Source of the DNA: Bacilli bacterium
GTDB taxonomy: Bacteria; Bacillota_I; Bacilli_A; RFN20; CAG-826
Assembly: GCA_024696885.1 (NCBI GenBank)
Contig: JAILGI010000038.1
Location: 1-41,953 of the forward strand
Direction of reading: 5' to 3'
Length of the DNA: 41,953 nucleotides
The notes beneath the pieces were generated by a model, which made no database searches, was not told the DNA's origin, and was given only the letters and a program-made list of their open reading frames with translations. This document shows, piece by piece, positions 1 through 41,953 of the stretch (position 1 is the stretch's first letter; every line of letters begins with the position of its first letter). The position numbers and the translations under genes are program-made.

Positions 1-1
1 A

Positions 2-610
2 TTACCTAATATTGATGAAAAAACATTTATTGGTGTAAGACTTCCTATTATTAAAAAATATGCCAAAGAAATTGATGTAAAGAGTAGAGAAGAATTCTTA
101 AAATCTCTCCCCCATCAATATCATGAAGAAAACATTCTTCACGCCTTTATTTTGTCAAATATCAAGGATTATGATACATTTATTGACTATGTCGATAAGT
201 TTTTACCTTATGTAACCAATTGGTCAGTATCTGATGCTTTATGCAATAAATATCTTAATAATCACAAAGAAAAACTCATCAATGTTATTTACGAATGGTT
301 AAAGAGTGATGAATTATATCGTGTGAGATATGCGGTTAAATGCTTGATGAATTATTATCTCAACAAAGACTTTAGAGAAGAGCACATTCAAAAAGTAGCG
401 GAAGTCAAATTAGATGATTATTATGTCAAAATGATGATCGCTTGGTATCTCGCTACTGGTTTAGCGAAGAATTACAATTCTTTTATTAAAGCCATCGAAA
501 AGCATCAATTCGATACATTCACTCATAATAAAGCCATTCAAAAGGCAGTTGAATCTTATCGAGTAAGTGAAGATCATAAAACTTATTTAAAAACATTAAA
601 ACTAAAATAG
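2..610 (+). CDS. DNA alkylation repair protein (AlkD-like), 5'-truncated by the window edge
   Basis: Frame is open from position 2 (LPNIDEKTFIGVRLPIIKK...), upstream of the ORF-track start at 152. FLPYVTNWSVSD and YYVKMMIAWYLA motifs are typical of this family. Confidence 0.85.
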   Translation, partial: LPNIDEKTFIGVRLPIIKKYAKEIDVKSREEFLKSLPHQYHEENILHAFILSNIKDYDTFIDYVDKFLPYVTNWSVSDALCNKYLNNHKEKLINVIYEWLKSDELYRVRYAVKCLMNYYLNKDFREEHIQKVAEVKLDDYYVKMMIAWYLATGLAKNYNSFIKAIEKHQFDTFTHNKAIQKAVESYRVSEDHKTYLKTLKLK

Positions 611-623
611 GGTATATAACGAT

Positions 624-1787
624 ATGAAAAAAGTAGTATTTATCGGTGGTGGAGCCTCCACTTTATGTTCCGCGGTTCTATTAAAGAAGAGAGAACCTTC
701 TTTTGAAGTTGTTATCGTAGAGAAAGATAAAAAACTAGGAAAGAAATTATCAATGACAGGAGGGGGTAAATGTAATATTGCTCCTTTAGAAGATAACCCT
801 TCTGTTTATAATGCTCTAGCGCTTGAATTAATCGAAAATACCTTTAAAAACATATCATTATCTCAATATTTATCCTTATTAAAAGAAATCGGATTTGATA
901 CAAAAACAATTAAGGATTACGGTTATTATCCGATTCATGAATCCGCTCCACAAGCAGTGAAGAACCTCTATCATCAAATCAATAAATTAGGCATTAAAGT
1001 TATTTATGATGAGTTCCTTGATTATGAAAGCAAAAACAATAAAGTAACCATCAAGTTAAAAGAACAAAACATTGAAGCTGATTATTTAATCATCGCTACT
1101 GGTGGTTTATCTAAAGAAATGAGAAATGTTTTTGAAAATCACAATGTTAAGGTCACAAAAACATATCCAGGTTTATGCCCAGTTAGATTAAAAGAAAATG
1201 TTGCCTCTTTATTTGGCTGCCGCTTTGAGGCAACAATCACCCTTTTTTATAAGAAGGACATTGTTAAACAATGTTATGGTGAAGTTCAATTCAAAAAAGA
1301 TGGCTTGTCTGGTATACCCGTCCTCAATATGTCCTCTTTGATATCTCGCAAAATGATCGATGAGGATATCAATATGAATGATTATCAAATTAGCATTGGT
1401 CTTCCTGAACAATTACATGTAGACATTTTAGGTAAAACAGTTGAAGAAGCATTTCTAATGCTTTTTAAAGAAGAATACGCTAATTATATGATTGAAAAGC
1501 ATGACTTAAATAAAAAAGAAATTATCAATCAATCATTAGAAAAAATCATTCTTAATATTGTTCAAGATGAAAGATTTACAGTCGAATCATTATATGACTT
1601 TAAAGATGGCCAAGTAACTGTTGGTGGTGTCTCTTTGGATGAAATTAATAAGGATTTCGCATTAAAAATAACCACAAACGTCTATGTTATCGGTGAAGCA
1701 TTAAATGTCGATGGCATCTGTGGTGGATATAACTTACGATTTGCTATCGCGTCTGGATTTATCGCAGTCCATTCGCTTGTAAAATAA
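624..1787 (+). CDS. HI0933/BaiN-family NAD(P)/FAD-dependent oxidoreductase
   Basis: N-terminal VFIGGGAS, GKKLSMTGGGKCN, VTVGGV and GEALNVDGICGGYNL motifs. Confidence 0.9.
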   Translation: MKKVVFIGGGASTLCSAVLLKKREPSFEVVIVEKDKKLGKKLSMTGGGKCNIAPLEDNPSVYNALALELIENTFKNISLSQYLSLLKEIGFDTKTIKDYGYYPIHESAPQAVKNLYHQINKLGIKVIYDEFLDYESKNNKVTIKLKEQNIEADYLIIATGGLSKEMRNVFENHNVKVTKTYPGLCPVRLKENVASLFGCRFEATITLFYKKDIVKQCYGEVQFKKDGLSGIPVLNMSSLISRKMIDEDINMNDYQISIGLPEQLHVDILGKTVEEAFLMLFKEEYANYMIEKHDLNKKEIINQSLEKIILNIVQDERFTVESLYDFKDGQVTVGGVSLDEINKDFALKITTNVYVIGEALNVDGICGGYNLRFAIASGFIAVHSLVK

Positions 1788-1932
1788 GATAAATGGTGGA
1801 AATCGCCACTCTTTTGGCCATTTATAGCCATTTTTTATTGTCCTTTCAATAAATAATAATTTCGCAAAAGCGAACTTATATTTATTATTTTTAATAAATT
1901 GTAATATAATGTTTCTCAAAGGAAATACTATT

Positions 1933-3969
1933 ATGGGAAAGACTATTAGAAGAATCAAAATCGTATCATTTGTACTTATCATTACACAATTAGTGCTTAT
2001 TGGACTATTTGTGGCTTTTTATTTTAATAAACTATTTAAAGTTGACACTATTAATAGTAAATACATCCTCATTGGTGCTTCCAGTTTAGTTTTCCTTGAT
2101 TGTTTATACGTTTGGATTATTTCCCTTATTATTTCATCTTTACGTCAAAAGACAGACTTACGTGCTGCTGAAGTTATCGGTGGTGATATTCAAGAAGCCT
2201 ACAACTTCGCCATGATCGGTTTATTAGTCGTGGATGAAAGTGACACCATCGTATGGACAAACGATTTATTCAAACAACGTCATATTGACATCATCGATAC
2301 CAAAATCTTTGAATGGCAACCTGATTTACAAAGTTTAAAAGACACAAATAATCCTGATAGTTCCGTTAAAGTGGTTATTAACTCCCGTAACTATGAAGTT
2401 AAATATCTTGCTGATGCAGGATTATGGATCTTTAAGGATATTACCGATTACGAATCATTATTAAAATATTCCAAAGAACAAGCCCCTGTCGTTGGTGTTC
2501 TCGCTATTGATAACTACCAAGATGTTATTCGTGGTGAAGACGACTTTAACGACGTGGTTACAAAAGTGAAAAACGTTATCTTTGCATATGCAAAAGAATA
2601 TGGCATTCTCCTTAGACGTGTTAAGGATGATAACTATTCTATGCTTTGTAGTTATGATAGTTTCACCAAAATGAAAGCGGATAAATTCTCCATCATTAAT
2701 GAAGTCCGCGCTGTTTCTTCTGGTGAAGATATTCCATTAACTCTTTCCATCGGTTTAGCTCATGACTTCCCAGATGTTATTAAATTAAATGAACTAGCTA
2801 GTAATGCTTTAAATATCGCCGTTAGCCGTGGTGGTGACCAAGTTGTCGTCTCCGTTTTCGGTGGCGAAATGGAATTCTATGGTGGCAAAACCGAAGCTCA
2901 AGAAAAACGTAACAGAGTTAAAATCCGTGTTCTTGCTGACTCCTTAATCACTTTATTAAAGAGTACATCCAACGTCTTAATTATGGGTCACACCAATATG
3001 GATATGGATGCCTTTGGTGCCTGTTTGGGCGTAAAAGCAATATGTAATCGTCTCCAAATCCCTGCGATGATTGTCGCTGATTTAAAGGCCACCGAGATGA
3101 AAACAAGAAGTGCGATGACCTCTTCATTCTCAAGAGAAGAATTAGAAAAATTGGTTGTTAATTGTAAGGATTCAGAGGCCTTAGTACATCCAGATACCTT
3201 ATTAGTGGTTGTTGATGTCCATAAACCCGACATGACTATGGCGCCTCGCCTTATTGAAAAATGTTCAAAAGTCGTTGTTATTGACCATCATAGACGTGCT
3301 GAACAATATATTGAAAATCCAGTCTTTAACCACATCGATCCAGCGGCATCTTCCACATGTGAAATTATCGCTGAATTCATTCGTTTCTCCTCCATTAACC
3401 CGAGAATCGAATTATCATCTACATACGCGACAATCATGCTAGCGGGTATCTTCCTCGACTCTTCCTTCTATAAGAGTAGAAATACCGGTATCCGTACATT
3501 TGAAGCATCCACTATTCTTAAAGAATACGGTGCAGATAACTCCTTAGCTGATGATTATCTTAAAGATGACTTTGAAGAACATAGAGCGGTTTACGATATC
3601 GTCAACAAAATGGAACACCCATTCTATGGCGTTGTCGTTTCTATCGCTAATCCATTACAAATATTTGACCAAGCAACAATTTCTAAAGCAGCGAATGCCT
3701 GTTTACAATTTAAAGGTGTGCATGCATCCTTCGTTATTGGTAAAACAGCAAGTCACGAAATTAAGATTTCTTGCCGTAGTGATGGCACAATTAACGTCCA
3801 ATTACTCGCTGAGAAATTAGGTGGTGGAGGTCACTTCTCCATGTCCGCGGTTACACTTGACCGTGCGACAGTTGATAGCGCAAAACAAGCCCTTATAGGC
3901 GTCTTAAATACATACTTATCAGAAGCGACATACGATGACCGCAATCGTCGTGGTGAGGAGGAAGAATAA
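1933..3969 (+). CDS. gdpP: c-di-AMP phosphodiesterase GdpP (2 TM, PAS, degenerate GGDEF, DHH/DHHA1)
   Basis: [23 protein letters not shown] and LGGGGH motifs; directly upstream of rplI-dnaB. ATG 1933 follows AAAGGA (ORF track starts at 1909). Confidence 0.93.
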
Positions 3970-4421
3970 TGAAAGTAATATTACTCAAAGATGTGAAGAA
4001 ACTTGGCAAGAAAGATCAAATTGTCAATGTTAGTGATGGCTACGCCACCAACTTCCTTTTTCCTAACCGCCTTGCTGTCGCTGAAAGCCAAAAATCAAAA
4101 GAAATCCTCAATAAACAACAAGAAGACGCTCGTATTTTAGAGGCAAATTTAAAAGCAAAAGCCTCAGAACTTGCCGAACAATTAAAATCATTAGAAGTCA
4201 CTTTCCCTGTTAAAGTAGGAAAAGACGGCAAATTATTCGGTAACGTTTCTTTAAAACAAGTCGAAGAAGCTATGCTTAATCAACATAACATTACAATTGA
4301 TAAGAGAAAATTTATTGATAAAGGACCGCTAGACGCCCTTGGATATCATCGCTTAAAAATCGAATTACACAAAGGTGTCGTGGGTGTTATCAATGTCCAT
4401 ATCGTTGAGGAGGGTAAATAA
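3969..4421 (+). CDS. rplI: 50S ribosomal protein L9
   Basis: [15 protein letters not shown]...[12 protein letters not shown] and GKLFG. Confidence 0.98.
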
Positions 4422-4423
4422 TT

Positions 4424-5920
4424 ATGGCTAAAAGAGTAAGAACTGACCTTCCTTATAATGCTGACGCAGAAAGAGCCGTTTTAGGTTCTGCCTTCTTAAC
4501 AAAAGAAGCACTTTATAGCGTGCTTTCCCGCTTAGATGAAGAAGATTTCTATGAAGGAAAACACCAAATTATCTATCGCGCTTTAGCGTCTTTGCAAAAG
4601 AAGAGCATCGCTGTTGATATCTTAACAGTTACAGAAGAACTCATTAATGCGAAAGAGATTGAAAACGTTGGTGGAGCAAAATATTTACAAGAATGCGCCG
4701 ACTCAATGGTGGCGATTTCATCCTTAGAATTCTATATGAATATCGTTAAAGACCAAGCGGTCTTAAGAAATCTTTTAATCAACCTTCGTGAAATCGATAA
4801 TCGTTATAAAACGGAAGAAATCGAAGATGTCGATAGTTTCATTGCCTCCGCTGAAGAACAAATCAAAGCGGCCACAGAAAAGAGAAGAATTTCCACCTTT
4901 AAATCCGCTGAAGAAGTGGCAAAAGTCGTGGCAATGTCCCTTCAAACACAACAAAAACTCGATGATGAAAACGTCACTGGTTTAACAACTGGTTATGACA
5001 ATATTAATAAATTAACTAATGGTTTCCAAAAAACAGAATTGACCATTATCGCCGCTCGTCCATCTGTTGGTAAAACCGCTCTAGCGCTTAACTTTGCTTA
5101 TAAAGCCGCCACTAGAAAACAAGTACCTGTTGCTATCTTCTCATTAGAAATGGCGTCTGAACTCTTAGTGAGACGTCTTGTCGCCGCGGATAGCAATGTT
5201 CCACTTCAACATATCAGCACCGGTACATTAAGTGGTCAAGAAAGAGCGAAAGTCGCTTCTGCTATTAAAACAATTTCCGCTGCACCAATTTATATCGATG
5301 ATTCTCCAGGCATTAAATTAATGGATATCATCGCTAAATCTCGTCAATTACAATCGCAACATCCGGATCTAGGATTAATCGTCGTCGATTATTTAGGCTT
5401 AATTACCACAGGTAATACTTCTAAAGGAAACGACTCCCGTCAAGAAGAAGTGAGAAAGATTTCCTTAGCCTTAAAAGGTTTAGCGAGAGACTTAAAAGTC
5501 CCTGTCGTTGTTCTTTCTCAATTATCTCGTGATGTTGAAAAACGTGATACTAAAAAACCAATGCTTTCTGACTTACGTGATTCTGGTTCTATTGAACAAG
5601 ACGCTGATGTCGTTATGCTCTTGTATCGTGAAGACTATTATAAGAACTCTAAGAAAGAAACAAGCGCTGGCAATAAGAAAATGGGCAAATTAACCCAAGC
5701 TGAAAGATTCGAAATGGTGAAAGCCGCCCAAGAAAAACAATTAGGCGAAGCTATGCCAGGCGATGCCTCATATATTGAAGTTAATATCGCTAAAAACAGA
5801 AACGGTCAAACCGGTACATGTGGTTTATTCTTCTATAAAGCATTTGGTCGTTTTGAACTTCCAAGCCCTGAATGGGAAGAACAAATGGCGAATATTCGCG
5901 CAGGTGAAGAAATCGACTAA
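4424..5920 (+). CDS. dnaB: Replicative DNA helicase
   Basis: AARPSVGKT Walker A, FSLEM, VDYLGL, LSQLSR, DLRDSGSIEQDAD and AKNRNG. Confidence 0.98.
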   Translation: MAKRVRTDLPYNADAERAVLGSAFLTKEALYSVLSRLDEEDFYEGKHQIIYRALASLQKKSIAVDILTVTEELINAKEIENVGGAKYLQECADSMVAISSLEFYMNIVKDQAVLRNLLINLREIDNRYKTEEIEDVDSFIASAEEQIKAATEKRRISTFKSAEEVAKVVAMSLQTQQKLDDENVTGLTTGYDNINKLTNGFQKTELTIIAARPSVGKTALALNFAYKAATRKQVPVAIFSLEMASELLVRRLVAADSNVPLQHISTGTLSGQERAKVASAIKTISAAPIYIDDSPGIKLMDIIAKSRQLQSQHPDLGLIVVDYLGLITTGNTSKGNDSRQEEVRKISLALKGLARDLKVPVVVLSQLSRDVEKRDTKKPMLSDLRDSGSIEQDADVVMLLYREDYYKNSKKETSAGNKKMGKLTQAERFEMVKAAQEKQLGEAMPGDASYIEVNIAKNRNGQTGTCGLFFYKAFGRFELPSPEWEEQMANIRAGEEID

Positions 5921-5922
5921 TT

Positions 5923-6675
5923 ATGAAATTCAATATCATCAGTAGTGGTTCCAAAGGTAACGCCACGATTGTGAGATATAAAGAAACAAACATCCTCATT
6001 GATATGGGGATTTCTTTAACTCGTCTTGAAGATGGATTAAAGATGTTTAATCTCACTGTCAAAGATATCGACGCGGCTATCTTTACCCATGACCACGCTG
6101 ATCATATCTCCGGTTTAAAATTCCTTTCTCCCAAAATTCAATATGCACTAGAGGGAACTTTACCCACAAATAGCAATGTGGTTCATCTATTTGAACCATT
6201 TATCGTTAAAGATATTAAAATTACACCATTCCCAACTTCACACGATGCGAAAAACCCATGTGGATATATCCTAGAAGCGGGTAATGAAAAATTAACATAT
6301 GTTACAGATACCGGCTTTTTCCCAGAAGAAAGTGAAGAAATCGCTGAGAATCCCACATATTTAATTATCGAATCAAATCACGATATTAAAATGCTTTTGC
6401 ACACCAATAGGACATATGAATTGAAAGCAAGAATCATGTCTAACGTAGGACATTTATGCAACGAAGATTCCGCGATTGCGACAGTAAGATTAATTGGTGA
6501 TAGAACCAAAGAAATCTATTTAGCTCATTTATCCGAAGAAGCGAATACTCCCGAAGTCGCTTTATCCGCCTATTATAAAATCTTCAAACATTTCAATGTA
6601 AACATTGATGATTATCTATTAAAGTGCGCTAATCAATGGGAATGCACACTGGGAGGTAATCTCGATGAAGATTAA
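5923..6675 (+). CDS. walJ: MBL-fold exonuclease WalJ/YycJ
   Basis: SSGSKGN, THDHADH, SHDA, ESNHD, GHL and LAHLSEE motifs; next to rlmH. Confidence 0.85.
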   Translation: MKFNIISSGSKGNATIVRYKETNILIDMGISLTRLEDGLKMFNLTVKDIDAAIFTHDHADHISGLKFLSPKIQYALEGTLPTNSNVVHLFEPFIVKDIKITPFPTSHDAKNPCGYILEAGNEKLTYVTDTGFFPEESEEIAENPTYLIIESNHDIKMLLHTNRTYELKARIMSNVGHLCNEDSAIATVRLIGDRTKEIYLAHLSEEANTPEVALSAYYKIFKHFNVNIDDYLLKCANQWECTLGGNLDED

Positions 6676-7144
6676 GATTTATGCGATTGGTAAAATCAAA
6701 GAAGACTATCTTAAGATAGGCATTAATGAATATTTAAAGAAAATTAAACCCTATTCACAAATTGAAATTATCGAAGTTAATGATGAACCAATTTATGATG
6801 CGAGTAGTGAAAGTGAAATAGAGCAAGCCAAAGATAAAGAAGGTCAAAAAATCCTGCAATTAGTCAAAAGTGGTGAATACCTCATTGGCTTAGATTTAAA
6901 TAAAAAAGAATACACATCCCCCTTATTTTCTGAATATCTCAATAAAAAACTCGTCGATAATGGTGCTTCTATCTCCTTTGTCATCGGAGGTTCATATGGG
7001 TTAAGTGAAGCGTTAAAAAAACGCTGCAATGACTCCATATCTTTGTCGCAAATGACATTCCTTCATCAAATGACAAGATTAATATTACTTGAACAAATAT
7101 ACCGCGCTTTTAAAATATTAAGAAACGAAACATACCACAAATGA
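6665..7144 (+). CDS. rlmH: 23S rRNA m3-pseudouridine1915 methyltransferase
   Basis: FVIGGSYG and MTFLHQMTRLILLEQIYRAFKI...YHK C-terminus. Confidence 0.97.
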   Translation: MKIKIYAIGKIKEDYLKIGINEYLKKIKPYSQIEIIEVNDEPIYDASSESEIEQAKDKEGQKILQLVKSGEYLIGLDLNKKEYTSPLFSEYLNKKLVDNGASISFVIGGSYGLSEALKKRCNDSISLSQMTFLHQMTRLILLEQIYRAFKILRNETYHK

Positions 7145-7479
7145 AACAGGAAGAATTTAAAGATTTAAAAGAACTAAAAGATGAACAAAACCCATTCTCT
7201 AATCTCTATGAATTAGAAAGTGGTGATACCTTTTATATGGAACCTGTTTTCTATACCCAATTAAAAGGTTTTAAAGATCATTATCCTGAGCAATACGCAC
7301 GTATTATTAAAGAGGTAATAGAGCTAGTGAAAAAGAACCATCGTGTCATTTTTACTGGTAACTATGAATGCCCCTTAACAAATAAAGAAGGATATATCTA
7401 TTTAGAAATAACGGATGTAACTGATCCATTAAAAATATTCGTGGAAGATAAAAGCCGCGGATCAGATTATGGAGATTAA
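7141..7479 (+). CDS. Hypothetical protein
   Basis: 112-aa ORF with ATGA overlap on the rlmH stop; followed by a terminator. Confidence 0.75.
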   Translation: MKQEEFKDLKELKDEQNPFSNLYELESGDTFYMEPVFYTQLKGFKDHYPEQYARIIKEVIELVKKNHRVIFTGNYECPLTNKEGYIYLEITDVTDPLKIFVEDKSRGSDYGD

Positions 7480-7481
7480 AA

Positions 7482-7505
7482 AAATCGCACGTGTATGTGC
7501 GATTT
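7482..7505. terminator. Bidirectional intrinsic terminator
   Basis: AAATCGCAC-gtgtat-GTGCGATTT flanked by A and T runs, between convergent genes. Confidence 0.8.
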
Positions 7506-7510
7506 ATTTT

Positions 7511-8554
7511 TTAATATTGAGGTCTCAATTGTCTCATCGATAACCACATGATTCTCAAGCCCGCGAGAGCGATGAATAACATTTGGGCGAAGGATGATAA
7601 GAGGAATCCTAATAAGAGAGATAATAACGCTGGTGATAAGATAGCCCACCAAACGATTTTTTCACAATCGATGAACTTGAGGTAATTGAACATATTGTTT
7701 TTGCCTCTTGTCATGATGAAGACTAATAATCCAAGAAGGAGTGCTAAACCAGCATAGATACCCCAGAAGAGGAAGGTAGAAACTCTAGTGTTGAAACTCT
7801 TTTGGGTTAAATAGGCCTTATTATAATAGCCTTTCCAAACTTTTAAGACGCTATCAACATATTCTTGTTTGTTGAGTTGAGCGGCGCCATCAGGTAAGGA
7901 TTCAGCGATTAATTTTGTACCCACATCAATGTGCTTCCAGTCTGCGGAGAAAGCAGTATATGTTCCTGAACCAGCTTCTGTAGAATTGTTTTTATTAATT
8001 CTAGTGTAAACACCTTTACTATGAAGGGCGATGAATGATGGAGCGTATCCGCTTTCTTCTTCGCCAGGTGCTTCTGTGGAAGAACCCAATTTATAGGATT
8101 GCTTTTCAATATTACCAATCCATTCTTTATAAGAAGCGGAATCAATCTTGGTCGCGGAATAATAGATTTCTAAATCGATTTGATTGGTTTCGGAATTAAT
8201 GACTTGATAAACTGGCTTTTCATCATCGTAATTTGCCACCGGAACTTCTGTGCCATTTTCGGTATATGCTAAATAGGCACCTTCTTTGACTTCAAAGTCC
8301 TTTTTGGCTTCGTTTAATTTGACACAAGCTGTCGCTAAACTTTGATCAAAGCCATAGATGTTGCTGCTTAAGAAAGAAGAACCATAACTATTAGCTTGTC
8401 CAACAGTAATAGGAATAACAGGAATAAAAGAAGCGATAACAAAAATAATAAGGGCAACCCACCATGGGTGTGTTTTCGCACCATCGATGACGCGGTCATT
8501 GCTGACTAATCCCCCGAATAAACTTAATAAGAAATTCTTAGTTCTTGGTTTCAT
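7511..8554 (-). CDS. Membrane protein (N-terminal TM, large external domain, about 3 C-terminal TMs; DUF1189/MalA-like topology)
   Basis: Hydrophobic segments at both ends; GTGAGG SD upstream. Family suggested by topology only. Confidence 0.6.
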   Translation of the reverse strand: MKPRTKNFLLSLFGGLVSNDRVIDGAKTHPWWVALIIFVIASFIPVIPITVGQANSYGSSFLSSNIYGFDQSLATACVKLNEAKKDFEVKEGAYLAYTENGTEVPVANYDDEKPVYQVINSETNQIDLEIYYSATKIDSASYKEWIGNIEKQSYKLGSSTEAPGEEESGYAPSFIALHSKGVYTRINKNNSTEAGSGTYTAFSADWKHIDVGTKLIAESLPDGAAQLNKQEYVDSVLKVWKGYYNKAYLTQKSFNTRVSTFLFWGIYAGLALLLGLLVFIMTRGKNNMFNYLKFIDCEKIVWWAILSPALLSLLLGFLLSSFAQMLFIALAGLRIMWLSMRQLRPQY

Positions 8555-8635
8555 TTGAATACCTCACTTTGCTTGTATATTGTATGGTATAAGGTTCTAT
8601 TTTACAAATAGATTTTTATAAGGGTCTAATATTCG

Positions 8636-8663
8636 TTGATTTTCTTTTGCTTTTTGATAGAAT
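8636..8663 (+). promoter_or_regulatory. SigA-type promoter of ssrA
   Basis: TTGATT-16 nt-TAGAAT with extended -10 TG, about 20 nt upstream of the tmRNA. Confidence 0.65.
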
Positions 8664-8684
8664 TATTCCGCAAATAGCACAAGT

Positions 8685-9081
8685 GGGGTCGTACTGGTTT
8701 CGACAGGGATGTGCTAGGCTCTAACTGCAGCCGGTTGGTCACCGTGATAACCAAAAGAAAAATAACTGACAACAGTTATATGAGAGCTCCTAGAGCTCAA
8801 TCACTCTGCTTAGCTTAATTTAAGCACTCGACATAGAGTTCCGACGCTACGCGCCGGGCAGAGCATCCTCCAGGGTTTTAGCCTTTCACGCCTGGTCAGG
8901 GTGTCATACCAAAAGGATAATTATTGTTTGAAGGCAAATGGAACAATAATGAAATTAGAATTAGCCTCGCATGTGAAGTGAGTCGATATACAAAGCATGT
9001 TAAATAAAAATATCGTCTAAGCTGTAGACGTTATTGAAGAGCCATCTTTGGACAGGAGTTCAATTCTCCTCGGCTCCACCA
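8685..9081 (+). ncRNA. ssrA: tmRNA
   Basis: 5' GGGGTCGTACTGGTTTCGACAGG; 3' T-arm AGGAGTTCAATTCTCCT plus CGGCTCCACCA; G3:U acceptor pair; tag frame 8768-8818 after ATAACT. Confidence 0.96.
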
Positions 9082-9087
9082 AAATAA

Positions 9088-9679
9088 TGAAACTTCCCCC
9101 AAAATTTTGCCCAAATCAGGGTAAAATGGAAGGGGGTTTTATTTATGCCAGACAATACTCTTAAATACACCCGAGCGGAAAAACTCAAAATCGTCAAAGA
9201 ACATGTTGATGATGGTTTGTAATACGATGAATTATCAAAAAAATATGGTTTGGCAACTTCTACAATCAAATATCAAGTTCGCTTATATTTAGCGCATGGC
9301 GATTCCATCTCACTAGCGATATTGCAAAGCGATATGGGATGGCAATATCAAATGCAAAAATATCATGACAAATTGGAAGAATTAAAGATAATTCAATCAA
9401 TGTCTAGAAAAGGAAATTGCTTAGATAACTCTCCAACTGAGAACTTCTTTGGGCGAATGAAAGAAGAAATGTTTTATGGTAAAGAGCATTTATATAAAAC
9501 TATATCGCAGCTTGAGGAAGCAATTATTCGATACATCGAATATTACAATAAAAAAAGAATTGTTGTTAAACTAGGTATGAGTCCATATCGATACCGATTA
9601 TCTTTACAAAATAATTGTAATCTAGTTTAATGTAGGCAAGAGTTAATACCCATTGGGCAAAAGAAATGGGGAAGGTACA
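9088..9679 (+). mobile_element. Internally deleted IS3/IS150-family insertion sequence (592 bp)
   Basis: TG...CA ends with imperfect inverted repeats (TGAAACTTCCCCCAAAATTTTGCCCAA vs revcomp TGTACCTTCCCCATTTCTTTTGCCCAA); transposase remnant inside. Confidence 0.88.
9145..9630 (+). pseudogene. IS3 transposase pseudogene (OrfA HTH joined to OrfB C-terminus)
   Basis: MPDNTLKYTRAEKLKIV... has TAA at 9220; the same frame continues into QSDMGWQY and SMSRKGNCLDNSPTENFFGRMKEE. Confidence 0.88.
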
Positions 9680-9687
9680 AGAACCTT

Positions 9688-9716
9688 AAAAGCGGCGTAA
9701 GTCGCTTTTTTATTTC
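9688..9716 (+). terminator. Intrinsic terminator, probably the original ssrA terminator
   Basis: AAAAGCGGC-GTAA-GTCGCTTTT followed by a T run. Confidence 0.8.
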
Positions 9717-9723
9717 TTAAACG

Positions 9724-9754
9724 AAAAAAGCCAAGGCTAATTTTCACCTTGGCT
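9724..9754 (-). terminator. Intrinsic terminator of the LRR protein gene
   Basis: AGCCAAGG...CCTTGGCT stem with a T-tract on the minus strand. Confidence 0.75.
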
Positions 9755-9782
9755 CATTCTAATAAATTAGAATCATTAACGA

Positions 9783-11672
9783 CTATTTCCAAATAACTTG
9801 GAGATTATCGTAATGATATGGATCGTGCCAGCTAGCAATAGTTACTTCTGCTAAAGCTTCATCCGCAAAATCAACAGTTCTATTGTGAATTTGTTCATTT
9901 GATGGGAATGCTGTGATTGCAGCAGCATCAACTCCACTCTTCATTCTTAAGATAATGAAGCAGTTTTTGTCTGTTGGAACATTGATTGTGTATTTGTAAT
10001 CAACTGGTGCGTTGTGATCATAGTAGAAAGCTCCTGATGCGTTATCGCCTTGTGTCCAAGCCCAAACTGCAAACCATGCACCATCTACATCGAATTCAGC
10101 GCTGGATTGAATGGTAAGTGTATCAGACCACACTCTTGGAGCGTCGTTTGATCCAACTCTGTGCCAGAATCCATCTGCGTGTTCAGGTGCGTCAACAGCT
10201 GGTTCATTTTCTGAATAGAAATAGAATTTAACATTTTGAGAATCCATTGTCTTGGAATCTGCCCAGTCTTCTGACCATGAATCTAATGGTTCGGTTGCTT
10301 CGAAGAACACTCTTGCGCCATCTCCGAGTTGGCCTAAACCTCTTGCGTCAATAATAGTGTTTGCTGGGAGGACTAAGTGTCCTTCGAAATTTCTTAATGG
10401 ATTCCAATAAAGTTTAACAGCACCGGATCCATTGAATTGAATGTCATAAAGTTTTTCACTGTATGATAAAGCATAACTATCAAACGCTAATTGATTTGTA
10501 TTTTGTAAAATTAAGGTTTCAAGGTTAGCAGTTTCTCTCATTGAAGAATCATGAAGTCTCACAACTTCAGCAGGAACTGTAAATGATGTTCCAGCTCTCT
10601 TTGATGGATATTTATAAAGAACAGTTCCATTATCTGCGTAGAGAATATTATCAACAACTGTGAAATATCCTTCGTCATAATCGTCTTCAATAGCAATAGT
10701 TGCTAAATTTTCCATATCGTAGAATGTGTAATAGTCAAAATTGTATTGATAATCACATGCGCGTTTTGGAAGTGTGAGAGAGGTTAAGGCTCTACAACCT
10801 CTGAATGCCCCACTCATTGAAATATTTCCTGTTCCACCAGCTTCGAATGTGACAGTAGCAATATTGTCACAATCATAAAACGCATCCCTCATTTCTGAAA
10901 TTGTATTAGGAATGGTTACTGATAATAAGGAATCTTCATCTTCGAAAGCGTAATCGTTGATTGCAGTAACGTCTAAACCATCAACTTGTTTAGCGATAAC
11001 GGCGTTTTCTAATGAATGATTGTCTAAACCTAATACTACGGCGTGGTCTTCAAGTTTTCTATATTTGATGCCATCAACAACCTTATATGGGTTAGTTCCA
11101 GATTCACATGCGTTACCGTATTTAATAACGAATTGTTTAATATATGGTGCAGAATATGCGTTACCACTGGTAACTAAAACATAATTTGGATGGTCACCTT
11201 CAAAATCGTATTCATATGAAGGATTAATTGTTAATTGCTTGATGCCAACATATTCGATAACACCAGCATTTTCAAATCCCCATTTGATGTAGAATGTGCC
11301 ATAACCAGTAATCGTGATGGAATTCATGGAACGAATCTCATTTTCTCCACCAGCTTCGTATGGGTTGCAAATGTAACCGACTTCATTTTGATCGATGTAA
11401 ACTGCATCGTCGCCTTCGCTGTATCTAGCGTTGACATAAGCAAAACTTACATCGTTTTGAAGTTGGTCTGTTTTGGCTACAAAGCTTCCACTTACAGGAT
11501 TCTCTGTTTCTGTTGTAATGTCAGTGTCTTCAACTGTGATTGAGTAGAAATCATCAGTACCAGTTGTTCTACTGAACATATCGGATCCACGATTCATTGA
11601 TACTAACGATACAACAAGCGTGGAACATGCTGTGATAGTAACCAAACTAAGAAGATAAGCTCTCTTGTTCAT
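9783..11672 (-). CDS. Secreted/surface BspA-type leucine-rich repeat protein with a possible C-terminal carbohydrate-binding module
   Basis: Signal-like N-terminus; VTAINDYAF, SVTIPNTI, AFRGCRALTSLTLP and YFTVVDNILY repeats. Confidence 0.8.
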   Translation of the reverse strand: MNKRAYLLSLVTITACSTLVVSLVSMNRGSDMFSRTTGTDDFYSITVEDTDITTETENPVSGSFVAKTDQLQNDVSFAYVNARYSEGDDAVYIDQNEVGYICNPYEAGGENEIRSMNSITITGYGTFYIKWGFENAGVIEYVGIKQLTINPSYEYDFEGDHPNYVLVTSGNAYSAPYIKQFVIKYGNACESGTNPYKVVDGIKYRKLEDHAVVLGLDNHSLENAVIAKQVDGLDVTAINDYAFEDEDSLLSVTIPNTISEMRDAFYDCDNIATVTFEAGGTGNISMSGAFRGCRALTSLTLPKRACDYQYNFDYYTFYDMENLATIAIEDDYDEGYFTVVDNILYADNGTVLYKYPSKRAGTSFTVPAEVVRLHDSSMRETANLETLILQNTNQLAFDSYALSYSEKLYDIQFNGSGAVKLYWNPLRNFEGHLVLPANTIIDARGLGQLGDGARVFFEATEPLDSWSEDWADSKTMDSQNVKFYFYSENEPAVDAPEHADGFWHRVGSNDAPRVWSDTLTIQSSAEFDVDGAWFAVWAWTQGDNASGAFYYDHNAPVDYKYTINVPTDKNCFIILRMKSGVDAAAITAFPSNEQIHNRTVDFADEALAEVTIASWHDPYHYDNLQVIWK

Positions 11673-12064
11673 TTGTACTTCTTGCTATTAGCCATCCTAG
11701 CAAACGCTCCTTTTAATAAAAAATGGGCTAAACTTAAAATAAACTTAAGCGGAATGTTATATGGCCATTTGATAAGTGACCATAGCAAAACATTTAATAC
11801 ATTATAAAATACTTTTACTTAATTTGAGAGTTTTTTATTAGAAATATGCAAATATATAACATCGACAAACAACAAAATAAAAATTTATTTATAAATAAAT
11901 AATTGTTTTGCAGTAGTGGTGCATTTAAATCGAATTATTAGATTTTGAAGATAGATGACTTTGTGCTTTTATTTATTTCATTGACTGTTCAAATTTTAAG
12001 ATACATATTGAAAAATGAACACATAGTGTTAATATAATCTTGTTTAAACAAGGAGATAACTAAA

Positions 12065-13633
12065 ATGACAGTTTATTCAGGTCAAATATTAAGCGTAAAC
12101 GCAAATGATGATGTATTTAAATATCTCGTCGAAGATAAGGGAAAAATCGTTTTCGTGGGAAATGAGCTTCCTGAACAATATAAAAATGCAAAAGTCGTGG
12201 AATTAGGTGAAAAAGTTTTAACTCCTACATTCTGTGACTCCCATCAACACTTCGCCAGCTTCTCAATGTTCAACGCTGGACTTAACGTTATGGATTGTGA
12301 ATCTAACGAACAAATGATGGAAGAAATCAAAAAATTCGTCGCAAAAAGTAAGAATAAAACCCTTCTCGCTTTTGGTGCTTCCCCATATTCCGTTAAGGAA
12401 AGAGTGCTATTAAGTAGAGAACAATTAGATAAAGTATGTCCAAAGAAACCAATGATGATCGTTAAATACGATGGCCATGCTTGTATCGTTAACTCCGTCT
12501 TATTAAAGAAATTAGATAAAAAATTAAAACCTTTAAGAGGTTACCACCCAGATACCGGTGAAATGAATCAAGAAGCATTCTTTGTTGTTTCCGATTACAT
12601 TTCTAATTCCATTTCTGTCTTTGGTTTATTAAAACAAATGCAACAAGCCGCGGATTTCCAAGCTAAACGCGGTATTGGTTTAATTCACACCGTTTCCGGT
12701 GTCGGTTTCCCAATGAACCTCGATATTACGTTTGAAAAAATCTTTGGCAAATCCTTACAACGCGGTTTGCAATTAAGAGTTTTCTCTCAATCTTTAAATC
12801 CAAAGGTTGCTAAAAAACGTCACTTACCACGTATCGGTGGTTGTTTCGAATGCGCCTTAGATGGCTGCTTTGGTTCCCAAGATGCATCCATGAATGAACC
12901 ATATATCAATGATAAGAACAACTCTGGTGTCCTTTATTATTCCGATGAAAAGGTCACTAACTTCTTAAAGAAAGCCAATAGAATGGGTCTTCAAATTGAA
13001 ATGCATGCGATTGGTGATAAAGCCTTTGATCAAGCCACACGCTGTATGAAAGCCGCTCTTGATGATTTCCCAAGAGAGGATCATAGACATGGTATTATTC
13101 ATGACTGTTTACCAACGGAAGAAGGCATTAAGATTTGTAAGGATTACCACATTCAAATGCCTGTCCAAACCGCTTTTATCGGTTGGAAACAAGAACCAGA
13201 TGAATACTTAGAAGAAATCTTAGGTAAAGAAAGAGCCAATAGACTCAATCCATTAAGAACCTTCTTAAATAATAATATTATGATGTCCGCAGGTAGTGAT
13301 GGTCCATGTACCACACCTGATCCAATCGATTGGATTTATAAAGCCTGTAACCATTCCAATCCAAAAGAATCCTTAACCGCGAAAGAAGCATTAAGAATTT
13401 GTACCTATAATGGTTATTGGACAACATTTGATGAAAAAGAAAGAGGCAGCCTTGAAGTCGGTAAAATCGCCGATATGGTTATCCTTTCTAAAAACCCATA
13501 TGAAACACCAGTTAAAGAATTGAACACCATTAAAGTGGAACAAACATTCTTAGGTGGTGTCGCCTATCAAAATCAAAAACAATCCGTTTTGGGTATGATT
13601 TTTAGAGGCATATTCAACCATCACAAAGTGTAA
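12065..13633 (+). CDS. Amidohydrolase 3 (YtcJ-like)
   Basis: DSHQH, MHAIGDKA, AGSDGP and GSLEVGKIADMVIL; AGGAG SD. Confidence 0.9.
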   Translation: MTVYSGQILSVNANDDVFKYLVEDKGKIVFVGNELPEQYKNAKVVELGEKVLTPTFCDSHQHFASFSMFNAGLNVMDCESNEQMMEEIKKFVAKSKNKTLLAFGASPYSVKERVLLSREQLDKVCPKKPMMIVKYDGHACIVNSVLLKKLDKKLKPLRGYHPDTGEMNQEAFFVVSDYISNSISVFGLLKQMQQAADFQAKRGIGLIHTVSGVGFPMNLDITFEKIFGKSLQRGLQLRVFSQSLNPKVAKKRHLPRIGGCFECALDGCFGSQDASMNEPYINDKNNSGVLYYSDEKVTNFLKKANRMGLQIEMHAIGDKAFDQATRCMKAALDDFPREDHRHGIIHDCLPTEEGIKICKDYHIQMPVQTAFIGWKQEPDEYLEEILGKERANRLNPLRTFLNNNIMMSAGSDGPCTTPDPIDWIYKACNHSNPKESLTAKEALRICTYNGYWTTFDEKERGSLEVGKIADMVILSKNPYETPVKELNTIKVEQTFLGGVAYQNQKQSVLGMIFRGIFNHHKV

Positions 13634-13639
13634 TAAACA

Positions 13640-15406
13640 ATGGATAAAAACACCTTTCTTGTATTAAGAAACTATTTTAAGTACGGCCCTGATTCTTTAA
13701 GAAATGTCGCTAAAAAGACCGGCCTTTCTTTAGGCACGCTTTCTAAAGTTCATAAGCAACTATTAGAACAAAAGTTTATCGACACAAAAGGCATTACTGA
13801 ATTAGGAAAAAAAGCATTAGAACCATATCGTGTGAATAACGCAATTATTATGGCCGCTGGCATGTCCACAAGACTTGCCCCTTTATCCTTTGATAAACCC
13901 AAAGGATTATTTGAAATTAAAAATGAAATCTTAATCGAAAGGCAAATTAAACAACTCTTAGAAGCGGGTATTAAAGAAATCATTTTAGTGCTCGGTTATA
14001 AGAAAGAATCCTTCTTCTATTTAGGGGAAAAATATGGTGTCAAAATCATCATTAATTCCACCTATGAAACGAAAAATAACTGCGAAACACTATATTTAGC
14101 GCGTAATTTCTTCTCAAGAACTTATATCTGTTCATGCGATCAATATTTCATTAATAACCCATTCAATGAGTTTGAATATGAAACCTTCTATACATCCGTT
14201 TTAAATAAAACCGATGTTGTTGAGCCACGCGTATCTTTAGGTACAGGTAAACGCATTATAGGATTTAGAAGTAAGAAAAGTGGTCATATCCTTTTAGGCT
14301 TCTCCTTCTGGAACGAAGAGTTTTCTAAAGCATTTAAAAAGTTATTAGAGGATCATCACGACCTCGGCGATTTTGACCGTGATTTCTGGGAAAACGCATT
14401 TGCGAGAAACATCAATAGCTTACCCCCTATGTATATTGATGAAAGAGAAGTAGGCACCATCTTTGAATTTGATAACTTAAAACAATTACGCGACTTTGAT
14501 GAAAAATACATTGAACACACGACAAGCAAGATCATGCAAAATATCGCCAAAGTTTTAAGATGTAAAGAAGGCGACATTACTGACTTTGCTCCTATTCAAG
14601 AAGGATTAACCAATACTTCTTATACATTTATTGTTAAAGGCAAGAAATATGTCTATAGACATCCTGGTTTAGGAACCACTCAATTCATCAATCGTAAAAA
14701 TGAAGAAGAAGCATTAAAAATAGCCAAGAAAATAAACCTTGATCCATCATTCATTAAGATGAACGCTAAAGAGGGTTGGAAGATATCTTATTTCGTCCCT
14801 AACACAAGAGTGCCTGATTACCACAACTTTGAAGATAGCAAAATTGTAATTCGTAAAATGAAACAATTACATGATGCAAACATCAAGGTGGATTTCGCCT
14901 TTGAGCCATGGTACGACGCATTAAAATATGAAAAACATGTCAAAAAGACACAAGGTATCGATATGCCTGACTTTGAAAAATTAAAGAAGGATATCCATAA
15001 GATATATCAAAAAATCGATAAAGATGGCTTATATGAAAAGAGATTATGCCACTGCGATACCTATCAACCAAACTGGCTCATCAAAGAAGATGATGATGTT
15101 GTTTTGATTGACTGGGAATATTCCGGTTCAGCGGACCCAGGAGTGGATGTCGGTTATTTCATCGTGGATGCGATGTATGATTTTGATGAAGCAAAAAAAT
15201 TTATTAAAGAATATCTACAAGATAAATATTCATTAAAAGAAGAAGAACACTTCATGTCATATGTAGCGATTATCGCTTACTATTGGTTTGTTTGGGCCTT
15301 ATACAAACAATCAATCGGTTCCGTTATGGGTGAAGTTTTATATAATTGGTATTATATGGCGAAGAAATATGCGCAATACGCTTTGAGGACTTATCAATAT
15401 GAATAG
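13640..15406 (+). CDS. HTH + LicC-like cytidylyltransferase + LicA-like choline/ethanolamine kinase fusion
   Basis: SLRNVAKKTGLSLGTLS HTH; MAAGMSTRLAPL..KPK; GLTNTSY, CHCD and LIDWEYSG kinase motifs. Confidence 0.9.
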   Translation: MDKNTFLVLRNYFKYGPDSLRNVAKKTGLSLGTLSKVHKQLLEQKFIDTKGITELGKKALEPYRVNNAIIMAAGMSTRLAPLSFDKPKGLFEIKNEILIERQIKQLLEAGIKEIILVLGYKKESFFYLGEKYGVKIIINSTYETKNNCETLYLARNFFSRTYICSCDQYFINNPFNEFEYETFYTSVLNKTDVVEPRVSLGTGKRIIGFRSKKSGHILLGFSFWNEEFSKAFKKLLEDHHDLGDFDRDFWENAFARNINSLPPMYIDEREVGTIFEFDNLKQLRDFDEKYIEHTTSKIMQNIAKVLRCKEGDITDFAPIQEGLTNTSYTFIVKGKKYVYRHPGLGTTQFINRKNEEEALKIAKKINLDPSFIKMNAKEGWKISYFVPNTRVPDYHNFEDSKIVIRKMKQLHDANIKVDFAFEPWYDALKYEKHVKKTQGIDMPDFEKLKKDIHKIYQKIDKDGLYEKRLCHCDTYQPNWLIKEDDDVVLIDWEYSGSADPGVDVGYFIVDAMYDFDEAKKFIKEYLQDKYSLKEEEHFMSYVAIIAYYWFVWALYKQSIGSVMGEVLYNWYYMAKKYAQYALRTYQYE

Positions 15407-17279
15407 AGAATTGTTTAATCAATTAGTTGCACTAGAAAAAGAAAACAAATTAAATAAAGAACAATTAGAAGCCTTAGAACCATATCGCGTTAAAAGAGCT
15501 ATTATTATGGCTGCGGGTTTTGGTTCACGTATGATGCCTATTACTTTATTCACCCCAAAGCCATTAGTGACAGTCAACGGTGTACGTATCATCGAAACAT
15601 TAATTGAAAAAATCGTCAAAGTGGGTATCAAAGAAATCTATCTCGTAAGAGGTTATTTAAAACAACAATTTGATGTCTTATTAGAAAAATATCCTTTCAT
15701 TAAATTTATCGATAATGATGATTTTGATAAGGAAAACAATATATCAAGTGCGATTAGATTCGCTCATTTATTAGATAACACTTATGTTTGCGAAGCTGAT
15801 TTTGTGGTTCGCGGAGATGATGTTATCACTAAATATCAATATGAATCTAATTATCTAGGAACACCAGTCAAAGAGACTGACGATTGGTGTTATGACGTCG
15901 ATAGTAATGATGTTATCCATAATTATCGTAAAGGCGGTAAAGACTGTTACCAAGCCTTTGGTATTTCCTATTGGAATGAAAAAGATGGTGCATTCCTAGC
16001 TAAAAAGTTATTAGAAATGCACGAAGATAAAAAGAATCGTCAAGAATTCTGGGAAATGTGTTTCTTCTCCATTTATCAAAATGAATTTAACGTCCACGCA
16101 AGAGCGTGCGCTAAAGAATCTATTTTTGAAATTGATTCATTCGATGAATTATGCGCGGTGGATCCATCTCATAGATTAGGTGAAAGAAAGAGAATCGGTG
16201 TTGTAGGCGCTGGTAATATGGGCACCATATTAGCCACCAAGTTCTCCTTAAGCCATGATGTTGCTTTATATGACAACGTCGGTTCTATGAAAAACTGCGT
16301 TGATAACATCATGAATGTGAGAGATGAAGACAACAAGATTACTTATTCGGCAAAAATCAAAACCATTACATCTGATTTAAAAGAATTTGTTTCTTTATCT
16401 GATTATATTTTTATTACCTTCCCTTCCTTCCTTTTTAAAGGATTAGCCAAAGATTTAATTCCTTTATTACATGAAGGACAACATTTAATCTTTATCCCTG
16501 GTAGTGGAGGTGCGGAATTCTATTTTCATGAAGCTCTTAAAAAAGGCGTTACCATTTCTGGTTTACAAAGAGTGCACTGTGTCGCTCGTATATTAGAACC
16601 TGGTAAGTTAGTAAGAGAATCCGGCAAAAAATCACTCTTAAAAGTGGCGTCTATTCCATCTAGTTATAATCACACTGCCTCTATGCTCATTAATGAGTTA
16701 TTTGGTATTAAGGTTCATGAATTAGATAATTACTTAAATATCACCTTAATCAATAGTAATGCAGTGTTACATACATCTCGTTTATATAACCTCTTCCATG
16801 ACTATCATGAAGGAGTTTATTACAGTAAAAACCCATTATTTTACGAATCTTGGAATGATGAAACCTCTATTCTATTAGAGAAAATGGATAACGAATTAGC
16901 ATCCTTATTCCCCATGTTTGAAACCTATGGATTACCAGTGAAAGATATTCCCGGCATTCTCCCATATTATGATTCTGAAACCCCAGAACAAATGACAAGA
17001 AAGATTATTAGTATTGCAGGATTCAAAGGTTTATATTCCCCAATGAAAGAAGTGGAGCCAGGTAAATTCATTCCTGATTTCTCAAGTCGATACTTCACCG
17101 CGGACTTCCCATTTGGTTTAGATATCATCTTAGAGTTCTTAAGACTATTTGAAATGAAGAAAGATAACTGCGAAATGGTGTCATCTTGGTATAAGGAAAT
17201 GATTAAACCAGAATCAGTCTTCTCCTTCAAAGATTTCAACATTAATACAAAAGAAGAACTAATTAATCTTTATAAATAA
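15399..17279 (+). CDS. LicC-like cytidylyltransferase fused to NAD(P)-dependent opine (octopine/nopaline-type) dehydrogenase
   Basis: MAAGFGSRMMP..TPKPL N-domain; from about 16188 VVGAGNMG, NAVLHTSRLY, PLFYESW and SRYFTADFPFGL. Confidence 0.85.
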   Translation: MNRELFNQLVALEKENKLNKEQLEALEPYRVKRAIIMAAGFGSRMMPITLFTPKPLVTVNGVRIIETLIEKIVKVGIKEIYLVRGYLKQQFDVLLEKYPFIKFIDNDDFDKENNISSAIRFAHLLDNTYVCEADFVVRGDDVITKYQYESNYLGTPVKETDDWCYDVDSNDVIHNYRKGGKDCYQAFGISYWNEKDGAFLAKKLLEMHEDKKNRQEFWEMCFFSIYQNEFNVHARACAKESIFEIDSFDELCAVDPSHRLGERKRIGVVGAGNMGTILATKFSLSHDVALYDNVGSMKNCVDNIMNVRDEDNKITYSAKIKTITSDLKEFVSLSDYIFITFPSFLFKGLAKDLIPLLHEGQHLIFIPGSGGAEFYFHEALKKGVTISGLQRVHCVARILEPGKLVRESGKKSLLKVASIPSSYNHTASMLINELFGIKVHELDNYLNITLINSNAVLHTSRLYNLFHDYHEGVYYSKNPLFYESWNDETSILLEKMDNELASLFPMFETYGLPVKDIPGILPYYDSETPEQMTRKIISIAGFKGLYSPMKEVEPGKFIPDFSSRYFTADFPFGLDIILEFLRLFEMKKDNCEMVSSWYKEMIKPESVFSFKDFNINTKEELINLYK

Positions 17280-17281
17280 AT

Positions 17282-17311
17282 AAAAAGCACAAGTTCATCA
17301 CTTGTGTTTTT
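17282..17311. terminator. Bidirectional terminator overlapping the licD stop
   Basis: AAAAAGCACAAGT-tcatc-ACTTGTGTTTTT. Confidence 0.75.
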
Positions 17312-18146
17312 TACTCATATATTCTTTATAACCTTCGGTTAATGAGAATCCTTTGTTGTAATGGTGACCCACCTGCTGCTCAATAGGTGGCAGTTTCATA
17401 TAATCGCCAAAGATACATGTGAGGTAATCATGATATCTTTTCATGACCCTGGCTTGCATGTCTTCAAATTGGACATAGACGAAGTCAGAGAAGATGTCGC
17501 TATCCATAGCCGCTCGTTTAAATGTGTAACCGAATAAATTACCGGATAAAGCGCATTCTTCCATCTTTAATTTCTTCGCGTATTTATCCATTCTCTTATT
17601 TCTAAAATGAGCAATGTCGAATAGGTAAGGAATAGCCACGGCAATATCAATCATAATGTCTTTAAACCATGTTTTCTTTTGTGGTTTTCGCATCAACGCG
17701 GGTAAATAGGAAAGATAGAATTGTCGCCAGATAAATTTGACTTTTTTTGCGCATTTCTCGCGTGGAATTGGCTCTTTGCTCATTCCATCAATCGGGAAAA
17801 TATCAATCCAAACACCGTGATTTATACGATGGTTTTTAAAGTGATCTTCAATAAACGTAGTGGAGGAATCTCTGAGCTTTGCGTATCCATATGTATAATG
17901 TGGATCTGATTTCCACCACTGAATGAAATATGGAGTTCCTTCATATTCTTTTTGAAGTGTTAAATACTTTTCATAATCTTCTCTAGGCATCATGACATCT
18001 ATATCATCATCCCAAGGAATGAAACCTTTATGTCTAATCGCACCTAAGCAAGAACCACCATTGAGAAAATATCTTAAATGGTGTTTTTCACAAACATCAT
18101 GAAAGGCTTTAAAGATAACTAATAATCTCGCTTGTAAATCATTCAT
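17298..18146 (-). CDS. licD: LicD-family phosphotransferase
   Basis: GGSCLGAIRHKGFIPWDDDIDV, WIDIFPID and FGDYMKLPP. ATG 18146 preferred to TTG 18155. Confidence 0.92.
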   Translation of the reverse strand: MNDLQARLLVIFKAFHDVCEKHHLRYFLNGGSCLGAIRHKGFIPWDDDIDVMMPREDYEKYLTLQKEYEGTPYFIQWWKSDPHYTYGYAKLRDSSTTFIEDHFKNHRINHGVWIDIFPIDGMSKEPIPREKCAKKVKFIWRQFYLSYLPALMRKPQKKTWFKDIMIDIAVAIPYLFDIAHFRNKRMDKYAKKLKMEECALSGNLFGYTFKRAAMDSDIFSDFVYVQFEDMQARVMKRYHDYLTCIFGDYMKLPPIEQQVGHHYNKGFSLTEGYKEYMSKKHK

Positions 18147-18186
18147 ATCAATCAAATTATAAACAATTCTGAAAGCGTTTAAAACT

Positions 18187-19380
18187 TTAGAGTTTAACTA
18201 TATCGAGAACCACATCAATCATCTTGAGGAAATCTTGAACGACTAAATATTCATATCTTCCGTGATGATTAGAACTACCAGTTCCTAGATTTGGTGTCAC
18301 TAAACCTCTCTTAGAGAAAGTTGCTCCATCGGTTCCGCCTCTTATCTTAGACATAACAGGAGTTAAACCATTCTTGATTAATGCTTCCTTAGCTTTATCC
18401 ACAGGTCGAGGATCTTTTTGGACATAAGGAAGCATATTGTAATATTGATCTCTTACAGCAACATCAATCTTTGCTTTTGGATATTTCTTTAGTAATAACG
18501 CTGCTTGCTCTTTGATATATTCGCTGCGTTTTAATAAGTTATCATAATCAAAGTCACGAAGAATCATATCTAAATCGCAAACATCGCTAGATCCTTCAAT
18601 GCCATTGATATGCCAATAGCCTTCATCTTCATTGGCATCATATGGTGTTTCCTTTTTAGGGAATGTTTCAATTAATTCATGTAATACTAATAAAGCATTG
18701 ATTAAGGCGTTCTTTCCTTCACCTGGGTGGACAGATACGCCTTCTACGTGAATATGGACTTGTTGTGCGTTGAAGTTTTCAGCATCGATATGACTGATAT
18801 CTCCTCCGTCAATTGTGAAGGCATAGTCAGCGTCCATCTTCTTTAAATCAAAGTGTTTTGGTCCTTCACCGATTTCTTCATCAACGGTGAAACATACGGA
18901 AATGTTATGGTGTTTAATTTCAGGATGGTTATGTAAGTGTTCTAATACACCCATAATAATAGCGATGCCCGCTTTATCATCTGCGCCTAATAAGGTATTG
19001 CCATCGGTAACCACTAAGTCTTTACCAATGTGTTTCTTTAATGCGGGGAATTCTTCACTAGAAAGAACATATTTATCATTTAAATGATAATCCTTGCCAT
19101 CATAATTCTTAATGATTTGAGGATTACAATTGGTGTCAGTGACTTCTAATGCGGTATCAACATGGGCGTTTAAACCAATCTTATCGCCTTCACCTTTTAA
19201 ATGAGCGTAGACGATACCATATTCATCCATATAAGCATCTTCTAAGCCTAATTCCTTTAAATCCTCAACAAGAACTCTGGATAAGTCTTTTTGCTTTTCG
19301 GTAGATGGCGTAGTGCCGGTTGTATCATCCGCTTGAGTGTCAATTTTCGCGTATTTAATAAATCTTTGTACTGGGTCCAT
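18187..19380 (-). CDS. pepT: Peptidase T (M20B tripeptidase)
   Basis: AHVDTA, LLGADDKAG, DEEIG, IRGGTDG and HGRYEY. Confidence 0.95.
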   Translation of the reverse strand: MDPVQRFIKYAKIDTQADDTTGTTPSTEKQKDLSRVLVEDLKELGLEDAYMDEYGIVYAHLKGEGDKIGLNAHVDTALEVTDTNCNPQIIKNYDGKDYHLNDKYVLSSEEFPALKKHIGKDLVVTDGNTLLGADDKAGIAIIMGVLEHLHNHPEIKHHNISVCFTVDEEIGEGPKHFDLKKMDADYAFTIDGGDISHIDAENFNAQQVHIHVEGVSVHPGEGKNALINALLVLHELIETFPKKETPYDANEDEGYWHINGIEGSSDVCDLDMILRDFDYDNLLKRSEYIKEQAALLLKKYPKAKIDVAVRDQYYNMLPYVQKDPRPVDKAKEALIKNGLTPVMSKIRGGTDGATFSKRGLVTPNLGTGSSNHHGRYEYLVVQDFLKMIDVVLDIVKL

Positions 19381-19445
19381 AATCTATCTCCTTATTAATA
19401 AATAATAATTAACATTTCATTAAATATGTTAATATATTTTCTAGA

Positions 19446-20297
19446 ATGAAAATAATTATTTCCGCAGAATCAACAATTGATCTCAGCCCAGAATTACTCA
19501 AAAAATACCACATTTCCACAATTCCATTCACTGTGAATTTGGGAGAAAGAATGGGCAAGGATGGCGAAATAACACCAGAAGATATTTTTCAATATGTTGA
19601 TGAAACTGGTGAATTACCAAAAACCAGTGCGATTAATGAATTTGAATATTCGCATTACTTTAAAGATTTATTAAAACAATATGATGCAATAATTCACATT
19701 TCACTTAGTGAAAAAATCTCTTCCGCAATATTAAGTGCGCGCAAAGCCGCTAGTAAATTAGAGAATGTCTACGTCATCGATTCTAGATCTTTATCTACCG
19801 GTATTGCTTTAAGCGCTATATATGCTTCTCAACTAGTGGATAAAGGTTATTCTCCAAAAGAGATTGTAAAGAAAGTGGAAAGTAGAACCCATAAGGTACA
19901 AGCCAGCTTTGTCGTTAACACTTTATCTTATTTATACAAAGGTGGTAGATGTACCGGATTACAAAAATTTGGAGCGATGCTTTTGAGACTTAAACCACAA
20001 ATAGTTTTAAAACATGGTGCGATGGTGCCCGGTAAAAAATATCGTGGTAAAAGCATCAATTGTGTTGATGAATATTGCCGTGATACATTAGGTGAATTTA
20101 ATAACCCAGATAAATCAATCGTCTTTATTACACACACGCATGCAACCGAAGAAATGGTTGAAAATTGCCGAGAATGGCTCAAACATGAAGGATTTGTGAA
20201 TATTTTGGAGACAATTGCTGGTGCCACAATCACAAGCCACTGTGGTCCAAAGACAATCGGAATCCTCTATATCAACGATGGTGGAGTAAAAGACTAG
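19446..20297 (+). CDS. DegV-family fatty-acid-binding protein
   Basis: LPKTSA, VIDSRSLSTG, YLYKGGR and ITSHCGP. Confidence 0.93.
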   Translation: MKIIISAESTIDLSPELLKKYHISTIPFTVNLGERMGKDGEITPEDIFQYVDETGELPKTSAINEFEYSHYFKDLLKQYDAIIHISLSEKISSAILSARKAASKLENVYVIDSRSLSTGIALSAIYASQLVDKGYSPKEIVKKVESRTHKVQASFVVNTLSYLYKGGRCTGLQKFGAMLLRLKPQIVLKHGAMVPGKKYRGKSINCVDEYCRDTLGEFNNPDKSIVFITHTHATEEMVENCREWLKHEGFVNILETIAGATITSHCGPKTIGILYINDGGVKD

Positions 20298-20323
20298 ATG
20301 CGCAAAATTGGCGCATCTTTTTT
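20296..20323 (+). terminator. Intrinsic terminator
   Basis: AGATGCGC-aaaattg-GCGCATCT followed by a T run. Confidence 0.85.
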
Positions 20324-20485
20324 ATATAAATAAAGGATATTTATAACCCACATTTTTAACGAAAAAAAATATGTCCAAAAAAGTCGATTTGGACAGTGTC
20401 TAAAAATGATTAAAAATGTCTTTGTATTATTGTTCGTCTATGTTAGATTAGACGCGTTGAAAAAAGATAGCTGGAGGAAGTATTC

Positions 20486-20614
20486 ATGGATCCAAGAAAC
20501 AAAAACGAAGTTACTGATGCCGAAGAATTACAAATCATTGAAGCATTCGCTGAAGCCGAAGAATATTTAGAATCCGGTATCGTTGACGACTATTATTTTG
20601 ATTCCGAAGACTAA
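20486..20614 (+). CDS. 42-aa acidic small protein (absent from the ORF track)
   Basis: GGAGG SD, ATG, MDPRNKNEVTDAEELQIIEAFAEAEEYLESGIVDDYYFDSED; own promoter-like sequence and terminator. Confidence 0.75.
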   Translation: MDPRNKNEVTDAEELQIIEAFAEAEEYLESGIVDDYYFDSED

Positions 20615-20641
20615 TCTTAAATTAGTAAGAATAAATGATTG

Positions 20642-20670
20642 AAAAACCTTGGAACAAACCAAGGTTTTTT
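20642..20670 (+). terminator. Intrinsic terminator
   Basis: AAAAACCTTGG-aacaaa-CCAAGGTTTTTT. Confidence 0.85.
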
Positions 20671-20751
20671 CTTACCCAATCTTAAACGATGCAATATACC
20701 GATTTGCCCTTTTGCTTTATTTAGTAAATAAAATTATTATAATTATGTTAT

Positions 20752-22254
20752 ATGCGCGAAGAGAACAAAGCATCTAACTTCAATTTATCACAATTTGGAC
20801 GCGTCCTTGTTTTTGTGGTTCTTGAAGTTTTAGCCTTATTTGCCTCTTCTATTTGGAATTCAATTTACTTATACACAATTGTGAGCATCTTGCTTGTTGT
20901 TCTTGTTATAGCAGTGATGTTCCAACAAGTGAAAAAAGATGGTCTCTCTAATATAGGATTTTTCTTATTCCCCATTCTTGTATATGGTTTTTTATCCGCG
21001 ATAAGTTACCTCTATTTAGATCCTAATTTCGCTTTATCTAATTCCTGGTTCCGTTTTATCGTTCCATTTGGATTAGTGGGCTTTGCTGCTGCGGGATATT
21101 ATATCGCCTCTAATCAGGATTTTAAGATTGGTCATGCCTTATTGGTCATCTATAGTGGTATTGCCTTCTTAACGTTCTTAAACCTTATAGTCACAATGGT
21201 GCAATTTGTGCCTTTTTATACAATTAGATACGCGAATTACTATTTATACTATGATGGTTCGCCATCCCCAGTTCCCGTCTCTGAAATGGCGTATTTCCTC
21301 ACTAATTTCTCATTTGAAGAAGTGTCATTATCTTATTTCACTTTCTATCCGATGATTTTGTTAACCGCCTTCTTACCTTTATCTTTTATTTCTTATAGCA
21401 AACAAAAGAAGACATTCGTAGCCTATCTATCATTTGGCATTTTAGGTTTATTAACCATCATCTTGACAATCAATAAGTTCACTCTCCTTTATTTATTTGT
21501 TATCGCTGTGGTCATAGCCTTAATCAACATCTTCACTAAATTTAATTTAAAAACCAAATGGTTAAAAGTAACCATGAAAATCATCGGCGGATTAGCTATC
21601 GCTGGATTTGTCTTATTATTACTTAACGCTCAAGATAGTGTCTCCACTTTCCGTCTTTCATTCTTAAGAGATTTAACGACTAAGAATGCTTTATTTGATC
21701 GTTTATTTAACTCCAATCGTTTAGTGAGTGGCTATAACGCTATTCTCGATGGAACATTCACTAACGTTAAGATACTTGGTTATCCAATCGCAGGAGCGTA
21801 TCAAAACTTTGGTATGATGACTTGGGTCTTTAACGATTCATCCAATTCCTTCTTCTTTGATTCCTTCTTTGTGTCTGGTTTATTCGGCACTGGATTCCTT
21901 GTCTTTGTCCTTATTATGTGTATCAGACATGTGTTCTTCTATTACATGTATTCAACAGATAAAAAAGAAGATAAAGTATTGGTTATAGGCTTTATTTTAG
22001 TCTCCTTAATCTATTCCTTTATCGCCTTTGATGCGACACCATATGTTTTCTATAACAGTATTGTTCCTTTCTATATGAACAATATCTTCTTTATCATCAT
22101 CTTCTTATTTGGCTATTGCTTATTCAAATCATTGAACTCAAATAGACCAATCGTGGTGAAGAAAGCGATTAAGGAAGAAAAAGAAGGAACACCACTTATT
22201 GTGACTACGACTGAAGAGAAAAAGGAGGAAAAGAAAAATGAAGAAAGTAAATAA
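20752..22254 (+). CDS. Polytopic membrane protein, possibly O-antigen ligase/Wzy-like
   Basis: About 12 hydrophobic segments; large late loop ending SSNSFFFDSFFVSGLFG. Family assignment is tentative. Confidence 0.55.
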   Translation: MREENKASNFNLSQFGRVLVFVVLEVLALFASSIWNSIYLYTIVSILLVVLVIAVMFQQVKKDGLSNIGFFLFPILVYGFLSAISYLYLDPNFALSNSWFRFIVPFGLVGFAAAGYYIASNQDFKIGHALLVIYSGIAFLTFLNLIVTMVQFVPFYTIRYANYYLYYDGSPSPVPVSEMAYFLTNFSFEEVSLSYFTFYPMILLTAFLPLSFISYSKQKKTFVAYLSFGILGLLTIILTINKFTLLYLFVIAVVIALINIFTKFNLKTKWLKVTMKIIGGLAIAGFVLLLLNAQDSVSTFRLSFLRDLTTKNALFDRLFNSNRLVSGYNAILDGTFTNVKILGYPIAGAYQNFGMMTWVFNDSSNSFFFDSFFVSGLFGTGFLVFVLIMCIRHVFFYYMYSTDKKEDKVLVIGFILVSLIYSFIAFDATPYVFYNSIVPFYMNNIFFIIIFLFGYCLFKSLNSNRPIVVKKAIKEEKEGTPLIVTTTEEKKEEKKNEESK

Positions 22255-23083
22255 AAAGATCCTCCTCTTATTCCCCATCTTTATTCTCACAGGATGTGGT
22301 TATGGTTTAAAAGAAGTCTATCCTGGTAATGTTTATAATTCTGTTGATTATAATCTCAACTTCTATAAGGAATGGAATAAGGATTTAAATTACCATGAAG
22401 TGGAAATGGAAAGCGAGAGTCACGTCCTTGATAAAGACGCTGATAAGGTGTTTTTAAGCCCTAATGACGCTTATTTCCCTGATCATAATGATTATGACTA
22501 CGCCGATGATTTAGATTTTAACGATGACACAAGGAGTTATGGTCAAACATTTGCCCTAAGCAAGAGTGAATCCTCCTTCAAATATGGCTATTTATCTAAA
22601 TTATTTGATGGACAAATGTTCTGCCATGGCCGTTATGAATTGGCCCGTGTGCAAATTGGTGAAAGTGGCTTTGCAGCAAAAACCAGTAAAGAATTAAAGG
22701 AATATTCCTATTTTGCGCTTAATTTCAAAGCATCATTAGATTATAGACGCGATGGTGTTTCTACTGGCATTCCCGCTCATAATTCCTCAATTATTTTGAA
22801 GATTAATTTCTACTGTAAAGTTAATAGTTCCACCTATAAACGTGTAGAATTCACCTACCCAATTGAACACGTGAATACAAACTATAGCGAAGCTACAAAT
22901 ATCTATACATTCTTTGGCTTTGACCTTGAAAAATATGATATTAGTAGATGCGCTGGTTACTCTATCGAATATGAACTAGTCCATGATGAATATATTGAAA
23001 GCCATGGAGCGGAGTACACCCCATCGCTTACGCATTGTTTACTTTTATATGAAATGTTTTTACCAGGTTCTACTTGGCATTAA
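22238..23083 (+). CDS. Lipoprotein of unknown function
   Basis: MKKVNKKILLLFPIFILTG-C lipobox; AAGGAGG SD. Confidence 0.8.
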   Translation: MKKVNKKILLLFPIFILTGCGYGLKEVYPGNVYNSVDYNLNFYKEWNKDLNYHEVEMESESHVLDKDADKVFLSPNDAYFPDHNDYDYADDLDFNDDTRSYGQTFALSKSESSFKYGYLSKLFDGQMFCHGRYELARVQIGESGFAAKTSKELKEYSYFALNFKASLDYRRDGVSTGIPAHNSSIILKINFYCKVNSSTYKRVEFTYPIEHVNTNYSEATNIYTFFGFDLEKYDISRCAGYSIEYELVHDEYIESHGAEYTPSLTHCLLLYEMFLPGSTWH

Positions 23084-23987
23084 CAAATTTTGAAATATCT
23101 AACCATTCGCCCATTTCAAAATCACACTTATCATCATCTAAGATTAATGTGCCTTTCGCTGGGGTAAATGTCATTTCGGAAAAATAAATTTTTCCGTTAA
23201 TGTTATATAGATCCACTCTCACGAATGGGAAAGGTTTAGAAAGAATCTCCGCCATCTCAACCATGTCAGACCAATGGTCTGGCTTTTTTAGTGGATAATC
23301 AGTCTTTTTCCAACCATTAAATTGACTGCCATCAAAGGGAGTCCAATCAATATAGTAGTTGTTATAACGAATATCTACTCCACGTGATGAGACAACATAC
23401 ATCGAACGTGCCTTGCCATTAAAGACGTGAATCTTATATTCAAGTGGTAAAGGTTGTCCTTCTTCCACTAAAAACTTCTCAATAATAATCTGTGGTTTAA
23501 TCTTCGCGTAATGTAACTCCACAGTCTTTTTACCATAGTTAGTTTTTAACCATTTATTAAATTTCTTTCTTAATTCTTCTTTATCGATCTTGCTCTTATC
23601 ACGACAAATATAATTAAAAGCGCAAGCGTGAGAACACTTCATTACGAATTGATCAGGAAGCTTATCAAAATCAATCTCATCAAAGGAGTTGTAAACACCA
23701 TAAATAGGGATTAATTTATCGCAAAACCCCTTTCTTTTTAAGTATTCTCTCACTCCCACTCGACCAGCGCACTGACTGACTAAAGGATCTTTTGGATAGA
23801 CAAATAAGCGTAGATATTGCAGCTTTTCTGTATATCTCACAGGGTTTTTCAAATTGAGTTTATGATGGGTAATGTATTTATATTGTGACTTTACATACCA
23901 TGTTTTATTTATAGCCTTAACCACATTACGGAACGGGGCTACAAAAAAACGTTTCACTTTATTTTCTTTAAGATTCGGATTCGGCAT
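23070..23987 (-). CDS. TupA-like ATP-grasp protein
   Basis: LNLKNPVRYTEKLQYL, LPDQFVMK, EYKIHVFNG, FVRVDLY and FSEMTFTP. Confidence 0.92.
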   Translation of the reverse strand: MPNPNLKENKVKRFFVAPFRNVVKAINKTWYVKSQYKYITHHKLNLKNPVRYTEKLQYLRLFVYPKDPLVSQCAGRVGVREYLKRKGFCDKLIPIYGVYNSFDEIDFDKLPDQFVMKCSHACAFNYICRDKSKIDKEELRKKFNKWLKTNYGKKTVELHYAKIKPQIIIEKFLVEEGQPLPLEYKIHVFNGKARSMYVVSSRGVDIRYNNYYIDWTPFDGSQFNGWKKTDYPLKKPDHWSDMVEMAEILSKPFPFVRVDLYNINGKIYFSEMTFTPAKGTLILDDDKCDFEMGEWLDISKFVNAK

Positions 23988-25497
23988 TTTTACGTTCTTC
24001 CTTTCTTTTTTTGGAAAAAGAATAAATTAAATCTTCCTTCAAAAGGAATAAGATTACTAAATAGATAATTCCCGCGATAGCGACAATAGCCACTAATTGA
24101 AGAGTGTAGGCTACTCCATCGGAGAGATTCATATTTTTCCATAAAGTCAATAATGGGTTGTAGATAAGTAAGGAAACACCTAATATCACCGCATTAGCAA
24201 TCAATAATTTAAGTGTATTCATATTAAACACTGTTTTTCTTGTCCATTTCCAAGTTAAAGCGAGTAAGAAAATGATAATCAACACATCGGTGGTTACTGT
24301 TCCAATAGCGACTCCTATCGCCGGTCTGTCTTTAAAGAGGAACATACCTAATCCAATTGATGCGCCAGCGTTAACTAAAGCCCCCACACTAATAGCGATG
24401 AGATAATATTTTTCCTTCTTCATTGGTAAAAGAATTTGTCCATAAATAATATCGCCTATGGAATATGTCGCCATCATCGCTGCTAAAATCATTAAAACGT
24501 ATGGAGCGTTATAGTAATCATCACCTTGCTGGAATGTATATGAGCCAGAAATAAGTCCACATATTGGTTTAGCTAAAACACACATTGTAACTATCGCTGG
24601 TAAAACAATAAACAAACAAATATTGATGGAATACTTATTTAAATTGTTGAAGAAACGCTTATCTTCTTTGGAGTAGTAATAAGCCGCTCTTGGAATAAAG
24701 ACGACTGATAAAGCGGTAATAATACCGATAATAATATCAACACCCTTAATACCAACGGAATAAGAAGCAACTTCGGTTTTGTCGCTATTAATGAAACCTA
24801 AAATAAAGGTATCGGTTTGATTATAAATGGATAAGACTAGTGATAAAGTACATAAAACAAGTAATTGTTTACTATATTGTTTTAAGTTATAAGGCATTGT
24901 TTTCTTAAAGGAAACAAATCTTCTTACATAGTAAACGTTAGCAATTGTGGTAATCACAGTGACCATAATCGCGATTAATGCATAAAGTAAAATATCATCA
25001 GGTGTGGTCACGAAAACAATGATTAAAATCGCAGATATGGTTAAGGCAACAATGCTACGCACCGCCATATAGAATTGTTTTTCTAAAGCGATGAATACCC
25101 ATTCAAAAGAGAAGGCACCCACTAAGAAGTTGAGTGAAAGAATGAATATAAGCGAATGTTGTTCTCTTAAAGCGGGTACAGAGAAAACAACCACACATAA
25201 TAAACCAAATGATAAAATGGTGCTGATTAATTGTAAGAGAAAGAAACCTTGTACTTTATTTGATAATTCTTCCTTGTTGTCTCTCACCTTAACGCATTCT
25301 CTAACCGCTAAGTTAGGAATACCAATCTTCGCTAAAATAAGGAAATAGGCAACAAAAGTATTAGCCCAAGTGTATGTTCCAACTGCGGAATCGCCTAAAT
25401 AACGGCAAACCCATGGAAACGTAATAAAAGAAAGCAAAGTCAAGACGACTGTGCGGATAATATTCACAATGACATTAATACGAATATTGTTCTTCAT
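23968..25497 (-). CDS. Wzx-type polysaccharide flippase
   Basis: ITFPWVCRYLG and VFIPRAAYY; many TM segments; polysaccharide gene context. Confidence 0.9.
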   Translation of the reverse strand: MKNNIRINVIVNIIRTVVLTLLSFITFPWVCRYLGDSAVGTYTWANTFVAYFLILAKIGIPNLAVRECVKVRDNKEELSNKVQGFFLLQLISTILSFGLLCVVVFSVPALREQHSLIFILSLNFLVGAFSFEWVFIALEKQFYMAVRSIVALTISAILIIVFVTTPDDILLYALIAIMVTVITTIANVYYVRRFVSFKKTMPYNLKQYSKQLLVLCTLSLVLSIYNQTDTFILGFINSDKTEVASYSVGIKGVDIIIGIITALSVVFIPRAAYYYSKEDKRFFNNLNKYSINICLFIVLPAIVTMCVLAKPICGLISGSYTFQQGDDYYNAPYVLMILAAMMATYSIGDIIYGQILLPMKKEKYYLIAISVGALVNAGASIGLGMFLFKDRPAIGVAIGTVTTDVLIIIFLLALTWKWTRKTVFNMNTLKLLIANAVILGVSLLIYNPLLTLWKNMNLSDGVAYTLQLVAIVAIAGIIYLVILFLLKEDLIYSFSKKRKEERKNAESES

Positions 25498-26174
25498 CTC
25501 TTATTTATAATAGCCTCAAAAATATCTAAATCCGTTGGGGTGGTAATTTTAAAATTATATTTATCACCCTCAACGATATATACTTCATTTCCCATTGATT
25601 TAACTAAACCAGCGTCATCAGTGAATGATTCGCCTTGACGTAAGTTGTGGGCTTGGTAGATGAGATTAAATAAGAAACTTTGGGGAGTTTGACTTTGATA
25701 AATCTCATCTCTATTTAATGTATGATCAACAGTTTGATTATTCTTAGAAATAACAAGTGTATCGACAGCTTTACACGCTGTTTCAACTGCACCATATTTT
25801 TGGGTTAAATATATGTTATCCTCAATTATTTTTTGAGAAACTAGTGGTCTAGCAGCGTCATGAATCAAAACGATATCATCGTCTTTAACATTCTTTTCTT
25901 TTAAATACTTAAGTGCTAAGAATGTGGATTCTTGACGAGAATTACCACCGGCAATAACACCCACCATTTTTCTTAATGGATATTCCTTTAAGAAGGAACT
26001 AACCCTATCAACATCATTAGAAGGAACAACGAGAAGAATTTTATGAATTAATGGATGGAAATCAAAAGCCTCAAGTGAATAGACGAATAGTGGTTTTTCA
26101 TTTACCATGATAAATTGCTTTTGTTGGCCCATTCTTGTGCCACTTCCTGCGGCTAAAACGATTGCGATATTCAT
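25494..26174 (-). CDS. IspD/TarI-family polyol-phosphate cytidylyltransferase
   Basis: LAAGSGTRMG, GGNSRQES, IHDAARP, QTPQSF, FTDD and NFKITTPTD. Confidence 0.9.
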   Translation of the reverse strand: MNIAIVLAAGSGTRMGQQKQFIMVNEKPLFVYSLEAFDFHPLIHKILLVVPSNDVDRVSSFLKEYPLRKMVGVIAGGNSRQESTFLALKYLKEKNVKDDDIVLIHDAARPLVSQKIIEDNIYLTQKYGAVETACKAVDTLVISKNNQTVDHTLNRDEIYQSQTPQSFLFNLIYQAHNLRQGESFTDDAGLVKSMGNEVYIVEGDKYNFKITTPTDLDIFEAIINKR

Positions 26175-26175
26175 A

Positions 26176-27066
26176 TTATTTCTTCTTTCTCGATAGGGAA
26201 TATTTCACTAAGTGCTTAAATTGTCTTTTTTCTTTTGGGAATGGATCATACCATTTTTCACCATCCCATTTTTTCATACCTTCTTCGCCATATCTCGTGC
26301 GACAGAATTCTTCAATGTTATTGAAGGAATATATCTTATGACCTTCAAAATCATATTCTTTAAACGGATAGATAATATCTTTTGGATAAACATCGGTGTG
26401 CGATGATAAGCCCCAATCCTGGAAAGGAATAATTGGGGTTTGTGAAACAAATTTGGAATCCTTATATTTCTCTGCGATTTTTCTTTCGTACTTTTTCAAA
26501 GATTTCTTAATAAGATGAGGATGAATTCTTAATAAAGAATCGAAGAATGTATATAAAGGCATTCTATTTTTCGCGTATTTTAAAATCTTTTTTCTTTCTT
26601 TTGGGTCCTCAGGTGTACCCACTAAAGCGATCACGTCAAGGAAGAAACCATCGCTGTTATGGCATCTATTAGGAAGAGTGTAAGAATTCTTTTCAAGCAA
26701 ATATGATTCTTTATAACGAATCTTAATAGTGGGGATTAATACGTTGTATCTCTTGTCTGTTTCATAGCTATCGAATGTGAACTCATCACTCAAATCTTTC
26801 TTTAAAGCCTCGATCAATCTAGGAAGATCAAAATAATCGATAGCAGCGTCAATATCATCATCCCAAGGAATGAAACCAGCGTAATTGTACGCGCCTAAAG
26901 CACTACCATATGCGATAGCGTAAGGAATGTTGTTCTTACGACAAACACGGTCTAATTCCAACAAAATCTTTAATAACAATTGGTGTAAGTCCTCAGTAGT
27001 GTGTTCCACTCCATCGAGATCTTTACCAATTGGATATGCTTCTTTTTCTAAAATGTAGTCAGACAT
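26176..27066 (-). CDS. licD: Second LicD-family phosphotransferase
   Basis: YGSALGAYNYAGFIPWDDDID and FFLDV. ATG 27066 preferred to TTG 27096. Confidence 0.88.
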   Translation of the reverse strand: MSDYILEKEAYPIGKDLDGVEHTTEDLHQLLLKILLELDRVCRKNNIPYAIAYGSALGAYNYAGFIPWDDDIDAAIDYFDLPRLIEALKKDLSDEFTFDSYETDKRYNVLIPTIKIRYKESYLLEKNSYTLPNRCHNSDGFFLDVIALVGTPEDPKERKKILKYAKNRMPLYTFFDSLLRIHPHLIKKSLKKYERKIAEKYKDSKFVSQTPIIPFQDWGLSSHTDVYPKDIIYPFKEYDFEGHKIYSFNNIEEFCRTRYGEEGMKKWDGEKWYDPFPKEKRQFKHLVKYSLSRKKK

Positions 27067-27178
27067 AGATATCAATATTAAAGCACAATCACGCAATAAT
27101 ATCTATCAATCGTAGATTATTTTCTATTAGCGAACGATTTATATCGCATGTGATGTTGATTCATCTTATACTAAAATC

Positions 27179-30100
27179 ATGGCTGAGATAGTTAATCAGA
27201 CAGTTAATGCAACTACATTTTCTAATACTTCTGGAACTGGTGGTCATTCTAATCATTTTAAATTGAACAGAACCACACCCATTTCAGTTATTTTTTCATC
27301 TTTTTCTATTTCTCGTGGAAGCGTTGTTAATAAGTGCTTGCTTTATTTTAAAATTCCATCTGAAATTGTAGACCCATATAGAATTAAGATTTCATACAGA
27401 TCTCAAAATACCTCCAATGATATTGAAGATATTGATGTTGGAGATTATAAAGAAATATCAAGCAGTGAAAAATATTTAGTTTTTGATATTTCTGATGCTT
27501 TTCCACGCGTGCATAAATCTTCAATGACGTTTGAACTTGAATTAATAACTAATGATCAAAACGATAACAGTGTTTATTATTTTGAAAAAACACCCGTTCC
27601 CTATTTAGACATCTCCTACAATAGACCTTTTGCCTTTTTAGAGAATCAAAAAGTTCTTAAAGATGATATTGGGGAGGACATGTCATATTCGATAAATTTA
27701 AATTCTGGTTTGTTAACGTTTAAAAAACGACTTTTTAATGATGTTTTGCCATATCCATTAGAACTTACGTACGACGATTATAGTAATTCTCGTTACCATA
27801 ATTTACCTTATCGATTTAAATTATCAATTTTAGAGAGAATAAACTTTCTCAATAATAATCCAAAAACCTATGTTGATGGAGAATATAAATATTATTCTTT
27901 GAAAAAAACATCAAAATCTGGCATTTACTATTTTGATGAATATGGAAGTGGTTTAATCTTAGAACCCCTCTCAAATGGCAATTATAAATTATTTGTTGAT
28001 TCAAACAATGGATATAAATTATTTAATTCTGACGGATATCTCATCAAAATTGTCGATGAATTTGGCAGAGAAATAAATATCGCATATACCCAACCTTTTT
28101 CCAAAAATCATGGTGAAAACGATGAAACAATAGAAGAAGATGAAACGCGTCTACCAAGTTTTTACACGATTACAATTACCGATTATTTAGGCTTTTCAGT
28201 TGTTATTGAAGAAAAACCTCTTAACGGAACAATTACCATTAAAGATAGCTCTTCTAATATTTTACAAACGATCAATTACACCTCACCCAGCAGCAAACTA
28301 ACAATTATCAAAGAAAGTAACGACACCAAAGAGACAACAATCTCTTATGACACAAATAACGGTAGATTATCGTCCATTAATGAATATTCACTTTATAGTG
28401 TTTTATTTGGTTATGATGACGTAATGGAAAAGCCCATTTCTGTCACTCATAAATATAATGGCCAAACTTTAAAAACATATTCCTTTGATTATGGTTCCAT
28501 GCGAACAGATGTCACTGATAATCATGGTGTTCGAATGCGATATCTTTTTGATGAAAAAGAAAGACTTGTCACTAGTGGTGAAGTTAAGGATAACCAAGTC
28601 CATTTTGCTTCTTTTAATTCATATGATGAGTTTAATAAATACAGCGCATCCCTAGATAAAATGCGTGGTATTTCCTTTAAAACAAATCAAATTCCACAAC
28701 AAGGAGTCAATACTTTTAATTTAAATATTTACTCTTACTCATATGATTATGGTTTTATTCTTAAGGGTGGTAAATATTATCTTTTGTTGTTACAAATTTC
28801 AAAAGATTATGATGAATTACTCCGATACAAGACGAATGTCCCCACTGTGACAATGACATGCGGGGGAATAACAACAACGCTTGAGTGTCGTAGTAATGAA
28901 CGCAATGGTGTGGCTTTGACTAGGTTTTATCTCGCAAGTGACCATGATATGTCATCTGCTAATCCGGGTTTAACGATGTCCATTTCTTTCTTCCAAGACG
29001 GAAATATAAACCATCATTTTGGATTCTCTGTCAAAATCATTGAATGTAAAGGTTATATGTCTGATTATTATCTTGGTTTAAACAATAGTGAACCTTCACT
29101 TAATAAACCATCATTCTTTTCAACTGTTATTAATGGGCAATATTATCATTCTTTAACTTTTAAAGATTTAACAGCGAACTACTACAATAAAAACAGAGGT
29201 AAACCATTCTTTTGGGACAATGACAAACACACTTTAGTGTACGCTCCAACATATCCAAGCGAATATTTGTATTGTGATGGCGTTTTGGGGGCATTAATTG
29301 CTATATTTGCGGATACTTTATCAACAGTTACCCTTGATGCGATTGTTAATCATTTTTCAAGCGTTCAACGTTGTGATATTGATTCCACTCTTTTTGGCGT
29401 TAAAACAGTTGTTAAATATGTTACTGATTACACGGCGCAATTAGGATATTACCCAATTGTTCGCCTTTATTACATTCGTTTATTTACTGATTACGCTCTC
29501 ATTTATAACAAGACATTCACCAAAAATAATACTTATCTAAAAACGTCAAAATATGATTATTATTCCCGCCTTTTAAAAACGGTGGACGAAAACGATAATT
29601 TTGTCGAATACACTTATGATAATTACGATAATGTCTTATCTAAAAAAGAAGGCAAAGAACAATATAGTAATTACATTGAAGTGACAAATGCATATGATTC
29701 TTTATATAGAATGACTTCAATGTCCACAACTATCGATAACATCATACAAACATCATCACTTCAATACACATCATTTTTCAGAACACCATCATCATCGACA
29801 AACGCCAATAATGTAACGAAATATTATTCTTTTGACCTTGATCACAGAAACATTACCTCGGTTTCTTGTGGCAACTCTTCAATAGATAGCGATTACACTT
29901 ATTCAAATTTAGATACAGTCTCAAACGATAGTGAGATTAACCTTCCTCGAGATAGCAAGAATCTAAGCTCTGGTTATAATGTTTTATTTGGAAACAATCA
30001 ATATAAACAAGTTTTGACGGTAACTAACACTGTAGGAGGAGTTTCAGACAGTGTATCTGAACAATATTTAAACAAATTATTAGTTCGTTACGGAAATAAT

Positions 30101-32092
30101 AAATATCAACAAATACGTTACATCTTTGAACTGGTTCCGTTATCGAAATTAATTAGACCTAAAGTGGCCCTTTTCTACTTTGATGAAAGGCCGGAAAATA
30201 TTGAAGATTTAACTATTAATGACAGTGATAATCCTTCCCTAACTTCACAATTATTTAAAATAATTGATACTTATTCTGAACAATCAACCTGTTTTACTTA
30301 TGATGATTACGATAGAGTTAGCTATATCGCTGTTCGTGACAACAATACCGAACTCATTACTTACACACAACTGCAACAATATGATTCTTTTAATCGATTA
30401 ACAAATGTGAGATATTCTAACTTCGGAAAAACCGTGGAAACTCTTATCTCATATGCAAGTGAAATGGGTGACACTATATCCGAAATAACTCAAAGGGTTT
30501 ATTTCACAACAACAAATTATAGTTTTATTAGTGAAGAATCCACTCTCGACCCTCTTAAACGCATCTCCAATCTCAATCAAATTGATAATGGGGAATACGA
30601 GCTAAATAAAGACTATAATTATCATTCCTCAAATAACAAAACTAGTGTTTATCCTTATCGCATTGATTATTCCTATACTGATAATAACAATACATCCATC
30701 TTACAAAAATCTTATTACATTACATATAATGCATTAGCAAATATCACCTCTATTAAAGAAGGTAATACATCTAGCCCAACTCCATTAACAGGAAGTGATT
30801 ATGTCTACGATAATCTTAATCAATTAACTGAGGAGATTAATTATCAATCCAACATCGAATCTAGATTAGTCTATTCTTACGATAATAATGGCAATATCAC
30901 CTCGGTTAATAAATATGATTTGAATAATAATCTCATCTCAAGTGATACCTATTCATATCATTCTTATTACAAAGATTTATTAATCTCATTTAACAATAAC
31001 TCCATTACCTATGATGATGCTTTAAATCCCATTTCTTATAATGGAATGACTTTTGCATATTCTAATCGAAACAAACTCATCTCATTTACTAAGAATAACG
31101 TTACCTATAATTACAAATATAACTATAACGGTATAAGAACTGAAAAGACTGTTGATAACATCTTGAAAGTTAAATATGTCTTAGATGGTAATCGCATCAT
31201 CAAAGAAGAAAGACAAGACCTAGTTAATAACACAAACATTAATCTCATCTATTTATATGGCCAACAGGGATTAATGGGTATTATCAAAGATGAAACGTTA
31301 TATCGAGTTATTACTAATGTTCTTGGTGATATTACTTATATCTATCAAGGAGATACCTTATTAGCCCATTATGTCTATGATGCTTATGGCAATCATAAAG
31401 TATTGGATTCTAACAATAATGAAATCACAAATCCAACCCATATTGGTCTATTAAACCCATTTAGATATCGTGGTTATTATTTTGATCAAGAATCTGGCCT
31501 ATATTACTGTAATGCAAGATATTATTATCCTGTTTGGAGAAGATGGTTAACACCTGATCATTATTCTTATTTAGACAACAAATCACTCATCGGTATTAAT
31601 CTATTTGCATATTGTAAGAATAATCCGGTGATGTTATATGATCCGGAGGGGAATAGTTCATTGCTTGTTGGCATAATTATTATAGTTGCTTTTTCAATTT
31701 TATTTCTTCATTCAGACACAAAGCACAAATACGAAAACTACTATGATAAAGGATATATGGGTCATGAAAAAATTACCTTATCTACTGGTAACGATATTTA
31801 CTATTATATTTCTGATGTTGAAGACCATAATGGTATTAAGCGCAAAAATCTTAAAATTTTTAATTCATATTATTATTCCGAAAAAGAAATTGATGAATTA
31901 CTTGACTATTTGATTCGTGATGGTTATGAAATTAATATAAAAATAGTTAAAAACGAATGGGAATGGCATAAAATAGCATTTGAATATGGGATTGACCAAC
32001 GCAATACTGCATCGGTTGATTCGTATTTCGATGCTTACGATGATACTCATGGTTTTTGGTCTTGGTTTATGAAAACGTTTAGGTGGTTTTGA
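27179..32092 (+). CDS. RHS/YD-repeat protein (polymorphic toxin)
   Basis: YD repeats; core YVYDAYG, NPFRYRGYYFDQESGLYYCNARYY and NPVMLYDPEG; 146-aa C-terminal extension. Confidence 0.93.
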   Translation: MAEIVNQTVNATTFSNTSGTGGHSNHFKLNRTTPISVIFSSFSISRGSVVNKCLLYFKIPSEIVDPYRIKISYRSQNTSNDIEDIDVGDYKEISSSEKYLVFDISDAFPRVHKSSMTFELELITNDQNDNSVYYFEKTPVPYLDISYNRPFAFLENQKVLKDDIGEDMSYSINLNSGLLTFKKRLFNDVLPYPLELTYDDYSNSRYHNLPYRFKLSILERINFLNNNPKTYVDGEYKYYSLKKTSKSGIYYFDEYGSGLILEPLSNGNYKLFVDSNNGYKLFNSDGYLIKIVDEFGREINIAYTQPFSKNHGENDETIEEDETRLPSFYTITITDYLGFSVVIEEKPLNGTITIKDSSSNILQTINYTSPSSKLTIIKESNDTKETTISYDTNNGRLSSINEYSLYSVLFGYDDVMEKPISVTHKYNGQTLKTYSFDYGSMRTDVTDNHGVRMRYLFDEKERLVTSGEVKDNQVHFASFNSYDEFNKYSASLDKMRGISFKTNQIPQQGVNTFNLNIYSYSYDYGFILKGGKYYLLLLQISKDYDELLRYKTNVPTVTMTCGGITTTLECRSNERNGVALTRFYLASDHDMSSANPGLTMSISFFQDGNINHHFGFSVKIIECKGYMSDYYLGLNNSEPSLNKPSFFSTVINGQYYHSLTFKDLTANYYNKNRGKPFFWDNDKHTLVYAPTYPSEYLYCDGVLGALIAIFADTLSTVTLDAIVNHFSSVQRCDIDSTLFGVKTVVKYVTDYTAQLGYYPIVRLYYIRLFTDYALIYNKTFTKNNTYLKTSKYDYYSRLLKTVDENDNFVEYTYDNYDNVLSKKEGKEQYSNYIEVTNAYDSLYRMTSMSTTIDNIIQTSSLQYTSFFRTPSSSTNANNVTKYYSFDLDHRNITSVSCGNSSIDSDYTYSNLDTVSNDSEINLPRDSKNLSSGYNVLFGNNQYKQVLTVTNTVGGVSDSVSEQYLNKLLVRYGNNKYQQIRYIFELVPLSKLIRPKVALFYFDERPENIEDLTINDSDNPSLTSQLFKIIDTYSEQSTCFTYDDYDRVSYIAVRDNNTELITYTQLQQYDSFNRLTNVRYSNFGKTVETLISYASEMGDTISEITQRVYFTTTNYSFISEESTLDPLKRISNLNQIDNGEYELNKDYNYHSSNNKTSVYPYRIDYSYTDNNNTSILQKSYYITYNALANITSIKEGNTSSPTPLTGSDYVYDNLNQLTEEINYQSNIESRLVYSYDNNGNITSVNKYDLNNNLISSDTYSYHSYYKDLLISFNNNSITYDDALNPISYNGMTFAYSNRNKLISFTKNNVTYNYKYNYNGIRTEKTVDNILKVKYVLDGNRIIKEERQDLVNNTNINLIYLYGQQGLMGIIKDETLYRVITNVLGDITYIYQGDTLLAHYVYDAYGNHKVLDSNNNEITNPTHIGLLNPFRYRGYYFDQESGLYYCNARYYYPVWRRWLTPDHYSYLDNKSLIGINLFAYCKNNPVMLYDPEGNSSLLVGIIIIVAFSILFLHSDTKHKYENYYDKGYMGHEKITLSTGNDIYYYISDVEDHNGIKRKNLKIFNSYYYSEKEIDELLDYLIRDGYEINIKIVKNEWEWHKIAFEYGIDQRNTASVDSYFDAYDDTHGFWSWFMKTFRWF

Positions 32093-33168
32093 TGAATAAA
32101 AAAAAGTATATAAGCTTAACAATCGTTTTAATTCTTTTGTTTATATATGCAGGCGTTCGCATTTTAATTTCCATTTCATTAAAAGAAGGACCATTTCATT
32201 ATATATCTATGGTCGATACTATTAACCCTTTAAAATATATACATGTTGAAGACAATCTATACCTATACTTAGATGGTGGGCTCTATTCTCTCGAAAAAGA
32301 AAACATTAAATTATATCGAAGTTTTAATAGTTCATTTGCCTGCTATGATAATGGCAAATTTTATTATGGTCGAACTGGAATTAAGCCCACCCCCACTTAT
32401 TTTTATGACATTTCAACCGGAGAACAAGGAACGATTGATATTTCTTATTTGGACTTTGTTTACAACAATAAAGGCTTTGGATTAGAATTCAATAAAAAAG
32501 AAGATGGATTTAAACATATTAAAAAGTATGATTTGACAACAACGCAAGTGGAAGAATGTGATTTAGTATGGAATTATAATATGTTTATTAAGATTTACGA
32601 TATCTATTGTTATATTGATCGCACCCCATGTATTTTCAAAATTGATAATATCGATTCGTGTGTTTGCCTCGATATTGAAAATTTAAAAAATGAATGGATA
32701 TTTGTTTGGAAAGACGGATGCTGGAACACTGGTTTATATTTATTTGATATAGATATGAAATTGCTTTCTAAAAAGATTATTGGTAACAAGTTTTATGCTT
32801 CGATAACCACGAAAACGTTTAATGGAAAATGTTCCACGTACGATGAAATGTGTATTTGTCGTTACGGAGAAACAAAGATTATTAGTTACGATATTACCAC
32901 TAATAAAATGGAAGAAATAATGATATTGCCATCTCGAGATGTTCCGTTTTATTACAATGGGGAAATGTTGCTTCATTACTATGAAGGAAACATTTATAAT
33001 AACGAATTATTATTTAAAGAAGTGGATTTAATTAAAGAAGGAAAAGAACATTACCAAAAAGATGAAATGCCGGGAGAAGAAGACTTTATACATAAATACT
33101 ATTTTGACTATATAAATAACAAGATTTTTTATTTTGATTTAAAATCTTTCAATACCATTAATTTGTAA
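32092..33168 (+). CDS. Putative immunity protein, membrane-anchored
   Basis: TGATG overlap with the RHS stop; N-terminal TM helix; Cys- and Tyr-rich. Function inferred from position. Confidence 0.6.
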   Translation: MNKKKYISLTIVLILLFIYAGVRILISISLKEGPFHYISMVDTINPLKYIHVEDNLYLYLDGGLYSLEKENIKLYRSFNSSFACYDNGKFYYGRTGIKPTPTYFYDISTGEQGTIDISYLDFVYNNKGFGLEFNKKEDGFKHIKKYDLTTTQVEECDLVWNYNMFIKIYDIYCYIDRTPCIFKIDNIDSCVCLDIENLKNEWIFVWKDGCWNTGLYLFDIDMKLLSKKIIGNKFYASITTKTFNGKCSTYDEMCICRYGETKIISYDITTNKMEEIMILPSRDVPFYYNGEMLLHYYEGNIYNNELLFKEVDLIKEGKEHYQKDEMPGEEDFIHKYYFDYINNKIFYFDLKSFNTINL

Positions 33169-33179
33169 AGGAATAAGGC

Positions 33180-34370
33180 ATGAAAATTTTAATGATTTGC
33201 CAGTTTTATTATCCCGAGAACTTTGTTATAACAAAAATCGCGGAAAAGATAGCCTCTTTTGGTCATGATGTAACCGTTTTAACTGGTAAACCAAATTATG
33301 GATATGGTTATATCCTTCCAGAATATAAAGATGTATCTCACGAAGTAATAAACAATGTCAAAGTGGAAAGAGTGAATCTCAAACCGAGAGAACAAACTCG
33401 TAAATCCATTATTAAAAACTACCTTTCCTTTTGGAAAGCATCTAAAAAATGGGTGAGAAAAACAAAAGAAAAGTTCGATATTGTTTATTCCATGTCTTTA
33501 TCCCCAGTGACTATCTTGGCGGCGGGTAATGTCTATAAGAAAAAGCACAAAGTTCCTCATGTTGTTCATTGTGTGGATCTTTGGCCTGAATCAGTTTTAG
33601 TCACTCATGCGGTAAAAAAGAAATCATTAACTTATAAGCTTTTGTATAAATGGTCTAGGTCACTTTATAAAAAAGCGGACGAAGTATTAATTGGTTCCCC
33701 ATCTTTTGAAACATATTTTAATGATGTTTTAAAACTACCAAGCATTCCAAAGGTATTTATTCCTCAACCAAGCTTAGTGGAGGAGAGCGATTTAGAACCT
33801 TATCAATATGAAAAAGATACATTCAATATTTTATATTGTGGTAATCTGGGCACCATTCAACAAATACCAATGATTGTTGATGCAATGAAAGCATTTAAAG
33901 GCACTAATGTTAAGTTCCATGTTATTGGCATGGGCCCATTATCTCAAACATTAGAAAAAGGAATTAAAGATAACCACTTAGAAGACAATTTGAAATACTA
34001 TGGTCCAATTCCCGCTTATAAGGCAAGTGCCTATTTCAAAAGTGCAGATGCATTATATGTCTCTTTAAAAGATGAGGGATATGTTGGTAAAACAATTCCC
34101 AATAAACTAGTTATGTCGATGGCATTTAAAAAGCCAATTCTCGCTATGTTAAATGGTGATGGGAAAGACATCTTAAAAGCCGCTGATGGAGCGGTATATT
34201 CCGAACAAAACGCATCTTCATTAACCGAGGCAATTAAAACAATTTCTTCAATGAGTAAAGAAGATTTAAGTAGGTTAGGAAATAACAATTATCAATATTA
34301 TAAAAACAATCTCACTGTGGAGACTGTTTCAAGAAAAATTGAACAAGAATTATTGAACAAAATTAGCTAA
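33180..34370 (+). CDS. GT4 glycosyltransferase (WbuB-like)
   Basis: MKILMICQFYYPE, VLTGKPNY, DLWPES, YCGNLG and TIPNK. Confidence 0.92.
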   Translation: MKILMICQFYYPENFVITKIAEKIASFGHDVTVLTGKPNYGYGYILPEYKDVSHEVINNVKVERVNLKPREQTRKSIIKNYLSFWKASKKWVRKTKEKFDIVYSMSLSPVTILAAGNVYKKKHKVPHVVHCVDLWPESVLVTHAVKKKSLTYKLLYKWSRSLYKKADEVLIGSPSFETYFNDVLKLPSIPKVFIPQPSLVEESDLEPYQYEKDTFNILYCGNLGTIQQIPMIVDAMKAFKGTNVKFHVIGMGPLSQTLEKGIKDNHLEDNLKYYGPIPAYKASAYFKSADALYVSLKDEGYVGKTIPNKLVMSMAFKKPILAMLNGDGKDILKAADGAVYSEQNASSLTEAIKTISSMSKEDLSRLGNNNYQYYKNNLTVETVSRKIEQELLNKIS

Positions 34371-35501
34371 GAAATCGGAAAGTTTTTTACCGATTTTTTC
34401 TATGGAATAAAGAGATAAGCACACTGTTCTAGCAGCATATGCCATCTTTTTTCTTTCTTCTGGAGACATCTTCAAAGCTTTGTCCATGGCTAAATATAAA
34501 TCTTCAACTTCACCAGATTGAGCCCAAATAGCGAGATTAGCAAATTTAGATTCTAGTTCTGTGTTTCTCACTGAGATAGTAACAGAATTGGAGGATAAAT
34601 ATTCTAATGTTTTACTAGGGATAGAAAGACGATCTAAATCCTGAGTAAATGGACGTGGATTGATGTTTGCAATTGCGTCTTTTTCAAGTTCTAAAACTTC
34701 TTTAACGGGAAGAGTGCCTAAATATTTTATTCTCGGTTCATTTCTAATGGCATTTTTAATGGCTTCTTCATCCGCGTGATGTCCACAAATAAGTAGAGAT
34801 ACTTTCTTATCTTCAATCTTCTTAAAGGCTTTGATTAAATTGTAAACGCCATAACGAGGAAGTAGTGCTCCACCGAAGAAGAAATATCTATTTTTGGTAT
34901 TTCTTTCTTCAATCTCTGATGATTCCACAACACCTTCAATGTTGATGTGTTCTTTATTCTCTTTATTAAAGAGCATGTTTAAACCTTCAGTTAAGGTGAT
35001 GAAACCATCTAATTTTGCACTTTGATTGAGAAGATACAAAGTATAAGAACGAGATGTACCTGTAATATTAGACGGTGAATCTGTACAAATACCAACCGCT
35101 GGATAATTAAACTTCTTGTGTAAATAATTAGCGGTTACGATGCATTTTGGATTGATTGTATCGGTCACGATTACTGCTTTTTCAAGTTTTAAATCGGATA
35201 ATAACTTTTTACTTTGCTTCTTAATGGAATGTAAACGTAAGAAACGATTCTTAGAAATGGATAAATAGTTATAAGTAATGTTTCCAATTTGTCTTCTTTG
35301 TGCGTTCAAAGATTTGACTGTGCAATTAGTATGAGAATACGGGCGAATTGAAATAACTTCCACTTCGTTATTTAAACTTAAAGCACGAATAATCTTGTTA
35401 TGGAAATTCTGGTTAGATGGATTTAAGGAAACTTTCCATAACTTATTAAATTCGTTATAGTCGTTTTCTTCTAAAGAAGTTGTGACGTATATAATTTTCA
35501 T
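34350..35501 (-). CDS. GT-B (GT4-like) glycosyltransferase
   Basis: FGGALLPRYGV and INPRP...SIPSKTLEYL. Confidence 0.85.
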   Translation of the reverse strand: MKIIYVTTSLEENDYNEFNKLWKVSLNPSNQNFHNKIIRALSLNNEVEVISIRPYSHTNCTVKSLNAQRRQIGNITYNYLSISKNRFLRLHSIKKQSKKLLSDLKLEKAVIVTDTINPKCIVTANYLHKKFNYPAVGICTDSPSNITGTSRSYTLYLLNQSAKLDGFITLTEGLNMLFNKENKEHINIEGVVESSEIEERNTKNRYFFFGGALLPRYGVYNLIKAFKKIEDKKVSLLICGHHADEEAIKNAIRNEPRIKYLGTLPVKEVLELEKDAIANINPRPFTQDLDRLSIPSKTLEYLSSNSVTISVRNTELESKFANLAIWAQSGEVEDLYLAMDKALKMSPEERKKMAYAARTVCLSLYSIEKIGKKLSDFLANFVQ

Positions 35502-36586
35502 TTCATTAAGTCCTTAATACATTTAATAGTAGTTTCCGCCATCATTTCAATAGTATTTTCTTTTGCGGTTTTAATTGCTTCAAGAGATGAACACTCTTTT
35601 AACTTATTGATTTTATCGATAATGTCCTTTTCATCATTTAATTTCACAACAAATCCATTGACGCCATCTTTAATAAGATGAGTGGAACCAATAACCTTAT
35701 CAGAAGATAAAACTGGTAAGCCCATCGCTAAGGCTTCGTTAGTGGTGTGTCCATAGATGTCTTCTTTTGATAAAGTGATAAATCCATCACATAAAGACAT
35801 AATCTTAAAAAGATTCTCTCTCTTTTCAAAAGGTCTAATGATGACGTTAGTAATATTGTTTTCAATTATAATCTTCTCGTAATTAGCTTTTTCTTTGCCT
35901 TCACCCACTAATAAAAGTGTGCCTTTGATTTGTTTGAAGAGCTTAATTAATTGTTCATTATTCTTTCTCTTGATGAACTGAGATGCGGCAATGTATAAAT
36001 CACCATTTGGGAGATTAAATGCTCTCCTCTCCGCCTCTTTTTCTTCTTTTGTTAATGGTTTAGCAATAATGTCACTGTCGTAAAGCGTGCTATAAACGTA
36101 GTGGGAAATCTTGTTTTTATCCGCTCCATAATAGAGTAAATATTCATCCGCTTCTTCACATGGAGAAAGATAATTAGCAGCGGAAGAAATATATTTAGCT
36201 TTATATTTTCTCTTAAGACTATTTTCCTTTTTAATAACACCGCCATTAATTAGAAGAGTGTAGGGGATATGTTTCTTATTTAAATATTTAATGGCTTTTA
36301 ATTCGGCAATCTTGCTATATCCATTCATGATAATTAAATCGAATTCTTGATGTCTTCTCTTAAGAATATTCTTTAATTCCGAACTAAAAGAATTCTCTTC
36401 GCCAAAAATACATTTGTTGATAATTGTGTATTTGAAGTTATATTCGTTGCAGTTATAAAAGGAATCAGGTCTATTCTTTGCCTTTTTTCTTTCGAAAATG
36501 ACTTCTAAATCAAAATGTTTAGCCAGTTCATTGAATAATCTCACCTTGTATGGTGCGGGATGGTTGAAGACAATCAAAACTTTCAT
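35498..36586 (-). CDS. GT4 glycosyltransferase
   Basis: MKVLIVFNHPAPYK and EDIYGHTTNEALAMGLPV. ATG 36586 preferred to 36625. Confidence 0.9.
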   Translation of the reverse strand: MKVLIVFNHPAPYKVRLFNELAKHFDLEVIFERKKAKNRPDSFYNCNEYNFKYTIINKCIFGEENSFSSELKNILKRRHQEFDLIIMNGYSKIAELKAIKYLNKKHIPYTLLINGGVIKKENSLKRKYKAKYISSAANYLSPCEEADEYLLYYGADKNKISHYVYSTLYDSDIIAKPLTKEEKEAERRAFNLPNGDLYIAASQFIKRKNNEQLIKLFKQIKGTLLLVGEGKEKANYEKIIIENNITNVIIRPFEKRENLFKIMSLCDGFITLSKEDIYGHTTNEALAMGLPVLSSDKVIGSTHLIKDGVNGFVVKLNDEKDIIDKINKLKECSSLEAIKTAKENTIEMMAETTIKCIKDLMK

Positions 36587-36631
36587 AAAATCAGTATACA
36601 AGCATGTCATAAAAAATGATATCATTTTTAT

Positions 36632-37306
36632 ATGCTAACAAAAATCAAGACTTGGAATGAATTTTTTAAACTCACGCAAGGAAAAGAATATTCTGTGCGT
36701 TTGCATAAATTTTTAGATGAGGAATATAGCGCATATACTTGTTATCCCCCTCGTCAGTTATTATTTAATGCTTTTAAATTAACACCTCTAGACAAAGTCA
36801 AAGTGGTGATTATTGGCCAAGATCCATATCATGAACCAGGCCAAGCTATGGGTTTGTCTTTCTCTGTTCCTAATGGCATAATGCCCCCTCCATCTTTAAT
36901 CAATATTTATAAAGAAATACAAGATGAGTATGACACCAAAATGGACCTAAATAATGGCGATTTAACGTATTTAGCTAAGCAAGGTGTCCTTCTTTTGAAC
37001 TCAGTTTTATCAGTAAGAGCCCATCTTCCACTTAGCCACAACATCGAAGAATATCGCATGTTCTTTGAAGACGTTTTAGAAGTGTTAGACCATCAAACTC
37101 AGCCAATTGTATTCCTTCTTTGGGGAGGAAATGCAAGAAGACTAAAAAAGAATCTTCATAATCCTTCACATTTAGTCTTAGAATGCGCCCACCCTTCACC
37201 CTTATCCGCGAATAGAGGTGGATGGTTTAAGAACAACCATTTCCGTTTAACTAACCAATATTTAAAAGAACATCATTTAAAACCAATTGAATGGTGCAAA
37301 CAATAG
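36632..37306 (+). CDS. ung: Uracil-DNA glycosylase
   Basis: GQDPYH, GLSFSV, GVLLLN and HPSPLS. Confidence 0.97.
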   Translation: MLTKIKTWNEFFKLTQGKEYSVRLHKFLDEEYSAYTCYPPRQLLFNAFKLTPLDKVKVVIIGQDPYHEPGQAMGLSFSVPNGIMPPPSLINIYKEIQDEYDTKMDLNNGDLTYLAKQGVLLLNSVLSVRAHLPLSHNIEEYRMFFEDVLEVLDHQTQPIVFLLWGGNARRLKKNLHNPSHLVLECAHPSPLSANRGGWFKNNHFRLTNQYLKEHHLKPIEWCKQ

Positions 37307-37310
37307 TTAT

Positions 37311-37405
37311 AAACTATCACTGGGAGCTGGGCAATAACCCGGCTGAGAGGAACCGTGTTCCGGTTCGACTAAACACCTGATCCAGGTAATGCTGGCGGAG
37401 GTTAC
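37311..37405 (+). promoter_or_regulatory. TPP riboswitch
   Basis: GGGAGC...GCTGAGA...ACCTGATCCAGGTAATGCTGGCGGAGG upstream of a ThiT homologue. Confidence 0.93.
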
Positions 37406-37447
37406 TATTTTTTTCCTCCGGGTGTTGTTTTAGGAGGATTTTTATTT

Positions 37448-38455
37448 ATGGAAGAAACAAGCCCAAAAAGAGAAGACAAATTATCATTATTTTTTAAGAA
37501 TTATGGATGGGTTATCTCTATCGTTTGTGGGATAATTTCAATTCTATTTTTATTAGGAGTTGTCGTCACCTACAAAGTTAAAATTGGCGACGATTCATTC
37601 TATTACAACGTTCATCTATTTGATTATTTAAAACATCAAAATAAATACGACTGGACAATGGATATGACACTTGGCTTTTTGCTTGGTGGTATCATCTGTG
37701 TGTCATTAAGAAAAGTCGTTAAAGACATTGGCACCGCTGGTGGATTATTCTTTGTTTTGGCGATCACTTCATTGGCCCTTTGCCGTGAATTTTATACGGA
37801 AAACGCCATTGAAAACCTCAAATCTGTGTCTTTAGGATGGGGCGCAGTGTGTTCAATTGCTTTTGCGATTGCCGCTGGTATTTTTGCGCTTTCAGATAAC
37901 TTTTCAAATAACCCAATTACTACCAGAGATATTGCTGAAGATGGCATTTTGATCGCTTCCGCATTTGTTTTAAATCTCATTAAGTTACCAATAGCTACCG
38001 GTGGAGGTTCCATCAATTTCCAAATGCTTCCATTGTACCTAATCGCTTTAAGACATGGACCAGCACATGGGTTAATTTGTGGCGGCATTGTTTATGGATT
38101 GATTACCTGCTTCACTGATGGTTGGGGATTTGCTACATATCCATTCGATTACCTAATCGGTTTTGGCAGTGTTATGGTAATGGGATTCTTCAAAAATCTC
38201 GTATTTCCTAAAGATACTAAAACATACAATTTCAAAGGTGAATTATTCCTCTTTATTTCCGCTGTCTTAGCGACTGCGGTTAGATTTATCGGATCCACCG
38301 CTTCTTCATCCATTGTTTATGGTTTAAAAATCATCCCCGCTATGCAATACAATGCGATATATATTCCTATAAGTGGTGCTATATCTCTTGCGGTTCTCAT
38401 GATTGCGTATGGACCATTAATTAAAATTAATAATCGCTATCCCGTGAATAAATAA
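37448..38455 (+). CDS. thiT: ECF thiamine S-component ThiT with N-terminal membrane extension
   Basis: From about aa 157: TRDIAEDGILIASAFVL, GGSI...MLP...ALRHG, FDY and YNAIY; downstream of a TPP riboswitch. Confidence 0.87.
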   Translation: MEETSPKREDKLSLFFKNYGWVISIVCGIISILFLLGVVVTYKVKIGDDSFYYNVHLFDYLKHQNKYDWTMDMTLGFLLGGIICVSLRKVVKDIGTAGGLFFVLAITSLALCREFYTENAIENLKSVSLGWGAVCSIAFAIAAGIFALSDNFSNNPITTRDIAEDGILIASAFVLNLIKLPIATGGGSINFQMLPLYLIALRHGPAHGLICGGIVYGLITCFTDGWGFATYPFDYLIGFGSVMVMGFFKNLVFPKDTKTYNFKGELFLFISAVLATAVRFIGSTASSSIVYGLKIIPAMQYNAIYIPISGAISLAVLMIAYGPLIKINNRYPVNK

Positions 38456-38508
38456 CTAAACAAACTCTAATTAATTTGATATATTAATTAGCAAGAGTTA
38501 TCAAAATT

Positions 38509-39495
38509 ATGGACGAAAAAAATATCAAAGAATCAACAAATCAAGAAACTATCAAACAAGAAAATCAAGAACCACAACAAACATTTAACCCCGTCATCGA
38601 CATTAAAGCCCTTCAATATGACAAACCATACTATGAAGTAGTCGAAGACGAGAGAAATAATTTGCTATCACAAGCCAAAAAGTCGGGTACCATTTCTCGT
38701 ATTCTTTTGTTTTTGGTTTTAGCGTTAGGAACAGGTGGCATTATCACCTACATGAACGCAATTTATATTGCCGCGGGTATTTGTGCCGGTTTAGCGGTGG
38801 CCCTTTTAATTACGCATTTAATTCTCAGTAAGAGAATTGCTAGACCAGATGAAAAAGGCTACATCAACAATGCTAGTGCTGCAATTGATAGTTTTGTTTT
38901 TAGCGATACTCGTTTTTCTGATGTCTTATTTGACACCACCGCCAAACTTGAATTAGGCGATGTTTATAGTGATGGTGTTTATGCAGGTCTTATTAAAATG
39001 ATTTCTAGAAACCTCGTCACAGGTAAATTCAATGATGCATCATTTAAGATTTGCGAATGCGCCTTACATCAACCGGGTGAAAAGAATAGACCGGAAGCCG
39101 CTTTCATTGGGAAATATATGGTATTTCCTAACTCTTTACACTTTGAAGGCCGCATTCTTTTAATCTCTAAAGGTAAAGAAGATGTTGACTTACCAACCGA
39201 TTTAGATGGTTTAGTACAAGTAGAAGGTGAAGATAAATTCTTTGCTTATGCCCTTAGTGAAAAGTCTTATAAAGAGTTAAGCAAGAAATTTATTTCTGCG
39301 ATTAAAAAGATTGATATTTCTAATCACTTATTGAATCTCAATATTGCTGTTTGGAGTGGAAAAACAATAGTTTACGCTAGCTATGATGATGCGACTATTT
39401 CCTTATCTCCAGCTGAACCATTCAAGCGTGAAGCCCAAGAATCATTCCGTAAGGATCTAATCCAAATTTTAGAAGCTCTAGATCTTATCAAATAG
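38509..39495 (+). CDS. Hypothetical membrane protein (2 TM)
   Basis: 328-aa ORF with two adjacent hydrophobic helices. Confidence 0.7.
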   Translation: MDEKNIKESTNQETIKQENQEPQQTFNPVIDIKALQYDKPYYEVVEDERNNLLSQAKKSGTISRILLFLVLALGTGGIITYMNAIYIAAGICAGLAVALLITHLILSKRIARPDEKGYINNASAAIDSFVFSDTRFSDVLFDTTAKLELGDVYSDGVYAGLIKMISRNLVTGKFNDASFKICECALHQPGEKNRPEAAFIGKYMVFPNSLHFEGRILLISKGKEDVDLPTDLDGLVQVEGEDKFFAYALSEKSYKELSKKFISAIKKIDISNHLLNLNIAVWSGKTIVYASYDDATISLSPAEPFKREAQESFRKDLIQILEALDLIK

Positions 39496-39505
39496 AGGTA
39501 ACGTT

Positions 39506-40033
39506 ATGGATTTAGTGGGTCGTTGGTTAAGCATTGAATGTTTCAAACATAACGGTTCTTTACATCGCTATTGGGACCGTGGTTTAGTTTTGGAAAATAA
39601 TGATGACTATATTGTCATTGCTTCTAAAAAAGCAAAAGTTGTGGAAAACAATGGCCGTTGTTGGTTTACAAAAGAACCCGCGGTAACTATATTCTCCAAA
39701 AAAGAGTGGTGGAACGCTATCTGTATGATTAAAAAAGATGGCATTTGTTTCTACTGCAATATTGCTTCACCTTGTTTAGTAAATAAAGAAGCCATCAAAT
39801 ATATCGATTATGACTTAGATGCTAAGTTATTTCCTAATGGTGAAATACGTGTTTTAGATGAAAAAGAATATGCACATCATCGTGCTTTATATGAATATAA
39901 CGATGAATTAGATACTGTTTTGAAATATCAAACCAGTGTCATCATCGACAGAATGAAAAAGAAAGAATTCCCATTTGAAGATGAATTAATAACTAGTTAT
40001 TTTGACCAATTTCTTCAAATGATTAAAAGATAA
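39506..40033 (+). CDS. DUF402 nucleoside tri/diphosphate phosphatase (YgaC/Ntdp-like)
   Basis: KHNGSLHRYW, WFTKEPA, YCNIASP, YIDYDLD and LDEKEY. Confidence 0.92.
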   Translation: MDLVGRWLSIECFKHNGSLHRYWDRGLVLENNDDYIVIASKKAKVVENNGRCWFTKEPAVTIFSKKEWWNAICMIKKDGICFYCNIASPCLVNKEAIKYIDYDLDAKLFPNGEIRVLDEKEYAHHRALYEYNDELDTVLKYQTSVIIDRMKKKEFPFEDELITSYFDQFLQMIKR

Positions 40034-40034
40034 A

Positions 40035-40487
40035 ATGGAAAAGGTTTTTACAAGTAAAAGTCAAGAAGAAACCATATCTTTAGGCGAGCAATTAGCCCAT
40101 CTTATTCCTAATGGAACTACTTTACTTTTGACCGGTGATTTAGGCGCGGGCAAAACCACTCTTGTGAGAGGAATTGGTAAGGGATTACATATAAAAGACG
40201 TCATCCAATCACCCACTTTTAATATCATGAAAATCTACTTAAAAGCGGATAAACCTTTAATTCATATTGATGCTTATCGTCTCGCTGATATTCCAAATAA
40301 TGATATTGGTTTAGATGAATATATTGGTTACGAAACCGGTATTACCGTTATTGAATGGCCAAATTATATTGAAAACCTAATTCCTAAGAACCATGTTGAA
40401 GTTACGATTGTTAACTTAGGTGATGATAATCGTAAGCTCACCTTTAAAGGTGATAACTTATCATTTTTAGAGGGGGTATCATTATGA
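40035..40487 (+). CDS. tsaE: t6A biosynthesis ATPase TsaE
   Basis: GDLGAGKT, SPTF, HIDAYRL and IEW. Confidence 0.96.
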   Translation: MEKVFTSKSQEETISLGEQLAHLIPNGTTLLLTGDLGAGKTTLVRGIGKGLHIKDVIQSPTFNIMKIYLKADKPLIHIDAYRLADIPNNDIGLDEYIGYETGITVIEWPNYIENLIPKNHVEVTIVNLGDDNRKLTFKGDNLSFLEGVSL

Positions 40488-41068
40488 AATATACCTTGTT
40501 ATTAGATTCATCTAATACCTCTTTAACCGTCGCATTAGCTTCTAATAAAGTTGTTGAATCCATCAGTTATGAAGCTTGGCAAAGCCAATCTGAACACATG
40601 ATTCCAGAAATCAATAATCTCTTAGAGAAATATAATGTCGATAGAAATGATATCGATGGTGTCGTGGTCAGTATTGGACCCGGATCTTACACTGGTGTCC
40701 GTATTGCCTTAACCATCGCTAAAACCATGGCCAGTGCGTTAAAAATCAAACTATACACCGTTTCTTCTCTTCAAATATTGAAGGATGTTAAAAAACCATC
40801 GATTTGCCTTATTAATGCGCGAAGCGACCGTTCATATATAGGTGTGTATGAAAATGAAAAATGTTTGTTACAAGATCAAATCATGACAAATGATGAGGTG
40901 AGAAATTATATTAATAACCACCCAGATTATTCTATCTGTGGTAATACTAAATATCTCCAAATTGATGGACATGTCGCAGATATCGCTAAAGAAATGTTCT
41001 CTTTACTCCCTTATCTAAAACCAAGTGAAGAACCACGTGGTGTTAAACCCGTTTATCTAAAGGACTAA
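40484..41068 (+). CDS. tsaB: t6A biosynthesis protein TsaB
   Basis: GPGSYTGVRI; operon position. Confidence 0.95.
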   Translation: MKYTLLLDSSNTSLTVALASNKVVESISYEAWQSQSEHMIPEINNLLEKYNVDRNDIDGVVVSIGPGSYTGVRIALTIAKTMASALKIKLYTVSSLQILKDVKKPSICLINARSDRSYIGVYENEKCLLQDQIMTNDEVRNYINNHPDYSICGNTKYLQIDGHVADIAKEMFSLLPYLKPSEEPRGVKPVYLKD

Positions 41069-41069
41069 T

Positions 41070-41531
41070 ATGGAACTGTTTTCTATTAGACCAATTGAAG
41101 AAAAAGACATAGATATTATTCTTTCTTTGGAAAACCAATGCTTTTTAGCGCCTTGGAAGAAAGAAAACATCATCTATGAATTAAAAGAAAACCCCGTCAG
41201 CAATCTATGGGGAGTGGAAAGCAATATCTATGGCCTTGTTGGTTATATTGATTATTGGATTACATTTGACTCATCCACAATTTGTCAAATATGTGTTAAT
41301 CCAACACATCAAAGAAAACACCTAGGCTCTATGTTATTGAACGAAGCAATCAAAGATTGTACTGCTCAAAAGGTAAGAAATGTCACTCTCGAAGTGAGAG
41401 AACATAATCTACCTGCAATTAAACTCTATGAAAAGCATGGCTTTGAAAAAGTCATGATTAAAAAAGCATATTACACGAATGGTGATAACGCTGTTTATAT
41501 GATTAAACAAATTCAGGAAGGAGATAAATAA
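41070..41531 (+). CDS. rimI: RimI-family N-acetyltransferase
   Basis: [19 protein letters not shown] and YYTNGDNA. Confidence 0.92.
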
Positions 41532-41953
41532 TGGCTACAATTCTCGCTATTGAATCAAGCTGTGACGAAACTGCTGTTGCAATCATCAAAGATGGCAAAC
41601 TCCTTTCTAATGTCGTTTCCACCCAAATCGAAGTTCACCGTAAATACGGTGGTGTTATGCCCGAGATTGCTTCTCGTTTACATGCTGAAAACATTTCTGT
41701 TGTTTTGGAAGAATCTTTAGAACAAGCTAATGTCTCTTTAGAGGAAGTCGATGCTTTCGCGGTCACACGTGGACCAGGCCTTATAGGCGCGCTTCATGTT
41801 GGATTACAAGCTGCAAAAACGCTCGCAATGTTATATAAAAAGCCACTTATTCCTGTTCATCACCTCGCTGGACACATCTACGCCAATGAATATGTGACAG
41901 AATTAAAATTCCCACTTCTTGCTGTCGTTGTTTCCGGTGGTAATACCGAATTA
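41531..41953 (+). CDS. tsaD: t6A transferase TsaD, 3'-truncated by the window edge
   Basis: [36 protein letters not shown] and VHHLAGH. Confidence 0.97.

Follow-up and report, generated by a model that had tools for sequence, protein, structure and literature searches.

Organization of the locus

The locus lies within a window of 41,953 nucleotides, which is the whole stretch of DNA that was analysed. Three coupled genes on the + strand encode an amidohydrolase, a wHTH-LicC-LicA protein and a LicC-opine dehydrogenase protein. A LicD gene is convergent with this unit, and a small hairpin is found at the meeting point. The features, in which the two LicC domains are distinguished as LicC1 and LicC2, are as follows:

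11981..12056, + strand: promoter candidates and a Shine-Dalgarno-like site upstream of the first gene (consensus scan, sequence)
12065..13633, + strand: amidohydrolase, 522 aa (ORF, Pfam)
13640..15406, + strand: wHTH-LicC1-LicA fusion, 588 aa (ORF, Pfam, PDB sequence search)
15399..17279, + strand: LicC2-opine dehydrogenase fusion, 626 aa (ORF, Pfam, PDB sequence search)
17288..17306, unstranded: inverted repeat, candidate bidirectional terminator (7-bp stem, 3 G-C pairs)
17298..18155, - strand: LicD-family phospho-head-group transferase (ORF, Pfam PF04991)

The first-pass annotation had described the three genes as coupled by a 6-nt gap and an 8-nt overlap, and re-measurement returned both (13634-13639 and 15399-15406). 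The sequence AAGGAGA, which resembles a Shine-Dalgarno site, lies 8 nt 5' of the first ATG of the operon. Upstream of it are two overlapping sigma-70-like promoter candidates (11981-12009 and 12008-12035); these are consensus matches only, and promoter-like sites in the scanned stretch showed no enrichment over shuffles. The shared terminator proposed between the convergent genes corresponds to an inverted repeat with an A-run on one side and a T-run on the other, which overlaps the LicD stop codon. Its 7-bp stem with 3 G-C pairs makes it a weak candidate for a bidirectional terminator, and the scan listed it on the minus strand only. The stretch described at first pass ends at 18146, an ATG that lies 9 nt inside a TTG-started ORF, and the start is ambiguous: LicD has 285 aa from the TTG at 18155 or 282 aa from the ATG.

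Domain structure of the encoded proteins

The first protein is a YtcJ-like metal-dependent amidohydrolase (Amidohydro_3, PF07969, 182.7 bits in Pfam), whose translation shows DSHQH and, further along, His/Asp metal motifs. Its only solved relatives in the PDB, 3icj and 3igh, are both uncharacterised.

The 588-aa protein contains the Pfam domains NTP_transferase and Choline_kinase. A winged-helix-like N-terminus (approximately residues 1-60) is followed by a LicC-type cytidylyltransferase (13820-14524) and a kinase of the choline/ethanolamine family (14540-15403). The Pfam match behind the HTH previously assigned to it (wHTH-PRTase_assc, E 0.0027) reaches only 18.2 bits against a cut-off of 27, but precomputed HTH families are listed for its homologues. 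The closest PDB matches are S. pneumoniae LicC (1jyk, 1e-36) and LicA (4r77, 1e-22). In the alignment with LicC, the Asp105 and Asp192 sites are Ser and Glu in LicC1. The LicA-like domain has the kinase motifs HxD...N and DWEY. Three of the four aromatics of the LicA choline box (residues from PMC4364537) are kept, namely Tyr197, Trp251 and Trp254, with only Tyr268 replaced, and the LicA Glu213 site is occupied by an acidic residue. As most of the box is retained, choline may be its substrate.

The 626-aa protein consists of a PntC-like cytidylyltransferase (15474-16172; NTP_transferase in Pfam) and, after a short linker, an Octopine_DH-family dehydrogenase (ODH; 16176-17276; 71.4 bits against a cut-off of 30), whose N-terminal Pfam matches include NAD_Gly3P_dh_N. 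PDB matches are LicC 1jyk (about 1e-19 to 3e-20), 6pd1 (2e-10) and octopine dehydrogenase (OcDH) 3c7a (8e-18). A 99%-identical ODH is on record under Massilicoli timonensis. Residues His199, Arg305 and Asp310 of the dehydrogenase align with OcDH His212, Arg324 and Asp329, and this triad is invariant across all 31 aligned homologues; the OcDH Arg presumably binds the keto-acid carboxylate. In a Foldseek search with an AF2 model of the domain (pLDDT 90), four opine dehydrogenases of two kinds, OcDH and CENDH, rank first (E about 1e-21 to 1e-22, TM 0.76-0.84, OcDH 0.84). Below them are metallophore opine dehydrogenases and, lower still, ketopantoate reductases, the fold class also containing ketoreductases (ketopantoate reductase, mandelate dehydrogenase). 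The opine dehydrogenase assignment made at first pass was upheld by the above-threshold Octopine_DH match, the retained catalytic triad and a fold closest to OcDH and CENDH; sequence and model together support a bona fide opine-dehydrogenase-family domain.

The residue roles in the amine site of PntC and LicC were taken from the accessible text of PMC6697681. LicC2 Glu132 aligns with Tde-PntC Glu104, and the aligned pocket is Glu/Glu as in AEP-specific PntC, as opposed to Asp/Asp in choline-specific LicC. The LicC Asp/Asp pair is present in none of the 16 LicC domains aligned from ODH loci.

The LicD domain (PF04991) scores 165.9 bits in Pfam. The genome of the host, a gut bacterium (1.08 Mb, 86% complete), has two LicD genes, that of the window included. 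Neither a transpeptidase nor an LCP ligase was found in this 86% complete genome, which makes a glycolipid or capsule a possible acceptor in place of a wall polymer; the host looks wall-less.

Association of the dehydrogenase with Lic genes and supply modules

Loci were retrieved by ODH similarity alone, giving 30 non-redundant ingroup locus groups and five outgroup loci of more distant paralogues, and a neighbour was scored when within 10 kb of the ODH gene. LicD is near the ODH in 14 of the 30 groups and a LicC-type nucleotidyltransferase in 17. Co-occurrence of such dehydrogenases with lic genes elsewhere, whose absence had been named as a refutation at first pass, was thus observed, LicD, LicC or both being present in 22/30. 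In 20 groups the ODH is accompanied by a module that would supply a primary amine of aminoethyl-phosph(on)ate type, and 26 have at least one of the three. None of them occurs at the five outgroup loci. Four of the 30 groups have no Lic-type neighbours, and two of these (L005/L019 and L009/L013) have long flanks of housekeeping genes.

L062 and L064, from a different bacterial family, retain all five genes together with a flippase-like gene, differently ordered and fused; in L064, LicD, a Polysacc_synt flippase-like gene, ODH, LicC2, amidohydrolase and LicC1-LicA are consecutive on one strand. L063 and L069, also from a different family, have the same set with LicD missing from the fetched stretch. 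Orthologues of the amidohydrolase (406-793 bits) are present in all five other kinase-type groups (L001, L062, L063, L064 and L069), four of which belong to another family, and this supports its assignment as a conserved partner of the kinase version of the putative pathway. The ODH-Lic pairing is probably widespread in gut Bacillota; no description of it was found in the literature.

The supply modules are of four kinds, unrelated to one another in sequence. The LicA kinase with the amidohydrolase is found in five locus groups plus the window. A CobD-like PLP enzyme, often fused to LicC, is found in nine. Among solved structures its closest relative is 6oux ('threonine phosphate decarboxylase-like', 3e-43), and it matches TIGR01140 (CobD, 1e-52), although HisC aminotransferase families in NCBIfam give these enzymes about the same scores; it may be a phospho-amino-acid decarboxylase yielding phosphoethanolamine. 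Five groups have a PhnS2-like binding protein (TIGR03261, 4e-51, under the family cut-off) and ABC transporter with a permease-HTH-LicC2 fusion. One group, L021, has Aminotran_5, CTP_transf-PEP_mutase and a TPP decarboxylase (Ppm/Ppd/transaminase). All four can be read as delivering an H2N-C-C-(O)-P compound. That the ODH is accompanied by four unrelated routes of aminoethyl-phosph(on)ate type agrees with the earlier prediction of a primary amine rather than choline. In the genome of the window (86% complete), tblastn found no CobD-like, PhnS2-like, Ppm or Ppd gene, which leaves the kinase as its only visible supply route.

The enzyme of the window falls within a clade of 16 rows (support 100/99) of the ODH tree in which kinase, CobD, ABC and AEP types all occur, and at least two changes are required for the kinase label. 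This mixing suggests that modules have been swapped around a conserved dehydrogenase.

Comparison with known systems

The Lic phosphocholine pathway (LicA/LicB/LicC/LicD) of S. pneumoniae and H. influenzae follows the same logic of kinase, CTP-dependent activation and LicD transfer, and the LicC1, LicA and LicD of the window are clear family members. In contrast to that pathway, the locus has an additional LicC, PntC-like and fused to an opine dehydrogenase, as well as a conserved amidohydrolase; it has no LicB gene, lacks the Asp/Asp of the LicC amine pocket and has a primary amine as its predicted head group. In the Pnt pathway (Rice et al., 2019; PMC6697681, accessible text), the LicC-like PntC carries a Glu in its amine site, with LicD-like transferases encoded nearby; none of the words 'opine', 'octopine' and 'dehydrogenase' appears in the text of that article. 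The full Ppm/Ppd/transaminase set is present at L021, and six ODH locus groups have a supply module of phosphonate type, either an importer or de novo AEP synthesis, whereas the window has no phosphonate genes and uses a kinase instead.

The opine dehydrogenases (Pecten octopine dehydrogenase, 3c7a-d; Arthrobacter CENDH, 1bg6; the staphylopine, pseudopaline and yersinopine enzymes) share the two-domain fold, triad and Pfam family with the window's ODH at an identity of only 20-21%. Their substrates are free amino acids or metallophore precursors, and none of them is known to form a fusion with a cytidylyltransferase or to be linked to LicD. For the Proteus mirabilis O14 antigen, cited at first pass as a precedent, 2-[(R)-1-carboxyethylamino]ethyl phosphate is given by the title of Perepelov et al. 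(1999). It matches exactly the kind of product predicted, phosphoethanolamine converted to an opine and carried by a surface glycan, and is known from that title as chemistry only. 'Carboxyethyl', 'opine', 'LicD' and 'ethanolamine' are absent from the text of one Proteus O-antigen genetics paper, and one P. mirabilis ODH-like gene (25.6% identity) belongs to an unrelated operon that lacks Lic genes. In NCBIfam, the window's LicD matches best Mf1 of Mycoplasma fermentans, a LicD-family glycolipid phosphocholine transferase (83 bits against an equivalog cut-off of 225), and the host here, too, looks wall-less. The title and abstract of PMC11982090 deal with substrate flexibility of Mf1 and name phosphoethanolamine.

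Proposed pathway and alternatives

We favour, at about even confidence, a Lic/Pnt-type phospho-head-group decoration in which a primary amine of 2-aminoethyl-phosphate type, not choline, is tailored by the opine-dehydrogenase-family enzyme. The amidohydrolase would free or unmask an amino-alcohol from an amide precursor for the kinase, which is the weakest step. Judged by family, the LicA-like kinase would phosphorylate the amino-alcohol and the LicC-type cytidylyltransferases would form a CDP conjugate. The fused dehydrogenase would use NAD(P)H to condense the primary amine reductively with an alpha-keto acid, for which the Proteus O14 analogy suggests pyruvate; the product, an N-(1-carboxyalkyl)aminoethyl phosphate, could form prior to nucleotide activation or after it. 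A carboxyalkylated amine would fit the Glu/Glu pocket of LicC2 less well than an unmodified one, so that either order is possible. LicD would then move the phospho-head group onto a glycan or glycolipid. The first-pass reading of a primary-amine head group, opine-style tailoring and LicD transfer is partly supported at the level of sequence.

The main alternative, a polyol-phosphate route, is unlikely. Here the dehydrogenase would act as a ketoreductase in the manner of pneumococcal Gtp1, turning dihydroxyacetone into glycerol, the kinase would give glycerol-2-phosphate (Gtp3-like), LicC would give CDP-2-glycerol (Gtp2-like), a WchX-like LicD would transfer glycerol-2-phosphate, and no opine would form. 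The enzymology of Gtp1-3 was reportedly described by Wang (2010, J Bacteriol). From the accessible text of PMC5581491 and PMC3493582, the pneumococcal wchX-gtp1-gtp2-gtp3 block (serogroups 15 and 23) makes CDP-2-glycerol and has the same four-part composition as the locus: a LicD-family transferase, a dehydrogenase, a LicC-like nucleotidyltransferase and an APH/choline-kinase-like kinase. Its order resembles the LicD-ODH-LicC order of L004, L017 and L018. The 'glycerol-2-phosphate dehydrogenase' label of gtp1 in these texts fits the NAD_Gly3P_dh_N match, Gtp1 and the ODH being compared by gene labels and descriptions, and the ketoreductases of the ODH fold class are compatible with such a role. 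However, as described there, the product is a polyol phosphate and not an amine, and the block has neither an amidohydrolase nor a second nucleotidyltransferase, to which the scheme gives no role. Fourteen of the 20 supply-bearing ODH groups have a PLP enzyme, phosphonate-type importer or full AEP pathway instead of a kinase; a dihydroxyacetone reductase has no evident role in such loci, among which the window's ODH is nested. The invariant OcDH-equivalent Arg, taken as a keto-acid carboxylate binder, also argues against it, and no Gtp1- or Gtp3-named NCBIfam model is among the matches listed (best 25 of 32-33).

It is distinctly improbable that LicC1-LicA and LicD perform an ordinary phosphocholine or plain phosphoethanolamine decoration, with LicC2-ODH and the amidohydrolase serving separately (a soluble opine-like metabolite, HTH-LicC2 regulation). 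Pneumococcal LicC and LicA are the best matches of LicC1-LicA, the kinase retains most of the choline box, and LicCA fusions without an ODH are common among homologues (many proteins of about 890 aa and LicC-permease proteins). Against this, the 8-nt overlap couples LicC2-ODH with LicC1-LicA, the gene set persists in the different-family loci L062 and L064 and, without LicD inside the fetched stretch, in L063 and L069, and LicC1 lacks the LicC Asp105 equivalent. The direct fusion of LicC2 to the kinase protein in P0010, and to the importer permease in P0098 and L004, argues for one pathway. Opine dehydrogenases are reversible, and the enzyme could instead split an imported, opine-like N-carboxyalkyl amine oxidatively and, with the amidohydrolase, set free the amino-alcohol for plain phosphoethanolamine decoration. 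A 1.08 Mb genome with a kinase route suits such scavenging, in which the amidohydrolase and ODH would both act as 'release' enzymes, but the ODH also lies beside de novo AEP synthesis and the CobD-like enzyme, where release is unnecessary, and a dehydrogenase fused with a cytidylyltransferase points to a biosynthetic channel. We regard this salvage role as highly improbable.

If the opine-tailoring pathway is correct, the head group would change from zwitterionic to anionic. From the sequences compared, the system may represent a variant of the Lic and Pnt pathways, with the same pairing recurring in many gut bacteria.

Architecture of the operon

Four open reading frames lie where the first-pass annotation had placed a Lic-like operon, with the following Pfam domains:

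12065–13633, forward strand: 522-aa ORF with an Amidohydro_3 domain
13640–15406, forward strand: 588-aa ORF with NTP_transferase and Choline_kinase domains
15399–17279, forward strand: 626-aa ORF with NTP_transferase and Octopine_DH domains
17298–18155, reverse strand: 285-aa ORF with a LicD domain

The 6-nt gap and 8-nt overlap reported between the operon genes are exact. The convergent LicD gene is also present as described, although its earlier end at 18146 is ambiguous, being a candidate ATG start within an ORF that reaches 18155. Similarly, the proposed shared terminator exists as a hairpin (17288–17306), but it is a modest, 7-bp one and overlaps the LicD stop. A GAGGA motif is found 9 nt ahead of the start of the third gene, and the first gene is preceded by a Shine–Dalgarno-like AAGGAGA and two promoter-like sites.

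The Amidohydro_3 domain, of the YtcJ-like metal hydrolase type, is full-length (182.7 bits, profile positions 1–469 of 472) and its translation contains the metal-ligand motifs, HxH (DSHQH) and later His/Asp residues. The LicD domain is likewise complete (165.9 bits against a cut-off of 22.6, positions 1–227 of 227). The solved sequences closest to the 588-aa protein are pneumococcal LicC and LicA, and those closest to the 626-aa protein are LicC and scallop octopine dehydrogenase. The N-terminal HTH assigned earlier to the 588-aa protein gives a Pfam match that falls below threshold. The Protein Atlas offers only generic names for the dehydrogenase and the amidohydrolase. Immediately upstream of the operon (9250–11672) are a 126-aa rve integrase-core fragment and a leucine-rich-repeat protein of the BspA type (629 aa), which hint that the operon adjoins mobile or surface-variable DNA.

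The dehydrogenase domain

The dehydrogenase part of the 626-aa protein (hereafter ODH) consists of a Rossmann NAD(P)-binding domain (aa 265–394, with Pfam matches to ApbA, NAD_Gly3P_dh_N and F420_oxidored) and a C-terminal helical domain matching PF02317, Octopine_DH (71.4 bits; gathering cut-off 30). Of the 31 aligned rows, 30 span the glycine-rich loop, and in these G11/G13/G16 are invariant; the paralogue L051 has Ala at G16. In the HMMER alignment a His, an Arg and an Asp align with His212, Arg324 and Asp329 of octopine dehydrogenase (OcDH; numbers counted off the printed alignment), its catalytic triad, and all three are invariant in 31 of 31 aligned homologues. A structure predicted with AF2 from 19 sequences (mean pLDDT 90) was submitted to Foldseek; ranks 1–4 are occupied by OcDH and carboxyethyl-norvaline dehydrogenase (TM 0.76–0.84), followed by the yersinopine, staphylopine and pseudopaline dehydrogenases, with ketopantoate and mandelate dehydrogenases lower. 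The assignment of ODH to the opine dehydrogenase family, made at first pass, thus agrees with every testable feature, namely Pfam, loop, triad and predicted fold, and it is the reaction itself that is a prediction.

Three conserved arginines (R132, R138 and R202) were considered as a phosphate site and dropped, as they are equally conserved in the outgroup paralogues. At two homologous loci, L068 (631–1614) and L069 (5834–6802), a gene of the ornithine-cyclodeaminase/mu-crystallin family directly adjoins the ODH gene. In L069, where ODH is a 165-aa fragment, its place may be taken by this second imine-type NAD(P) enzyme.

Neighbourhoods of ODH homologues

ODH was the sole bait in an alignment-based search for homologous loci, which covered species genomes, metagenome contigs and two sets of some 400 genomes each, the latter with flanks. 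Neighbours were mapped with phmmer queries taken from the window's proteins and from module proteins at the loci, and module identities were checked with Pfam and NCBIfam. Collapsing the ODHs at ≥95% identity gave 30 ingroup groups and five outgroup groups of distant paralogues.

In the ingroup, 14 of the 30 groups have LicD no more than 10 kb from ODH, 17/30 a LicC-type nucleotidyltransferase, and 22/30 one or the other, so that the co-occurrence with lic genes anticipated from the window extends to other genomes. A supply module, meaning neighbouring genes read as making or importing a primary amine of the 2-aminoethyl-phosph(on)ate type, is present in 20/30. Taken together, 26 of the 30 ingroup groups have LicD, LicC or a supply module within this distance, against none of the five outgroup groups. 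These counts include related, non-independent genomes, and are floors because many contigs are short. The four ingroup groups without such neighbours are L010 and L011, which are very short or end-of-contig, and L005/L019 and L009/L013, which have long housekeeping flanks. As the window's genome holds two LicD genes per 1.08 Mb, chance adjacency would, on a rough estimate, be a few per cent. The linkage and the family assignments are direct observations.

The LicC–ODH fusion is rare (two other clusters, 67% identity). Stand-alone ODHs of 355–370 aa are common, as are proteins of ~890 aa (wHTH-LicC-LicA-wHTH-LicC) and ~855 aa (ABC-permease-wHTH-LicC), the last LicC of which is the closest relative of LicC2, the cytidylyltransferase domain fused to ODH in the window. 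The partner of wHTH-LicC2 varies between the kinase protein (~890 aa), an ABC permease (855–865 aa) and, in the window, ODH (homologous proteins P0010 and P0098; L004:12692–15289). The link of the HTH-like domain to a permease speaks against its being a plain transcription factor.

In L062–L066 a 418–420-aa membrane protein adjoins LicD (L064 copy at 9634–10896). It gives a weak Polysacc_synt match in L064 and no Pfam match in the scanned L065 and L066 copies, and it is reminiscent of TacF, the flippase encoded in the pneumococcal lic2 operon. In the window, LicD lacks a neighbour of this kind.

Supply modules and their exchange

Four types of supply module were recognized. The first, found in the window and in L001, L062, L063, L064 and L069, consists of a LicA-type kinase fused to LicC1, the first LicC-type domain, together with an orthologue of the amidohydrolase (406–793 bits). 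The second is a PLP enzyme resembling CobD and HisC, which often follows a LicC domain in a fusion protein of 602–609 aa. Its best solved relative is 6oux, a 'threonine phosphate decarboxylase-like enzyme' (3e-43), reportedly a phosphoserine decarboxylase yielding phosphoethanolamine. The NCBIfam CobD model matches at 1e-52 and HisC models score about as well; the enzyme is a putative decarboxylase, an aminotransferase being also compatible with these matches. The third type comprises a binding protein, an ATPase and a permease-wHTH-LicC2 fusion, the binding protein being closest to the PhnS2 'putative 2-aminoethylphosphonate' model (4e-51, below cut-off). The fourth, in L021, combines a class-V aminotransferase, a cytidylyltransferase–PEP-mutase fusion and a TPP decarboxylase, with two LicC genes alongside, and from its gene content is the standard 2-aminoethylphosphonate (AEP) pathway. 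As we read them, the modules would have in common a primary amine that two carbons separate from a phosphate or phosphonate.

At a more distant locus (L067:6132–10918) ODH is flanked by a CTP_transf_like–GFO_IDH_MocA fusion (TagD-like), an Aminotran_1_2 protein and a TagF-like Glyphos_transf protein. These genes could form a route making an amine on a CDP-linked alcohol, which looks like the conversion of CDP-glycerol to a CDP-amino-propanediol that ODH could tailor.

A maximum-likelihood tree was built from 30 ODH sequences after 13 rows had been dropped (12 duplicates or fragments and one short row). The ingroup and four outgroup rows are split at 100/100 support, and L051, the fifth low-scoring paralogue, falls on the ingroup side on a very long branch, its placement unsure. 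The ODHs of the window and L001 belong to a 16-row clade (support 100/99) in which CobD, ABC, AEP and kinase types are all represented. At least two changes on the tree are needed to account for the kinase label, and the ABC and AEP types group together. This mixture of module types indicates that supply modules are swapped around a conserved dehydrogenase.

Pocket residues of the LicC and kinase domains

Alignments to 1jyk show that both LicC1 and LicC2 contain the cytidylyltransferase signature, GXG(T/S)RX4-8PK as given in PMC6697681, and the Mg-binding Asp at the position of LicC Asp107. The same source (Rice et al., 2019) describes the amine pocket of choline-specific LicC as Asp105 and Asp192, and has Glu104 and Glu196 of the AEP-specific Tde-PntC touching the primary amine. 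The Asp105/Asp192 pair is absent from both domains, with Ser/Glu in LicC1 and Glu/Glu in LicC2. Glu132 of LicC2 aligns with both LicC Asp105 and Tde-PntC Glu104; the second Glu is deduced from an FWE motif and placed by the MAFFT alignment, the HMMER alignment being gapped at this position and that to 6pd1 ending before it. The Asp/Asp pair occurs in none of 16 LicC domains from ODH loci in the MAFFT alignment; CobD-fused LicC domains have Glu/Glu, like LicC2, and the small LicC proteins of 233–237 aa have Glu/Asp.

The kinase retains the catalytic HxD...N and DWEY motifs in an alignment to 4r77. With LicA residue roles taken from PMC4364537, three of the four aromatic members of the choline box (Tyr197, Trp251 and Trp254) are kept, Val replaces Tyr268, and Asp is found at Glu213. 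This pattern does not distinguish between choline and ethanolamine as substrate.

Host genome and candidate acceptors

The window's genome (G000) has 97 contigs totalling 1.08 Mb, with 86% completeness and 35.8% GC. A tblastn search of it found no CobD-like, PhnS2-like, Ppm or Ppd gene, which leaves the kinase as the sole visible supplier. At this completeness (86%) G000 has no match to Transpeptidase (PF00905) or to the LytR_cpsA_psr/LCP ligase family (PF03816), and its Mur_ligase_M matches are limited to two weak ones. The host organism is probably wall-less, and a glycolipid, lipoglycan or capsule is for that reason the more likely acceptor. The best NCBIfam match of LicD is Mf1 diacylglycerol cholinephosphotransferase, a mycoplasma glycolipid enzyme (83 bits, below the equivalog cut-off of 225), and this sub-threshold match fits a glycolipid-type acceptor.

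Five kilobases downstream, a glycopolymer locus (23070–36625, both strands) contains a TupA-like ATP-grasp protein, a Polysacc_synt/Wzx flippase, an IspD/TarI-like cytidylyltransferase, three GT1 proteins, a second LicD (26176–27096), and proteins of 1637 and 361 aa without a Pfam match. It is possible that this locus supplies the acceptor of the decoration. Between DegV and the glycopolymer locus (20752–23083) lie ORFs of 500 and 281 aa without Pfam matches, the former having no NCBIfam match either.

Alternative readings and known systems

The pneumococcal block wchX-gtp1-gtp2-gtp3 has, according to PMC5581491 and PMC3493582, the same four kinds of protein as the window's locus, and gtp1 is labelled there 'putative glycerol-2-phosphate dehydrogenase'. 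In gene content, the window and all five other kinase-type groups go beyond this set by an amidohydrolase and a second LicC. Gtp1 reportedly reduces dihydroxyacetone, and a Gtp1-3/WchX-like route to CDP-2-glycerol is the main alternative reading; these extra conserved genes, the ODH loci without a kinase, and the exchange of modules around ODH, which is hard to square with a kinase-specific polyol route, make it an unlikely explanation. The streptococcal marker family PF04270 occurs in 1 of the 399 genomes of the class-level sample, an f6 genome. A phosphocholine pathway of the ordinary kind, to which ODH would be unrelated, is disfavoured by the coupling of the genes and the conservation of the whole set at loci of another family (L062 and L064), and we judge it improbable. 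An oxidative salvage role for ODH is given very little weight.

Among known systems, the Pnt paper (PMC6697681) mentions no dehydrogenase in its text, and a paper on Proteus O-antigen genetics does not discuss the O14 substituent. Seven weak ODH matches (23–28% identity) were obtained from a plasmid collection, with no Lic neighbours where checked. This collection includes an almost unannotated 4.07-Mb Proteus mirabilis record (L070, NZ_OL790811.1 839431–864450), in which a 385-aa ODH-like protein is encoded within a long operon of same-strand genes that include neither LicD nor LicC.

Predicted pathway, distribution and significance

It is likely that ODH functions within a LicC/LicD pathway that handles amino-alcohol phosph(on)ate head groups. 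In the window the amidohydrolase would act first, on a presumed amide precursor, followed by the kinase and then the cytidylyltransferase(s); ODH would catalyse reductive N-carboxyalkylation of the head-group amine with a presumed keto acid, and LicD would then transfer the head group. The order of the ODH step and CDP activation, and the roles of the two LicC paralogues, are likewise conjectural. With its Glu/Glu pocket, LicC2 is suited to an unmodified amine, and the CDP/CMP conjugate produced by this fused domain may therefore be what ODH acts on. For this reading as a whole, an ODH-tailored primary-amine head group transferred by LicD, we consider the case evenly balanced.

The ODH family comprises 321 clusters at 50% identity (E ≤ 1e-30). 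The L064 query returned 3820 clusters at 90% identity, with sources in Acutalibacteraceae, Ruminococcus and Lachnospiraceae, and a 99%-identical match is named for the cultured Massilicoli timonensis. ODH is present in one of 40 other sampled genomes of the window's family, and is therefore an accessory trait there. Among sequencing runs, the DNA matches are animal gut metagenomes (four runs from one study, ≥0.84 of sampled words), and no RNA run is listed. In the literature covered, with subscription journals and supplements outside its scope, no paper pairs an opine, octopine or nopaline dehydrogenase with LicD, PntC, AEP, CDP-ethanolamine or phosphoethanolamine, and within the same scope no bacterial paper pairs a phospho-amino-acid decarboxylase with LicD or a cytidylyltransferase. 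The operon is thus a variant of the Lic/Pnt pathways undescribed in that literature. More tentatively, it may represent a large undescribed 'phospho-opine synthase' family of gut Bacillota that N-carboxyalkylates phosphoethanolamine or 2-aminoethylphosphonate head groups before LicD, including the first phosphonate opine and the first genes of the Proteus O14 type. As the family is common in gut Firmicutes and present in at least one cultured species, the prediction is directly testable.

Recognition of bacterial surfaces by host lectins, antibodies and antimicrobial peptides, and also by phages, is influenced by their phosphocholine, phosphoethanolamine and AEP head groups. If the prediction is true, a zwitterionic decoration would become anionic, and turning the amine into an amino-acid-like opine would create a new chemical class of head group with altered surface charge. 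It would account for an orphan structure, the Proteus O14 decoration, whose N-(1-carboxyethyl)aminoethyl phosphate is so far known purely as chemistry, and would give a conserved amidohydrolase of unknown function a role. Phosphorylated and phosphonylated amines would also join the substrates on which opine dehydrogenases act.

What the first reader, a model, noticed from the sequence alone, without database searches (positions are those of the whole stretch)
15399..17279. Cytidylyltransferase-opine dehydrogenase domain fusion
Seen: one uninterrupted 626-aa ORF whose junction (VDPSHRLGERKRIGVVGAGNMG, about 16160-16220) has no stop. The catalytic-type His (NAVLH) and Asp (RYFTAD) are retained. 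The usual ED reads AD here, which could reflect a different amine substrate. In the upstream paralogue the same C-terminal slot holds a kinase, suggesting modular domain swapping. I do not recognise this architecture as characterised.
Basis: partly seen in the sequence, partly recalled or inferred. Interest (0 to 1): 0.75.

Follow-up and report, generated by a model that had tools for sequence, protein, structure and literature searches.

The report
Cytidylyltransferase fused to opine-type dehydrogenase
A small gut bacterium has joined a CTP-activating enzyme and an opine-dehydrogenase-type enzyme into one real protein, which most likely helps build a still unidentified phosphate-linked decoration for its surface sugars.

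Summary
The 626-aa ORF at 15399-17279 is real and uninterrupted. It joins, end to end, a LicC-like cytidylyltransferase (residues 1-260, "NT2") and an opine-dehydrogenase-family enzyme (261-626, "DH").

The C-domain matches octopine dehydrogenase and CENDH over its full length by sequence and fold. It matches ketopantoate reductase only in the Rossmann half. The His-Asp dyad and Arg are kept, and "TAD" instead of "TED" is family-wide.

The fusion is rare. I found four sequences (67-92% identical) that form one clade nested among stand-alone DHs.

The context is a Lic-type head-group cassette: amidohydrolase, a LicC/LicA-like fusion, NT2-DH and a convergent LicD. Stand-alone relatives of the DH sit beside LicD or TagF-like transferases in 15 of 20 loci. 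Aminotransferase-fold or phosphonate genes lie nearby in 7 of 20.

Best reading: NT2 makes a CDP-linked phospho-head group and the fused DH tailors it with NAD(P)H.
- Opine-type N-carboxyalkylation of a phospho-amine: about 0.4.
- Carbonyl reduction as in the pneumococcal CDP-2-glycerol pathway (Gtp1): about 0.35. I could not test this link; it rests on recall.

The scan has flagged the DH-LicD pairing before on other DNA. The fusion is new here.

The parts
12065..13633 (+). Amidohydro_3 metal-dependent hydrolase (522 aa), first gene of the operon. Conserved partner of the NT1-kinase/NT2 genes; role unknown.
   Evidence: Pfam Amidohydro_3 2.5e-53. Nearest solved structures are only 'uncharacterized metal-dependent hydrolase' 3icj and 3igh. 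Orthologues (66-81% identity) sit beside NT1-kinase plus NT2 in 5 of 5 such loci: window, G010, G032, G029, G026.
13640..15406 (+). wHTH + LicC-like cytidylyltransferase (NT1) + LicA-like choline/ethanolamine kinase fusion (588 aa).
   Evidence: Pfam. PDB: S. pneumoniae LicC 1jyk 1.1e-36 (residues 63-288) and LicA 4r77 1.2e-22 (residues 300-576). Orthologues at 47-51% identity follow an EutH ethanolamine permease gene in G004 and G040.
15385..15389 (+). Shine-Dalgarno-like GAGGA, 9 nt before the ATG of the fusion ORF. The ATG overlaps the upstream stop (TAG 15404-15406), which suggests translational coupling.
   Evidence: Sequence printed; ORF ends.
15399..17279 (+). The finding: a 626-aa fusion protein (NT2-DH).
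15399..16178 (+). N-domain NT2 (residues 1-260): LicC-like cytidylyltransferase with a shortened N-terminal wHTH remnant. Conserved blocks AAGFGSR (38), PKPLV (53), EADF (132), EIDS (244).
   Evidence: PDB 1jyk 1.4e-19 over residues 29-250 with these blocks aligned. Positions. About 39 aa of wHTH are missing relative to P0002 and G010.
16173..16190 (+). Fusion junction (residues 259-264, RLGERK), between the end of NT2 (...DPSH) and the first strand of the DH Rossmann fold (RIGVVGAGNMG).
   Evidence: Alignment with stand-alone NT2 and stand-alone DH proteins. Bridged without an indel by contigs of 3 runs from 2 studies.
16179..17276 (+). C-domain DH (residues 261-626): opine-dehydrogenase-family NAD(P)-dependent oxidoreductase. 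Motifs and residues: GAGNMG (270), PGSGG (367), GLQRVH (388), H458, R564, D569.
   Evidence: Pfam. Profile against PDB. AF2 model pLDDT 91.9. Foldseek. Invariant columns. Positions.
17298..18155 (-). LicD-family phosphotransferase (285 aa), convergent with the fusion ORF. Presumed to transfer the activated head group to a glycan.
   Evidence: Pfam LicD 2e-48. 52% identical to the LicD directly upstream of the stand-alone DH in G029, but only 29-33% identical to the other LicDs compared. Weak PDB match to FKRP 6kaj.
18187..19380 (-). M20-family peptidase/amidohydrolase, upstream of LicD on the minus strand. Membership in the system is uncertain.
   Evidence: Pfam Peptidase_M20 6.5e-15. Not seen next to the DH or LicD in the other loci annotated.

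Best explanation
The ORF is a genuine, lineage-restricted end-to-end fusion of two genes that elsewhere are separate neighbours. One is a LicC-like CTP:phospho-alcohol/phosphonate cytidylyltransferase (NT2). The other is a member of an opine-dehydrogenase subfamily that travels with LicD-type phosphotransferases.

Together with the operon's amidohydrolase, the LicC/LicA-like NT1-kinase fusion and the convergent LicD, it builds a CDP-activated phospho-head group and hangs it on a surface glycopolymer.

Shown:
- The fusion is real.
- The domain families and fold are as stated.
- The catalytic His-Asp dyad and the Arg are retained.
- The cassette is conserved.
- The DH is linked to LicD.

Inferred:
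- The kinase phosphorylates an ethanolamine-like amino alcohol.
- NT1 and/or NT2 convert it to the CDP form.
- The fused DH then tailors the phosphorylated or CDP-linked head group with NAD(P)H.
- LicD transfers the product.

The chemistry I commit to for the DH (about 0.4) is opine-type reductive N-carboxyalkylation of the primary amine with a 2-oxo acid. This would give an acidic head group such as N-(1-carboxyethyl)ethanolamine phosphate.

My confidence in the general reading (a real fusion in a LicD head-group pathway) is about 0.85.
For: The fusion is real and conserved.
-.
- Four distinct fusion sequences at 67-92% identity: P0001, P0002, P0003, G010/L003.
- Their DH parts form one group (SH-aLRT 100), sister to stand-alone P0004/P0005 (quick tree).

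Family.
-.
- The dyad and Arg align with OcDH His212, Asp329 and Arg324, whose roles are given in PMC2924402 (passages) and PMC10787698 (passages).

Pathway context.
- Of 20 distinct loci with this DH subfamily, 12 have LicD in the annotated stretch. In 6 of these LicD is directly upstream.
- 3 more loci have a TagF-like transferase.
- 13 have a nucleotidyltransferase gene.
- An Atlas cluster of 71 proteins carries Octopine_DH and LicD in one chain.
- The window's LicD is closest (52%) to a DH-adjacent LicD.

Leaning towards an amine substrate.
- 7 of 20 loci carry aminotransferase-fold genes. Four of these are NT+Aminotran_1_2 fusions.
- One locus (L016) is a complete phosphonate (2-aminoethylphosphonate, AEP) set: Ppm with the EDKxxxxxNS motif, Ppd, a class V aminotransferase, an NT 40% identical to NT2, and two LicD (motif from PMC6697681).
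- NT1-kinase orthologues follow EutH.
- A relative is fused to an Asp/Glu racemase domain (P0234).
- OcDH Glu142, which binds the cationic guanidinium, aligns with invariant Gln390, flanked by invariant Arg391 and His393. This is a basic patch that would suit a phosphate.
- The product type exists in nature: N-[(R)-1-carboxyethyl]ethanolamine phosphate in Proteus mirabilis O-polysaccharide (PMC9630907, figure legend and glossary).
Against: - No activity has been measured for any member of this subfamily.
- The 'key tryptophan' said to be conserved among opine dehydrogenases (PMC10787698; Trp278 of OcDH) lies in a 4-residue stretch that this family lacks.
- The Glu of the ED pair is Ala.
- The window has no aminotransferase or decarboxylase. 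In my own genome search (86% complete) I found no EutH and no PEP mutase, so the source of an amine is unclear.
- The amidohydrolase/NT1-kinase/NT2 cassette occurs without any DH match in G026. The DH is therefore optional, and NT2 does not need it.
- Why the cassette has two cytidylyltransferases is unexplained.
- By recall only, the one characterised reductase in a LicD/NT/kinase cassette (pneumococcal Gtp1) reduces dihydroxyacetone. Its product, glycerol-2-phosphate, has no nitrogen.
- In L016 a carbonyl reductase making hydroxyethylphosphonate for the Fom1-like CyTase-Ppm would fit as well.
- The earlier scan notes that reach the same opine reading are AI notes, not independent evidence.
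Confidence: 0.5

Rival explanations
1. Gtp1-type carbonyl reduction. The DH reduces a small carbonyl compound to the alcohol that is then phosphorylated and CDP-activated: dihydroxyacetone to glycerol, or an aldehyde such as phosphonoacetaldehyde to hydroxyethylphosphonate. The window would then encode a fused version of the pneumococcal CDP-2-glycerol pathway (Gtp1 reductase, Gtp3 kinase, Gtp2 cytidylyltransferase, WchX transferase).
For: - The window holds all four component types: reductase, kinase, NTP-transferase, LicD.
- Papers name gtp1 a putative glycerol-2-phosphate dehydrogenase, gtp2 a nucleotidyl transferase, gtp3 a phosphotransferase and wchX the glycerol phosphotransferase, in the order wchX-gtp1-gtp2-gtp3 (PMC3493582 table; PMC5581491 and PMC1391919 passages).
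- LicD directly before the DH is the commonest arrangement in relatives (6 loci). L006 reads LicD-DH-NT.
- Loss of the opine-DH key Trp and of the Glu of ED.
- The Fom1-like CyTase-Ppm in L016 could use hydroxyethylphosphonate.
- Recalled, not seen here: Wang et al. 2010 showed that Gtp1 reduces dihydroxyacetone to glycerol, and I recall Gtp1 as a PF02317 protein.
Against: - I could not obtain a Gtp1 sequence or the Wang 2010 paper. Homology between Gtp1 and this DH is therefore untested.
- No pneumococcal-type LicD-DH-NT-kinase-rml locus appeared among the 12 of 399 sampled genomes of the class that gave a match at E <= 1e-20.
- A kinase lies near the DH in only 2 of 20 loci, both of them the fusion.
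- Aminotransferase-fold genes lie near it in 7 of 20.
- The racemase fusion P0234 has no place in this scheme.
- The kinase's orthologues sit with an ethanolamine permease, not with glycerol genes.
- The invariant basic residues suggest a charged rather than neutral substrate.
Confidence: 0.33
2. Oxidise-then-aminate route. The DH works in the oxidative direction on a CDP-linked or phosphorylated polyol (for example C2 of glycerol phosphate). This makes a ketone that a partner aminotransferase converts into an amino-alcohol head group such as serinol phosphate.
For: Aminotran_1_2 genes or NT+Aminotran_1_2 fusions lie next to the DH in L004, L008, L011, L046, L057 and L058. This is the logic of sugar-nucleotide dehydrogenase/aminotransferase pairs (established knowledge).
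Against: - The window and the other three fusion loci show no aminotransferase.
- The Aminotran_1_2 partners may be CobD/FrbH-like decarboxylases rather than aminotransferases (lead from earlier scan notes and from PMC6697681).
- DHAP is freely available, so an oxidation step would be needed only on a CDP-linked substrate.
Confidence: 0.08
3. The fusion is an assembly or frameshift artefact, or a decaying gene, and has no biological meaning.
For: - The genome is a metagenome-assembled draft: 97 contigs, 86% complete, 3.5% contamination.
- The fusion is rare and has no 50%-identity cluster representative of its own among the best 150 hits.
Against: - Three further, diverged fusion sequences come from other assemblies.
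- Contigs of two studies cross the junction without an indel.
- 24 of 28 listed variants lie at third codon positions across both domains.
- All motifs are intact.
Confidence: 0.02

Closest known systems
Lic phosphocholine pathway (LicA kinase, LicC CTP:phosphocholine cytidylyltransferase, LicD transferase) and the related PntC/AEP phosphonate tailoring pathway
   Same: Same logic and same protein families for kinase, cytidylyltransferase and transferase. NT1 and the kinase are closest to S. pneumoniae LicC and LicA. NT2 is closest to LicC and is 40% identical to the NT of a Ppm/Ppd/AEPT cluster. PntC and LicC roles are described in PMC6697681.
   Different: The window has an extra opine-dehydrogenase-family domain fused to a second cytidylyltransferase, and a conserved amidohydrolase. 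No Lic or Pnt pathway described in the papers I searched contains such a dehydrogenase.
Opine dehydrogenases: octopine dehydrogenase of Pecten maximus (3c7a/3c7c/3c7d/3iqd) and CENDH of Arthrobacter (1bg6)
   Same: Same two-domain fold (TM 0.81-0.85), full-length profile match, GxGxxG motif, His-Asp dyad and the Arg that senses NADH.
   Different: About 20% identity. Trp278 is absent. Glu142 is replaced by Gln, flanked by invariant Arg and His. TED/FED reads TAD. Genomic context is surface-glycan decoration rather than anaerobic redox balance or opine catabolism. The substrate is unknown.
Pneumococcal CDP-2-glycerol pathway Gtp1/Gtp2/Gtp3 with WchX (serotypes 15, 23)
   Same: Same four kinds of component (reductase, nucleotidyltransferase, phosphotransferase/kinase, glycerol-phosphate transferase), as named in PMC3493582, PMC5581491 and PMC1391919.
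   Different: Separate genes there, fused here. Here there is also an extra NT and an amidohydrolase, and the gene order differs. Whether Gtp1 is homologous to this DH is recall only and untested.
Bifunctional CDP-alditol synthases (TarI/TarJ, Bcs1-type reductase-cytidylyltransferase fusions; recalled)
   Same: Works alike in outline: a reductase and a cytidylyltransferase in one chain, or as a pair, supply a CDP-activated head group for a LicD/TagF-type transferase.
   Different: Different families on both sides. P0001 gives no IspD match at E <= 0.01 and its reductase is not of the SDR or MDR type. It is not a member.
FrbH (nucleotidyltransferase fused to a PLP decarboxylase, FR-900098 pathway)
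   Same: Another LicC-family (PF12804) cytidylyltransferase fused to the next enzyme of a small phospho/phosphonate head-group pathway (PMC6697681 discussion). NT+Aminotran_1_2 fusions of this kind sit next to stand-alone relatives of the DH.
   Different: The fused partner here is a dehydrogenase, not a PLP enzyme.

Membership tests
Opine dehydrogenase family (Pfam PF02317 Octopine_DH; OcDH/CENDH type) | N-terminal Rossmann domain plus helical Octopine_DH domain, matched over full length | tested here: met
   Pfam 71.4 bits (cut-off 30). Profile A1 against PDB: 3c7a 1.8e-26 (positions 3-338) and 1bg6 1.7e-12. AF2 pLDDT 91.9; Foldseek best hits 3iqd/3c7a/3c7d/1bg6, TM 0.81-0.85.
Opine dehydrogenase family (Pfam PF02317 Octopine_DH; OcDH/CENDH type) | Catalytic His-Asp proton-relay dyad and the Arg 'NADH sensor' (OcDH His212, Asp329, Arg324) | tested here: met
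   H458, D569 and R564 align with them and are invariant in 23 of 23 family sequences. Roles come from PMC2924402 and PMC10787698.
Opine dehydrogenase family (Pfam PF02317 Octopine_DH; OcDH/CENDH type) | 'Key tryptophan' of the active site (OcDH Trp278) | tested here: not met
   OcDH YQWY is a 4-residue insertion relative to P0001 and to the family profile. The CENDH Trp aligns with Leu. The alignment in this loop is not certain.
Opine dehydrogenase family (Pfam PF02317 Octopine_DH; OcDH/CENDH type) | Reductive condensation of an amine with a 2-oxo acid | not testable with these tools
   Needs an enzyme assay.
LicC-type cytidylyltransferase (PF00483/PF12804) | Full-length similarity to LicC, with the glycine-rich loop, the PKxL block and the C-terminal EIDS block | tested here: met
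   1jyk 1.4e-19, residues 29-250. AAGFGSR/AAGLGTR, PKPLV/PKALV and EIDS/EIDS are aligned. Their catalytic roles are recalled, not tested.
LicC-type cytidylyltransferase (PF00483/PF12804) | Specificity for phosphocholine | not testable with these tools
   NT2 is 32% identical to NT1 and 40% identical to an NT in a phosphonate cluster. The substrate is open.
Pneumococcal CDP-2-glycerol pathway (Gtp1/2/3 + WchX) | Set of reductase, nucleotidyltransferase, kinase-type phosphotransferase and LicD-type transferase | tested here: met
   Domain content of 13640-18155. Component names come from papers. That WchX is a LicD-family protein is recalled.
Pneumococcal CDP-2-glycerol pathway (Gtp1/2/3 + WchX) | Sequence homology of the reductase to Gtp1 | not testable with these tools
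   No Gtp1 sequence was reachable. Wang 2010 is not held.
Pneumococcal CDP-2-glycerol pathway (Gtp1/2/3 + WchX) | Gene order wchX-gtp1-gtp2-gtp3 as separate genes | tested here: not met
   The window order is amidohydrolase, NT1-kinase, NT2-DH, then a convergent LicD.
TarI/TarJ or Bcs1-type CDP-alditol synthase | IspD-family cytidylyltransferase plus SDR/MDR reductase | tested here: not met
   P0001 has no IspD, SDR or MDR hit at E <= 0.01. A separate IspD-like gene lies at 25494-26174.
   Only the Rossmann part matches: ApbA 266-394 at 26 bits; PDB profile E 0.004-0.009; TM 0.55-0.61 against 0.81-0.83 for OcDH.

The most novel reading that the evidence does not exclude
The DH domain is a phospho-amine (or CDP-amine):2-oxo-acid reductive N-carboxyalkylase. 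The fusion protein would then make a CDP-activated 'phospho-opine' such as CDP-N-(1-carboxyethyl)ethanolamine, which LicD puts on a surface glycan. That would give the first biosynthetic route to carboxyethyl-ethanolamine-phosphate-type decorations. It would also assign a function to a large LicD-associated enzyme family in gut bacteria.
Probability: 0.38. Interest if true: 0.75.

Novelty: new variant of a known kind. Interest (0 to 1): 0.5.

Why it matters
Phosphate-linked head groups on teichoic acids, capsules and lipopolysaccharides (phosphocholine, phosphoethanolamine, aminoethylphosphonate, glycerol phosphate) shape how hosts, phages and antibodies see a bacterium.

An opine-dehydrogenase-type enzyme rides with LicD or TagF-like transferases in many gut and rumen lineages. 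I found no paper that explains what it does.

A natural fusion to a LicC-like cytidylyltransferase is 'Rosetta-stone' evidence that the two enzymes act on the same small molecule in consecutive steps. It also gives a single, expressible protein with which to find the substrate.

If the product is a carboxyalkylated phospho-amine, it would add a new, acidic class of head group and a new reaction type for opine dehydrogenases. If it is glycerol-2-phosphate, the finding is a compact variant of a known pneumococcal pathway.

Tried and rejected
1. Link to pneumococcal Gtp1.
- Paper searches and reads gave gene names and gene order only.
- Wang 2010 is not held.
- The Bentley 2006 supplements are unreadable.
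- A sample of 401 genomes of the class (399 scored) gave 12 with a match. None had a LicD-DH-NT-kinase-rml locus.
- The question stays open.

2. PanE/GpsA identity of the C-domain: rejected.

3. Artefact: rejected.
- X4 has no contig over 16244-16495. X5 has none over about 16916-17250. These gaps say nothing.

4. Proteus link to carboxyethyl-ethanolamine phosphate.
- tblastn against plasmids found only distant relatives (23-28% identity, 7 records).
- The Proteus mirabilis hit lies in a siderophore-type cluster (IucA/IucC, TonB receptor, PLP decarboxylase, PALP enzyme, MFS), not in an O-antigen locus.
- This was a dead end.

5. Expression: no RNA run held the stretch. Nothing can be said.

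6. Literature on Octopine_DH together with LicD, capsule or teichoic acid: nothing relevant. All 10 searches are used. The library lacks most subscription papers.

7. NCBIfam gave no specific family for any of the three operon proteins.

8. The careful tree search did not finish. Only the quick IQ-TREE tree (SH-aLRT) is reported.

9. I did not run the following:
- a full-length fold of both domains (the Atlas's own model has pTM 0.59, so the domain orientation is unsure);
- a 'longer' search for larger fusions. The all-length representative search showed none among its best 150.

Full report
OBSERVATION

The window has one ORF at 15399..17279 on the + strand: 626 aa, ATG start, no stop inside. 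Pfam finds three parts:
- NTP_transferase at residues 34-149 (1.6e-10);
- Rossmann-type NAD-binding families at 265-394;
- Octopine_DH at 442-601 (1.1e-19; 71.4 bits against a cut-off of 30).

Against solved structures, the N-part is closest to S. pneumoniae LicC (1jyk, 1.4e-19, residues 29-250). The C-part is closest to octopine dehydrogenase (3c7a, 7.7e-18) and to CENDH (1bg6).

A GAGGA box lies 9 nt before the ATG. The ATG overlaps the stop of the upstream gene, as in translationally coupled genes.

IS THE FUSION REAL?

Three other fusion sequences exist:
- P0002 (646 aa) and P0003 (626 aa), both covering 100% of the query at 67% identity. They are the only such hits among the 120 proteins listed; the other 117 cover 34-61%.
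- The protein on a 4205-base contig of a related genome (L003 = G010; 69-72% identity; cut by the contig end).

The four sequences are 67-92% identical to each other.

Logan contigs from three runs cross the junction with substitutions only: X1 record 2, X2 record 4, and X5 record 20, the last from a second study. The only indel listed lies at 17280, after the stop codon. X1-X4 belong to one study and may include the source sample.

Of the 28 listed variant sites inside the ORF, 24 are at codon position 3, three at position 1 and one at position 2. The tool left 11 further rows unshown.

Stand-alone relatives of the N-domain end at ...DPSYK and stand-alone DHs begin MxxIxIIGxGN. In the fusions only 3-4 residues lie between them. 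This is an end-to-end gene fusion, not an artefact.

HOW COMMON IS IT?

- Among 60 relatives (2 of the same genus, 34 of the same family, 24 of the same order), only G010 has both domains in one frame. The two same-genus genomes have no real match.
- In an all-against-all HMMER search of 1.84 billion cluster representatives, there were 6456 hits at E <= 0.001. None of the best 150 spans both domains.
- In a quick maximum-likelihood tree of 43 DH sequences, the four fused DH parts form one group (SH-aLRT 100). That group is sister to the stand-alone P0004/P0005 and lies inside a well-supported clade of stand-alone DHs. The careful search did not finish, and the root is at midpoint only.

So the fusion probably arose once, recently, in a small lineage of reduced-genome Bacilli from animal guts. 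Organism labels come from record titles and run labels.

THE C-DOMAIN

A profile of 23 family members (A1) matches octopine dehydrogenase over its full length (1.8e-26) and CENDH likewise (1.7e-12). GpsA and ketopantoate reductase match only the first ~100 residues (E 0.004-0.009).

An AF2 model (pLDDT 91.9) has these Foldseek matches:
- OcDH and CENDH: TM 0.81-0.85;
- staphylopine, yersinopine and pseudopaline dehydrogenases: 0.63-0.66;
- PanE and D-mandelate dehydrogenases: 0.55-0.61.

OcDH residues map onto P0001 as follows:
- His212, Asp329 and Arg324 align with H458, D569 and R564, all invariant in the family. Their roles (His-Asp proton relay; Arg as NADH pyrophosphate sensor; His212 contacting the amino-acid carboxylate) are taken from passages of PMC2924402.
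OcDH has TED and CENDH has FED. It is a family-wide trait: Ala at least 90% conserved, Asp invariant.

Two specificity features differ:
- Trp278, which with Glu142 holds the guanidinium group in OcDH, is called a conserved 'key tryptophan' of opine dehydrogenases in PMC10787698. It lies in a four-residue stretch that this family lacks.
- Glu142 aligns with invariant Gln390, flanked by invariant Arg391 and His393.

Further invariant basic residues (R461, K535) have no OcDH counterpart. I infer, without a test, that the distal end of the substrate is anionic, for example a phosphate.

THE N-DOMAIN AND THE UPSTREAM PARALOGUE

The upstream 588-aa protein is a wHTH + LicC-like (NT1) + LicA-like kinase fusion. 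It matches 1jyk at 1.1e-36 and LicA 4r77 at 1.2e-22. NT2, the N-domain of the finding, is 32-33% identical to NT1. It keeps the LicC blocks AAGxGxR, PKxLV and EIDS.

The NT2 module occurs in several architectures:
- stand-alone, 238-312 aa;
- at the C-terminus of NT1-kinase proteins of about 890 aa;
- behind an ABC permease, about 855 aa;
- fused to the DH.

NT2's nearest relatives outside these include two nucleotidyltransferases (NTs) (motif from PMC6697681):
- the NT of a DH-OCD-NT-permease locus (L012, 46% identity);
- the NT of a complete phosphonate (2-aminoethylphosphonate, AEP) set, L016 (40% identity). L016 carries Ppm with the EDKKGLKKNS motif, a TPP decarboxylase, a class V aminotransferase, two LicD and the DH.

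THE CASSETTE

The window reads as follows:
- Amidohydro_3 (12065-13633);
- NT1-kinase (13640-15406);
- NT2-DH (15399-17279);
- a convergent LicD (17298-18155), preceded on its strand by an M20 peptidase.

Amidohydro_3 orthologues (66-81% identical) accompany NT1-kinase plus NT2 in 5 of 5 such loci: window, G010, G032, G029 and G026. Their only solved relatives are uncharacterised hydrolases.

NT1-kinase orthologues of 47-51% identity, without amidohydrolase or NT2, directly follow an EutH ethanolamine permease gene in G004 (with LicD) and in G040. The kinase substrate is therefore probably ethanolamine-like.

In my search of the window's own genome (86% complete) I found the following:
- two LicD genes, both in this window;
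- no EutH;
- no PEP mutase.

The window's LicD is 52% identical to the LicD directly upstream of a stand-alone DH in G029. It is 29-33% identical to the other LicDs compared.

WHERE THE DH SUBFAMILY LIVES

I annotated 20 distinct loci: the window, 15, and 4 more. The annotated stretches show:
- LicD in 12 loci; directly upstream of the DH in 6.
- A TagF-like Glyphos_transf without LicD in 3 more.
- A nucleotidyltransferase gene of some family in 13.
- Aminotransferase-fold genes in 7. Four of these are NT+Aminotran_1_2 fusions.
- OCD/mu-crystallin genes in 2.
- A choline-kinase-type domain in only 2, both of them fusion loci.

Three loci are too short to judge (L003, L017) or show no such neighbour (L009).

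An Atlas cluster of 71 Bacteroidota proteins carries Octopine_DH and LicD in one chain. A 597-aa representative, P0234, carries the DH with an Asp/Glu racemase domain.

Only 12 of 399 scored genomes of the class have a match at E <= 1e-20, and 6 of those are strong. The gene is patchy and accessory.

MECHANISM

Shown: a LicC-like cytidylyltransferase and an opine-DH-family enzyme are one polypeptide, inside a Lic-type cassette with a LicD that groups with DH-adjacent LicDs.

Inferred:
- The two domains act consecutively on one small phosphorylated head group.
- The DH is a tailoring step, because the amidohydrolase/NT1-kinase/NT2 cassette exists without any DH match in G026.

For the chemistry I see two near-equal readings.

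(a) Opine-type reductive N-carboxyalkylation of a phospho-amine (about 0.4).
- It is favoured by every tool-based line of evidence listed above: the fold, the dyad and Arg, the neighbours that make primary amines, the EutH link of the kinase, the racemase fusion and the basic pocket.
- It is also favoured by the existence of N-[(R)-1-carboxyethyl]ethanolamine phosphate in Proteus O-polysaccharide (PMC9630907 legend).

(b) Carbonyl reduction as in the pneumococcal CDP-2-glycerol pathway (about 0.33).
- The papers I could read give gtp1 as a putative dehydrogenase, gtp2 as a nucleotidyl transferase, gtp3 as a phosphotransferase and wchX as the transferase, in that order.
- The LicD-DH order is the commonest one in relatives.
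- That Gtp1 reduces dihydroxyacetone, and that it is a PF02317 protein, I only recall.
- I could reach neither the paper nor a sequence, and the sampled genomes gave no pneumococcal-type locus.

Unexplained under both readings are the two cytidylyltransferases and the role of the amidohydrolase.

EARLIER NOTES OF THIS SCAN

Several earlier AI notes on other genomes describe opine-DH-type genes tied to LicD and to LicC-like or NT-PLP fusion genes, and propose the same 'phospho-opine' idea: e1-5256712, e1-3892675, e1-2934412, e1-1068084 and e1-5567108. I treat them as leads.

I saw the NT+Aminotran_1_2/DH/LicD cassettes myself. I tested no chemistry.

What this window adds is the direct NT2-DH fusion and the amidohydrolase/NT1-kinase/NT2 cassette.

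VERDICT

- It is a new, rare fusion variant within a known kind of system: Lic-type CDP-activated head-group decoration.
- It involves an enzyme subfamily whose reaction is unknown.
- Interest is moderate (0.5).
- It would be high if the opine-type head group were shown, and low if the system proves to be a fused CDP-2-glycerol pathway.

Noticed in passing
window 23070-27096 (-): A second head-group module: TupA-like ATP-grasp (23070-23987), Wzx-type flippase (23968-25497), IspD/TarI-like cytidylyltransferase (25494-26174) and a second LicD (26176-27096). Glycosyltransferase genes follow at 33180-36625. The whole region looks like a surface-glycopolymer island with at least two different CDP-activated substituents.
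   Followed up: partly
window 27179-32092 (+) and 32083-33168 (+): A 1637-aa ORF and the 361-aa ORF after it have no Pfam match at E <= 1e-6. They lie between the LicD module and the glycosyltransferases.
   Followed up: no
window 9250-9630 (+) and 9783-11672 (-): An integrase-core (rve) fragment of 126 aa sits next to a 629-aa BspA-type leucine-rich-repeat protein, just upstream of the cassette. This may be the edge of a mobile or variable region.
   Followed up: no
P0095-P0120, L006:10692-13289, L039:5320-7872: The NT2 module, with a MarR-like wHTH before it, is fused to the C-terminus of a two-domain ABC permease (about 855 aa). It follows an SBP_bac_6 binding protein and an ATPase in many clusters. 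An importer fused to a cytidylyltransferase suggests direct activation of an imported phospho- or phosphonate compound.
   Followed up: partly
L042 (G004 C48) 1635-5696; L040 (G040 C2) 3742-6650: An EutH ethanolamine permease gene lies directly before an NT1-kinase fusion, with a divergent LicD in G004. This looks like a compact ethanolamine to CDP-ethanolamine to LicD decoration cassette.
   Followed up: partly
P0234 (597 aa); Atlas cluster of 597-aa proteins: Other fusions of the same DH family: with an Asp/Glu/hydantoin racemase domain, and with LicD in a Bacteroidota cluster of 71 members.
   Followed up: partly
L063 (Proteus mirabilis record NZ_OL790811.1) 5514-14359: A distant Octopine_DH protein (26% identity) sits in a siderophore-type cluster directly after a PALP (SbnA-like) enzyme. 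The cluster also has IucA/IucC, a TonB receptor, a PLP decarboxylase and an MFS exporter. The DH seems to take the place that an OCD-family dehydrogenase (SbnB) holds in staphyloferrin B synthesis; that comparison is recalled.
   Followed up: partly
L055 (G145 C1) 8533-12168: A lysine-2,3-aminomutase-like radical SAM gene is followed by a distant 399-aa Octopine_DH gene and a glycerate kinase gene. The same arrangement seems to occur in a second genome of that genus (L056 has the same ORF sizes; it was not annotated).
   Followed up: no
window 20752-22254 (+), 22238-23083 (+): Two ORFs (500 and 281 aa) between DegV and the ATP-grasp gene have no Pfam family.
   Followed up: no
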